A stretch of DNA of 62,802 nt, counting the filler, from Dugesia japonica (lineage: Eukaryota), in assembly GCA_001938525.1 (NCBI GenBank). It is 6 parts of 6 records of this genome, joined end to end, with 100 filler letters (N's around TTAATTAATTAA, not from the genome) between each part and the next. Parts side by side here need not be neighbours in the genome. Positions count along the whole stretch, not along the records: positions 32,416 to 42,030 come from MQRL01593305.1; 5 more parts are not named here. The stretch is one strand, 5' to 3'. Numbering within the stretch: position 1 is the first letter of the stretch; the number at the start of each line of letters is the position of its first letter. Shown in pieces: positions 1 through 62,802 of the stretch. A program made the translations under genes and the position numbers. The notes under the pieces were generated by a model that saw only the letters and a program-made list of their open reading frames with translations, did not search any database and was not told where the DNA came from.

Positions 1-508
1 TTTTCTGACATCCACTTTTGAGTTTTCCTGGTCGCGTGTGCTGGAGCTGAATCTTGTTGAAACACGTAAGGTTTCACAGCGGCAACTCTTTCTATTCAAG
101 GTTTTACGACAGTGGAAAGAATATTTTGATACATATGCTGATTCACCCTGATTCAATGAAATGTGGCGCCATAACATCACCTTCACTACTAACAACACTA
201 AAAACTATTAGGTATGCTGGAAATTTGATTTTCATGTCTCTGAGCACATTGTAAGGACTCAAAGCTAACCATCTGTTATTTTGCGTATTGTGTGCCTGAT
301 CCTGACAAAAATATTTCTCATCAGAAAAAATCACANNNNNNNNNNNNNNNNNNNNNNNNNNNNNNNNNNNNNNNNNNNNNNNNNNCAGTGGATGTTTAAT
401 CTTTTCCAAAAGTTTCTTGCTCTTCAACAGACGTCTCATTTTCAATTTTTTTGTTAGAAACTGTCCCTTCCGCATCTTATATGACTTGTATTTAATATCT
501 TCTTCCAT
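1..508 (-). mobile_element. Degenerate Tc1/mariner-superfamily transposase fragment (DD37D/maT-like), truncated by the window edge
   Basis: Minus-strand translation gives VIFSDEKYF..NTQNNRW, then VFSVVSSEGDVMAPHF, then after a stop/frameshift YVFQQDSAPAHATRKTQKWM. These are the first two catalytic Asp motifs of this group. Confidence 0.85.
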
Positions 509-1096
509 GCAGAGTCTTATAGTGATGTCGCAGGTGCCTTTCTATCGAGAAATCTCTTTTATTTATTATATGTTTTATATTACATATATATATATTATAT
601 TACATATATATATATATTAAACTTCATTTTATCTATGTTTCTACTTAATCAACCATAAAATCAAATATAAAAAATTATAGAAATTTTTAATAAATGAACT
701 TATAAAAATTTATTGTAAAAATATATACATTACAAAATAATGGGACGTAGTAAATTTTCTATTACTTGATAACATTTTATTATTGAATATTTATAAGTAC
801 CCAAATATACGTTGGCTTGCTCGAGTAAAAATTGCAAAACTACTCACGCATAAAATTTGTTTTGGTTGAAAATTTTTAAATTACAAATTTAGTTTGAATA
901 ATCCTTGTTTCAAATAAATATTTGGTTTTCTGGAGCTAAAGATTCTTATTATCAATAAAGAATGCTATGAATTTTTTAACGAATAAATAATTTTTACTTG
1001 AGCGAAATATCATGAAAATTAAAATAAGAATATTATAATTGATTACTTAAAAATATTTTTTGTGCAGAATTTAAAAAAGTATAATTCTTTAAAAAA

Positions 1097-1453
1097 CAGC
1101 ATGGAGATGTGAGCCTTCTGAGACAAAGACCTTCCTCTCAGGGGTATAAAAATTGTTTGATACGCACTAGTATATATGTGTATATATTAATGCGGCTCTA
1201 TCAAAAACCGGGAAGATAATATGAATGTGGCAAAGATTTAGTTTAAAAAATTTAATAGAATAACTGGATCTACTAGTAATTAATAATAATGAGTATTTTT
1301 AATGTTAATGTAAATATGTATAAATATTTTTAAAATAAAGTATAAAAATGAATTTTAAATAATAAACAATAAGGACATTTCTTTAATTGCGACTCTTGAA
1401 ATTTTGCTTTTAGGAATTACAACTCTTGTCGACAAAATGTCTGGTTACCATTG

Positions 1454-1489
<36 letters not shown>

Positions 1490-1690
1490 AAAAATAATTT
1501 AGTTTGAATAATCTTTGTTTCAAATAAATATTTGGTTTTCTGAAGCTAAAGATTCTAATTATCAATAAAGAATACTGTGAATTTATTAACGAAAAAAAAA
1601 TCATTTTCCTTGGTGGATACTGAGACACAGTAAAAAAGTTTTTACCCCCAGAGGAGGTCTTTGTTCCAGAGTGATCACATCTACCTACTG
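1097..1690. mobile_element. Putative MITE with ~65-bp imperfect terminal inverted repeats
   Basis: cagcatggagatgtgagccttctgagacaaagaccttcctctcaggggtataaaaa (1097-) matches the reverse complement of 1628-1690 (cagtaggtagatgtgatcactctggaacaaagacctcctctgggggtaaaaac). No coding capacity. Confidence 0.5.
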
Positions 1691-1986
1691 TTATAATTAA
1701 ATAGCGCTCATTTTAAAATAACATTTAAAAGAGTTTTTGCAATAAAATCATTAGGATATTTAATCATTTAATTATGTGTTACAAATAGTTTACAAATGTA
1801 TTTTTATTTTTATATATTCATCATTACGAAATCAATCTGAATATAAAATAATTCTTACTTATATTGTGGAGAATATTCCTTCTTTTTACGCTTCAGTATA
1901 CCGAAAGGAGTTCNNNNNNNNNNNNNNNNNNNNNNNNNNNNNNNNNNNNNNNNNNNNNNNNNNNNNNNNNNNNNNNNNNNNTTAAC

Positions 1987-3719
1987 CTTTGTCGGAGAAG
2001 ACTGTGACAATTTTCTTGACAATGAAAAGGCATCAAAATCAAAAAATGAGTTGTTAATCGAACCAGATGGATTATTAGTTAATCTTAATTCAAATTCTTC
2101 ATCGAAATTTGAATTTATTTCCATTCCCTCCAAATTCACATCAACTCGCGAATAAAGATATTCATATGCATTTGAAAGAATACTTTCCCAATCAGAAATA
2201 TTTTGCGACTTCTCTAATATATTTACTTTGACTTCAGACAATGTCTACAAATTCGTTTCAAAAAATTAATTATAATTATTATAAAACTACTTCAAAAAGT
2301 TTACTGATATAAGGTTGCAAAATTATATCAATATCTAAAAGGAGACTCTTGATAAGTGGATGCGGATATGCTGCCAGATCTGTAATAATGCCACTAATGA
2401 GCAAATTCATAAAAAATGTGTTTGAGGGAAGAGCACTTAGGCGTTGAAATATGGCACTGAGAAATGGTCCTACAATGATAAATTAGAAAAATATATTTGA
2501 ATTCATGTTTTATTTTTCTTTTCTAATACATTTAATCCTCTTAATGAATAATNNNNNNNNNNNNNNNNNNNNNNNNNNNNNNNNNNNNNNNNNNNNNNNN
2601 NNNNNNNNNNNNNNNNNNNNNNNNNNNNNNNNNNNNNNNNNNNNNNNNNNNNNNNNNNNNNNNNNNNNNNNNNNNNNNNNNNNNNNNNNNNNNNNNNNNN
2701 NNNNNNNNNNNNNNNNNNNNNNNNNNNNCTTATTGTTCAATTTAAAAGAAAATTAAGAATTAACTTTAGAAAAATATTTAAAATTAATTCTTTTTTTGAA
2801 AATAAAATAATGTTAAAATTAATAAATTTTAATCAACAAAAAAAATTTTAAAAAATTAAAATCCCTTATAATTTATAAAATTACATGTCGTACTATAAAA
2901 TCATTCCTTAAGCTTAATACTTTATTTCTACATCGAATCAGAATTCTAAACCTTTAAACAAAACATCAATGATTTGACATAAGTAAAATAGAATGAAATA
3001 CAGTCAAAACTTATTTTGTGCGGTCTTTTTTGTGAGATTTTTTGTGTGATTTTATTTTATGCGGTATATGAAAACTGGCATAAAAAAGACCGCACAAAAC
3101 AGGTTTGACTGTATCTAGCAATTCTTTTTAACAATTTTTTTTATAACTTAAACTAAATTTGATTTATGTAAAATATTCATCAATATTCATTTTCCATGAT
3201 TATTTATAATATGATGTCGAGCTAAACTCGAAAGAGAAGTTATAAGTATTTCAAAAAAAGAATTTTCCACTACTAAATTTGAAAAGTTTTAAAATTATAT
3301 CGCATTTTTATGGAAGAAATTTTATTTTAAAAATATAAATTAATATTAACCTAAATTAATAGGACAATTGAAAATGTTCGGAGAACATAGAATCGATTGA
3401 TCAAAAGACTGGAGACGCTGTTTGAAAATTACCTCATTAGTTGGAGTAGATCGACTGGGTGATTCATAATTTTCTTCAGAGCTTTCAACAGGTGAAACGC
3501 TGGTCAAACTTGATCTTCCGTACTCTCGATTTTCAACAATTCCATGATCAATGAGCAACAAAGTAACATTATCCCAATTTATATTCCAATCTATTTTCTG
3601 TTGAATGTCTAACAAATCTAAACTAACAAGAAAATCAGAAAAATTGCAGTCTTCATGTGTTGTTAGTAAAACATTATGCTCATTGATATCTTCATTCTAA
3701 ATCAGTAAAAAGAAACAAT

Positions 3720-3786
<67 letters not shown>

Positions 3787-3836
3787 NNNNNNNNNNNNNN
3801 NNNNNNNNNNNNNNNNNNNNNNNNNNNNNNNNNNNN

Positions 3837-3892
<56 letters not shown>

Positions 3893-6800
3893 TTAGTAAC
3901 CTTGTTAGACGACTCGATAAAAGATAAATTTTCTATTTCACTTTGATCTGAGATTTCATTAATAAATTCTGAATCTTGAGCTTCTTTAATTTGATAATCA
4001 AAATTAAAAAAGTTCAATTTGTATATTTTAGCGGTATCTACAGGCTGACAAAGAAATTCTATTTTTGACTTTGAATAATCATTAATCGACTCATTGTTAT
4101 CTGGTAAAACAAAATAAGACTGCTGGTTTGATATTGTACTTCCAGAGCCATTATTGGAGGAATAATAACCAACATCTTTAACTGGGTAATTTACAACTTG
4201 ATCATCAGTTGAAGACTCCGTATAATTGTTCTGATTTGATTCAACTGGAATATAAGGCTCTGTAATAGTTTCTTTCGATTCTTTAACATGGTGAGAAAAT
4301 TGGAATTTCTGATTCCATTGATCGTAAGAATTGTTGATTTCTTCAAAGATCTTTGGAGATGGATTTATGCCATCATAACTAAACTGCCAAGAATGAGAAG
4401 CAAGTATTCTACGATTGACATATAATGCAGCCGAATGGAGATATGAATGGAATGGGAAAATGAAGGAAAACCTTTGAAGATTTTTTATCACAACAGGATT
4501 TTGACTAGCTCGTCGTTGTTCCAAAGTTATGGATTCAAACCTTTTGTGAGACGTAGAACTAAGAATAAATAATAGATAATCAATCCATAATTTAATTAAA
4601 ATTCGACAAATTTTATTATAAAAAAATGGATTGATTTTAGCACCACTTAACAACTTCATAATGTTCCTGGATCAATTGTAGAATCTCTCCTGGGATAAAT
4701 TATATTGTTTGAAGATTATATATTGTAAATTATATAACGATATATAAATTTAAATAGAGTAAACAAGAAATTTTATTAAAAAATACATTTTATTATTTCT
4801 ATCAGATATTAAAAAGCTGTNNNNNNNNNNNNNNNNNNNNNNNNNNNNNNNNNNNNNNNNNNNNNNNNNNNNNNNNNNNNNNNNNNNNNNNNNNNNNNNN
4901 NNNNNNNNNNNNNNNNNNNNNNNNTTCCAAAGTGAATTGAGTGTAGACTCCAGCCAGAGGTTCGACAAAGTTTACTGAATGATTAACAGTTTTGTAAGCG
5001 AAACGAAGTCTTGGTATAGTTTTGTAAGACTTTCAGTTTTAAGTATAAATAACAGAACCTGAATTTAAAAACTAAACTAAAGTTTGCAAAAANTTTTTGC
5101 ATCTCTACCTTTTACAATCTTCATGTAGTTACCTGCAGAACTTAAACTCGTGTCAAAATAAACTAAAAATCCACAAAGATGAATTTAATGTTCGTCCGAT
5201 ATAATTTCTTTGCTTATGTAAAACGGAAGATTCGTCGGCCTCAAGAAAAATCCCAGAACCTCATAATAATACAGAATTTTTCGGAAGAAACTGAACTATG
5301 TTCCACAAAAAATACTGAAGAAATCTGCTTTAATTTTTTCTGATATTCAACTGTCATGGTGAATTTCTTTCTCCAATATTCTCAGTTCATAAATAAATAA
5401 CAAGGACTCAATATTCCAATCTCAAATTTGACTTGGAAAAAAATGCTAATTTACAAAATCTAATAAATGAAAACATGGCGACCAAAATGATCAGAAATTA
5501 TCAAAAATAAAATTATAGAATCATCTTTAAACTTGAAACAAGGATATTCTAAAATTGAAACAAGGATATTCTAAAATTGATCCATATTCTTACATATCTC
5601 AAGTGAAGACATTGTCTACAAATATTTAGAATATTATTTCGATAATTAAATGTGAAATTTTTTATTTTCAATTAAAAACGAGCTTTAGTGTTTTATAGTC
5701 GGAATTAAATATATATTTTTTAAAAAAAGTTGCCCCAACATCTTTTTACACAAGTTAGAACAAAAACTCTAATGTTTATCCAATTTGATCAACAGACTTT
5801 TATGAAAAAAGATCTTACTGATGTTATTGTGTTTCCTAGAAATTGATAATCATCATATACATTGTTTTTATTGTATGTTTAAAGCTTTACGCTTTATTAG
5901 AAATAAAGTGCTGATCATGTGAAATTATTTTATGTTGATACCTTCAATTTTTTTATAGTATTTATTACTATTCTATTTTCCAAATGTTCACTGCCGGTAT
6001 ACTTAACCACCACTGTTTTCACAAATGGTGTCACGACACAATAATGTGTCGTGAAAAATTTGCAAGTGTGTCGCGAAATTAGTTGAATATTTAATCAATA
6101 AAACATAATTATTACTAATAGTTAGAATCATTATTATTAAGTAAAGAGAATTCGTTTAATAAAAATTTTATTTTTAATCGGTACTAGAATATATCGTTTA
6201 CAATATAATTTACAATTTAAGCAAACTAATCAAAACGAACGTGAGCGACATATCAATCTGGAGCAAGCACAGATCGCGATTGAAATAACCTTGGAAACCC
6301 GAATTAATTAATCGATCTAGTGTAGTCCAGATTTCTCTCCAATTCATTGACACACCCACACGGTATATATCTATCCATTACACACACCCTCATATAATTC
6401 GTAATCTTATTATATTTCTGGGGCCACCCATATCCNNNNNNNNNNNNNNNNNNNNNNNNNNNNNNNNNNNNNNNNNNNNNNNNNNNNNNNNNNNNNNNNN
6501 NNNNNNNNNNNNNNNNNNNNNNNNNNNNNNNNNNNNNNNNNNNNNNNNNNNNNNNNNNNNNNNNNNNNNNNNNNNNNNNNNNNNNNNNNNNNNNNNNNNN
6601 NNNNNNNNNNNNNNNNNNNNNNNNNNTAGCCTCATTCCATTTTTTCTACAGCACTCATGAGCAAAATTATTCACGCCTTGTCACATGATTTCTTCTTATT
6701 GGTCAATATTTTGGAATTCAAAAACTTATGGAATCCAATTGATTATCTTTAAAATTCCTGTAATTTCCTTCTTGGTTGAGATATGATTTTCTAGCTTGAA

Positions 6801-9277
6801 TTTTTGAAATCTATGACGTTTTCTTGACCATGATTTTCTTATCCGCTGCTTTTTCCTTAATGGCAAATCTTCGTTTTTTTTAAAAATTAAATTCTTTTTA
6901 TAATAAATCATTTTAATTGGCATGATTTATTTTATTTAATAAATTAATTGTTAATTTTTATTTTCTTCTCAATTAATTTATTAATTAGATTGCCATTTTT
7001 CGTTTCCAAGCAGAAATTTAATCTAATTTAGGCGTTTCTTTCCATAAATCATCCATTTAAATTATTTCTTCCCTCTTTAATTATTAATTTTCTTTATTCT
7101 ACTTAATAAATTATTTGTTCCCGTTATTATTTGCCATTTTCTTTGTTTCCTAATTCTGCTGGTGTCTTTTGTCATTTTCTTTCTTATTTTGTATTCTCAT
7201 TTCCAAGTTGTTTCCTTTTTGTTTCAAGATTGCGTTGGTCATTGACCATGTTTAAATTCCCTATTCTTGATTTTCCATTAATTACTTCTTTCTATAACTG
7301 ATCTTTAACATCCTATTTTCCGAATTCTTTATTTTTCTTTCTGATATTTTCTTCTTCAATTTCGTCTCTACCTATCGTTATTATTATCATTATATATAAG
7401 GCGTTTTACCCCAACACTTTCAAAAGCAAAAAAAATTTATCGAAGTTTTAAATTTATTGAAAAGTAAATTAAAATTAAAATCATCTTCGTCAGGAATCTA
7501 CTTTTTTCAATAAATTTGTTATTTATCGTATCGTAATGAAAATTATTGAGGTTTTGATTATAATTTTCCACCTGTCTAAATTTAAACGGNTTTCCTTATT
7601 TCTATTATCAGATTTTAAATTGAAATTTAATTTTCATCAAGAAACTGATACCAAATTGCTCTCAAATAAATAAATCTAGTCAATAAAAAATATATTTACG
7701 AACAAGAAGAGTATGAAAATTAAACAAGAATCAAACAACTTTATTAGGTAATAAAACAGATGTTTCTAATAAACTGTCAAATTATTACATTTATAGAATA
7801 ATGATAAATTTTAATGTTTATTTTTGAATGTTAACAAATTCAAAACCGAATTGATAAAACTGATAAAACTAGAAACACGATTGGTAAACTAACAGTCATT
7901 TATAAATAAATGTAAATTATTACGAAGTAAAATTTTTCATATAATTAAGAATTAATAATTTTTCATAAAAGCTTTCAAAACTTTAACGTTGTCAAGTTTT
8001 CCACTAAATAATTTTTTTCTCTATTAAACGATATGTTCTTTACAACAGAAGAAACTTTGAAATAAAATTGTATTTCAAGTAAAAAGAAAATTTTCAAACA
8101 GGAAAAGATTGTCATTTTTCAACGTTACAATTATGTATTTTTATATAGAATCAGGAAAGCATACATCTTAATAAATTCAATAACAAATGAAACATACTTT
8201 TCACTACAATCAATAACAGAAAATTATGTAAATGATGAGAAACCGGTTCTAAAACAAGAAGATCTATAATGGTAGACATCAATGGAAAGTAATATTTAAA
8301 AAGAAAATATTGAATAAAGTTGATAAAAATGAAAATCAAATTGATATCAAATAAACAACAAGGAGTAAACAGTGAAGAAAATAAGTGAGAAAAAAGATCA
8401 ATACTGATTGGTAACCAACCGAATTAAAGAAAATGAATTTATCTGAGAGACACAAGTAACTGTATATATTATAAATTTTAATGAGAAAATTTCGATAAAT
8501 GTGAGATCGACGACGGTTGACATATCAAGTGAGAAGAAAATATCTAAAATACTAAAAAATAAGAGCAGACTAAATTATAGTAAAAAGACTCTAATTTGAG
8601 AATTTATATTTATTGGAAAATTATATCTGACCAATCAAGAAACCAATCAAAATATTATTTAATATGAAATTATTGCTTAAAGTTTCATTATTTACAATCT
8701 TAAATTTAACATTTCAACATTTATATTCATAAAATCTGACAATTTCTCCATCAAAAACTTATCAATCTTAGTGTAAAAGTTTAACAAAATGTTTACAAAA
8801 CCAATTGTTAAATAATAAAATATTTAATATTGTCGTCATATCTATGAAAAATAGAAAAAATCATTTCACCAGTGATTTTATAACAAAAATTCATTTAATT
8901 AAATAACATGAAAAATATTAAAGAAATGTTAGAATAAAGAGAAATTAAAATGAATTATATATCTCAAAATACTACAAATAAGACAAAATCGAAACTTTTC
9001 ACAAATTCGATCCTATTTTTAATAAAGCAAAATAAAAACTAACAAATTCGAAGTGATATTTTGATCTTCTGAATAAATACCCAGAGAAAGTTTAAGAAAT
9101 TGTTCAGCAGAATTTGACAGATTTTCATTGATTTTATTTGATATTTTTGAAGTTGGAGGACATTTAAAAATCTGTTTAACATCATCATTATTGTAATAAC
9201 TGATGTCTTCCGTACTCGACACTGGCGACAATTGGACCCACTTTTGTTTGATTAAATGATCACAAGGAATTAAATAT
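1987..9277 (-). CDS. FHIP1: FHF complex subunit FHIP / FAM160A-family protein, partial spliced gene
   Basis: Exons with GT/AG ends and consistent phase: 9277-9044 (YLIPCDHLIKQKW..SAEQFLKL), 4558-3901 (SYLHSAALYVNRRILASHSWQFSYDG), 3696-3351, 2469-2291 (GPFLSAIFQRLSALPSNTFFMNLLISGIITDLAAYPHPLIKSLLLD), 2244-1987 (TLSEVKVNI..ILSNAYEYLYSR). These match conserved FAM160A blocks (RYLIPCNH, WS..YDG, GPF..LF..L..N..VN.L.G....LA..P.PL). The 5' exons lie beyond the scaffold break. Confidence 0.85.
3001..3111. mobile_element. Tiny pogo/Tigger-like MITE in an FHIP intron
   Basis: ~30-bp TIRs (cagtcaaaacttattttgtgcggtctttttt / aaaaaagaccgcacaaaacaggtttgactg) flanked by TA on both sides. Confidence 0.8.
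3721..3890. repeat. (AAT)n microsatellite interrupted by a gap; similar tracts at 9335-9421 and 29769-29838
   Basis: Perfect trinucleotide runs in introns. They account for the poly-I/poly-L stretches in the ORF track. Confidence 0.95.
6627..7416 (-). mobile_element. Fragment starting with a TGTTGGGG terminus followed by A-rich sequence (LTR-like end)
   Basis: ccccaaca ends at 7416. The minus strand continues as purine/A-rich sequence like the 5' part of the element starting at 35689. Confidence 0.4.
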
Positions 9278-9345
9278 CTGTCACGAAAAATAATTTATAT
9301 AAGAAAAATTATCCAATAGTATTAATTTTAACAATATTATTATTA

Positions 9346-9381
<36 letters not shown>

Positions 9382-9384
9382 ATA

Positions 9385-9421
<37 letters not shown>

Positions 9422-9521
9422 NNNNNNNNNNNNNNNNNNNNNNNNNNNNNNNNNNNNNNNNNNNNTTAATTAATTAANNNNNNNNNNNNNNNNNNNNNNN
9501 NNNNNNNNNNNNNNNNNNNNN
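9422..9521. other. Artificial scaffold linker N44-TTAATTAATTAA-N44; also at 23888-23987, 32316-32415, 42031-42130, 53567-53665
   Basis: The same 12-mer, with stops in all six frames, is centred in a ~100-bp N run five times. Confidence 0.97.
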
Positions 9522-10182
9522 ATTTAACGGCCAAAGAAAACTTACTCAATTTCCATTCACAAATAACTATTTTATTGAAAACAATTTATTTTTAATGCAT
9601 ATTTGGTGCACCAATAAACTTTTTTTAAAAAAATACTTTAAAAAAACTTCAAAATAAATACATATTTCATATTTTAAAGTTTCCACGACAAAAAATAAAA
9701 CCGTGTCGAAACGCCTACTACGTTATTTTATTTTTTTCAAAAGTTTTGTGATTTTTTTCGTAAACTGATGTTATTCAACAATAATATTTAAATTGCTGAA
9801 TTAAATCAAGTGACATTCAAATAACACAAAATATTACATTACAAAATTTTAAAAAAGCTTGTCATACTCTTTTCAGACTGGGTCTCTAATAAGATTAAAG
9901 TTCAGTATAAATATCGTAATGTTCCGATCAGCCATTATCGAGAATCCATGAACTCAAAAAAATTTACATACACCAAGCAGACAGACACGTCCAATTAATG
10001 TTCATATTTTTGGACGAGTAGAGTGCTGAAAACTATAAATATCGTGTAATGTCGACGATTGACGATTTTCTAATACTCCATAAATATATTGTGTATTTAA
10101 AAATTTTTTTTCCTAAAGTACAAGTTATGAACGTTTTAAAAATTTTTTTTTATTTTTATCGATATAAAACATTGTAAAATGT

Positions 10183-10236
10183 ATTTTGGCGCCCTAGGTG
10201 GTTGACTAGTTCGCCTATATGGTAGAGCCACCACTG
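10183..10236. mobile_element. hAT-type transposon terminus
   Basis: ggcgccctaggtggttgactagttcgcctatatggtagagccaccactg; its reverse complement starts CAGTGGTGGCTCT, typical of hAT ends. No partner end was identified. Confidence 0.45.
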
Positions 10237-11662
10237 GGTACACTAATAATTAATCGGTATCTCCGAAATTAAATAATTCGTTTTAATCAATAATCCATGA
10301 CTGTAGTAAATTCCCTTCAGTATGTACACAAGTTTAATTTCAATCGGTCATCATGAATGCACTATCCCTATATTTAACATTTGCTGGATAATTAATGAGA
10401 GCATAAATTACTATAATAGTAACAATTTATCTATAAGCAGTAATACAAGATTTCTCATTTCAACAATAATCGTTTATGAGCAGCTGTAATGAAAAACAAG
10501 GTCTCGATAAATAATCATTCTCTCTTCAGTAATAATTATCTTTCAATAGTTAACCATATAATAATTCTTCTTTCAACAATAATCAGCTTTCAATAATTAA
10601 CCATTAGTCTCCATAATCTCATGAGGCAGGCGAATGATCTCTTGTTACATTTTATGCAAGAATATTAGTGAAAATAATGTTAATAATAAAATAAAATTAT
10701 TTAGTTTATTTTTACGAATTCCCGATAAATTATAATATTTGAATAGTGAGTTTTAAATGTTGATACTAATACTCGTAAAATTTGAAATTTTGTTTTTTTC
10801 GTAGTTTTTGTGAGAGTGTATTTATACTTTTTCTCTTTTCTTTATTACTTGCAGTTTGTGCAGTCCTCCGCGTGTTATTTTTCTGGAATCATTCCTCCAG
10901 AACTTTACCTTTTTTATTCTGCTCACTGTTTTCTATATTCACAATGGATTTGCTCACCCGGAGCGTTATGATATTATGTTAAAATTGTTCATGTGAGCTC
11001 ATATCTTAACGTTCCATTACATTTTGAATTCAAATTTGTGGATTGTCTGTTAATTTTTGACCGATGCTTAAGTTATCGTATGAGAACACAAATTGAATGA
11101 CTCCTGGTAACTCTTTATCTGCTGATAACTGTTGGCTGATTTCTTTTTTAAATTCAAATTGCACATAGTCATCAGTTTTTGTTGTAATAATAATAGTTAA
11201 TTCATAAGTACAGATTGATATAAATAATATTAACACAATTGATTATAAATAATACTATTTAACATCATAATCAAAATATTCCTAATAATAACTCGTTTTA
11301 TTAATTATATCATAACAATTGTTTATACTATAATTCCGATAACAGATATAATATTTTGTTGTAATTTGCTGACCATTCATTTTATTACTTACATTTTTAT
11401 CATAATATTCTTTTATTTTAATTTATTATTTTAATATGCAACACTATTAGTGATAATAACATTATGATATTTCTTTTTCTTTAACTATAATAATAATAAA
11501 ATTAATACTTTGTTTTAATCTACAATAATAACCTTTTTATAATTACAAATTTTTCAATAATTATAAATAATGACACCTTTGTTTTCTCTTAATAATTCTA
11601 ATAATAATCCCGATTTTCCGAATTTTTACTTCATTATAATAATAATCGCATTTTTATGATAT

Positions 11663-13270
11663 TGTTGGGTTTTTAGGATTTTGATGTTTATTCTTTTGCT
11701 AAATTCTCTGATCACATTTCATATTTAATATTTTCATCATTTCGAGGGGCATACTTAAAAACCACCAGCATTTGTGTCACCTCTGTGACATACCCCTATT
11801 TTCCACGGGTTCAGCGTGACTTTGTGGTATCGCGTCTTACTCATTAGATTTCTGAACCCTCACAGCAATCTTTCACTCATATGCTCAACATTTCTTATTT
11901 TTAAGACAAGAATAAACGACCAAAATAAAATTCTGCAAATGTAACGGCTCGATTTAAGTACACTATGTCAATATCAAACTTCGTTAATGATTCACAAGAT
12001 GCATAGTAAATGACGACCACAAAAATATCAAAATAACTCAACGACTTTCGGCTAATATTTATTTTCACATCAATCTTTGAATCCAGATCCACTGATACAC
12101 AATTGTCTTCAGCCTCTGTTGGCACGGATCTGTAATTTAGCCACATCGTTCGGAGGGTAGCGAACATTGAATTCTCACGATCTGCGTACGTTTTGATTAC
12201 GTCCGCCATGAGCCTATTAGCAAGTTGAAGGGACAGCTCTTTCTCCCTGAGCTGTTCATATTTAGAAGTCTGTTTCACTGCCGGCCCCTTCAATCTTAAT
12301 ACTTCGTCTCAGAGTTCCCTGCGCTCCTCCTTCCATCGTTTCTGCATTGTGATCACTTTTTTTCTTGAAACTGTTTCTTCATCACTTTTATTCACTGAAA
12401 TATAAACGCCGATTATAATAATTATGCCATAAGATAAAGTTGTATAAATAAATTTGATGTAAAATTATTTTAATCGTTGCAACCTCTATCAACATAAATA
12501 AATCGGTCACTCAATTTTATTATCATAACTTATATTTTACAATTTCTATTTATTTAAATAGGAGTCTAAATTATAATAATAAAATGAACAGTCCAAAATT
12601 ATGACATACACATCACCTGGCGTATTCACAACCAAAAGACTAACAACTCAATTAACACAAATATTTATTTTTTGCACATTGTTCATTTAAAACCTTCCTC
12701 AACTGGCCGCTCTACATCTAGGCCCGTCACTTCTCGTATGATCTGTCGTTCTTCGGCTTCGGCGATGGCCTCGTTCGTATTAGCAAGAGATCTTATATTT
12801 GTTATCTGGATAGGATTGTTAGATATCTCCTCTTTGAGCAATTTTATCTGTGATAGAAAGATCGAGAGATCGAATCAGTGGGTTTTTATGACCAGCCATT
12901 TCATTGTCTACTTCCAAATTAATTATCATGTCGCGAGTAACTTTGACCTCGTTTCCCAGCATCTCTCGCACCTCGGACCATTCAATATAATATCTTCCCG
13001 ATTCGTCGATATAGGGTCAGATATAGGAGGTCTCTTAAGCATTTTTTTTTGTTTGGGAATCTATGTTATTTAAGTTAAATAATGGTTATAAATTAAAATT
13101 CGAGAAAGCTGAAGGAAAATTAAAATTTTATGAATTATTGGTTCGGTTTCTTCGGCCTGTGGCCTATCAGTTCTTCTTCCCTGCCCCTGACGTGCGAACC
13201 AGAGAAGATGACGACTCGACATCGCCATCTTTTCTCGTTACCATGTTTGTGGAGCTCTCGAACGATATTC
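11663..13270 (-). mobile_element. 3' part of a TGTTGGG/CCCAACA-terminated element carrying a decayed spliced coiled-coil gene (relative of 35689-39713)
   Basis: Terminus at 11663. Subterminal DNA similarity to 39520-39713. Exon 12394-~12000 (EQLREKELSLQLANRLMADVIKTYADRENSMFATLRT) is similar to 39116-39415. Upstream exon ~13060-12694 has in-frame stops. GT-AG intron 12693-12395. Confidence 0.7.
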
Positions 13271-14399
13271 TTTAAATGGAAAATTTAACATGACGATAAC
13301 ATTTATATAAAAGAAATTAAATTGTAATTCATATATAAATCATTAAAATTTCACTCAAATAAATAAAAGAATTTCAAAACGATTTAAATAATTGTTCAAA
13401 GCGTTTTATTCATAGTTATTCGAAACTAAAGTATCAATCAAAGAAAAAACCTGTATGAGCCTTTTGCTTAATAATCGAACTGCCAACGAACTCCACTCAC
13501 TGAGCTACATTCATTTTCCTATTATCTGTACCTGAATTCCCCTAGAACACCTAGTCTAGCTCCTCCAACTCATTTATGTTCGCTCATAACTCCTTTATTC
13601 ACTTCCAACAACAGAATAATTTAGTACATTTACTCATATTCTCGTTTTATTTTTTTTATTTAGATAATTTGCATTACGATCTTGTTTGTACGATTTTCCG
13701 ACTGCAATTTGGTCTCATTTAATGGATTTCTCGTCCCAATTTTATATTATTTCAGGACATTATTCTCCTTTCAATTTTTTCATTTAGAAAATTTGCATTA
13801 TGTTGGAGCACGGCTTGGCCTGCAATCGGTGCGCTCGGATTTCATTTATTTGATGTATACAAATTTTAATAAGATAATATTGGTAACAAACAAATAAAAA
13901 TTTACTTTTTAATTCTCTAGCAAATTCTCCTTAGTCTTTGCAAATAAAAATGAACTATGAATTAGTAATCGCAAAATTTAAATCGTAAATTCAAAAATTA
14001 AATCCTAAATCTGACAATTTTTTCTGTGCAAACGAGTTTTATTCCTACACCCTAACTTGATATCACTCATTCGTTCACCAATCATTACCTTGTGTTGGTA
14101 AATCGTACCTTCTGATTGGGTGGCACTAATCATTAATCGAAATTGCTCGTAATTTTCCGTCCGGTGAGATGATTTTCGCACACCATCTTGTTTTTCACCA
14201 AACTATTCAGTCGGCCACCTCGTATGACCTCTGAATAATCCGTTTTATCTCCATGCAAAGTCCTTGTCTGAATCACGGCGAATCAGCCGGTTTTGTTGTT
14301 TATTTACGATTTTTATCGCCTGCTTCAGTCAAGGCAATGTGACTGGACCAGACTAATTAAGCAACATTTGAATAATAAATGTCAACTTAATTACAGTTC

Positions 14400-14645
14400 A
14401 GAATACCATTTTCATCTCTGACCTTGAATTATTTTAATGAGCAAAGTGAATGGAATTGGTAAGTAAATTGAGATAAAACACTACTCGTGTTGTGAAACTT
14501 TTGACTAACCTTGAGATTGTTTTTTTATTAGGTATTGGACAATTGGGTTGTTTAGTATGAAAAAGTTTACTCACGTGGTGCAAGTTGTTACCCTCTTTAG
14601 CATTAATAAGAATCATCTCAATTCTTTCTTATGTAGAATAAACCA
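14400..14645 (-). mobile_element. Relic of the N-terminal HTH (DUF4817-like) of a Tc1/mariner-superfamily transposase
   Basis: RIEMILINAKEGNNLHHVSKLFHTKQPNCPIPNKKTISRLVKSF fits the F...HP...P...TI.RLV.KF pattern. Confidence 0.55.
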
Positions 14646-15077
14646 TTGAAGTGTTAAAAATAAAAAATCACTGAGACAATTAATAAATAATAGAGCAACA
14701 ACTGTTATGTGTATCCTATGAAAATAATTGTGTTGGGTTTTTAGGATTTAAAACAAGTACTAATCTAATTTCTAATATTAAATTCTAAGAAAGTAAGTAA
14801 TTAAGTTAAGAGATTAAGGAAATTAAGAAAATTAAGAAATTTAATTTGTAATGATATTTAAACAAAGGTGATACATTTAACAAGCGAAGGAAATATTTAT
14901 TCTGGGTTCTTCACGTGTAATCAAATAAGTAAATTGAATATTGAAGAGCAGTAAGACATGCCACGATAAAAGTTCGCCTTCACTTAGAAAGGGTACTCTA
15001 TTATTTTGGACACGGGTGGCGTATTAAAATTATGATATAAATGATTAAAAGGATATCTCATAGGTAATTTCGCGTAT

Positions 15078-15345
15078 AGTTATTCAAAGGATTTCAAGTT
15101 AATAAGCTTTATTGGTTTTCTCAAGCACGCATAATTATTCAAAGGATTTCAAGTTAATAAATTTCAATAGTTCTTCTAAAATGTGCAAAATTGTTTTTAA
15201 AAAAATAAAGTTAATGGATTTCAAGTTAAAATGTAATTATGCTTCTCTCAGACTATTCAAAGGATTTTAAGTATATAGATTTCAATAGTTCTTCTAAAAG
15301 CGCGCATTTTAACGGATTTCAAGTTAATAAGTTTCAATGATTATG
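15078..15345 (+). repeat. Degenerate tandem repeat (~55-60 bp unit, core ggatttcaagttaa, 5 copies)
   Basis: (tattcaaa)ggatttcaagttaataa..tttcaatagttcttctaaa recurs near 15080, 15135, 15215, 15253 and 15313. Confidence 0.8.
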
Positions 15346-16107
15346 AATTCAAATATTAAAACAAATTTTTAGAGGTACCTAATTACGACTCAAATATTAA
15401 CAATTACGATTAAATTGATGTAAAAGGATTTTAACAGATTATGAGTACGACTTAACTATTAAATCGATTTCAGAGGAAAGTAAAAGGAATTATGACTTAA
15501 ATAATATAAAAGTATAAAATAATTTTAATTAATTATGACTATAACCTATTGTTAAACGAATTTAAATAAATACTAGAGAGATTGCCATGACTTAATGTAT
15601 AAACAAAGACTTTGGGTAATATGGATGTTAATCTAATACATTTAAAATTTAGGCAAATGATTTAATTTTTTTTAAGGGAGAAAAAAAAATCAATAATCAA
15701 ATTTCTGGGTTCGGGTCAAAATACAAACCAAAACGTAAACTCAAGCTACCAGGATATTTCGAACCATGACTTATAAATGAAATTTATAAATAGTGACGGT
15801 AACGGTAACTTATCTGTATTAATCCTTAGTCATAATAAAGTATTCGAAGAGGACGTCGAATTTAAACAAGCCGGGAGTGGAGAAAGAGATTAAATTAACT
15901 TCAACAAGTAAAATCAAAGTAAATTATAAAGATAAGATTTAATTAGAAAGTTAATAATGCGGGTAAAAATAAGTACGGGGGTATATTAAAAAGTTAAAGG
16001 TACAGAGCAATCGATCGAGCAAGCACAATCAAGTCGGAAACCGTTGTAGCATTCTTGGCATTATCCAAGTAATTAGTTTATAATTATTTGTAATTTAGAA
16101 AACAATT

Positions 16108-16840
16108 ATGTACAACGAACATTATATAAGAAGAAAACTAGTAAAGCGTTATCACGGTGAGGCATTCAAATTAAATCCGGAGGAAATAAACGAATTCCTT
16201 TTAAGCTACGAGGAACACGCCAAAGCATTCAAATGGGAAGAGGAAGATAAGATTAATATGATACCGCTCCATTTAGAAGGAACCGCCAAGATGCTATATA
16301 GACTGCACATACGGGCTACAGGAGAATCTTTCAAATCATGTAATGAGATAGAGCAATTACTACGAAAAAACTTTGAAATCCCAAAAGAATTCCTGCAAGC
16401 ATTGAGAGAAATATTATACTGTAAACAACAAGAAGGAGAAATTCCGACACTATGCCATAAGGTTTAGACAACTCCTTCCAATGAAACATTGGTCTCCCGA
16501 AAAGGATAGCGCATGTATCAATCCCTATATTGAGGGAATTTGGGATAAACAATTACAAGCATTCATCAAAAATAAAAAACCTCAAACCTTAGAAGAAGCA
16601 ATCAGAATACACCAAGAATATGAAACGGCAACATAACAGGTAGATGAACGACCAAGACGATGTAATAAATGTCGACAAAAAGGATATCAAGAAAACCATT
16701 GTTGCTATATAAAGAAAAAATGCGGGAACTGTGGAAGAAAGGGACATTTAATGGAAGAATGTAAAAACCCAATGTTACTTCTTTAAGAAAATTGGCCACC
16801 AAGTACTAAACTGTCCTAAAAAAGGATATCGTAATAGTTA
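16108..16840 (+). pseudogene. Gypsy gag-like gene 1 (capsid-like domain plus CCHC knuckles), frameshifted
   Basis: EFLLSYEEHAKAFKWEEEDKINMIPLHLEGTAKMLY..LRKNF..CKQQEGE is the retrotransposon gag signature. KPQTLEEAI and the knuckles CGNCGRKGHLMEEC and (C)YFFKKIGHQVLNCP follow in shifted frames. Confidence 0.8.
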
Positions 16841-17091
16841 AAATAATATGAAAGAAGGTGAAGAAGTGCGTTGGTCAAACGGAAAATTAAAAATATATAC
16901 AAAAGAAACTACGGGTAGTCGCTAGGAAAGATTGTTCATGTTGAACATAAATTCTGGAAAACCACTAAGAGGGACTAATGAACCAACAAGTTTTGTTACA
17001 GTAGGAGAAAATAATCAATCAGCTTGCAAAATAATGGGATCATTATAAATCAGGAAGAAAATGAAGGGAAAAAAGATACAATCCGAAAAAC

Positions 17092-17732
17092 TTGGTAGAG
17101 GCAGAAGTAAGTGATAGAGAATACGCACGTTGGTGGGTTGCATTTCAACAAATTATGAAAAGGAAACAAGAAGACAACGAAACTTATCAAGAATTCGCAG
17201 CCACAATAAAGGAGTTAGCAAAAGTAGCAAACACAACAGATGAGCAAAGGATAATAGAATATTTCAGATCAGGCTTACGAGACCCATTAATAAGAAGCTA
17301 CGTGGTTTCAAGTAAACCTCCAGACATGGCAACTGCTATATTAGAAGCAGAAGCAATGAGTAAAGTATTGGCAGAACAACGACTAATTATGGGAAATAGA
17401 ACCGTTAGTCAAGGAACAATATATAAACAAAATAGATGCCGAAATTGTCAGAAAACTGACCACAGTACAATCAGTGTACAATCATCTATACATTTTGCAG
17501 CATTTGCGGTCGGAAAAATCACCCCATGGATAAATGCTGGCAAAAATATTGTAGTAAATGCGGAAAGAAGGGGCACCCAGAAGAGAGATGTCTACTCAAG
17601 AGAATCAAAACAGAAGAGGATCAAAGTTCAAGAGACGATAACGAAGTTAACGAAACTCATAACCAACAAATTGTAAACCAAAGCAAGGAATCAACAAAAT
17701 TAATTAATGTAACCTTAATAAAATCAGTATAA
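17092..17732 (+). pseudogene. Gypsy gag-like gene 2 (capsid C-terminal region plus three CCHC knuckles), frameshifted
   Basis: RKQEDNETYQEFAATIKELAK..IIEYFRSGLRDPLIRSYV..P.DMATAI, then CRNCQKTDH, CSICGRKNHPMDKC and CSKCGKKGHPEERC. Confidence 0.8.
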
Positions 17733-19210
17733 ATATTTATATGTATAGATTTGTTTATGTATGGTTTTTGTGTATGCATGTGTAACTTCATATGATCCAT
17801 CTCTTCTCGAGACCACGTATCCATTTATTTTAAACATTTTGTCAATGGAAGCCTCTTTACATTCGAACCAATAAAAGCTGAAGCTTTAGATACCAATTTT
17901 AGAAATGTGGAAAAGTACGAGGTAAAGAAATAAACTTACAAACCTTTCTTGAAGACATTTGGTTAAAGCAAACTTCCTCAAATTCGAATCAGTGAAAGCT
18001 GAAGTCCTGAATACAAATGGATATGAATGAAAAGACTATGGGTACAAAGGACGAGGAGATCCAATGTATCTGCAATTATTTCGTAATGACCGTTGAGCGT
18101 ATGCTGGCTCGAAGTNAAACTAATACAAAAAAATTATTCAAATAAAATTTATGACACTCAAAATTTAATTGAACATATAAGATTTTGTAACGATTTAACT
18201 ACGAAAGTTCTAGTCAAAGAAATATTTTGCCAGAATTTTATATGAAATGCAATGTTTATAATGAAGCCTAAGGATCAAGTATAGTTCATCTAAACAACAC
18301 TAGTTATTTGTGGTTTTTAAATTAAAGTCCATATAAATCATAATATAAATTAAAGCAAGCACATTAATTAAGGGAATTTATGCACCAATGTCGAACTGAA
18401 TCCATTTTGTTCCAAAAATATCCACATTGATTTACTAGGTGAAGAATCACAAGACCTTATTTATCAAATGAAATATAGTTTGCATAATAATGGTTGAGAT
18501 AAAGATAAACTTGTATTTAAAGAAAATAAAGCAGTTTATGTTTCGATTTCATTGTGCTTAATCATTATATGATAACATTTAATTTTATTTGATGGAAACT
18601 GTTTATTAAAAAATTGCCCTTATTTTTTGATTATTGTGATAAAAATTAAATACTTTGGTAATAAAATTTCTTTATAAAAAGAGTACACAGATAACTGATT
18701 ATTTTATTGAAAATCTAAATTACTTCCAGCCCAATTTTAATTGTTTTGTATTTATTAGCGTATGTAAGTATGTNTATTGATATATCGATATTTTTTAAGG
18801 AATCTATTTTTTTAATTTTTACTATAAACAAAATGGTCACGAGTCTTTCACGAAATGATCAACAGCGCTGATTCAAGGCATTTTATTAATGTATGATTTC
18901 AAATCCAGTCTAAGTGAGGATCAATCTCAACCCCGTATTAACAAAGCTGTATGATAAGGTAATATTGGTCGTTGTACAGCTTATGACTCGTTTATGAAAT
19001 TTATAAGTTGTGTTTTCGACCTTCAAAATAAGGCAAGAAAGGTCAACCGTCACTTTTTGATAATAACCTTCTAAAACAACCAATTTAGCTGCATTACCTG
19101 ATGTAATTAAATTATAAAATACATTCATATTAAATGAAAAATANNNNNNNNNNNNNNNNNNNNNNNNNNNNNNNNNNNNNNNNNNNNNNAACTGTAAATT
19201 GTATTTTCAG

Positions 19211-19391
19211 TGATATCGTAGTTGTTGCTGGTGGAGTTATTCCTCCTCAAGATTATGAATTCCTGCGTAAAGTCGGAGTTTCTGAAATATTTGGTCCGGG
19301 TACTCGTATTCCAGATGCTGCGTCAAAAGTTGTAGATGCGATTATTAACAATCAAAATGGAGCAGGAGGACATAAACAAGCTGTTCATTAA
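19211..19391 (+). CDS. MMUT: Methylmalonyl-CoA mutase, last exon (C-terminus of the B12-binding domain)
   Basis: Acceptor ttttcag at 19210. [40 protein letters not shown] closely matches the MUT C-terminus ([24 protein letters not shown]). Stop at 19389-91; AATAAA downstream. Confidence 0.93.
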
Positions 19392-19765
19392 TAGTATTTC
19401 TCATGATATGCTTTGTTAACTCACTGAACTTTTGTATTATTAATACTTATTGTCATCATTTTTGAAAAATAATTTATACTCGTCAAAGTGATTTACGCTA
19501 ACTTAAAAATAAATTTTCAAATTTATGAATTTTTATTTTATGTAAAATATTAAAAATTAAATATTTGTAATATTATGTTTCATTGAAAAAAACATTAATT
19601 TTGTTGTTAATAATTTGTATTCAAACATCTAATAAAGTTTTAAAAATAAAGCTTGGNNNNNNNNNNNNNNNNNNNNNNNNNNNNNNNNNNNNNNNNAAAA
19701 GTTAAACTTTCTCCAGTTAATTTTTGTTAAATGCTAACATTTTGTGTTTAATTTTTGGTAGTTGA

Positions 19766-20369
19766 TTGTTTCGAAATACTACGAATACGTTATTCAACTA
19801 CTGGTATTCTACTCCTGGTTACAATTGGAATGCAGGATTGAGATTTAGTCAAGTTCATTTAAAATATGTAACTAGAAATAACTTTGATAAAATATTAAAA
19901 ACAGAACGTGGAATAAAAGAAGGATTTTCAGGTGTAACTGGTAATTGTTATTTAAAATCTTCACCTAATAATACAATCAAGAATCTTGACCTAAATAGTT
20001 TATATGCAGCTTGCATGACAAATAGATTATCAACAAGAGTATTTATTGAATGTAATGATTTAAATTATATTCAAACAAATAATGTTGAGATTAAACCAGG
20101 AATATTAAAAGATTACATTTATGATGTAGATTTAGATTATCCAGATGATATAAAAGAAAAAACTAAATATTATCCTCTTTGTGTTGAACAACAAGATATT
20201 GTATATGAAATGTTAAGCACTTTACAAAAGAATTTATTAGGTAAAAATAAACTCTAACCCTAAAAATAAAGAGCTTACATTGAATCAATTAAGTAAAAAG
20301 AATTATGTTTTACTAGGTTCTAATTTAGATTATTTCTTAAACAAGGAATGATTTTAAAAAAGATTCATA
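19766..20369 (+). pseudogene. Protein-primed family B DNA polymerase fragment (Polinton/adintovirus type)
   Basis: YSTPGYNWNAGLR..ERGIKEGFS..LDLNSLYAACM (motif A)..YIYDVDLDYP..YYPLCVE, then after a stop KKNYVLLGSNLDYFLKQGMILKKIH. Confidence 0.88.
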
Positions 20370-20919
20370 NNNNNNNNNNNNNNNNNNNNNNNNNNNNNNN
20401 NNNNNNNNNNNNNNNNNNNNNNNNNNNNNAAAGAAGCCAAAGTAGAATGAGATTTCTTTGATGAGTAGGTATATATGCGCGCACCAAACTAGGGGCCCTC
20501 GAGGATGGTGGTACCATCCTGACAATACTTTTTTTATTAAATTTTTTTTTTAATAAGTCACTTTTTTTTGAAAATTTTTATAAGTCAGAACAAAGACAAT
20601 TACCCCCACCCCTACCCTCCGGCCATTTTGAATTTTTTGTGATGAGTCATACTTTTTTTGAAAATTTATCTAAGTCAGAACAAAGACACCCTACCCCCCC
20701 ATGGAAACACAACTTTAAAAATATATTTAAGTTTTTTTCCTCAAGATCACGCCACTTATCAATGTCTTTGTTCAACTTGCAGTTCTTTGTTTATTTTTTT
20801 TCCAACACACATTGAAGCATAGTAATAAATTAAAAATGAACCAATTATAATATAATATGAATGATTATATATAATAATAAACAAATTCTCATTTCATTTT
20901 TTTACGAATTTAAATAAAA

Positions 20920-21610
20920 ATGAATCCAGATCAATTTCAATGTAAGCGCGCTGTTTTTTTTTAATGTAATTAATTTTATTTAGAATAGTTTGAAGGAAAA
21001 ACGAACGATACATAATGCCTTGCCGCAAAAATACAAATCAAAACTTCCAAAAATTTGGACAAATACAAGGGTATCTGTACATTAAACTATAAGAATTATT
21101 TGAAAACATGCAAGTTGGCAAGAAAAACGAAAATCGATAAAAGATATCAATTAAACAATTGGGTTAACCACATTGCAAAAATCTTCAACACCGAATTAAT
21201 TTTGAAACGCTGGGAATTGGAGAAGAAAATCCAAGATAGACTTATGGCTACAATTCAAGCCTAAATTTTGGACTCTCGCTATGAGTATAAAATATAAGGA
21301 TGAGGAAGAAAAAATGTCATTCGACTCGGACAAATTAGAAAGCATCAGCTTTCTTCTTGGTAAATTTCCAAATTCGATGGGGAAAGTGCTAGAAACAAAA
21401 GCTGTTTCGACATATAACGAAGGATATTTACAATCATTGAAAAAATAATATTAAATGTCCTTGGAATTCCTAAACACGTAAAAAATCAAATATTGGATGA
21501 TTTGAACTTAATTGCTAAGGCGGAGGCATTAAGCAAAATTCAAGGTTTTAAATTGGATAACTATGCAGGTTAATTCGATATTATCACATATGTTTTGAAT
21601 AATTTAGTTT
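20920..21610 (+). pseudogene. Orphan, probably spliced, decayed gene associated with Polinton relics
   Basis: ATG 20920 (MNPDQFQ), GT intron 20942-20988, then a frame with scattered stops that runs into ORF 21055-21264 and beyond. No family recognised. Confidence 0.35.
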
Positions 21611-21957
21611 AGATCCTGTTTGTCTTAATAAAGAGTCCGAAATTCATAAAAAAATTGTTTTAAATAAATTTTACTTCAAAATTTGTTATTTATTTTACTT
21701 ATTTTTCTAAAAATAGAAACCCATACATCATAGGTTGAAATAATAAATAAACAAATAAATAAATAGGTTTTATTGAACTATTCGCAATTTTCTTTTGATT
21801 TTCTTTTGATTTTCTTTTGATTTTTTTGATTTTCTTTTGATTTTTTTTCTTTTTACATTTGTTTGGTATAACTATACTAAAAAAAGAAATTTAAAAAATA
21901 ATATAAATATATAATTTCGAGCTTATAAATTTGACTGAGGACATTGATTGTATTCAT

Positions 21958-22825
21958 TTACAGTTGAGATCTAAAGTTAAAATTATAAATAACATTAATG
22001 CTAACATAAAAAAATATACCAGCTATCATTTTTTCATTGTCCATCTGTAGTGAAGATACTTCACTGTCCTCTATCCTACTTAATGATTTTAGATTTCTTA
22101 ATACTCTTGAGTATTTTACCTGGTACAAGATTGAATCGAATGTAAAACTTCCAATTTTATCTCTTATTATTAATTCCAATAACTGATCAGGCTTTAATGT
22201 GAATATTTATATAGTTTTGAAAAGTTTTTATTAATATGTTCATTTAATTGATTTAAATTCTTTATGAATAATTCATCCTCAAATCGAAATGTATGATCAC
22301 TTACAGTAAAAAAACTATAACTCAATGTTATTCTTACATTAGAGTCATCATTTTTTAATGATTGCATGTTAATAGAAAATTGATGGTCAAAATAATGGTT
22401 AATTGTTTTATTTAAATTATATCTTTTTGCATTTTTCTCACTATCAATTAACAAAACACTCTAAAACAAACCGTACTATTATTATTATGAAATGTAATCG
22501 TATTTCCATTCGACAAAATATGGGTTTCAACACCACTAAATGTTAGCTGTGGTCTTACATAACATAAACTGATTGACTTGTTTTTGTTGCCAATAGTAAC
22601 AATTATTGATCTTGTTATAAGATGAAATTCTTGATATTGAATTGTGACGTCACTATAATACGGAAATGGAGAATATACCTATGTGAAATCCATCATGGCT
22701 ACTTCCCAATTAACTTCAAAGTAAATCGGATTTTGAAGCTCAACATTAAACTTACTAGCCGTATTATTCGGATGAATAAGAGAACTACTATTACTTGGTA
22801 AAAGTGTATAGAAATTATTTCGCAT
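21958..22825 (-). pseudogene. Polinton/adintovirus minor capsid (penton) gene, decayed
   Basis: The ATG at 22825 gives MRNNFYTLLPSNSSSLIHPNNTASKFNVELQNPIYFEVNWEVAMMDFT*, matching the penton N-terminal motif FY.TLPSNSS...P.NT.S.F...L..PI.L...WEV. Downstream ORF pieces 22454-22194 and 22179-21958 are probably its continuation. Confidence 0.75.
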
Positions 22826-23063
22826 TGTTGATTAATTGCGATGCAGATATCCAACTAGGATTTTTATATCCATTCCACTTTACACAATATTGTTTATTCT
22901 GTTTTGTACACTTTGACCTTATAATGTTTTCAATTATGAATACTGATGGCAGAGGAATCACTTGTAGTTCATGTTCATAAAACTTTCTTTGCACAATATT
23001 ATTCTCATAATCTTCAATGACAGGATACTGTTTGGTATTGATCCTAATTACATCAAATTTCAA
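22815..23063 (-). pseudogene. C-terminus of a Polinton-type integrase with a chromodomain
   Basis: IEDYENNIVQRKFYEHELQ (integrase C-terminal FY..ELQ motif) followed by FIIENIIRSK..QYCVKWNGYKNPSWIS (chromodomain VKW.GY...SW). Confidence 0.82.
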
Positions 23064-23987
23064 ATTTTACTCAAAACAAGATTGCTTTGAATCCATTTGA
23101 TGATGAAAGATATATTTTAGATGATGGAATTACAAAACTTCTAAATGGTTATATATAAAATTGCTTAAATCTCAATCACCTCTAAGACATACAAGAAGAG
23201 TAAATTTTTAAAAACTAAACGAGTATATTTAATACATGAAAGTGAAGATTATTATTTCTTGAAAAATTAATTTGTGTAGTAAAAAGGAGATGTAGTAAAA
23301 TTATTTTTAAAGAAAAACCCAAAACAGTTTCATAAAAATAAATATAAATATATTAGAAAACAATTACTAGAATGTTTTGATTTTGCTAAATCAAAAAATA
23401 TTGATTCAATTTTCTGGGAAAGATATTTACCTTTTCTTTTAGCTGATGATTTATTAAACAATTAATAAACAAAACCCATATCTAAACCCATATATTTTAC
23501 CCTTTCCTTGCTGGATTATTTTTTCACATTTATATTATATCCAAAATCAATCAGTTATAGTATCCAATTTAACAGAAAAGTTAAACTCTGTAAAAGATTT
23601 CCCATGGAATGGAAAATTTGGTCAATTATTTTCTCAAGAATGTTTAGGTTGGTTCATTTCTAGGCGATTCAGTCAATTATTTACTCACAGCGGTCAGATT
23701 TCTGTTGACAGTACTCAGATTTTAGTTGAATGTACTCAGAATTTAGTTCACAGTGCTCATAGTTTGGTTGATATGTTGGGTATTATTACTCAACAAAAGA
23801 TTTATGGTTCGAAAAATATATAATTATGATTTTACGGGTGTTAAATTCTTTATCTTTAATTGTGTGTCGATACAATATTATATAATCNNNNNNNNNNNNN
23901 NNNNNNNNNNNNNNNNNNNNNNNNNNNNNNNTTAATTAATTAANNNNNNNNNNNNNNNNNNNNNNNNNNNNNNNNNNNNNNNNNNNN

Positions 23988-26900
23988 ATGAATCGAACTT
24001 AATCGTGAAGGATCTCTTTGTTGATATTCGTGATGGACTGATGTTGATTTATTTGTTAGAAGTTTTATCAGGAAGCAATATGGTTATTAAATTCTATTCG
24101 ATATTTTATTTCATATTATATAAAATATATTTTCTAGAAAAAAGAGAAAGGTCCAAATATGAAAAAATTGCATTTTCTCAGTAATATTAAAATTGCTCTA
24201 AATTTTTTAGCCGATCGAAAGGTAAATATTGATGAATAGTAAATATTTGTATGTATATAAATTTATGATGTGTGTGAGCATAACCAATCAGATGTCAGAT
24301 TGCAAACAATTTCATTGACATCATAGTCATTTTATTTAGCATTTAAAATTTGATTTGAGACAATTAAATGTTAAAATTGTTGACTTTTCTCTGCTGAGAG
24401 AAAAATAGTGTTGGAGAAATTGTCACTGGTTAATATAGTTTCTTTAGATTAATTCTTTGAACTTTCAATAGTACAAAATCTTGATTGTTTTGAAACTACT
24501 AGCAATCTATTAACACGTTTGACTATCAACAACACGCCAAATGAATAAAAAATAATATGAATATATACATAGTTGACAGTCAGCATGTTAATAATCTCAA
24601 CTTTAAAATTATAAGTTTTTAATTTAATTTTACAAAGAATGCATTTTATATAAATTGAAAAATCAAATTTATTAGAAACAGAAAATTAAATTTGTCATTC
24701 TATCAAAAATTATTATAATTCATAATACAACGTTATTTTATTAGATTGTTTCATTTGAAATTGTCGAATAAACTTATCTGACTATCATTTATTCGATTAA
24801 ATATTGATGCTTTTTCATGATTTAAATATAATTTGAAAGAGTAGATTTTGGTTTATTAGTCAATATATTTGTTATATTAAAAGATTTAATATATCCGTAA
24901 ATTTAATATATCAAATCTTTCCTCTCTTTTTGATATTGCTGTATTTACGGGTGCCAGGTATCCGGTTTTGAACCGGACAGTCCGTTAATTCAACTGTTGC
25001 CCGGTTGGAAAAAAATAGAAGGACCGGACGCACATTTATCCGGTATTCCTTCCAACGGTTCAAAGATTTTTAAATTTAAATTTTTTTTACCTCAGTCGGC
25101 TATGGAAAATTCTATTTTTATAAAAATTATAGTTAAATATGTAAAATATTAAAGTATTATTTAAATGGAGACACTTGAAGGAAGATCTTCTCTTGAAAAG
25201 TGGANNNNNNNNNNNNNNNNNNNNNNNNNNNNNNNNNNNNNNAAAAAAAAGCTCAGTCCGTCTTTTTGATTCCAGTTTCGAATGCGAATGTTGAAAGGAT
25301 TTTTAGAGTAATGGGCAATCTATGGACCAACTAATCGAATATCATTGAATTTAGTTAAAAGCGAACTTTGCATCTTCTTTAATATTTTTATACATGCCAA
25401 AATGTAAGAGAAATCTTTACTAAAAATAAAAAACTGCTAAAATCTATTTCCCAAAATGAAAAATATAAAAAAAATAAAAAAGCATAGTTTTATTTTAAAA
25501 TTTAGTTTTATTTTCAAAAGTTTCATTTTAAAGTTTTGTCCAGTATTTTTTACGGTTTTACCTGGCAACCCTGTCTGTATCTAAAATAGTGAAAAAAAAT
25601 TAACTTTATAATTTTTTAATGGTAATTGAGAACTTTCATTCATATTTTCATACATAAGCATTTTCTTTTTGTTTACGAGATCTTATAATATCAACCGCTG
25701 GGAACTCAGTTTCATAATCAATCTGCTGTGCAATCTTTTGTGCTTCATTCATCATATTTTTAAAATTGTCATCCGATCTATATTCTTGTAAGGAATTTTT
25801 TTTTAGGTCTTTCAGCATTTCAATTGCAGTGGTATAACTAAATCACATTTTTGCAACAATTTACTTAAAATATTTACCTTGGATAATATGTTATACCAAG
25901 TAACTATAGAACATAAATTTGTATGATTTGATTTTTTTTATAAGAGATTTAGATATATTTCTTGTATTAGCATCCTAAGATAAATCATTAAATAAAACGT
26001 ATAATACATCATAAATTCATTCCAAATTATATCTTAAAACCTTTACAGTGTTGATTCTATTTCCCCATCTAGTGTCAGACACTGGTTTAACAGTCAATGA
26101 AGGATAATCTTTATTAAAATTTGCCAACGATGAGTTGATGATGAAAAGAAAACATAAATTTCTTGAATCAAAGTAAAAAAGTTAGTAATTTTAAGACACG
26201 CCTTTGCGGCATCATTAATTAATAAATTTAAACTATGTGAAGCACATGGCACATAAAAAGCTCTAGGATTTACATCTAAAATGTTTTTTGGAGACCATTA
26301 TATTTTCCTTTCATATTAGCACCATTATCATAGCCTTATCCCCGTCTATCGTATATGCTAATATTTTCTTGATTTATAAAGTCTATTATAAATCTGGTTA
26401 TTCCCTCTCCAGTAGAATCTAATATAGGACAAAAGCATAAAAAAATGTTCTCTAATTTCAATTTTTTTATTAGTATTATTTAAATGCACAAATCGCACAA
26501 TAATAGTTATATGTTCCTGGTTGCTAATATCGGGAGTAGAGTCTAATATTATTGCATAATATTTGCACAATCTTAGTGAAGTAATTATTTTTGTTTTAAT
26601 TTTTCATTTTGTTGAAAATATTAACTCATTTGGAATTTTTTCACCTACATAATGTAGCATTTTATTCTCATTACTTTGGACACGGTTTAAATGTTCAACC
26701 ATGACACCATCAAATTGAGCAAACGTTTCCATTAATTTAAAAAAAAATCCGTTATGTGCGTCAAACAACTTGTTATTTGTTCCTCTAAATGCTAAATTTG
26801 GTCCTGCTAAATATTGAACACCGTGAATAATTCGTTCTATAACTAAGCGTAATCTCTTTTTTTTCTAATGTAATTAATTTTTCATTCAACGCATCAACAG

Positions 26901-29765
26901 TTTTATTTTTATTGATTAGGTATTTATTTAAATCAATAACAGATTTAAAATTGTTCATATGGGCTTTACTTTTTCATGTCTTTCTATAGTTCGTGATAAG
27001 TGTTTCCAATCACAATACCCATTTTCATTATTAAAGGCGTTTCAATGTTTGCAAATATTTTACAAGAAAAACAATATACTGAATTTTTGNATGTAGAATA
27101 AACTTGCCAATCTCTATTTATTTTTTCTCCATTACTTAATGTTTTTTATGTAATAAGTCTCCCCAAAAGATTTTATTATTTATCGGAAAGTTAAAATTTT
27201 TCACTTGTTTTGGTCCTATTTCTATTAATGACATTCTGATTTCGTCTGCAATTATTTTAGGCCATAGGCATGGATCATTTAAATTTAATTCAGTAATATT
27301 TGATAAATCTTTACTTTCATTTTTAATAGAGGTAGATTCTGGTTCCGCATCTTCCGTTGTGTATATTTGTGTTGGCACCTCAATCTCCAATTGTAACGAT
27401 ATTTTCTTTGGTGCAGAAGATAAACTGCTTTTCTCTCTTTCGTTCGCATTGATTGCATTTTCATATTCTTTACAATGAAAATGTGGCGATTTATCTTCAG
27501 TTTCAAAAGGCGTTTCATTCCTTGAGGAAGGAACTGATTGAAAAAAAATTACAATTGAAGTGGTTTCTTTCTTTATTTTTTCTTTTTTTAAGTTTTCGTT
27601 TTCTATATGCTGCACCGGATACCTTTCTTTTTTTTTCTCTGAAATCTAACAAAATTTATTTAAAAGTAATTTTAATTTGACCTTGTATATATAAAACAAA
27701 CGATTTGTTTGAGAAATTTTATTGTAATTTAATATATTCTCTTACAGAAAACAATATTAAGAAAACTATATTTAATAAATTAATTTTAAAATAAGGTTTA
27801 TAAACTATATATAACATTTTGTTTCATATAGAAAGGCTTTTAGCAAAAAAAATATTAAAAGACAGCAGAAAATAATATTAATATACACCCAAAGAACTTA
27901 CCAACAAATTTTAATAAAATTGAAATATTTTGGAGCTAATAGTGATAGAAAACTTCTTGCCAAATTTGAACAAAATTTGCCGTTTTGATTACAAGATAGA
28001 GATTTAAAGTTGAAAGATTTTAACATTGGTTCTTATGTTAGAAGCTGAGAAACTCGGGCATTAATGCAGATTTCAAGCGTTTTAACCCAAACCTTTCAAT
28101 GAAACTTACCATGCATAATATTTTATAAATATGTGTGACCATAAAATTAAATAATATGCTATATGCTACGTATAATAATATTAACCATCGTTTTAATAGG
28201 TTTATCATTTTATTTTTTAGGAGCAATGCTTGCGAAATAATATCTTAACATTAACAATGTTACGAATGAAGTCTTTTTTAGTATTTATTTACATACATAA
28301 GTAAATAATATACTTACAAATTTTTACTATTTAAATAATAANNNNNNNNNNNNNNNNNNNNNNNNCATAATAAAGATTGGACAACTAGTATTTTTTCAAT
28401 AAAATATTTTTAGCCTGCCACCCCAAGACATACCCCTTGTACCCCCGCTTGGCGTGGCCCTGTATCCGGATTATCCGTTTTATGAAAAGTTATAATTGTA
28501 GAATCAAAAATCGTAATTTTTGTTTCTTTATTCTTTGTGATTTTAAAATTGGTATTACCTTTACAGAAGCCGATGAAAATATCAACCTAATCTTTGAAAA
28601 AGATTCTGTAAATGAATGCATAGTGCGCTTGTGATTTGATAGATTTCTTTCCAGTAGTTGTGAGGCAGTAATTAACAATAATATCTTGAGGATTTGCTTT
28701 GATGAAATACCATAAGCAATAGTTACAGACCTTACTAAAGATCTTGTGTTTTTTGGAAACACGTTATTATTATTACAAAATTATTGGAAAAGCGAATGAA
28801 TAAATAGGTTAAATAGGTTTCTCCGAACTGCATGTCAGTCTCGAATGAACTGAATAATACAATCTTACCCCATCCTCTTTATTTAACAGACCTATATTCA
28901 ACAGACTTTAACAGATTAGGCAAAAATTCATTCAATTTCAAACGAAAGCTTCTTATCAAGATGGCATAAATCGACTAAAATGCGTTTAAGCAAATGATTT
29001 GTACTTTGATTTATTTTTTTAATATTTATTTTGTTTAAGTTAATCTTAACATATTAATCCTACTTTATCATAATTTTCAGTTAATCAACAATTTCATATG
29101 AACAACTTTATAATATTATTATTTTGCATGTTTTAGAATTATGAGCCAACAATAGTTTGTTGAAAATTGTATTCTTATTAAAAAACAATTATAATAAAAT
29201 TGAAATAATTTTCTCATCAAAATGTTTATTAAAAAGCTATACAAATGCTATATTTTAATAGCATTCTTGAGTTTAGAATTAGCATAAGAAATTATTTAAT
29301 TTAATAATTAATAAACATTTATTCATCAGTAAAATTCAAAATAAAATTTTCAATTTATTTCTAATGAAATATTTAATTCTTCTTTTCAGATCAAACTTGT
29401 AAATATCAATCCTTTAGATATCGTTGAAGGAAAATCATCCATTGTTTTGGGTTTGATTTGGTCAATCATACTTTATTTTCAAGTAATTATCGATTTTTTT
29501 AAATTTATATTTTTGTAATGGATTTTTCAAGATTGAAGAACACGAGTTTGATAAGAAATCCCAAAATTCCGGTACTCCTTCATCAAAGACCGACAGTAAT
29601 AGTGATAGAGGAGTAAAACTGAAACTATTGACTTGGATTCAGAACATTATTCCAAGGTTTTTTTCTTTTTTCCATATTATTTGCTAATGTTTCAAAGTTA
29701 ATATAAAATGTTTATATATAATCTATTGTGCTTACTGTAGATAAATTCACGGATATAGGAAATCA

Positions 29766-29820
<55 letters not shown>

Positions 29821-30673
29821 ATTATTATTATTATTATTNNNNNNNNNNNNNNNNNNNNNNNNNNNNNNNNNNNNNNNNNNNNNNNNNNNAAGATAATTAT
29901 TATTTTTACTAAATAAAATAGTAGTGAATTAGAGAAAAAAGAGTTCTTAAAATACAGAAAAAAATGTTCGTTAAAATGATCAATGTATTTGATCTATGAA
30001 AATTTAGGTAATAATATTGTCTCAATTTCTTCGCTGATAGTCAAATTGATACATTTTTAATTAACATTCAATAATTATTGATAATTAATTAATTAATTAA
30101 TTCTTGTTGCTTTCAATGGAAATTAATTATTTGCAGAGAGTATGATGTTACAATCACTGATTTCGGAAAATGTTGGCGAACTGGAATTGCATTCAATGCA
30201 CTTATAGACGTGTTCAGTCCTAATCTAGTCGATATGAAAATAGTTATGCAAAGCACACCACAAGAAAATATTGAGAGAGCATTTGATATTGCTGAAAAGC
30301 ATTTAGGCATCGCTAAATTGTTAGACTCAGAAGGTGGGTTCTTTATGAAAATCGTTTGATTATTATTGTTATATTATTTAATGTTCAGATGTAATTGCTG
30401 AGAAACCTGATGAAAAATCGATAATGACATATGTCTCACAATTTCTAGAATTGAAAATTACAAAACCCGTCTCACCAGCAAAGAAAATTAAATTATCAAA
30501 TCAAGTCAGTTTTATTATAAATAATAAAGAATAACTTGTTTAAATAGGAACCTGTTAAATCTATTGAAAAAGAAACCAATGAAAAAGTTAAGCGTTTCAT
30601 TTTAAATGTTAAAGAATCTCGACTTGAAAAATTGAAACATGTCGATATCACAACATTTAACGAAATATTTAAA
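23988..30673 (+). CDS. Nesprin-1/MSP-300/calmin-like protein, N-terminal tandem calponin-homology actin-binding domain, partial spliced gene
   Basis: Exons in consistent phase: 23988-24082 (VKDLFVDIRDGLMLIYLLEVLSG), 24138-24221 (KLHFLSNIKIALNFL), 29390-29482 (IKLVNINPLDIVEGKSSIVLGLIWSIILYFQ), 29532-29656 (IEE..KLLTWIQ), 30137-30333 (DFGKCWRTGIAFNALI..NIERAFDIAEKHLGIAKLLD), 30389-30504 (DV..EKPDEKSIMTYVSQFL), 30548-30673. Confidence 0.92.
24946..25573 (+). mobile_element. Internally deleted hAT transposon (Blackjack-like ends) in an intron
   Basis: Ends tacgggtgccaggta...tacctggcaaccctg with an imperfect 8-bp TSD (gctgtatt/tctgtatc). Internal IPVSNANVERIFRVMGNLWT..VKSELCI is the hAT dimerisation motif. 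Confidence 0.8.
25680..28462 (-). mobile_element. Decayed hAT transposon (TTF zinc finger/DUF4371, Tip100/ZMYM-like transposase), 3' truncated
   Basis: Minus-strand pieces NDPCLWP..IGPKQ, VYCFSCKIF..GYCDWKH..HEKSKAH, YYAIILDSTPDIS..EHITIIVRFV, FYVPCASHSLNL and VKPVSDTRW. Terminus cagggccacgccaagcgggg at 28462. Confidence 0.9.
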
Positions 30674-32415
30674 GTTAGATTATTTTTTAAATATTTATTT
30701 ATTATTAAAAGAAAATTTTAATTTTTCTACAAATAAAAATCAATATATGTTAAAATAAATAAAAGAAAAATTAATTGCAATAATTTTCTGTATTTATCAC
30801 ATTTAAAAAAATTTATGTTTGAAAGTCAGGCAAAAAATAATAATGCTTAGTCAAATTTGTCATAGATTTTTATTTTTTTTCCTATCAATTTATATTTACA
30901 ATAAATCTGGATGACATTTTAATCAGTTTTTTTTATACAGCATATGTTTTTATTTATCATAGTTTCTGACATTCTCTTCTATTTCTGTGAGTTTCCTATG
31001 CCAATTGAGTTCATTAATGAGAAATAGTCAACACAATTAAAATATGTTTAATATTTTAATAGAATAATCAATATTTTGATTAATAAATTATTTGTTTAAA
31101 TTAATGGGTTGAATATCGAAGAAATTTATTTTCAAAAAAAACTATAATTTGATAAATTTTATCGACAGAAAAATTCAATTAATTCAATAACTAATATTAA
31201 AAGAAATTAATCATTAAAATGTAGTAATTGTCAATATTAAAATTAATAAAAATTTTTTTATTATTAACATTTATGTTAGTCAAATATCTATTTTAAAACA
31301 TTAAATTAGTAAATAAATTATTTAATAAATATTTATTTGAAAATAATATTTATTTTAATATTTATTAATAGTTTATTTGATAGATTTTCATAAGTTTATT
31401 AGTTATTTCGTTTATTAATAAATTTTCTATTTGTTAATATGCTTCTTTTTAGAGATTTATTATAACTGTCTATACTCGTTCGTTTTTTTTATTAAACAGT
31501 AATTAGTTTTGATTGTTTTCTAAATTAGTTATTATGACAGTGATTATTATAATTTTTTATTTCGACCATTCAAAGGAGGCATAAAAATACATTGGAAAAT
31601 CGTAACAAATAGCATCAATAAATAAATAAAAATTAAAAAAGATAATAGGCAATAATCAAAAAAAAATTCTACAATCTTAAAATAGTAAAATCAATAAATT
31701 TATATTAGAATTGTTTAGATTTTAGAATTAAAGATACTATATTTCTCTATTCTTTAAAAATTTTCACATATTTAGTATCCTTTTTGAACATTGATTTTTT
31801 ATTAAAAAAATGTAATAATGATAAAATTTTAATTTATTATTTATTTTAACTGTTTAACATAAATATGTAATTTATTTTCAATTATTTATTTAATTTAAAT
31901 TTAATCAATATTGAATTATTCATACCAAATTATTTTGGTAAACACATTTTTGTATTTAATTATAAATGAAATTCAATAAGGAAATGAAATATAATAGTTT
32001 AGAAAATTATACGGTAATTAAATTAATTAATTAATTAGTTAATTAATATAATTAATTAATTCAATAATATTGATATCACGAACATACTTATATTTGTCTG
32101 TATTTTAAATGTTGAGATTTGTTATTTCTAAAAAAAGTTGTTATTGAGAAGTAATAAAATATTTTATTTAAGTCTTTAACAGTAAATTTTGTTAAATTTA
32201 AAACATAATCAGAGAATTCTTTCAAGGTTTATTAATAAATCAAATATTTAACAAGAATATGTGTTTTGTTATTTGTTTGTCAATTAATAAATTCTCCACA
32301 AAATGTATGTTAAAANNNNNNNNNNNNNNNNNNNNNNNNNNNNNNNNNNNNNNNNNNNNTTAATTAATTAANNNNNNNNNNNNNNNNNNNNNNNNNNNNN
32401 NNNNNNNNNNNNNNN

Positions 32416-33300
32416 GCTGTCCTTGTGGATATTAGTCGTTTACTATTTTTGCTAATTATTTTGATCATTTTTTGGATTTTTTCTATCCAATCTATTTCTG
32501 CTACTAATTCTTTATTCTCTACTCTAGTTCTTATTTCCAAGGTCTCTTTAGTTATGCAATTTTGGCCTTGCTCTTTCTTGATATCTTGCTTCTCTCTTGG
32601 TTTTGTGGCTTCCTGATTTACTTCCTTTGTTTCATCCTTTATCTGCAGCATATTTATCATTTCCATATGAGCTTCCAGTTTTGGTTTTTCAATCCGGAAT
32701 GTAGCAAAATCCAATTTTGTCCCCAGTAACAATTTCGGCATTAAATCTGATCCCAATACTGCATCTACATTGGTTTTCATTACCAAGAATTGTTGCTTTA
32801 TTGTTTTTTTCTTGAAGTTGTGCATTGCATTCTAATGTTCCAATAATCTGCACGGTTTCCCCATTAACACCTGTTGTATGGGGTTTTATTTCTTTTCTTT
32901 TGTTTCGGGATATATTTTTTATATTCAATACTGATCGGGATGCTTCCGTATCTAAAAGTGTTTTCAGTGGTTGGTTGTTGATTCGTACTATTAATGAAAG
33001 GCTAAATCCGCCATCTTGAGTTTCTACTACGGCTATTTGCTCATTTTGTTCCTCTTCGTTAGGTTCCGTGTTTGTTTTATCTTCTGGGGTTATTTTATTC
33101 TCATTTTGCACCATTTCCTTTGGTGCCTTTTCTCCTCCATTGAGCTTTAGTTCGGTTAAGGCTTTTCTTAGTCGAGTGATTCTTTGATGATTACTTTTCA
33201 TTTTTTCGCGTAACTGATGGTTTTCTTTGAACAGGATTCCTGCTATCTCTTTATTCCCGGTATTTTCAGCATCTTTATCTTGTCGTTTTTGATGCCATTG
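32416..33300 (-). pseudogene. Gypsy-type retropepsin (aspartic protease) region, decayed
   Basis: VRINNQPLKTLLDTEASRSVLN (DTG mutated to DTE)..TGVNGETVQIIG, then in a shifted frame FLVMKTNVDAVLGSDLM. Confidence 0.82.
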
Positions 33301-33499
33301 TACATATTTAATTGGAAAACGGTTTTCTTTTTAATTACGACTTCTTATGGCTTCTGTTAGATTCTTTGGTCCTGCAAATTCTATTCTGTGACATAGTCTT
33401 GCGATATGGCCCTATTTTCCACATATATAACACACTATATTTTTTATTTAACAATCTTCAGCTTGGAGCCCTTGTTTGTTACAATTGTAACATTTTTGT

Positions 33500-33820
33500 A
33501 CCCCCCCTCCGCTGGCAAAAAATTTGTGGCAAGAATTTTTGTGGCATAAATTTTTTGTTAGTGGCGCATTGCCACTATTTTTTTCCATTGAGGACCCCCC
33601 CCCCGCTGGCAAAATATTTTGTGGCAAAAATCTTTGTGATTAAAATTTTTTGTTCCTGAAATTTTTTTATGGTTAAAATTTTTTGTTCCAATAAATTTTT
33701 TATGGTTCAAATTTTTACCCTTGAAATACAATACTCATTCGCAATTTGCTGCTGAACTATATTCTTTATAATTTATTCTTGAAATACAATACTTATTCGC
33801 AAATTGCTGCTGAACTATAA
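33500..33820. repeat. Paired direct repeats upstream of the Gypsy protease relic
   Basis: cccccc(t)ccgctggcaaaa.attt.gtggcaa occurs twice (33501, 33595); gaaatacaatact.attcgcaa.ttgctgctgaactata occurs twice (33723, 33781). Confidence 0.75.
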
Positions 33821-34197
33821 CAATCTTTATATAACTTTTACTCTTATAACTTATTTACAAATTGCTTATGCCCGGAATAACCAGTAAAATTTCGTCGCAT
33901 GGACCAGAATTAGGCGATACTATTCGTTGCCTTCATGATTTGCATTTTGCTTGTACAGGCGCATTAAATAATGCTGGTGACGAGTTAGTTGGTTAAATTC
34001 AGTAGTTGTGGCTACTATGAGACTTGTATAAGCCTAGATCTGTATTGATCGTGTCCTCTGAAGTGTATTTAGTACGTCCTGGAAGTAAGTGTACTACCGT
34101 TAATCACATCTATGATTCGTTACCTTGTATAAAACCTGGAGGGTTTATCGCTTTCCACCGAGACTGGTTTTCCCTTCCTGTCCAGTCGCTTTCCTCA

Positions 34198-34284
34198 TTT
34201 TATAACAGTCATAACTACTCAAGCAGCTTTTTCTGCGGACAACTGAGCCAATCGTATCTCAGATGTCTGGCTGATCAGACCAAT
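34198..34284 (-). promoter_or_regulatory. Putative LTR-type Pol II promoter: two CCAAT boxes and a TATA box
   Basis: CCAAT at 34248 and 34280 (32 bp apart) upstream of a minus-strand TATAAAA (34204-34198), pointing toward the protease relic. Confidence 0.4.
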
Positions 34285-35688
34285 TTCACAACTGCTAATC
34301 TCGGCTAGTATGATAGTTGAGACACCTTATTGTACTAACTCTTCCTGTGGGTTCTGTTAATTTAATTTTGTCACCTTCCTTGCTCCTAGGCGCGTTGGGA
34401 GTACCATTTAAGTAGCAGGCGAACTCTTCCCTCCATCAAATTTATCTTAATCTTTGTCAATCCTTGTTTCTAGCCAAACTTGTGAGGTAGGAGGACCTCA
34501 CTGTGAACCCTTAATTTATTTCATTTTTATTTCCAACATTATTAATTTGCTCATACGTATCACTATAAGATCTAGAGTTCACATTAATTTCACTATTCTT
34601 ACTTTAATCATGTTGAATTTGCTTTATTCTTAACCATAATATACTTAATTGATTTAATGCATGTATACTTAACTCACTTACTTAATCTAATTCCTGATAT
34701 GCTCTATTTTCGTTTCATACTCGTAATTTTACTCTCTACTTATTTCAAGGTTCTTAATTTGCTTAAATCGTGATACACTTTATATATGCTTTACTTTACA
34801 ATACTGAGTTTAATTTTAATATTCTTAATTTGCGTTGATTTATTGTAATATACTTAATTTACTTTAATATGCTTAGTTTCCTTTAAGATGCTAAGTTCAC
34901 TTTAATTTCAATAATCTTAATTTGCTCCATTTTATATTATTATGCTTAATTTACTGAATTTAATTTAATTTTAATAATATTAATTTACTTTACTTTATTT
35001 TAATACGCTTTACTTCAATTCCGTATTTTAAGGTCTTAATTACTTTAATTTCTTAATTTCTTACTTTATCTAGTTACTTTATTTTCTTTACTTAGTTTTA
35101 TTCCTCCTATAATTTTCATACTTTACGTTCTTAATTACCTTAATTGCCTAGTTTCTTATTTTAATTTCTTAATTTCTTGCTTTAATCTTCTTAATTTCTC
35201 AATTTAACCACTTACTTTCTTAGTTACCTAATTCAATTTCTTAACTTTCTTGCCAGGCTGGTAACAATTTAAAAGTGGGAATACCCATTTTGCGGCAGTA
35301 TAGGCAAACTCTTCTGGCTTAATAAATCCTTTTAACTCAACAATTTCTTTATAATTTCTCAATCTCTTAATCAATTTAATTTCATAATTTTATTTCTTAG
35401 CTACTTAATTTCATAGTTTAACTTCCTAATTCGTTTTACCCTCTTATTTTAATTCTTTTTTTTTAAATTTCTTTATCCTTTTATTTTCTTTAATATTTTA
35501 CTTCGCTTTCTTAATTACTTCAATTACTCTAGCTTCTTACTTTAATTTAATTACCTTCTTAATTATTCATACTTTAATTTATTACTTATTTTTATTTCTT
35601 ATTTTAACTTATTAATTACTTTCATTTCTTCAAAAAAAATTTTTTTCTTTACTTTAATCGTAATTCCTTATTTTATTTTTAATCCTAA

Positions 35689-38600
35689 TGTTGGGCTGAA
35701 ACAGGCCAGTTATTGAAATTTATGTTTAAAGTAAAAAGGAACTAGCAAAGAGAAGAGATAATGCCGCCCAGTAGAAATGAAGTAATAAAGAAAATAGTAG
35801 TAGTAAAAGAGACAATAAAGAATAAAAGAAAGCAGCAATTTCATTAAAATGATAAAGTAAATGAAACTTGGATTAAATTAATGGGAAATGGAGAATTAAA
35901 GAGAAGCACTAATTAGAATAAAGGAAACGAATGAATCTAGTGAGTTAATTATCCAGTGAAAATATAATAAGATATGAAATCAAAAAATAACGATGCTCAA
36001 GAAGAGCATACATTAAAAGAATGCTCAAAAGTCAAATGACGATGAAAAAGGAAAAGAACACTAATTCGATAAATCAATTAATAAATATGGTGGGCTAGAA
36101 ACACGAAAGAAATCAAATAAATAAATCCAGAAACGATATAATGCTCCACACAATAATAATCCACGATGTGATGCTCAAAGAAGATGATAATCAAAGAATT
36201 AAAGCATGAATGCTCAAATGATAAAGGTAGAAATAAAGAAATAATAATTAAATAAACTACGGTTCACGAAATAAAAAGAAAATAGAACTTAATTCTGAAT
36301 TATGCCACAAGTGATAAAAAAAAGAGATAAGCCAAGAAAGGAAATCAAAAAGCTTCGGAATATGCGATATATGATTATGTATAATTATATGAATGTTATA
36401 AAAGTATCAATATATTAAAAAAGGGATATTCGGAATATAATAAGTAATTAATGAAAAAGTAAGATTAAAACAAAAATACTTTAATAAAAAATTTTCGACC
36501 AATTAATTATAATTATTATAGAAAAGAAATATAAAATAGACAAGTATTATATTTGTATTTAAAATAGGTATAAAAATTAGTATAATATGAGTTGGAAAAT
36601 CGTATTATTATAATAAAAGTATATAAATAATTACAATGTAAAATTATTATTATTATCGTATAAATATTATTAAAATTATTATTATCGTATAAATATTATT
36701 ATTTATATAGAAATAAGTGGAATTCTAAAATGAAATTTATATGAGATGAAAGATGATAAAAAGTTAAATGAAAAAAATTTAAATTATATAAAATATTTAT
36801 AAATATTCATGTAATTATCATTATTTATAAAGTCAAAAACAGACTTTGAAAATTATTATTATTTGCAATAAATATTATTATTTTTTTGATTCGTGCCTGT
36901 CCGATGATCATGGATTTCATTGCCACTGTTGCACGTTGGAACCTACATTATTTTTACCCTCACATTGTGTATAGAAATTAAATTCATATGTGACGAGTGA
37001 GCTCCACACATCGTTAAGCAAATAATATATGTGTCGGGTAGGCACCGCACATTATCTACAGTGTATGTGAGGTCTGTTATAGCATATGATGCCGAGTGAG
37101 CACCGGTGATCATAGATAACGATAAAAATTTTATATATCAAATGCGAGTAACCATATGAATAAAAAAGCACATCCAAATTTGGACATAGTAACAGAATCT
37201 GCACGTGAGAACCGCACGATTCGCTGCATTTTCTAAAAATATCAAGTGACAGCCTACAGTAGCTGACAAAATGTGACATTAAAATTAAGCATAAAAGCAA
37301 ACGCTTTTAGACATTAAAAAAAACACAAAAAACTCAATCTCAAAAAACGTTGAGCTCTAGTTTTTTTATAGTTGAAAGAACCTAGTAGCCATTGTAAGAA
37401 AGTGATTATCAAACGAAAACAAAGTAATTTTATTTGTATTTATGTATGATCGGAAGACTGAGACGGTGTTCCTCGTTGACTGGTCACGCCGGCAACGATG
37501 GACATCAGTACTCAGAGATCCGAATGTAATTTCATTTCGAGATCATCCACCATTACACCATTAAATTACTAAATATATTAATGATTACGAAAGATGACAA
37601 TGATTATGAGAAGAGATATTAACAATTGTGAACGATGACAATGATTATGAGAAGAGATAGTAAGGATTACGAAAGATGATAACGATTATGGGATGAGATG
37701 TTATCGATTCCTAATAATGACAATAATAATGAAAGATGAGAGATGATATCATGAGATATGAATGATGTATTGATGGTGAAAGCGTAGGAAGCGATTTGTA
37801 ATAATTTGGTAATTTGGTAAGGAAGTGTTAATGTAACCGTTATGATACTGAGAGACGAGTGGTTCGATTGAGAGGGTGGTAGTTGAATCCAACCTGACAT
37901 ACTATTACATGTTCTTGTCTAATTATTCTATATTTAACGATTTATATGGCTATAATTATTGTAAATGTTTATAAAAAATATTATCACTTTAATTTTATAA
38001 TGATTAGTTTTGTTCTATAGATTTATGCAACTAAAATTTTATAATAGTTTGAACTGGCTGATGGATCATTCGTTATTCGGAGGAGGATGGGTATCTCCGA
38101 AAATAATATATGAATACAAACATGGTTATCAAGATGCAGCATATCAATCAATGAGATATATTAAGCGGCATATGAGATGAATTACTTATGAATTGTGATT
38201 GGAAATCGAGAGCCGAACCTCATCCGTAATGACGAGTGATTGTTAATCGATCAGAGCTCGTGGTAACATCCATTTCATTCTTTAAAATTAAAAATAAATG
38301 GAATAGAGATATTTATGTTGAGGTATTATGAAATACTCTTATAATATGAAGTACCATGGTGATGTTATATTATTTACAGATGACCAATTCGATCACCAAA
38401 GCAGAANCAATGAAATCATTTGCACCGGCCGGATATACATTCGAGACAACACCATGTAACAATATGCCACAGTTGTGGGATTCGGTGACCATGGAGGGAA
38501 CTGACGTCGAACCATGGTGGATCACTCAGGCACAGCTACAGGTCAAGGAGGACAAGATAACGAAGATGCGAGAGGAGATATTAAGACAACGACAGCAATT

Positions 38601-39713
38601 CGCCGAACAGATAAAGAGGATTAATGCTCTGCAGATACGCGTCGAACAGCAGGAAAGCCAACATCAATCGCAAGTGACGGAGATTACTAGATGGCAGCAG
38701 GAGCGTGAAAAGGAACTAGTAACATTTTTAATACGAGTAACAGAACTCGCCAAGCAGCAGCAAATAGTTATTCAGTCCATGAGAACAACACAACGCGAGG
38801 CGGGAAAATATACCTAGCTCTCGGAAAGACTAGCCTGTAAGGTAAGGTTGAAACAGTGCTCCAGCAAGTGCTTGCACCTTTGGACGAGACAGTAGACATT
38901 GTGGAGACAATAATGTGATCCTTGTGACATCAGCAATATAATTTTAGTTAATGAATTTCTGGTCTTAATTTTCTGTTTAAAGTATTAGAGATAAATTTCA
39001 TCTTAAGCTATAATGAGTTAACTTATGAAGTTCTGGTTAACTAATGAAGGATTTTACATTAATTAATTATTTATTTAAGAATACTTATCAAATGCTATAT
39101 CTCAATTATTTCTAGTGACCGAGGCAACGAAACTCATTGATACATCTATGACCGACATTAAAGTCAAATGGTTCGCCATACAGCGAAAATTAAAAAGTGA
39201 GATCATGGAGTTACAGCAAAGAAATCTACAGCTCAAGAATAAAATGGACAAGATCAAAGAAAGAGAGCTGGCACTATCGCAAACATGCCGGGCTATGGCT
39301 GACGTATGCTGATCGGGAAGGAGTGCTGATATCCACGGTTCGCACCTTTACCCAGGTATCGAGACCAGTCAAAGAAATCAACCAAGAAAAAGACATTATT
39401 AATATCGACGAATGATTGTTATGAAATAAAGTTTATTCATAAAATGTTGTATTCAGTGAGTATATTATTGTACAATAACATCCACAATTTGAGAGCCAGA
39501 CTTCAACGAAATTGAAAACTAAGACGGGATACCACGTAGTCCGCTGGAACCGGGAAAAGGAAGATCGTGTTACTAGAGAGAGTAACACAAATTCCTGTCA
39601 TCCCCCGGACAGTACAGATAATCGAAAGAGAAAGCAGTTAGGATTAAGAGAATGAAATTAAAAGCAATACAATCGAATATTAAAACAAAATTAAAAAGCC
39701 TAGCAACCCAACA
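35689..39713 (+). mobile_element. 4,025-bp TG...CA element (giant solo LTR or non-autonomous Ginger-like element) with a CTAA target-site duplication
   Basis: ctaa|tgttggg at 35685-35695 and cccaaca|ctaa at 39707-39717. Both flanks are the same T-rich sequence type, and the strand skew flips at both junctions. Confidence 0.85.
38380..39415 (+). pseudogene. Spliced coiled-coil gene inside the 4-kb element
   Basis: Acceptors tttacag|38380 and tttctag|39116, candidate donor gtaagg ~38842. Q/E/K-rich heptad-like products. One premature stop (38815) and one frameshift (~39305). AATAAA at 39425. Confidence 0.6.
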
Positions 39714-42130
39714 CTAATATACCTAATTACTTTATTCATTTTAATTTTTTTAGGTCTATTTCACTTTTATAATACTTTAATTTTATTTAGTCATAATATA
39801 GTCATAATATCCATTCTGTATTTTAATCAATATTCTTAATTCACCGTTAATTTTATTCTTATATTCTTACTTTATCACGATTTCATTATCCTTTAATTTA
39901 TTTTAAGTTTCTTAGTTTACTTTACATCACAATATAATAACAAGGCTAATAATAATAANNNNNNNNNNNNNNNNNNNNNNNNNNNNNNNNNNNNNNNNNN
40001 NNNNNNNNNNNNNNNNNNNNNNNNNNNNNNNNNNNNNNNNNNNNNNNNNNNNNNAATAACAATAAATTATAATAATGATAATTAATAATCACTAATTATT
40101 AATCATAACGTTATCAAATATTCATTATGTATCATGGTAATACTGAAATGGTAATATTTTTCTTTTTAAATTTGTTTATTCACCTAAATTTTACAATATA
40201 TCGCCATTTTATCAACTACATTTATTTAAAAATGCTCTTCAATTTATAAAAAACATGTTTTTATTGAATGTGATTATTATACAATTCGAAACAAGAAGCA
40301 ACTCAATTTTTTTACATTATTTACGTAATTATTTGCACTTGCTGTCTATATGAAGAAGTAATTTTATATATATATTTTTCTTTTAAAAATTTTTTCAAAA
40401 TATATTTTCATTGATGGTGGAATTTCGTTTTCAAATAAACGAAAGTGTTCCGAAGTGGTCAATGTCGGTAACAGATCCAGGTATTTCAATAGCCATTCAG
40501 AGGGATTCCAACCATTTTAATCATCAAAATAATTGCGAATGATATAATGGTCCTTCTTAGGACCACAATCACTGATTGTCATATAACGAAGAGATCTGGT
40601 TGTTGTTTTTTTTATTATAATTGTAATAGTAACTATAATAATTTATTTCTTTTCAAGTCAATCCCAAGCAGTATAACTTTATAAAAACCTGCGATAATTC
40701 ATACCATTATTAATATAATTCATGCCATATTTATAAGTTTATACTATTGATAGTTAAAACAATAATAATTTAAGGTGTTGATATTTTGCTGAGATACCAT
40801 AATATTTTAAAATAGTTTATTTTGAGAATTCAGGCACAAATTTCTATAAATCATATTCAATAAAAAACCTTATTTTATAAATTTATTTCCAAGCCCTTAT
40901 TTTAATATCTGATTTTTATTTATTTTGAATCTCCCTTAATTCCTACAGATGTTTAGTTATGTGAGAAGAGCATTTTGTTTTGAATCTATGAATAAGTTTG
41001 TCATTAACAAATTGAATTGGATGAGGTCTGACTGAAGAAAGGTTAAAAACCTAGAAAGTGTCACAATGCATTTATTATTAATTAAAATATTAAAATTGAC
41101 ATGGGTTAATTCCAAGCAGGCAATAATTACACGGATCTTATCAAAATTTCCATTGGTCATCAATAATTCAGTATTTAAAGAGAAATTTTGCAATGAATTT
41201 TGACCTGTGTAATTTATAAGCATGTAAAGTCAGACCACGTCCTAAAAACTTTCAAAGCACAATTGATACTATTACAAATTATACTAACTAGCCCCAATCC
41301 CATCTATGCTTCCACAATTACTTATATTTTACCGCTAAAACAATTTATTTAACAATTTAGCGGTCATATAATTCAAGCGGAAACTCTTTTTATGTCGTGA
41401 TTAAATTGAATATGGACACCGCCTACTTTTTACATTAAGAAAAGAAAAATCTACATACCAGCTGAGCCCCCAAAATTCTTGTTGGGGTCTTATCTAAGTG
41501 AGTTGACAAAAATCTAGGGTAATTGACTCATAGCTTCAGTACAGACTCGCACCCCTTTGGTTCGGGTTCGTTTCACATGATACTCGCCTGATTTAAATCC
41601 TACTTATTAATCATTAATTTATTCGATTTCAATTTATAACTGATTTTTATGAATTTCTATTATCAATCAGTTGAGTCCTAAATAATTATAAACTTTTTTT
41701 AATGCGTATCTAGCTGAGTTCATTTAATTACTACTTTAATATATAAAAATCAATACCTTAAGTTTTAAAGTTATCAANNNNNNNNNNNNNNNNNNNNNNN
41801 NNNNNNNNNNNNNNNNNNNNNNNNNNNNNNNNNNNNNNNNNNNNNNNNNNNNNNNAAAAATAACAACACTAACGTAATCTGGATACCGATTTGGAGCAAG
41901 CACAAGAGCATAACATCCATTCCATTCGTCCACAAGTGACTCCAGAGGTTCACCATAGTAGGAGGATAGGTGTACACCGGATCGGAAGTGACGCAATCAC
42001 CGTTCACGCCTCTTTATGTAAATAACAATANNNNNNNNNNNNNNNNNNNNNNNNNNNNNNNNNNNNNNNNNNNNTTAATTAATTAANNNNNNNNNNNNNN
42101 NNNNNNNNNNNNNNNNNNNNNNNNNNNNNN

Positions 42131-42331
42131 GTCGAAACCAGGGTTGACATTCTCCCCACTAAATCGAAGAAAGATGTTTTACAGTTTAGAGGATTACTGA
42201 ATTATTATAGGCTTCATATCAATAATTTCAATGTGTAGAGAGCTTCAAGAAATTAAAAGAGATGCTGGCGACAATACTTATATTGAGAACAGTAGACCAT
42301 GCTAAAATATTAATGTTCAGACAGAGGCCTC
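42131..42331 (+). pseudogene. Gypsy pol fragment (RT thumb/RNase H connection)
   Basis: PTKSKKDVLQFRGLLNYYRLHINNF / SFKKLKEMLATILILRTVD / VQTEAS matches P...K.V..FLGL.NYYR.FI.NF..F..LK..L...P.L..TDAS. Confidence 0.75.
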
Positions 42332-43931
42332 NNNNNNNNNNNNNNNNNNNNNNNNNNNNNNNNNNNNNNNNNNNNNNNNNNNNNNNNNNNNNNNNNNNNN
42401 NNNNNNNNNNNNNNNNNNNNNNNNNNNNNNNNNNNNATAGGAAAAGAACTATACACAATTCAATTTCATTTCCATATATTTTTAAATTCCAATTTTAATC
42501 TGAGTCAATAAATTTTATCGACTTTCTATTCTTATATATAGTTGATATATTATATTATAGAGTTTTTAGTTTAAATTGTTTTTAAATTATGTCTATTTTT
42601 TTATTTGATATTTATTTTTTTACTTGATAAATGTTTTTTAATTAATGAATATTTTCAAAATATAAATACACTGACTTTTAAACAGATAAAAAATGACATA
42701 AATAATAAAAAACAACTAATGAAAGAAAAGCTATTGTAGTTGATTTCTTGAAAAACAAATTAAGGACGAATAATCTTGTTTCCTGATGAAACAGGATAAA
42801 GAGTTATGAGGAGTTACATGTTGCCATAAAGAGTTACCACCCTTTATGAAAAGGTCAGAAAACGGGGAAAAGCAATTTAAATAACATCTAGAATTAAATC
42901 GAGAAACAAAATGTTGAAAGAATAATTACCAATAACACCATAAAATGCTTAGTAGGTATAAATGTATTTGAAGAATATAATTGTTTTTAACGTTTTTTTT
43001 AGATGAGTTTGAAGTTCTCATCGGATCACTAATGTCAAAACTCATTTCCATAAAAGATTTATTCACCAAACAAATACTATATCCAACACTATTTGTTTAT
43101 TCAAAAAAATTAAAATTCCATATTTTAATTGGTAGAAATTTTTCAAATATTAAAATTTTAAACAAAATTTTTACTTTATTAATTATTCGTCATTTAAAAT
43201 TTAAAACAGAATGCACATTCACCATTTAAATTTTCATTCCAAATTTAAATATTTTTAAATAAAAAGATTTTAAGAAAAATTATTTCCAATCACACAAAAA
43301 TTTCAACTCGCTTTTCAAAACATAATCACGATTTTAGTTATATTTATTATTATTATTTAGATATTATTGTTTTATCTGGTTAAAAATCAGTGTATTATAT
43401 TTTAAAAGTATTCATTAATTTAAAAAAAATAAATATCAATTAAAATAAACAAAATTAAACTAAAAATGTGTGATATATATGATATATATGTGTGAATGGA
43501 TGTATGTATGTACATGCAATTTTATATGAAAAATTTCACAATTTTATAACAAAAAAAAATTTATATAATAAAAGTAACATTTTATAATAAAAAATTTAAT
43601 ACAACCAGTAAATAATAAATATTTTCTAGGAGTATTTTTAACGTATATAAAATTTTATAATATGTATTTTTTAAAATAAATTATAAAAGTGAATTTTAAA
43701 TATTAAACAATTTAAACATTTCTCTAACNNNNNNNNNNNNNNNNNNNNNNNNNNNNNNNNNNNNNNNNNNNNNNNNNNNNNNNNNNNNNNNNNNNNNNNN
43801 NNNNNNNNNNNNNNNNNNNNNNNNNNNNNNNNNNNNNNNNNNNNNNNNNNNNNNNNNNNNNNNNNNNNNNNNNNNNNNNNNNNNNNNNNNNNNNNNNNNN
43901 NNNNNNNNNNNNNNNNNNNNNNNNNNNNNNN

Positions 43932-44700
43932 TTGTTTTCAAGTATAAGTCGTCGAATTTTTGGCCGAATTGCATTTTCTCAAGTTTATTCTTTTTCTTCA
44001 AATTTTCAACTGTTTTGCCGAATAAGCTGTTGTTCATGAGCTTATAGTAATTTTTTGTCGATTTCATTTATTGTCTTGTGAAAATTTAACTGCCTCGTGA
44101 ACTGTTATAACTTGCGCATTTAGCTGCAAGTCAATTTGCAACAGTCTTTAGTTCACTACATAGTTAATCTTTAGATAATGAGTAAACATCAATTTTTTAC
44201 TTTGTTTCCTGGAGCACATTGATGTTCAGATTTAATGGGCAGGTGACTGTGATAATCCTGAAGTTTGTTGGGAATCACAATGTCAACTTCTAGAATGTAT
44301 CCGTACTGTAAAGAATGTATATTGGCATATGTACATTCTTCTAACACTACTTTTAATCCGCTTTATCATAAGCTGCGTTAGAATCCATTCCTTTCAATGT
44401 TTTTATTCATACGCCTATCCAAATTAACTACGGCAGTGTAATGAAACCTTTGTTCATCTTCTAATAATAGTAAATATATTTTCTTACCTTGGTTATTTAG
44501 ATGTATGAACTATTTCAAGATTTGCATGTTTCATTACAACGTCATAGTCTTCAACAGTTTGTGTGTTTCGAAACAAGACATTGATTAATAGTCGTGGGTT
44601 TTGCTTTTCAAATACCAAGATATTCGCCAGCTACATTGGCATATCCTTTCATTAAATACAATCTCCATCGGATATTCTTTACATTTTGTTGTTCAATGTT
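43932..44700 (-). pseudogene. Old, deleted protein-primed PolB gene (Polinton/adintovirus type)
   Basis: FEKQNPRLLINV..IYLLLL..HYTAVVNLDR (N-terminal part), YGYILEVDIVIPNKLQDYHSHLP and KNYYKLMNNSLFGKTVEN (motif B), with stops and large deletions. Confidence 0.85.
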
Positions 44701-44739
44701 TATTACTATTTACAATTACATATCATTTAGATAAAACAT

Positions 44740-47236
44740 AAACTAAAATATTCTGAACATTAATTATTGCTTGTTTCCTCACAAGATTATTAAGGGTTAG
44801 AATACAACTGCTTCCCGTAAGCCGATTATTATTGCTAATTTTTGTAATCTTAAAAGATAGTCTCCAACTATATTCTAATTAAGATCTGATAATAATCTTT
44901 TCATTCAATAAATTAACATCTTTCACGAAGAACATATCGCTTAAGAAGACTGCTCTATTCGANNNNNNNNNNNNNNNNNNNNNNNNNNNNNNNNNNNCTC
45001 TGTGTGTATTCTAAATTGTATTTTGCAATCTACATTTCTGTGATTATTTGGAATTATTTTTCTATCCAACTATTCGCTAGAATTATATGTTTCATATTTA
45101 ATTTGGACACATAAAGTTTCAATATTTAATGACACTTATATAGGTCAGTTTCTATAGAAGGTTCATTAAAAGAACCGCCAATGTTTATATTTTCTTCATC
45201 TAAAATTTTTTTGTAANACTATATTTCCAAATCCTACTGTCCTATCCTCTTCATTCATTTCTTCGATCATTTAATTATTACTCAAATCTTCTTCTGGATC
45301 ATCAATAACCTCAGGTTCACTATTTTTTATGACAATCACTTCCAGATCTAATTTCATTTTCATACAAGAAAATTCTTCCAATAATAATTGCTTTTTACTA
45401 AAAATNNNNNNNNNNNNNNNNNNNNNNNNNNNNNNNNNNNNNNNNNNNNNNNNNNAAACTAAAATATTCTGAACATTAATTATTGCTTGTTTCCTCACAA
45501 GATTATTAAGGGTTAGAATACAACTGCTTTCCGTAAGCCGATTATTATTGCTAATTTTTGTAATCTTAAAAGATAGTCTCCAACTATATTCTAATTAAGA
45601 TCTGATAATAATCTTTTCATTCAATAAATTAACANCTTTCACGAAGAACATATCGCTTAAGAAGACTGCTCTATTCGATAATGTACATGTTTTAACTTCT
45701 TCATCTCTGAAAACTCTGTGTGTATTCTAAATTGTATTTTGCAATCTACATTTCTGTGATTATTTGGAATTATTTTTCTATCCAACTATTCGGTAGAATT
45801 ATGTTTCATATTTAATTTGGACACATAAAGTTTCAATATTTGATGACACTTATATAGGTTAGTTTCTATATAAGGTTCATTAAAAGAACCGCCAATGTTT
45901 ATATTTTCTTCGTCTAAAATTTTTTTGTAAAACTATATTTCCATCTCCTACTGACCTATCCTCTTCATTCATTTCTTCAATTATTTAATTATTACTCAAA
46001 TCTTCTTCTGGTTCATCAATAACCTCAGGTTTACTATTTTTGATAACAATCACTTCCGGATCTAATTTCATTTTCATACAAGAAAATTCTTCCAATAATA
46101 ATTGCTTTTTACTAAAAATAAAACGGGTTAAGTGACGTGCGTGCAAACTATAAAATTTGTTATATGTACTTAAACTTAGTGTAAGGGATGAAGTATTTCT
46201 CTCGTAATAAATAAGACTAATATTCCTGCATTATTTCATGACAGTCAACATTATGTCTAATGTTTGTACAAGAGGTTTTGTATATTGCACAATTATCTAA
46301 AAGTATATTTATTTTATAAAAGTTGAATAATTAAAATATAAATCAATAAAATCGTCAACAAAAGTCATTAAAAGTATTATCGAAACTTGAAAATATTTAC
46401 AGCATCGAAATAAACTCAACATATTTATTACTCTTAAAAATAAAATTCTATAAAAAATTAAGAAATAAATCTCATAAAAAGTAATAACAAAATATATATT
46501 ATTGAAATAAATTCAACAATCGTCAAAAAATAAAGTCATTAAGTTAAATCATTAAATTGAATTGATATCATTACGTTAAAATTTGATATTATGTTAAATT
46601 TTAAACATTACTATTAAAATTGTGATAATTGACTTAGCAAGGTAAATAAAATCATTAAAGTAGAAAATTTTAAAAAAAAAGGAAAATATTACATAAAAGT
46701 TATTAAATTATTGAATCATTAACTTAAAATGAAATTATTAACTTAANNNNNNNNNNNNNNNNNNNNNNNNNNNNNNNNNNNNNNNNNNNNNNNNNNGATC
46801 TAATTTCATTTTCATACAAGAAAATTCTTCCAATAATAATTGCTTTTTACTAAAAATAAAACGGGTTAAGTGACGTGCGTGCAAACTATAAAATTTGTTA
46901 TATGTACTTAAACTTAGTGTAAGGGATGAAGTATTTCTCTCGTAATAAATAAGACTAATATTCCTGCATTATTTCATGACAGTCAACATTATGTCTAATG
47001 TTTGTACAANAGGTTTTGTATATTGCACAATTATCTAAAAGTATATTTATATTATAAAAGTTGAATAATTAAAATATAAATCAATAAAATCGTCAACAAA
47101 AGTCATTAAAAGTATTATCAAAACTTGAAAATATTTACAGCATCGAAATAAACTCAACATATTTATTACTCTTAAAAATAAAATTCTATAAAAAAATAAG
47201 AAATAAATCTCATAAAAAGTAATAACAAAATATATA
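44740..47236. repeat. Near-identical duplicated blocks across gaps (44740-45405 vs 45455-46120; 46059-46498 vs 46797-47236)
   Basis: Almost base-identical copies with a few SNPs, separated by 50-N gaps. Likely uncollapsed haplotypes or scaffold overlaps. Confidence 0.85.
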
Positions 47237-47254
47237 AGTAGATAGTAAATACCC

Positions 47255-47500
47255 TAAATTAGGACAGGGTAATTTTTTTACCGAAAATTTTTGAGTGTTA
47301 AATTTTGAGTGTAAATTTTTGAGTGTAAAATTTTGAGTGTAAAATTTTTTTACTAAAATTTTTTAACCAAAATTTTTTTACCAAAATTTTTTTACTAAAA
47401 TTTTTAATGTAAGTGTTAAGTGTAGATACTAAATTAGGACAGGGTATTTTTTACCAAAATAAATTTTAATGCAAGTGTGATATTAAATTAGGACAGGGTA
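47255..47500 (+). repeat. Terminal repeat motifs of the Polinton
   Basis: taaattaggacagggta occurs three times (47255, 47430, 47484), aaattttgagtgt-like units four times, and aaaattttttt(a)c several times. Confidence 0.85.
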
Positions 47501-47545
47501 TTTTTTATCGAAAAATAAAAATGTTTCAAATTTTTTCTATAGAAA

Positions 47546-48178
47546 ATGAGTGCACAGAAAAAAGTTATTCAAGAGAAAAAAGTTGTTCCACAAGAAAAAG
47601 TAACATCTGAATTAACTTTAGTTACATTAATAAAATCAATACAAGGTTTTGATAAAACAGAAGAGTTGAATATTAATGAATTAAAAGAATATTTAAAAAA
47701 TGATTTAACAAGAGAAATTGCAGAAGGTTATTTAAATTATCTTAACGATTTGTATAAAAAATTAGAAGAATTAAAATTACCAGAAGAAAATAAAAATTTG
47801 TTTAAAAAGTTAATAACTATTNNNNNNNNNNNNNNNNNNNNNNNNNNNNNNNNNNNNNNNNNNNNNNNNNNNNNNNNNNNNNNNNNNNNNNNNNNNNNNN
47901 NNNNNNNNNNNNNNNNNNNNNNNNNNNNNNNNNNNNNNNNNNNNNNNNNNNNNNNNNNNNNNNNNNNNNNNNAAGAAAAATTAAAACCTGTAAAAATTGG
48001 TGATTATATATTTTCAGTTCATTATTCTCCTGGTGAAAAGAGAAATGTTACTGGAAAACGTATAAATGTTTTAAGTGAAAATTTAAATCCAAACAAACTT
48101 TCATCAGAAAAATTCAAACGTATTCCAGCTTTAAAACAAATTACGGGATTTGATAGAGTATATGTTAAAAAAGCTTAA
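47546..48178 (+). CDS. Hypothetical viral protein (K/E-rich, gapped)
   Basis: First ORF after the terminus; frame open on both sides of an N gap; no motif recognised. Confidence 0.55.
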   Translation: MSAQKKVIQEKKVVPQEKVTSELTLVTLIKSIQGFDKTEELNINELKEYLKNDLTREIAEGYLNYLNDLYKKLEELKLPEENKNLFKKLITIXXXXXXXXXXXXXXXXXXXXXXXXXXXXXXXXXXXXXXXXXXXXXXXXXXXEKLKPVKIGDYIFSVHYSPGEKRNVTGKRINVLSENLNPNKLSSEKFKRIPALKQITGFDRVYVKKA

Positions 48179-48185
48179 TAAATAA

Positions 48186-48303
48186 ATGGATACAGTTTTC
48201 TATAAAATATTAAGTAATTACAATTTTAAAAACAACTCTATACAAAATTTTTGTAAAGTAAATAATTTCAACGAAAAAACAGTAAAGAAATATTTAAAGA
48301 AAT
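48186..48303 (+). CDS. Start of a small HTH-like viral ORF (rest lies in the gap)
   Basis: MDTVFYKIL..SIQNFCKVNNFNEKTVKKYLKK has a helix-turn-helix-like pattern and starts 7 bp after the previous stop. Confidence 0.35.
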
Positions 48304-48577
48304 NNNNNNNNNNNNNNNNNNNNNNNNNNNNNNNNNNNNNNNNNNNNNNNNNNNNNNNNNNNNNNNNNNNNNNNNNNNNNNNNNNNNNNNNNNNNNNNNN
48401 NNNNNNNNNNNNNNNNNNNNNNNNNNNNNNNNNNNNNNNNNNNNNNNNNNNNNNNNNNNNNNNNNNNNNNNNNNNNNNNNNNNNNNNNNNNNNNNNNNNN
48501 NNNNNNNNNNNNNNNNNNNNNNNNNNNNNNNNNNNNNNNNNNNNNNNNNNNNNNNCACTAAAATATTTCTTTATAAA

Positions 48578-50155
48578 ATGGATACTATTGATTTAGACAA
48601 TAATATTGAATTTTCACATTCAGCAATTAAAAATGATATACTTAAAATTTCACCTTCATCAGGTTCAATAAATAATTTAAATGCAAATGGTGATGTGGTA
48701 TTTCAATCTTTACAATCTACAAATCCATTAGACATTTGCAATTCATTATTATATTTCAGAATTGAGATCAATATCCCAGAAGCATCAAAAGATAAAATAA
48801 CATTAGAAAATAATTTCTTTCCAAGTTTATTTAAATCTATGAGATTAACNTTAGGATCATCTCATATAGAAACTGTAAGTGATCCAGGAGTAATTTCAAC
48901 AATGTTAAATTTTATAACCACAACTGAAACATATAAAAAAGAATATGGTCAAATGTCAGGTTGGTTACCAGATATTAATAAAGGAGATACTGAAGTAAAA
49001 AGTTGGGAAAATAATTTAGGTTATTATAATAGAAAGAAACTTTATGCAACTAATAAATTTGAAGGTTATTTTCAATTAAGAAATTTATTTGGTTTCATGC
49101 AAAATTATAATCGACTTTTATATAATACAATGATANNNNNNNNNNNNNNNNNNNNNNNNNNNNNNNNNNNNNNNNNNNNNNNNNNNNNNNNNNNNNNNNN
49201 NNNNNNNNNNNNNNNNNNNNNNNNNNNNNNNNNNNNNNNNNNNNNNNNNNNNNNNNNNNNNNNNNNNNNNNNNNNNNNNNNNNNNNNNNNNNNNNNNNNN
49301 NNNNNNNNNNNNNNNNNNNNNNNNNNNNNNNNNAAATCAAATTTAGATGCTGGAGGTTATTATTCAATTAAAATTAGTAGTTTAGCATATCAACCAAGAT
49401 TTATTTTAATTTGTATAAAAGATTCAGAAATTTCATTTCAAAAGAATAATAATTTATTTATACAAAAATCTACAACAACCATAAAAGGTGTTGCACCAGC
49501 AGCAAATACAATAAAAAATCATTATTTGAAATCTATACAATTACAATTAAATAATACTTATTATCCAATTAATGAATGTNNNNNNNNNNNNNNNNNNNNN
49601 NNNNNNNNNNNNNNNNNNNNNNNNNNNNNAAACCAATTCAAGTTTCATATTTAAATAGATTATCTGCCAAATCAAATTTAGATGCTGGAGGTTATTATTC
49701 AATTAAAATTAGTAGTTTAGCATATCAACCAAGATTTATTTTAATTTGTATAAAAGATTCAGAAATTTCATTTCAAAAGAATAATAATTTATTTATACAA
49801 AAATCTACAACAACCATAAAAGGTGTTGCACCAGCAGCAAATACAATAAAAAATCATTATTTGAAATCTATACAATTACAATTAAATAATACTTATTATC
49901 CAATTAATGAATGTAAATTTAACATGGAAAATAATGAGATGGTTTTTCCTTATATGAATTATGTAAAATGTTGTCGAGAATTTTTTAATAAAATGAATAT
50001 TAATAATGTTGATGTTACACTTCATTTAACAAAAGATCCAGATTTTTAAAGGAACTCTTTATTGGTGTATTCTTGAAGAGAAATATATTGAAATGAAATT
50101 AGCAAATAATAAAATTGTTATGATTGAAAATGTAAGAGGAGTTGATATCAAATAA
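48578..50155 (+). CDS. Major capsid protein (double jelly-roll, adintovirus hexon/Polinton MCP type); gapped, partly duplicated in the assembly, one late frameshift
   Basis: NLNANGDVVF..NSLLYFRIEI..ITLENNFFPSLFKSMRL.LG...IETVSDPGVISTMLNFI, F.LRNLFGFMQNYNRLLYN, PRFILI, LKSIQLQLNNTYYP and MVFPYMNY follow the Polinton MCP pattern. Confidence 0.85.
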
Positions 50156-50167
50156 TAAATATAATAA

Positions 50168-51466
50168 ATGAGTTATAAGAATTTCATATGTGATAATTGT
50201 GGGAAAATATTATTAAAGAAAAATAAATCAAGACATTTAAATTTATGTATAAACAAAATGAAACAAGGAGGTGATCTTCAAAATTCAAGTGTAATATCTA
50301 AAATTTTAAAACCAATAACAACAGAAAAATATCCTGGAGAAAGACATCTATTTAAACATAATTATACAGGACCAGGAACTAGATTAGATATTAGATTAGA
50401 TGAGAATTTAGTTCCAAAACCTGGTGAAGAACCAATAAATCAAATTGATGCAGCAGCATTAAAACATGATATTGCATATGCAAGTGAAGATCTTAGAGAT
50501 AGACATATTGCTGATGTAAATTTAATACATGATTTAAATAATATTGAAAATCCAACTTTAACAGAAAATTTTCAAAGTGCTCTTGTAAAATTAGCTATGA
50601 AAGGTAAAATCATGATTGGACAGGGACCAAGAAAAAGTAAAATTATAAAAGAAGAATCTGATAACGAACAAAGTGATGATAAAGAAATTTTATCAAAAGA
50701 ACTTCATAAAGAATATAGAAAGACAAAACATTTTAGAAAAGTAGTTGTTTTTTGAAAAAGATGATATTTGGTCTGCAGATTTAATATTTCAGGGAATTGA
50801 AAGAAAAGGTAAAAATGTAATATTAACAGTTATTGATTTATATACAAGATTTGCATTTATTGAATTAAGTAATAACAAAAGTGGAAAAGCAATAAGAGAT
50901 GCATTTGAAAAATTCTTGAAAAAAGTTCTAGAACTCCAAATAAATTATGGGTTGATGAAGTTAAAGAATTTTATAATCAACATTTTAAATCTTTTTGTAA
51001 AAAAAATAATATTGAAATGTATTCAACTCAAAATAAAGGTAAAACAGTTGTAATTGAAAGATTCAACCTAACTTTTAAAAATAAGCTTTTTCACCATTTT
51101 ACTGCCGTTGGGAATCAAGATTTAAACGAAGAGCTTTTAGAAAAAATTGTAAATGATTATAATAACACTAAACATTCTAGTATTAATATTACACCTCAAG
51201 AAGNNACAAAAAATCCAGAAAGTGTTGAAATTGAAATTCCAAAAGTTTACAATCAAAATATTAAATTAAATATTGGTGATCACGTAAGAATAACTAAAAT
51301 AGGAAAAACATTTCCTAAAGGTTATACTTTTAAATGGTCAAAAAGAATTTATGTTATTACTAAAATTTATCATGAACAACCTATAACATTTCAAATCTCA
51401 AATCTTAACGGTAACAAAATACTCGGAAGATTTTATAGTAATGAACTTCAAAAAACATTAATATAA
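50168..51466 (+). CDS. Zinc finger + parvovirus-type phospholipase A2 domain + retroviral-like (rve) integrase fusion, split by two compensating frameshifts
   Basis: CDNCGK..HLNLC; HNYTGPGT..PINQIDAAALKHDIAY..RHIAD (Ca loop and HD dyad); KELHKEYRK..RKVVV / DDIWSADL..LTVIDLYTRF / PNKLWVDEVKEFYN..IERFNLTFK..DYNNTKHSSI..GYTFKWS..GRFYSNELQK. The first and third pieces share a frame. Confidence 0.9.
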
Positions 51467-51467
51467 A

Positions 51468-51713
51468 ATGGATTATAAATGTACAGGTGATGAAGAAACA
51501 TTTGATAAAATAAATGAAGAAATACAAAACAAAAGATATGAAATATCTAATAGTTATGATGAAACTAAAAAATGTCTTGAAGAGGAATTAGAAGTATTAT
51601 TAGAAGAGAAGTATGAAAGTATGCGTGAAATAAATCACATTCAAAATTTAATATTTAAATATAATTGTACTAACTCTAGTGAATGGGAATTTGTATTAAA
51701 ATATGGTTATTAG
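51468..51713 (+). CDS. Small acidic coiled-coil hypothetical viral protein
   Basis: 81-aa ORF packed 1 bp after the integrase stop and 2 bp before the ATPase start. Confidence 0.6.
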   Translation: MDYKCTGDEETFDKINEEIQNKRYEISNSYDETKKCLEEELEVLLEEKYESMREINHIQNLIFKYNCTNSSEWEFVLKYGY

Positions 51714-51715
51714 AA

Positions 51716-52463
51716 ATGTCATATTTCTGGAATAAAATTATAACAAAGTTTAATAATAAAGTCCTTCCAAATAATTTTAGACTTTTAATGATTGGATCTT
51801 CAGGTTGTGGTAAAAATGTTTTATTAATGAAAATGTTATTAAATGTTATTATTTTTAGATTATGATAATTTAATAATTTATTCAACAACTATTAATCAAT
51901 TTGAAATTCAATTATTATNTATTGGTTTAGAAAATGGATTAACAAAAGAAGAAATAAGTTTAATATTTGAAAAACAAAATATAGTGCCAAATAATTACAC
52001 TACACCATATCAAGTTGTACATTATTTCTTAGATAAAAAATTAGTTACTAAAAAACAAAGAAGTTTAATTATAACTTTAAGTGATAAACCTAATGAAATA
52101 ATTTCTTGTGATAAACTTTCTAAGGAAAAGAAAANNNNNNNNNNNNNNNNNNNNNNNNNNNNNNNNNNNNNNNNNNNNNNNNNNNNNNNNNNNNNNNNNN
52201 NNNNNNNNNNNNNNNNNNNNNNNNNNNNNNNNNNNNNNNNNNNNNNNNNNNNNNNNNNNNNNNNNNNNNNNNNNNNNNNNNNNNNNNNNNNNNNNNNNNN
52301 NNNNNNNNNNNNNNNNNNNNNNNNNNNNNNNNNNNNNNNNNNNNNNNNNNNNNNNNNNNNNNNNNNNNNNTATGATTATGAAGTAAATCTTCACTGGAAA
52401 ACTAAATATAATTATTTTTATTTAAATAAAGAAACTGATGAAATGTTAGATTATCTTTTTTAG
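51716..52463 (+). CDS. A32/FtsK-like DNA packaging ATPase, frameshifted and gapped
   Basis: LPNNFRLLMIGSSGCGKNVLL (Walker A), then FLDYDNLIIYSTTINQ. A tandem 10-bp duplication aaatgttatt (51831-51850) shifts the frame. Walker B falls in the N gap. Confidence 0.87.
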
Positions 52464-53308
52464 TCTAACGTTTCAAAGTATATTCTAATTCTTTTTATTT
52501 CTTTTTCTATTGTTCTAAATGACCAATTTGATTTTAATATTTCTGGATATTGATTAGCAAATTTATATAATTTTATTATTTTATTTATATAATTAATTTT
52601 ATAGTAAATTCCAATTAGTTGTAAATGTATTATCATTTGATTATTACTTTCAAATTTAGATTTTAACAGTTCAAAGAAATAACCTAAATTATAAATACTT
52701 ATTAAAACAATTCTTTTTCCAATATTAAAATTATTATGCCAAAGTTTAATATTATCATTTACATTTTCTAATGATTGATCTATCACCGGTGATATATTTG
52801 GTAACATTATTGTTTCACTTAAATTAAATGTTTCTGGATTAATATTATTCACAAGAGATTTTGAAAAATTTTTATTAAATTCAATTTCATTATTAGACAT
52901 TAATTTTACTATTGATTTTTCTTCAATTATTTCTTTTTGATCTTCACATATTTGAATTTCTTCATCTTCACATATTTGATTTTGAATTTGAATTTCTTCT
53001 TCACTTTCATACATTTGAATTTCATCTTCACTTTCATACATTTGAATTTGAATTTCTTCATCTTCACTTTCATACATTTGAACATGTTTCTTAGGTTTTT
53101 TTTCTAAATTATCATATTCTCTATTCCAAGATTTTTCATTAGATTTATTAAAACCAATCATATCACCACGTACAAACATATTTTCTTTTTTTCTTTTTTC
53201 TACATATTTTTTAAGATGTTTAAGAAGTTCATTTTGATTTGTCATTTCTAAATAACTTTCAAATTGATATTTACATTTATGACAACTGATAAAAAATAAT
53301 TCTTCCAT
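52460..53308 (-). CDS. Hypothetical viral protein with acidic QMYESEDE repeats and a helical C-terminal domain
   Basis: Intact 282-aa ORF convergent with the ATPase (stops overlap). N-terminal CxxC; three to five repeat units at 52935-53085. Confidence 0.75.
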   Translation of the reverse strand: MEELFFISCHKCKYQFESYLEMTNQNELLKHLKKYVEKRKKENMFVRGDMIGFNKSNEKSWNREYDNLEKKPKKHVQMYESEDEEIQIQMYESEDEIQMYESEEEIQIQNQICEDEEIQICEDQKEIIEEKSIVKLMSNNEIEFNKNFSKSLVNNINPETFNLSETIMLPNISPVIDQSLENVNDNIKLWHNNFNIGKRIVLISIYNLGYFFELLKSKFESNNQMIIHLQLIGIYYKINYINKIIKLYKFANQYPEILKSNWSFRTIEKEIKRIRIYFETLD

Positions 53309-55189
53309 TTACTATTTCTTATAAAATTAATTTAACTGTTCGCATGCGAACAGGTGTCATTATATTCCAAGTTTCAATTTTAAGTCATTTATAACTTTAG
53401 TTTGATTTTCAACTAATAATTTTAAATTTTCGTTATGAGATTTAGTTTTTTCTTTTTTTGTTGCCGTTATCATTTCATGAACATCATTTACTATTTTCTT
53501 AGAAATCATTAATTCTTCATCAGTAAGTATTTCATCATTAACTGCTTTCTGTTGAAATAAAAATAANNNNNNNNNNNNNNNNNNNNNNNNNNNNNNNNNN
53601 NNNNNNNNNNTTAATTAATTAANNNNNNNNNNNNNNNNNNNNNNNNNNNNNNNNNNNNNNNNNNNNAACTCATATTTTCTAACAACTTTACTGATAATAA
53701 GGTATTTAAATAAAAATAAACCCATGAAAATCAAAGTGCACGCAAGGAACCAAATAGCAAACAAAGAAGCAGAAGGATAACGAGATGATTAAAATATACT
53801 GAAATATTTAAATTATTTTAAATAAAAAGCATAACATATTAACTCTTACTCGCTATCACACAGTCTTATTGTATTCTTTTATTAATATATGCGACTTTTT
53901 TAAAGATTATTTAAGTGAGGTCTTTAAAAATATTCATTAAAATCAAATAGAAAATAGTGAAAATATGTTAAATATAGCTAAATATAGCTAAATAGTGGTA
54001 AACCCGGAAAATATAGGGTAAATGATCGTACATGACAAAAGATTGAGAAATGGTAGGAAAATAAGTCAAAATTGATAAAAAGTAGACAAATTAAGCATAT
54101 TAAATGATTTTGTATAGAACAAATGCAGTATAAGTAGTGACTGGATTTACTCTATTAAATATTTTCTATATCCAAACTCATATTTTCTAATGGTAACATT
54201 TTTATTCTCTATGATAAGTCCATAATTTTTCTATGATGAAACTAATTTTCCATATCAAAACCATTTAATAATGTTTACATTACAATCTAAAGTTTGATTT
54301 NNNNNNNNNNNNNNNNNNNNNNNNNNNNNNNNNNNNNNNNNNNNNNNNNNAAATTATCTAATGCTTAATAAAAATTTCAATTATTATAATTAAAGTTTGA
54401 AATTAACTATTTTCATTAAGGTTATTTTTAACCATGTTATTCTTGCTTAAATTTTAAATTTTTAAATTTTTTATCTAAAAGTTACTTTAAATTTTCTATG
54501 ATGAAACTAATTTTCCATATCAAAACCATTTAATAATGTTTACATTACAATCTAAAGTTTGATTTTACTAAAAATGTCACTGATAATTTGGTATTTAAAA
54601 GAAAATGAAACCCATGAAAACTAAAGAGCAAGCAAAGAAACCAATGTTCATGCAGGGCTCAGATGAAAAGCAAGCAAATACTGAAGAATTTTATCGATTG
54701 GAATACCTATATTCCACAGGACAAACATATTATTTTCATGTTGAAACCTATATTGAACTCAAATTGTAATGGACTTAATCCTTTATCCAATATAATAAAC
54801 CATGAGTTATTACTATTATTTGAAACTTAATAAATAAATATAAAGAAAATATAGGAAAATCCGACTAAATATGAGCAGACTATCGGAAAATTGGGCAAAA
54901 TCTCTATCTAATAAGATAAGAAATATTTTTATCGATAAATGTTTTTTATGAAAAATAATCACCATCGAATTTTGCATCGATGGATGTAAAAATCTCGAGA
55001 AAAAAATTTTTCAAAAATTTTCGAAAGTTCAGATGTTCTCCCGGATTCCCATAAAAATTTGATTTAAAAATTTTAAAAATCTGAAAATTTAAACAAGAAT
55101 GACCTAATTTCACCAATTTACCACAAAAGATTAAAATAATTTTAAAAAACTTGAAAATTTAAACAAATTCTACATTTTCCATGAATTTC

Positions 55190-55980
55190 CGTAAAAATTC
55201 ATTCCAAACTGACCAATCCCGAGAAAAATGTCAGCCAAATCGCTCAAAAATGAACCAAATTATCTATTCCCGAGTAGATAATCAACAAACTTTGTCTAAA
55301 CCGTGTAAATAATTAACCAAAATTACCTAAACCGAATAAATAATAGACCGAATCGCCCAAAAACTACCTAAACTGACCAATCCCGAGAAAATAAATAACC
55401 AAATTCACCTGAACCAATCAAAAATCGATCTCATTTGATCTCACCAAGAAAAATTTTAACCAATTTCATCTTTATCACCCAAAAATCATCAATTCTGATG
55501 AAAAATTTAACCAAAACGCCCAAAAATTACCCAAATCAACCAATCCCGAGGAAATAATTTACCAAATTCATCTGAACCATCTAAAAATAGACCTTATTTG
55601 ACCTGACTGAATAAATTCCCAACTAATAAGCCTAAAAAATATTGCTGCTTAAAAAAGCTTAAAAAGTTTTCCCAACTAAAACCATAAGAAAATGTATAGC
55701 CACTTTGCCACTTAATAAGCTTGAAATATTTTCCCAACTAAAACCACAGAAAAAAGTATAGCCACTTAATCCCATTACGTAAAAATCTCGACGATGAAAT
55801 TAATCTTATTACATAATTTATGTGCAAAGTAATTTCTCAACTAAATACACAAGAAAAATTCATAGCCACTTAATCTCATTTCGTCATATTACCTAATATG
55901 ATGTCATTTTTTAAACTTCCCAACTAAATGAATTAGGATTAAATTTCATTACGTCACGGCGGGGGGGATTCCCCGAATGT
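55190..55980. repeat. Two adjacent degenerate tandem arrays ending in a GC-rich motif
   Basis: ~170-bp units with accaatcccgag (55212, 55376, 55539), then ~60-bp units with cccaactaa / tagccactt (55618-55928), then cacggcgggggggattccccga. Confidence 0.65.
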
Positions 55981-56506
55981 GTGCTGGCAATGACTCCCAC
56001 TATCCCTCTACTGCTTTCTTTGTTTCGGCAATATCAAAATAATTTTTTGTCTTCAAAATACATTTTTCTACATCATCACTAATTTTGAAAATGCCATGGT
56101 GTATTTCTTCTTTTAACAAATCCTATAATGTGTTGGTCGCCATATTAGGTGAATTCAAAATCTCACAACTTTCCATAAATTTTTGTTGATTATTACATGT
56201 TTTTTTATAAAATGAAAATTGATGAAGAACAATTCACAGTATTCAAACAAATAATTTGTAAAATTTTAATAAAATATATTTTTTAAAAATATCGATTTTC
56301 CTTTTTTAAATAATTTTTTTAAATCATAATTTCATAAAACAATTTTTATTCTTTTATAATTTTGCATAATACAAAATATTTATTTTGATTTTAAAATACT
56401 TTAATTTCATAAAATAATTTTAGATAATTTTAAAAATTTTAAAAATTTATCTTCATTGTTTTCATTTGAAAATTTCAGAAATAAATTTTAAAATAATATA
56501 TATGTA

Positions 56507-57757
56507 TTAGGTTGGTAAGAAAATAATTGCGGTTTTATAAAATATTACTTTAAAAGTAATTATTTAAAATAACTATTTGTTTTAATATATTGATCTATAT
56601 GTCAATTATACATTATACAAGAAATACTTTATTTTTATTACTATTTTATTGTGAAATATTATTTTTGGAAGACATGTGGGATTAATATCAAATACGAGCA
56701 ATATTCCTATATGAATTTAAACTGGGATCTAAAGCAGCAGAGACGACTTGGCGTTTGGCAATGAAACTGCAAAAGAAAAACCGGTGCAATTTGGTTATAA
56801 AAATTCAGGAGTGGAGATGAGAGCCTTGAAGATGGGGAAGGTCGGAGACGTACATCAGAAGTTAGCAAGGACAATTTGAAGGTAAGGTTCGAAGCAGGTC
56901 CAGACGTAACAACTCGGAAGCTTGGGAAGAGTTTATGCGTAATTCATGTAATAGCTTTATATCACCTCCATCAACTTAAAAAAGTACGGAAGCTCGATAA
57001 ATAAAGTCCGCATGAATTGAATCATTTTCAGAAAAACCGCCGTTAAGAGATCTACTCGGTGAGTCTGTTTAGAAATAAAAACCAATCCATTTCTTGATTG
57101 AATTGTGATTTGGAACGAAAAATGGATTGTATACAACCATAAAAAGCGAACATCGCAATGGTTGGACAAAGGTAAAGCAACATATCATTTTTCAACATAT
57201 CAAAACCTAAATTGCATCAACAGAAGACAACGGTGACGGTTTGGTGGTCCACACCCGGTCTGGTTCATTACAACGTTTTAAATCAAGGTGAAACTATGAA
57301 GGCAGAAAAATATTGACGAAATGCAACGCAAATTGAAATCTATGTGCGCTGCATTAGTTAACAGAAAACATCCCATTATTCTTCACGACAATGCCCGTCC
57401 ACACGTCGCAAAACTATCCCTGCAAAAACTAACTGATTTAGGATTTTAAAGTATGCTTCATCCCCCATACACCCCGAAACCTGTCGCCAACCGACTATCA
57501 TTTTTTTTATCATCTATCTAATTTTCTTCAAGAGAAAGTCTTCCATAACGACAATGATGTTAAAAATGCCTTAATAGAATTCATCGAATACATGACAGCG
57601 GATTTCTATTCTATTGGCATAAATAAATTTATTTCTCGTTGGGAGAAATATATTGATTGTAATGGTTCATATTTTGAATAAAATATATTTATGTTTTCCA
57701 AGAATTTTACTTTTACTTTTATATGTTAAAAACCGAAAATATTTCTTGCCAACCTAA
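56507..57757 (+). mobile_element. Near full-length mariner element (cecropia/Hsmar1-like ends), inactive
   Basis: TA|ttaggttggtaagaaaataattgcggtttt ... aaaaccgaaaatatttcttgccaacctaa|TA; 1,251 bp long. Confidence 0.95.
56674..57681 (+). pseudogene. Mariner DD34D transposase pseudogene
   Basis: IRAIFLYEFKLG..KFRSGDESLED, IVIWNEKWIVYN (first D to N), MVTVWW-like, HDNARPH, HPPY..LSPTDYHFF, GSYFE*. Several frameshifts and stops. Confidence 0.92.
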
Positions 57758-57815
57758 TAATATTTATAAAAATTAAACAATCTCAGACATCTGAAATACA
57801 TGAATCGTCCTTACA

Positions 57816-59952
57816 GGTTTATTGATTTTATTTAGTTTTATAGTGTTTAATAAACTTGGATAGTATAATTATTATATAAAATAAATGTATAATGGTAAAT
57901 TGTATCGCAAATCACGTTATATTTGTATGAAAGTACTGTATGCGTATGATATTCGTACATACGTTTGAGTATACTTATTAAGATTTGTATAAAAGAAGTA
58001 TATTTCCAATTGAAATTAATGCTTTATTTAATAAAAAGAGTAATATACTTTATGAAATTACTGTTTGCCTAAGAAACCAGTGAATAAGCGTTTACTTTGA
58101 AAATTAAAATACTTAACAATAAGATATAGAACAGATAATAAAATGCAAAACAAATAATAAAAATATTAATGAAAATATTTAATTATGAAAATGGTCTATG
58201 AACTTCTCCTTGTATCCACTTATTATATGTGTAGCCACTCCTTTCCTTAATCTTAAGAGTATTTATTATGTAGCATAGTGACTAGTAACAATTTATCACT
58301 CAAATGTCATGAAAAATGATTATTTAATAGAATTATTTAGTTTATGTATTACATAAATAAGAGTTAGAATGTATCAGTTTACAAAAAATATACATCGTTC
58401 ATCACCATTTATCCCCCTCACTGCTTGCTCCTCCTCCTCCTTCTACTCGTCTGCTCATGTGCTTGCTTTTCTGCTTTCTTTGTTCCTTCTTTCTCTAAAT
58501 ACCGAATGATCAGTTTTATTTTTAGTAAAATCAATATATAATTGTATGTTTTCATATTCTGCCTATTATTTATACATTATTATAATGGTTTCTGAGTATT
58601 CTTAAGCATTTTGGATACTTAATGGCTTTTTATTATTTTATAGCTTTTTAGAATTTTCCATGGTTTCATGAGATTTGATGCACTTTTTTCATTAGATATG
58701 ATTGGTTTACATGATTTATTAAGAATTTCATATAGAAAATACATTAAGTTTATTAATTTACATCAATAGCATATAAATAATAGCAATGGTATACAAATTT
58801 GAAAACATCACAATTTTACTACTTGTTGACCTAATATTTACAGTCTTTATACAACAATTTCTACAAAGTATAATCATGTTTCATAGAAATGGACTAATTT
58901 TCATAAATTCATAATAGATCACTTAAATTTAAGCAGTAATACACTAGATTCAATACAACATACACTAATGACTTAAATCCATAATATATATATTAAGTAC
59001 ACTAATTGATACATTAATGTTATTTAGAACTTTATCAATTCCATTAATTTCATATAAATTTCAACAGGTATAAACTGAAGAATATTCATACCGTGTAAAA
59101 ATTTAGACAGATTTCGTAAAGACAAAGTCCAAAACCTATTAAAATTAATATTATCAAGACTAAAACCTAATAAGTAATATACATTTAGGTGTGTATACAT
59201 GTATGAATTTAATTGGGTAATGTAAACATCCATTGATTGATTGAATCTTTATATAAATAGCCTTAATTTTAATACTTATATCACTGAAGCAATAGTAACA
59301 AATATGTTTAACCATATTATTAAAGATGAAATGATAAAGGAGCATTTACCACCATATGAAGCAGATACAGAAAAGGATTAAACACGAAACTAAAAGCAGT
59401 CATATAATGAAAATAATGCATTCATTTTTTAACATTTCTAATTTTACGGTCATACTTTCAATATGTATGACAGAAAGTAACTTTTATAATTATTAATTAG
59501 CTATTAATATTAATATTACACAGATAATCAGTTGATACAAGGAGAAGTTCATAGACCATTTTCATGAATAAATATTTGCAATAATATGTATCGCGTTTTT
59601 ATTAATTGTTCTGTTTTTTATTATCTGTTCTATATCTTATTGTTAAGTTTTTTAATTTTCAAAGTAATATGTCAATAGATTATACACAGATTTCTTAGGT
59701 AAACAGTAATTTCATTATTTCTTTCTTTACTTTCTTTTTATTGAATTAGCCATTAATTTCAATTGGATATATACTCGTTTCATACAAATCTTAAGTTTAG
59801 TCAGACGTATGTACTAATATCATACGTATACAGTACATTCATAGAAATATAACCTGATTTGCGATACAATTTACCATTATACATTAAATTTATTTAATAA
59901 TTATACAATCCAAGTTCATTAAAACTATAAAACCTAATACAATCAGTAAACC
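57816..59952. repeat. Long diverged inverted repeat (~410-bp arms 57816-58224 and 59523-59952)
   Basis: Colinear reverse-complement blocks such as tgtataatggtaaattgtatcgcaaatca, cttaacaataagatatagaacagataataaaa and atgaaaatggtctatgaacttctccttgtatc. Confidence 0.85.
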
Positions 59953-60965
59953 AATTGTTGAAAATTATAATTGTTGAAAAGTAAAGTATGCCCCAGTCAT
60001 TAAGATTTTATTCATATTATTCATAAAAACAGAAATGAAGGAAATGAAGTGTTTGTTTTCAATTTTTTAGAAGGAAAAATTAAGCAGAGGTGCAAGCAGA
60101 GTGACAAACGAGTTGTAGGCAGAAGTGCATGCAGAAATGCATGCAGATGGTGATAATTTATGATAAATGACTATATTATTATACCGAGTTTCCATGAAGT
60201 ATTGAAATATTATACAGAATTTCAAAGAAGTGTTCGGAATTTACACAGAATTTCAGAGAAGTCTTAGAAAATTCTAAAAGACTATGTAAAACAATGGGAA
60301 AATAATTATAATATTTCCGACCTGTGTTCAAAATTAACATAGAATTCCAGAGATGTGTTGGCAAAAATCATTCAAAATTTCTGAGTAATCATGGAAGTTT
60401 ATTCAAACTTTCACAGAAGTCATGAAAATCTATCAAAAATTTCCAAGTAGTATGTGAAAATGTATAAAAATTTCACAGAAGTAATAAATTGTTATAATTT
60501 GATAAACTATTTATCTATATCCAAAGATTTCCTTTGTAATCATGTGCCTTCCTTTAGATTATTAAAAGTTGTTACACATAAATGTTTGAAATTAATTCAT
60601 CGAATATGCTTAAGAAGTTCTATTTGACATAAATCTATAAGCAATAGTAATTATTTTCATTAAAATAAACGATAAGCTGATTCTACTGTTAACTGATTGT
60701 TAACATGATTAATTTGTAACATCAGTTAATTTGTATACATTAGCAAGAATGACAAAGTGTATTTTTGGACCTGAATATTGAAAATATCAATTTAACCATT
60801 TATCAAGAATTTCAATAGTATTTGGAGTGATAAAGGGTTTAAAATAAAATACTTAAACACGAAACCAAAAGAAGTCATATAATGAAGATAATGAGTTCAT
60901 TTTTTAACATTTCTAATTATACGGTCATACTTTCAATGTATGGCAGAAAGTAACTTTTATAATTA
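59379..60965 (+). repeat. ~115-bp direct repeat pair (59379-59495, 60855-60965) bracketing a degenerate aatttcacagaagt array (60200-60490)
   Basis: aaacacgaaac.aaaag.agtcatataatgaa..ttcattttttaacatttctaatt.tacggtcatactttcaat..cagaaagtaacttttataattat is present twice. Confidence 0.8.
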
Positions 60966-61289
60966 TCAATTAATAATTATAACAATTATTAATTATTATA
61001 ATAATTATAATAATTATAATTATAATTATTGTTATAGTATTATTGTAATTATAAATATTATTATTATTATTAATATTAATATTAGTTCTTTGTTATAATA
61101 TACACAAAGAAGCATTATAAAAAACGACAAGTCCTTAATTCGAAGTCTAATGAAAAAATAAAAAAATAAGGAGAAAAAATAAAAAAATTTAAAAAAATAA
61201 AAATATTTACAATCATAATTAAAAATATATAAAGAAATGTGTTTTACTCAAAATATTTTATATTGTTATAAAATAGTTATTGAACGAAA

Positions 61290-61620
61290 AAAGCTTTTAT
61301 AGCCCCAGTTAGGAAACACATATATTCAAATAAATTGTAAACAAATAATTATAAATTTACTTTTTATCTATTAAACTCTTTAAAAATAATAGCTGAAATT
61401 AAAAAAAATTGTTGATATCGAGAAAATATTTGTTGACATTGAACGAAAAATGGAGAATCTTTTCTAAATTATATAAAATTCTTTATATCCGAATATAAAG
61501 TTCACAACTGAAGTTGAACGTAATAGTAAGTTTCATTTTCTTGCTTTATTAATAGTACGGAAAAATGATTATTATAAGACAGAAAACAATCGAAATCCGA
61601 CATATAATGTTTTAAACAAT
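61290..61620 (+). pseudogene. Penelope-like retroelement RT C-terminal relic
   Basis: LYPNI / KFTTEVERNSKFHFLALLIVRKNDYYKTENNRNPT matches HPNI.FT.E.E....LPFLD.LI.R.....T..YRKPT. Confidence 0.6.
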
Positions 61621-62802
61621 TCACCATATGGTTTCTGTGAATTACGATATAAATTTAATATTATTAAATAGATCCATGACTCTAGTTTTATTATTCAAAG
61701 TGCAAACTTCGAGGAGTTTTGTCAATAAAAATTGATACTCTAATTTAATTGTAGAAAACTTAACATACAAAACAAAATTATTATGAACCTGAATAATAAT
61801 TTAAATGACGGAAACATTATTAAAGATCCACATAAATCTAATAAAATCAATGATATTTGTTGTTTTAAATATTCATTTTTCCGAGAGCTTTAAATATTTA
61901 CAATTGGTTTGCTATAATGTACTGTAAGTCCACCAAATTTTAAATTTGTGTCTCGCTCTTTAAAATAATACGTGCGTTTAATAATTAACAACTTTAAATA
62001 TAATATAAATACATTTTTTATACAAATAAATCTAAGAATAAATATTTTAATACTAGTAATGTTTATTAATTTTATTTATAAACTAATTTATATTTACTGT
62101 CAAATAATATTTCTCTCTCTACATTATGTTTTGTAATAATTATTGATCTTTTATTACAAATATTATTTTTCGTTTGAAGTATTTTCTCTTTATTCTTTCT
62201 GTTTTTATTTCCCAGTCTATCAAACACACTTTTCTTTTTATTTTCTGAACTATCTTTATTATTTCTATAAATAATATTTATATTTCTTTACCTCTAGAAT
62301 TATTTCTCGATATTTCAAAATTTCTTTTAATACGCAATCTTTCGAATACATTTCTTTTTTCGTTGTTTATATCATGTTTGATTATTGCAAACTTATCAAT
62401 AATTTGTTTCAATGTAATTTGTCTTACCGTTTCGTTTTTTTGTAATAATATTTAAATTTTGATTTTCTTTAAATGCATACATTTTATCGATTTTAATAGG
62501 ATTTAGAATAGATTTCTTCAATATTGATTTTTGAATATATTTATTGTTTTCATTAATTTCTTTTTTGTCATGATTTTTAATAATAGCATTTGATTGAATT
62601 TGAATATTTTGATAACATTTTAATATTTTATTATTTTGATTTGATATTGATGTTGATTCTTTCGATAAATTATCATTAGATTGTTTTTAATTAGATATAT
62701 TATTAACCATAAATTTTAACAAATCAACAAATAACGGTAATCTTTTTAAATAAATAACTGACAACCATTTTTTAAAATATTTATTTGCTATCAATTTCGA
62801 CA

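Follow-up and report, generated by a model that had tools for sequence, protein, structure and literature searches.

The window, a 62,802-nucleotide stretch of Dugesia japonica DNA, holds a 4,025-bp unit that is a real, repeated mobile insertion. On balance we favour a solo LTR, left by a large retrotransposon of the Gypsy type; its U3 would hold a coiled-coil gene that is predicted to be spliced and is likely antisense. In this copy the gene is a pseudogene. The sequence-only reading had offered either a giant solo LTR or a non-autonomous, integrase-moved family. This was the right pair, and the evidence leans to the solo LTR; an undescribed system, also proposed there, was not established, and the family may already be catalogued in Repbase or in published supplements.

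Table 1. Features of the unit, its surroundings and the related locus (locus 2), in window coordinates.
Feature	Position	Strand	Evidence
Locus 2, in reverse orientation: homologous end, a hairpin, and a homologous gene that is broken	11663..13250	-	sequence comparison
Locus 2: second copy of the 19-base end, A-rich stretch, gag-like frames with CCHC knuckles	14731..17676	+	ORFs, end alignment
Remnants of an adjacent element beyond the left flank: gag zinc knuckles, a coiled coil and retropepsin, in decay	32416..33500	-	ORFs
Left TSD copy CTAA, 4 bp	35685..35688	.	sequence
Whole unit, 4,025 bp; probable solo LTR, sense on minus strand	35689..39713	.	X3 joints at 35689 and 39714, composition steps
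Left end TGTTGGG, putative U5 end	35689..35695	+	sequence, composition
Non-coding arm, rich in A, that includes short AT-rich repeats (36643-36807); putative R-U5	35696..36880	+	composition, repeats
GC- and CpG-richer island; putative two-way promoter	36880..37440	.	composition only
Short block of coding sequence (40 aa, MYDRK...VDW...), conserved among expressed, diverged relatives	37442..37564	+	X3 depth 7,747; no Pfam match
41-bp tandem repeat x4, period not a multiple of 3	37575..37736	.	repeat search
Predicted exon, 3 in-frame stops in this copy	38021..38262	+	exon prediction
Main predicted exon, long helix/coiled coil; stop at 38815; phase-1 donor at 38837	38380..38836	+	prediction, model
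Predicted GT-AG intron, 279 bp, phase 1, GC 0.29	38837..39115	+	locus 2 counterpart 301 bp, non-standard donor
Last predicted exon, leucine-zipper-like, homologous to locus 2	39116..39312	+	sequence comparison
AATAAA, predicted polyA signal of the gene	39425..39430	+	sequence
Subterminal conserved motif and hairpin (hairpin about 39566-39590); folds better opposite the gene strand	39520..39592	-	folding
Right end, putative U3 start; 16/19 bases match the ends at 11663 and 14731	39695..39713	-	end alignment
Right TSD copy CTAA	39714..39717	.	sequence

The unit is a discrete mobile insertion

The unit opens with TGTTGGG at 35689, closes with a CCCAACA that ends at 39713, and is flanked on either side by CTAA, at an insertion site (c-CTAA-t) that represents one site only. 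Its terminal inverted repeat is just 7 bp long, and 10 of the 20 outermost bases match. Because 17 pairs combining a 7-bp TG..CA repeat with a 4-bp duplication occur in the window, the short-end motif by itself proves little. Of these 17, however, the 35689/39713 pair alone shows purine steps of 0.32 or more at its two ends, the next best pair reaching 0.08, and composition change points lie within 3 bp of its left end and within 7 bp of its right end. Contigs of the public run X3 include two joints from other sequence exactly to 35689, and one of these two contigs leaves again at 39714. The edges are thus fixed by the composition steps, the contig joints and a homologous end on another scaffold, and the proposed TG...CA element of 4 kb with a perfect 4-bp duplication is borne out.

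The unit is a repeat nested in other gag/protease debris, and one reading would have it serve as 5' LTR to the gag/protease element that lies next to it on the minus strand, with a coincidental 4-bp duplication. The unit, an A-rich stretch and gag are ordered here as in locus 2, a weak alignment (z 4.0) of the left flank with the 14731 stretch extends to the boundary, and the chance of a 4-mer match in the flanks is about 0.026. This reading is nonetheless very improbable, as an X3 contig is identical to the window over 35503-35689 and diverges from it there, with 39 further letters beyond, the behaviour expected of an empty site; the two flanks are alike in texture (z 3.7), and a contig joins 35059 to 39847; contig depth is 56 outside the unit at 35663 versus 1,565 inside; and no PBS lies at the junction. 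A weak homologue search with the neighbouring protease frame gave 0 of 932 candidates.

Internal organization and the predicted gene

The internal anatomy outlined from the sequence, namely an A-rich arm, a GC-richer island, short repeats, splice acceptors, a polyA signal and a hairpin, was found as described. AT skew runs from +0.29 to +0.43 over 35700-36499 in the arm, shared contig depth is high over 36880-37159 in the island, and X3 depth reaches 21,805 in the bin 39540-39679 of the subterminal region. The unit gave no match in an Rfam search. As the sequence-only reading had held, it carries no recognisable transposition genes, since gag, RT and integrase are absent from its ORF list and Pfam matches. 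Non-autonomous elements such as TRIM and LARD have two direct terminal repeats; self-BLAST of the unit revealed no repeat between its two ends, and a two-LTR non-autonomous element was rejected on this ground.

The intron-containing gene had been proposed from exon-like blocks with acceptors, and these are present at the expected sites (predicted acceptors ending at 38020, 38379 and 39115). The gene itself is broken in this copy, with in-frame stops at 38178, 38196, 38244 and 38815, and its introns are predictions. The check for spliced RNA-seq reads came back negative: in three runs, 0 of 60 reads fell over 38140-39399, and no spliced read or splice joint was seen. Shared contig depth is lowest, at 76, over the last exon. 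A donor at 37526 had been considered as the end of the 40-residue block and was dropped, because the reads of a relative continue with resemblance to the unspliced frame.

The open length of the main exon was equalled by 15 of 300 local shuffles, and 5 of the 12 listed differences of this copy in the two main exons fall at third codon positions, an uninformative share. AlphaFold2, given one sequence of the main predicted exon, returned a single 94-residue helix. Pfam yielded sub-threshold coiled-coil matches only, and the matches in the PDB were of a generic coiled-coil kind (Beclin-1 coiled coil, E 0.005 with 9 bits of bias; SYNZIP5, E 0.16) and are at most a lead. Homologue searches with the main exon, which were weak, gave 0 of 189 longer-protein candidates and 0 of 7 near-length proteins; scans for related loci gave 0 of 211 metagenome and 0 of 18 viral candidates, and exact look-up gave 0 of 6 matches. 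The hits of a DNA motif scan (18 viral and 4 metagenome loci) were set aside as chance, none being similar to the window beyond the motif.

A related locus on a second scaffold

The suggestion that gene and end are a family trait stands, with a homologous end and last exon on the scaffold at 9522-23887. The last-exon peptides of the unit and locus 2 align with a score of 75, against a maximum of 60 in 2,000 shuffles, and in both loci the last acceptor has the same phase and lies 19 and 21 codons, respectively, before an aligned Trp. For the main exon, comparison with locus 2 revealed no similarity, 393-678 of 1,000 shuffles scoring no lower. Nor do the GC islands or the arms align between the loci, and locus 2 is without the closing CCCAACA.

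The second 19-base start at 14731 is an unexplained feature of locus 2. It matches the end at 11663 at 19 of 19 bases, the right end of the unit at 16 of 19 and the left end at 9 of 19. An end of the right-end type thus heads an A-rich stretch and gag-like frames on the same strand, which argues that this end is the start of an LTR and that the gene is antisense. The predicted gene is antisense to gag in locus 2, but this gag may be part of another element nested there. It is just as possible that the 14731 end is the opposite terminus in a family whose inverted repeats measure 19 bp, in which case the argument from gag order would point the other way.

Orientation of the unit and its mode of movement

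LTRs usually have asymmetric ends, a short inverted repeat and a short duplication, and the asymmetric ends, 7-bp inverted repeat and 4-bp duplication of the unit fit this shape. Gypsy LTRs of several kb (PMC6431247) and antisense accessory ORFs (PMC7264820) are both documented. In a solo LTR with an antisense gene, the LTR would read on the minus strand from 39713, and the GC island at about 36.9-37.4 kb would serve as a two-way promoter, with genomic RNA transcribed to the left and the accessory mRNA to the right. As to a promoter and polyA site for the RNA of the element itself, the analysis saw the GC island and a few opposite-strand reads of relatives. Reverse transcription would spare the introns, since the strand that carries them is left out of packaging. 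As a part of U3 the gene would be duplicated into the two LTRs, and recombination between LTRs would leave it in place. In the genomic RNA the hairpin near 39580 would act beside the plus-strand priming site, and the predicted long coiled-coil adaptor may regulate the element or the host cell in the manner of antisense accessory proteins of retroelements, a guess from its shape alone.

The hairpin folds better opposite the gene strand in both loci (z of -2.62 versus -2.17, and -2.31 versus -0.70), which supports a minus-strand LTR and an antisense gene. The consensus on that strand has 16 pairs, with 2 changed on both sides, 5 on one side and 0 broken (covariation -2.25), versus 13 pairs, with 1, 0 and 0 respectively, on the gene strand (covariation -0.5), a comparison that rests on two sequences. 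Further support for an antisense gene comes from run X10, where first mates from diverged relatives are minus over the coding block (depth 5.85 versus 0) and plus over the subterminal region (depth 3.99 versus 0.66), amounting to about 15 and about 12 reads of relatives in one run with an inferred library direction. Counting against the antisense reading, the gene strand is purine-rich just inside both ends (0.65-0.69), and the sense strands of nearby gag have AT skews of +0.26 to +0.48, like the gene strand.

These last observations would suit a solo LTR read on the plus strand, with the gene in a very long R-U5, expressed from a short, spliced and early-polyadenylated mRNA while unspliced RNA is packaged. 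The order of end, A-rich arm and ORF is that of the 14731 unit, and the AATAAA lies 288 bp from the right end. We consider this arrangement unlikely, given that the end preceding gag at 14731 is of the right-end type (16/19 versus 9/19), that the subterminal reads of the relatives run opposite to the gene, and that the hairpin favours the other strand. It also needs a 2-kb R with introns, which would be very unusual.

More weight, short of the favoured solo LTR, belongs to a stand-alone, non-autonomous cassette that is never part of an LTR pair. Such a unit would borrow a Gypsy- or Ginger-type integrase through shared ends and move as DNA with its own spliced gene, whose introns would need no special explanation. 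At the four ends examined neither a PBS nor a PPT was seen, and no pair of copies around gag-pol came to light, the short-read contigs not spanning the unit; both absences count against the solo LTR as well. A lone LTR is expected to lack a PBS and PPT, but locus 2 shows none either. The gag-bearing element that has the 19-base end in common with the unit otherwise differs from it. Contig depth is similar at the two ends of the unit (1,565 at 35738 and 1,339 at 39670), which fits LTRs too. The cassette is a doubtful explanation in view of the 7-bp inverted repeat, compared with 40-270 bp in Ginger1 (PMC2836005), and of the strand-biased hairpin and opposite-strand reads, which suggest an RNA stage.

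One X3 contig joins the right end of the unit to its left end across 4 bases. This end-to-start joint counts for the solo LTR, its spacing being that of a two-LTR junction (PMC11054761), and for a cassette as well; seen in one contig only, it also fits two tandem copies with a 4-bp duplication. It enters a bolder and rather improbable proposal of a class of self-contained gene cassettes that have their integrase-recognition ends in common with gag-bearing retroelements and are the LTRs of no element. Its members would move through a DNA circle joined end to end at the 4-base junction, would keep a multi-exon gene, and would belong to a wider superfamily recognizable by a single subterminal hairpin and a single short peptide block that is conserved.

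Implications of the readings

If the solo-LTR reading is true, a complete multi-exon gene rides in a terminal repeat; every insertion delivers two copies of the gene, and each solo LTR made by recombination keeps the full gene and its promoter. LTRs are normally treated as non-coding (PMC6696364), and such genes would consequently be mis-annotated as orphan host gene families. The system would also offer a testable case for the role of antisense accessory ORFs, described as an open question in PMC7264820. If the unit were instead a stand-alone cassette, it would represent a new route of gene mobility by a borrowed integrase.

Comparison with known elements

The unit resembles Ginger1 and Ginger2 in its TGTNR termini (TGTTG at both ends), its 4-bp duplication, a size within their 2.6-7 kb and introns in the coding region (PMC2836005). 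TGTNR termini and a 4-bp duplication are common to Ginger elements and Gypsy LTRs. As described in the same source, Ginger elements differ in their long TIRs, in a Gypsy-integrase-like transposase, and in their CCGG/CCGT or RTATAY targets, which the one site of the unit does not match. The comparison with Ginger made in the sequence-only reading therefore fails on TIR length (7 bp), on target sequence (c-CTAA-t) and on the transposase, of which the unit has none.

Giant Gypsy elements, Burro/GYPSM1 of planarians and Ogre of plants, share with the unit a multi-kb TG...CA structure, CCHC gag neighbours, accessory coding and a coiled-coil (Smc-like) cargo, and Ogre LTRs measure 1.9-6.5 kb (PMC6431247). 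Their extra domains, by contrast, lie in the internal region or polyprotein, and the passages of that paper that describe them mention no gene inside an LTR. Burro/GYPSM1, set beside the unit by description only, exceeds 30 kb and encodes one giant gag-env-pol polyprotein.

If the predicted gene is antisense, a likeness in gene arrangement is seen in Grande gene23, RIRE2, Retand, PvRetro13 ORF2 and Boty, where an antisense ORF is family-wide, is served by a promoter of its own and lacks homologues in databases; an SMC-type domain is present in PvRetro13 ORF2 (PMC7264820). These ORFs lie between pol and the 3' LTR, whereas the gene of the unit lies between TG/CA ends that bear the duplication, and neither PMC7264820 nor PMC11963269 uses the word 'intron'.

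The predicted gene would be like HBZ of HTLV-1 in being a spliced accessory gene of the zipper type that is transcribed antisense from an LTR, and like MMTV sag in having coding sequence inside U3. HBZ is spliced, encodes a bZIP protein and is coded mostly outside the LTR, and sag lies in U3 in the sense orientation and is intron-free. The antisense promoter of HBZ is in the 3' LTR (PMC7264820). Unlike either of these, the unit holds a whole multi-exon predicted gene between its two ends.

Boundaries and surroundings of the unit

The sequence-only reading described a TG...CA element with a perfect TSD, and this element is real: the unit begins with TGTTGGG at 35689, ends with CCCAACA at 39713 and has CTAA on either side. 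The end motif is insufficient as proof, because the window contains 17 pairs that combine a 7-bp TG..CA repeat and a 4-bp duplication. Four lines of evidence beyond the motif and duplication fix the edges. Of the 17 pairs, this one alone has a purine step of 0.32 or more at each of its ends (the next best has 0.08), and composition change points fall 3 and 7 bp or less from the unit ends. Among the joints listed (12 of 16 rows), contigs of sequencing run X3 join unrelated sequence at exactly 35689, and one contig passes from 39714 back into 35689. Another X3 contig, viewed over its matching part with 39 further letters beyond it, is identical over 35503-35689 and then diverges where an empty site would; no empty-site joint was present among the joints listed (15 of 150 and 15 of 23). 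Finally, locus 2, on the record at 9522-23887 of the window, carries a homologous end with an identical TGTTGGG start at 11663 (500 shuffles reached at most 50, compared with its score of 82; z 11.9). Together with a homologous last-exon peptide in locus 2, this end bears out the earlier proposal that the structure is a family trait.

The unit lies on the record at 32416-42030, one of six joined by N-linkers into the window. The genome texture is AT-rich, eukaryotic and rich in repeats, and the unit is itself repetitive, with a summed X3 contig depth of 76 to 47,797 per bin, which is not a copy number, compared with about 3-34 for single listed contigs. Contig depth is 56 at 35663 versus 1,565 at 35738 across the left edge; the left flank is itself a repeat of patchy depth (33 at 35360, 5,920 at 35296), and in a second comparison the bins flanking this edge are equal. 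Both flanks share a T- and C-rich texture, and decayed gag zinc knuckles, a coiled coil and a retropepsin lie further left on the minus strand; thus the unit is nested in other retroelement sequence. That it represents the 5' LTR of a neighbouring element is very improbable.

Immediately upstream of the gag knuckles is an array of 14-33-bp sub-repeats with C-runs, which looks like a separate insertion. A nearby GC island exceeds 100,000 in summed contig depth (run X1), well beyond the values of the unit, and is probably the core of a very abundant repeat.

Features in and around the unit (positions along the window).
Feature	Position	Strand
Predicted gene block 1	37442-37564	+
Predicted gene block 2	38021-38262	+
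Predicted gene block 3, main exon	38380-38836	+
Predicted gene block 4, last exon	39116-39312	+
Duplicated donor pentamer	38837-38846	
Right-hand module	39540-39679	
Locus 2, 19-base ends	11663-11681; 14731-14749	
Locus 2, gag-like frames	16099-17676	+
Locus 2, CCHC knuckles	16721; 17496 and 17550	
Sub-repeat array	33505-33716	
GC island left of the unit	33700-34340	
Stem-loop-like match	40544-40588	+
Phospholipase-containing cluster	47543-53308	
Decayed transposon	56496-57767	
Inverted repeat pair	57816-58233 / 59517-59952	
Presumed host exons	30140-30660; 19200-19300	

Element class

Ginger transposons, the comparison first suggested, have TIRs of 40-270 bp, a transposase and their own target preferences (PMC2836005); the unit shows none of the three, and the comparison fails. 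A two-LTR dwarf element is excluded as well, since the unit has no internal direct repeats. With these two excluded, a solo LTR or a stand-alone cassette remains; of the two options in the sequence-only reading, a solo LTR with a spliced gene or an integrase-moved family, the evidence leans to the former.

We incline slightly towards a solo LTR with its sense on the minus strand, the gene lying backwards in U3, a two-way promoter and introns on the unpackaged strand. The 14731 end matches the 11663 end at 19/19 bases, the unit right end at 16/19 and the left end at 9/19; it is thus of the right-end type, and it stands ahead of gag-like frames running on its own strand, which favours a minus-strand LTR. 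The same orientation is favoured by the subterminal hairpin, in which a compensatory change and G-U pairs are kept on the strand opposite the gene (two sequences only), and by relatives' reads, which lie on opposite strands at block 1 (about 15 reads) and the hairpin (about 12), all from one run. The X3 end-to-start joint spans 4 bases, the spacing of a two-LTR junction (PMC11054761), which also favours this orientation, although the joint fits a tandem insertion too. Against a minus-strand LTR count the lack of a closing end in locus 2, the second 19-base start there and the purine-rich gene strand, which resembles nearby gag sense strands. The latter speaks for a solo LTR with the gene in the sense direction, which we nevertheless regard as improbable. 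There was also no sign of an LTR pair, nor of a PBS or PPT at the four ends examined, which likewise counts against the minus-strand LTR; a stand-alone cassette is possible but rather unlikely.

Under the minus-strand LTR reading, U3 would begin at 39713 with the gene inside in reverse, the GC island would act as a promoter in both directions, and R-U5 would correspond to the 1.2-kb arm. Introns would survive because the opposite strand is the one packaged. An integrase would have generated the 4-bp duplication, the interior would have been lost by LTR-LTR recombination, and the protein may be a coiled-coil adaptor.

HBZ, which is spliced, and MMTV sag offer comparisons. Giant LTRs and extra ORFs with coiled coils (PMC6431247) are already known, as are antisense ORFs located between pol and the 3' LTR (PMC7264820). 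A complete intron-containing gene inside an LTR was not found in the portions of the literature covered, including PMC6431247, PMC11410931, PMC8532177, PMC2836005, PMC5408684, PMC6696364, PMC7264820, PMC11963269 and PMC11054761; Grohme 2018, its supplements, Repbase and Dfam lie outside this coverage, which leaves the absence unproven.

In locus 2, the two identical ends run in the same direction 3,068 bp apart, with no closing end or PBS between them. The second heads an A-rich stretch followed by gag; two tandem gag-like frames there are broken by frameshifts, and each is followed by CCHC knuckles.

The predicted gene

GC content is 0.36-0.51 in the blocks (block 1 measured to 37525) versus 0.23-0.29 between them. 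The predicted donor at 38837 and acceptor at 39115 share phase 1, and in locus 2 a phase-1 acceptor sits at almost the corresponding position, ahead of the homologous peptide. This last-exon peptide scores 75 between the unit and locus 2, a value reached in none of 2,000 shuffles; nothing in locus 2 is similar to the main exon, whose open length is equalled in 15 of 300 shuffles. Block 1 is widely shared (depth 7,747), and relatives retain its frame, their Arg, Lys, Thr and Phe codons differing only synonymously (three loose ends of RNA run X10, by eye). Shared depth in three of the four blocks exceeds that of the intervening stretches, and the last block is lowest of all.

The unit's copy is broken by in-frame stops at 38178, 38196, 38244 and 38815, the last absent from most other copies; the locus 2 gene also has stops. 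The predicted product has clear heptads; a part modelled with low confidence leads into a helix of 94 residues. No homologue was found in Pfam, PDB, candidate-protein and related-locus searches or by exact look-up, and a biased Beclin-1 match (E 0.005) is only a lead. This copy carries the donor pentamer twice, whereas the five letters are missing from more than half of the contig depth in X3.

Expression

Three RNA runs were scanned over 6-25 in 100 of each, about 5,230 million letters in all. Reads matching the unit numbered 3, 47 and 10, every one a partial fit, and derive mostly from diverged relatives. No reads over 38140-39399 and no splice joint occurred in these runs; the introns are therefore predicted only, and the family looks silent in the sampled runs. 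Of the intron-containing coiled-coil gene originally proposed, the exon-like blocks and acceptors are present as predicted features; this copy is broken, and no spliced read was seen.

Block 1 and the right-hand module have contig depths 10-50 times their surroundings and are the portions of the unit that appear in RNA. This points to a superfamily that is much larger and includes expressed members. An X10 loose end at 39598 represents an expressed relative with a stretch complementary to the unit's terminal sequence, about 110 bp inside the end; judged from its sequence, this stretch could make the end fold back.

Other features of the window

A match resembling the histone 3' UTR stem-loop (26.5 bits, where the gathering score is 34) was noticed with no histone gene. 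The phospholipase A2-like domain (E 7.9e-10) lies in a cluster with weak double-jelly-roll and integrase matches, which we take to be Polinton/Maverick-like. The decayed transposon has inverted ends and is presumably mariner-like, and the inverted repeat pair spans about 440 bp at 83% identity. Two sets of presumed host exons resemble, by eye, a calponin-homology protein and methylmalonyl-CoA mutase, respectively.

Follow-up and report, generated by a model that had tools for sequence, protein, structure and literature searches.

A parvovirus-type phospholipase A2 joined in frame to a Maverick/Polinton-type integrase in Dugesia japonica and in intact relatives

The fused gene and its element in the Dugesia genome

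The window analysed here is a stretch of 62,802 nt joined from six parts of the Dugesia japonica assembly GCA_001938525.1, with positions 42,131–53,566 coming from MQRL01623142.1. It is AT-rich, shows many assembly gaps and contains spliced host exons and retrotransposon remains. On its plus strand lies a fused gene (50168–51466) that in this assembly is divided into three pieces by two frame breaks, one at the T run 50748–50753 and the other within 50908–50925, where either of two A runs may be the site. The first piece (50168–50755) encodes 195 aa comprising a zinc-finger leader, a phospholipase A2 (PLA2), an acidic linker and the first residues of an rve integrase, and it runs without a stop from the finger through the PLA2 into the integrase until the first break ends it. 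The leader carries a C2HC finger (50189–50248, C8-x2-C11-x11-H23-x3-C27), which was recognised by sequence together with a weak Pfam match (zf-C2HC_3, E 0.03) and falls into a part of the model (residues 1–30) with a pLDDT of 80–92. A retroviral HHCC domain was ruled out by the order C, C, H, C and by the position ahead of the PLA2. The parvovirus-type PLA2 domain (50345–50593) matches PF08398 over residues 60–142 with an E of 8e-10, exceeding the curated cut-off, and agrees with known folds as described below. Its motifs are intact: YTGPGT of the GxG calcium loop (66–71), DAAALKHDIAY with the catalytic HDxxY (94–104) and HIAD (113–116). At its borders we find two candidate protease sites, KQGG/D between leader and PLA2 (50261–50275, residues 32–36; GG|X type) and MIGQ/G between PLA2 and integrase (50612–50626, residues 149–153; GX|G type). 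Between MIGQG and the integrase N-terminal motif ELHKEYRK..RKV (178–192) there is no Met.

The integrase continues in a different frame in the middle piece (50748–50924, +; rve E 1e-4), which contains the first catalytic Asp (WSADL). The third piece (50912–51466, +) contains the second Asp (WVDE), the Glu (IERF) and a C-terminal domain that ends in ELQKTLI without a chromodomain or a Pfam Chromo match. The initial annotation had described this passage from PLA2 into integrase, the motifs and the D, D and E, and we could confirm each of them in place; its proposed slips, one in the T run and one near an A run at about 50920, correspond to the two breaks located here. Both breaks lie inside the integrase, 3' of the PLA2–integrase junction. 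When the three pieces were compared singly with the intact 463-aa relative P0001 they gave consecutive matches to its residues 3–216 (56% identity), 217–277 (48%) and 274–461 (50%), and the similarity of the Dugesia fusion to P0001 (E 3e-60) is far above chance. The span of 1299 bases is also consistent with the length of near-complete aligned relatives, about 397–484 aa. The Dugesia leader–PLA2–integrase fusion is genuine and not an artefact, and the copy in the window is probably a decayed relic of a natural fused gene and itself non-functional.

The fused gene belongs to a decayed or badly assembled Maverick/Polinton of the adintovirus type, of which we found, besides the integrase with its D, D and E in pieces, a capsid gene, a broken A32-like ATPase and PolB fragments. 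The double jelly-roll capsid gene (48579–50155, +) ends 12 bases upstream of the fused gene and was identified by PF21738 (E 0.003), by six homologues at 46–63% that carry PF21738 and by tblastn (E 1e-37). Directly 3' of the fused gene follows an ORF of 81 aa (51468–51713, +), whose low read depth indicates that it is absent from most copies, and then the packaging ATPase (51716–52463, +; Pox_A32 E 0.003, tblastn E 3e-19), which is broken near 51843 and gapped. The fragments of a protein-primed PolB (43699–46230, upper bound uncertain, minus strand) were assigned by tblastn and the motif KLMNNSLFGKT, with a match to PolB of the loci L014 and L029 over 44008–44302 (E 2e-4); Pfam gave no match for these short pieces. 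They consist of duplicated blocks and gaps, and the near-identical blocks beside gaps point to poor assembly. Two penton-like (minor capsid) ORFs of L005 and L036 matched nothing in the gappy window, a single distant query for an adenain/Ulp1 protease matched neither the window nor the 43 partial loci of relatives, and no inverted pair surrounding the element was found in 36000–62802, a region with many gaps; any of the three may be concealed by the gaps. Within the element or at its margin lies an ORF of 282 aa (52463–53308, −) with short acidic repeats (QMYESEDE) and no Pfam match. Upstream of the virion gene block, at 47254–47514, a 33-base block (TAAATTAGGACAGGGT..) occurs three times together with 14-base tandem repeats; this is perhaps a promoter or origin region.

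Several further features of the window were noted. A second, different Polinton is represented by part of a PolB and the end of an integrase, the latter with a chromodomain (Pfam Chromo E 8e-5), at 19766–20342 (+) and 22194–23066 (−). Host exons encode two calponin-homology domains that belong to a single spliced gene (23936–24184 and 30093–30359, +) and a B12-binding, methylmalonyl-CoA mutase-like domain (19134–19391, +). Retrotransposon gag/protease remains occur at 32364–33330 (−; aspartyl protease, Pfam E 0.003) and 16099–17732 (+). The element at 56496–57767, which we take from its motifs to be mariner-like, has 64-base inverted ends, and a fold-back element at 57816–59952 has 440-base arms that are 83% alike.

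The host carries a large and diverged family of the element. In each of two sequencing runs from different studies about 14,000 contig pieces aligned to the stretch, mostly 90–99% alike, and pieces identical to the window copy reached a depth of 23–31, the summed depth of aligned pieces not being a copy number. At each break site the length of three to four contigs per run deviates from that of the window copy; they account for 7–14% of the local depth, which is far below that of neighbouring bins, so that most other copies were not aligned across the breaks. No contig of the two runs spans the whole fused gene. We consider it likely that an intact fused copy exists in this host. From RNA, run X18 gave no reads on the stretch and run X19 gave 43, mostly over the PLA2, none of them at least 99% identical and 93% diverging beyond the match. 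Transcription is thus at most low-level and comes from other copies, not from the window copy.

Intact relatives and their domain architecture

Among the longer homologues of the first piece, collected in a search restricted to 343–2000 residues that by this limit favours fusions, 32 of 46 combine PF08398 and PF00665 in one chain. The remaining 14 are two proteins with rve and a profile-detected PLA2 and 12 gene models of Lottia gigantea, two of which (P0017 and P0019) read from the PLA2 into the integrase start with the same in-frame junction. Searching cluster representatives without this bias, we obtained 763 matches, and within the best 150 of these 26 have both parts and 124 the PLA2 only, many being fragments. 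Taking all searches together, 44 proteins contain the PLA2 and at least 150 integrase residues (41 distinct at 90%, 33 at 70% and 12 at 50% identity). The junction is spanned in 23 of the 43 metagenome loci and lies in one frame in 21 of these 23, out of frame in two. Furthermore, three ESM Atlas clusters with 184, 111 and 72 members pair the two domains (rve in 93–100%, PLA2 in 78–99%); their scores of 0.82–0.85 mark them as leads on the tool's own scale. The PLA2–integrase fusion is therefore a widespread architecture and not a single-copy oddity. When intact copies with PLA2 and integrase as separate ORFs were looked for, the intact relatives proved to encode one chain, and the fusion proposed in the initial annotation stands. 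Programmed frameshifting and chance fusion were ruled out, the intact relatives being single frames.

Intact fusions adjoin capsid, ATPase or pX-like genes in L001, L002, L004, L005 and L013. The longest locus with the fusion that we obtained has 6.7 kb, and none is a complete element. Scans of viral contigs with an alignment of the fused proteins, a degenerate PLA2 pattern and the capsid protein of a relative gave no match, nor did a scan of prokaryote genomes. With the first piece as query, a sequence search of the PDB returned no match at E up to 1 and an Atlas search no usable one.

Within 33 representatives of the fused family the catalytic residues are largely kept (HDxxY in 30, the calcium loop in 31, the integrase D, D and E in 31, 32 and 28), and those of the PLA2 are retained across proteins less than 50% identical. 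The leader is variable: it is of C2H2 type in eight representatives, a C4 ribbon in two and absent or cut off in 23. An added N-terminal C2HC finger had been put forward as part of the architecture; it is present in the Dugesia copy but in none of the 33. The leader of P0030 is a C4 ribbon resembling DUF5679 and that of P0075 is a DUF5679 zinc ribbon. A further Atlas cluster (cluster 4, 52 members) has an rve integrase, with DUF5679 in 31% and no PLA2, corresponding to leader and integrase minus the lipase. Apart from one deleted case the linker between PLA2 and integrase ranges from about 2–3 to 73 residues. It contains no Met in the Dugesia copy and in 18 of the 33 representatives, 15 having one; the integrase thus frequently lacks a start codon of its own. 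The near-complete relatives, with one exception in 34, end at most eight residues past the last integrase motif and have no chromodomain. The absence of a chromodomain thus holds for the Dugesia lineage but not for the architecture overall, as the Atlas clusters of 111 and 72 members are PLA2 plus rve plus Chromo (Chromo in 62% and 90%, respectively).

The structure model of P0001 (mean pLDDT 78.5, pTM 0.48) shows separate folding units with low-confidence joints at both glycine motifs, the pLDDT being below 50 at residues 28–45 and 154–158. For its integrase part retroviral intasomes were matched (E 2e-12), and a fold search placed the integrase of a MELD virus first (E 2e-19). In the model of the Dugesia first piece the PLA2 part matches densovirus and parvovirus VP1 and entomopoxvirus PLA2 (E 2e-4 to 3e-4), and against 48,161 chains a rice PLA2 came first (Z 6.7, rmsd 3.7, 93 residues aligned) and bee-venom PLA2 fifth (Z 5.1), which are modest values.

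Related arrangements were also observed. A pX-like gene (adenovirus mu) stands alone just upstream of the ATPase in L002 (2378–2923), L004 (2413–2919) and L005 (3503–4066), identified by Pfam in L002 and L005 and by sequence in L004, and all three proteins have KEGG ahead of a hydrophobic stretch. In P0202 an adenain-like protease (Pfam E 0.04) replaces the PLA2, with a GxG joint to the integrase and a chromodomain, as a second way of attaching an integrase to a virion protein. In P0075, P0103, P0187 and P0097 the PLA2 continues past the GxG into non-integrase or differently starting domains.

We reconstructed a PLA2-domain tree by a quick method from 113 of 145 sequences (32 at ≥85% identity were removed) and 116 columns. 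The Dugesia copy pairs with P0001 (98), and 47 of 110 forks are open. Rows with the fusion and rows apparently lacking it form clusters but are intermingled, with 21 changes of which at least five are forced; since rows labelled unfused include fragments of broken genes, single and multiple origins of the fusion are indistinguishable in this tree.

Glycine motifs at the borders of the PLA2

A GG or GxG motif is found at the leader end (site 1) in 22 of 31 representatives and at the linker start (site 2) in 27 of 33, as against 14 among 8083 windows of eight residues within the integrase part; as the site windows had been chosen at glycine columns of this very alignment, these counts express conservation and not independent enrichment. 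The motif is in part repeated, with five in the leader of P0201 and two in the linker of four of the 33. The same GxG also terminates 54 of 73 PLA2 proteins with no detectable integrase, and thus it is no peculiarity of the fusion and could have a structural role. KQGG/D and MIGQ/G of the Dugesia copy fit the rule GG|X or GX|G of the mavirus protease as predicted cleavage sites. The strict adenoviral preference for M, I, L, N or Q four places before the cut agrees with site 2 of the Dugesia copy and not with site 1, and the relatives have Lys or Tyr there in most cases (K in 14 of 27 at site 2).

A proposed packaged polyprotein and its alternatives

PLA2 is a hallmark of the virion modules of Alpha-class adintoviruses in the accessible text of PMC8502044. 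To judge from the parts of the sources that describe them, the PLA2X of these viruses (Starrett et al. 2021, PMC8502044) and the 'CAP' of a Spodoptera Maverick (PMC5803895) share with the Dugesia PLA2 the parvovirus type with GxG loop and HDxxY, the Maverick virion gene block and a proposed role in entry. Unlike PLA2X and CAP, which appear there as stand-alone genes with a pX-like end, the Dugesia PLA2 leads in frame into an integrase; its first piece has no Adeno_PX match in Pfam and carries the integrase where PLA2X has its pX-like C-terminus, and pX is a separate gene in the contigs of three relatives. The integrase part resembles the rve integrases of Mavericks/Polintons as far as the sections consulted describe them (PMC8502044, PMC11071296), with a DDE core and a C-terminal domain. 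Unlike the adintovirus integrase with its C-terminal chromodomain, as given in those sections, the protein of the Dugesia lineage has a leader and a PLA2 and no chromodomain, which two other fused clusters do have. From its motifs and predicted fold the PLA2 part is also similar to the VP1 unique region of parvoviruses, in catalytic as well as calcium-binding motifs; the parvoviral enzyme, in contrast, is tethered to a capsid protein and not to an integrase. According to the accessible text of PMC6048507, mavirus packages both an integrase (MV02) and a lipase-like hydrolase (MV13) and uses GG|X and GX|G sites, much as is proposed here for the fusion. Unlike the fusion, MV02 and MV13 are described there as separate genes, the hydrolase is an unrelated alpha/beta hydrolase, the capsid is of the virophage lineage and the protease is a viral cysteine protease.

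The same pairing appears in the automatic ESM Atlas name 'Phospholipase A2-like/Integrase core domain-containing protein', which is an automatic label only. In the accessible text of the literature (PMC8502044, 10.64898/2026.06.19.733378, PMC3671162, PMC4642659, PMC11161782, PMC10748475, PMC5803895, PMC6048507, PMC11071296, PMC11296320, PMC7805220, PMC7765992), PLA2 (as PLA2X, CAP or phospholipase) and integrase are separate genes wherever both are mentioned. In the passages retrieved from the text of CC papers in PubMed Central and of bioRxiv, we found no description of a PLA2–integrase fusion. The fusion, in a group of endogenous DNA viruses that is itself already known, thus appears to be undescribed. 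The initial annotation had made its novelty depend on the architecture being uncommon in described adintoviruses: rarity is indeed lowered by its frequency in metagenome proteins, but the searched literature contained no account of it.

What is directly observed in intact relatives is a single frame, the retention of PLA2 and DDE residues, conserved glycine motifs where the domains meet and a virion gene block with capsid, A32 ATPase and a pX-like core protein. From this, and by analogy with mavirus, a virion-packaged polyprotein that couples membrane penetration to integration, as suggested at the outset, is a reasonable inference. We lean, by a little more than an even chance, towards a virion polyprotein from which cleavage during maturation would release an entry lipase and an integrase bound to DNA. 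Leader, PLA2 and integrase would be made as a single chain, which would be packed with the genome into the particle via its DNA-binding parts, the integrase and the zinc-finger leader. An adenain/Ulp1-type maturation protease would then cut at the glycine motifs flanking the PLA2. The freed PLA2 would assist the entering particle in its escape from the endosome, as VP1u does in parvoviruses, and the integrase would remain on the DNA and insert it, so that the fusion would serve as one-to-one co-packaging of two entry-stage enzymes. In the accessible text of the respective sources, the mavirus protease cleaves at GG|X and GX|G, with the integrase and the cleaved hydrolase present in virions (PMC6048507), the parvoviral PLA2 is required for infectivity, needs GxG and HDxxY and aids endosomal escape (PMC7765992), packaging of Polinton lipases has been proposed earlier (PMC4642659) and no Maverick-Polinton virion has been seen so far (10.64898/2026.06.19.733378). 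The polyprotein reading is favoured by the breadth of the fusion, the retained active sites, the low-confidence joints of the model, the linkers lacking a Met, the glycine motifs, the KEGG of the pX-like protein and the protease–integrase chain of P0202. It is weakened by the protease query without a match in the gappy window and the 43 partial loci, by the mostly deviating adenoviral P4 residue, by the six of 33 representatives with no GG or GxG at site 2, by the GxG of PLA2 proteins with no detectable integrase and by the 15 linkers that do contain a Met.

The chain might also be packaged and stay uncut, with the PLA2 tethered to the integrase–DNA complex and opening a way for that complex through the endosome or nuclear envelope, which we regard as unlikely. 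It would agree with the protease query that found no match in the window or the 43 partial loci, with the adenoviral P4 consensus being mostly unmet, with the six of 33 representatives that miss the site-2 motif, with the wide range of linker lengths and with the parvoviral PLA2, which acts while part of VP1 in the accessible text of PMC7765992. Against it stand the glycine motifs, conserved and sometimes in tandem at both borders, the swappable leader that ends in GG/D and the KEGG of the pX-like protein. Quite unlikely in our view is an exclusively intracellular transposon, in which two adjacent genes became fused when the stop separating them was lost and the PLA2 either acts inside the cell, for instance at the nuclear envelope, or is carried along as a tolerated passenger. 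Such an origin would suit the great abundance of the family in its host, as seen in the contig pieces, the neighbourhood of PLA2 and integrase in the gene block, the intermixing of fused and apparently unfused PLA2s on the tree and the lack of a known virion; however, the PLA2 catalytic residues are retained even among proteins less than 50% identical, and capsid, ATPase and pX-like genes adjoin the intact fusions of the five loci named above. That the fusion results from decay or faulty assembly, or that ribosomes reach the integrase by programmed frameshifting out of a PLA2 gene that is otherwise separate, is practically excluded: the two breaks of the Dugesia copy, the gappy assembly with its duplicated blocks and the two out-of-frame contigs of 23 would allow it, but the breaks lie beyond the junction inside the integrase, and dozens of independent intact single-frame relatives, including P0017 and P0019 of Lottia gigantea, refute it.

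The polyprotein that is packaged and cut would predict two small cut sites, three products and equal amounts of PLA2 and integrase in particles. More tentatively, and at somewhat less than an even chance, it could be that Polintoviricetes include a large, undescribed branch whose integrase is packaged as the tail of a Gag-Pol-like core polyprotein that is cut by the capsid maturation protease. As part of the same proposal, this polyprotein would consist of a swappable zinc-finger leader, PLA2 and integrase, and in another lineage of protease and integrase.

In summary the Dugesia copy is only a relic, and its value lies in the family that it indicates. Such proteins carry the label of hypothetical protein or transposase, and PLA2 and integrase are split in published genome maps, so that annotation is affected as well. 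The question addressed is by which route a Maverick/Polinton integrase reaches a new nucleus, in a group from which no animal particle has been seen. An integrase obligatorily on one chain with an entry lipase that, by its residues, appears catalytically intact would be difficult to account for in an element confined to the cell. If the proposed polyprotein is true, it would be a DNA-virus parallel to the polyprotein packaging of retroviral integrase and would provide sequence evidence that these 'transposons' integrate directly from an infectious particle.
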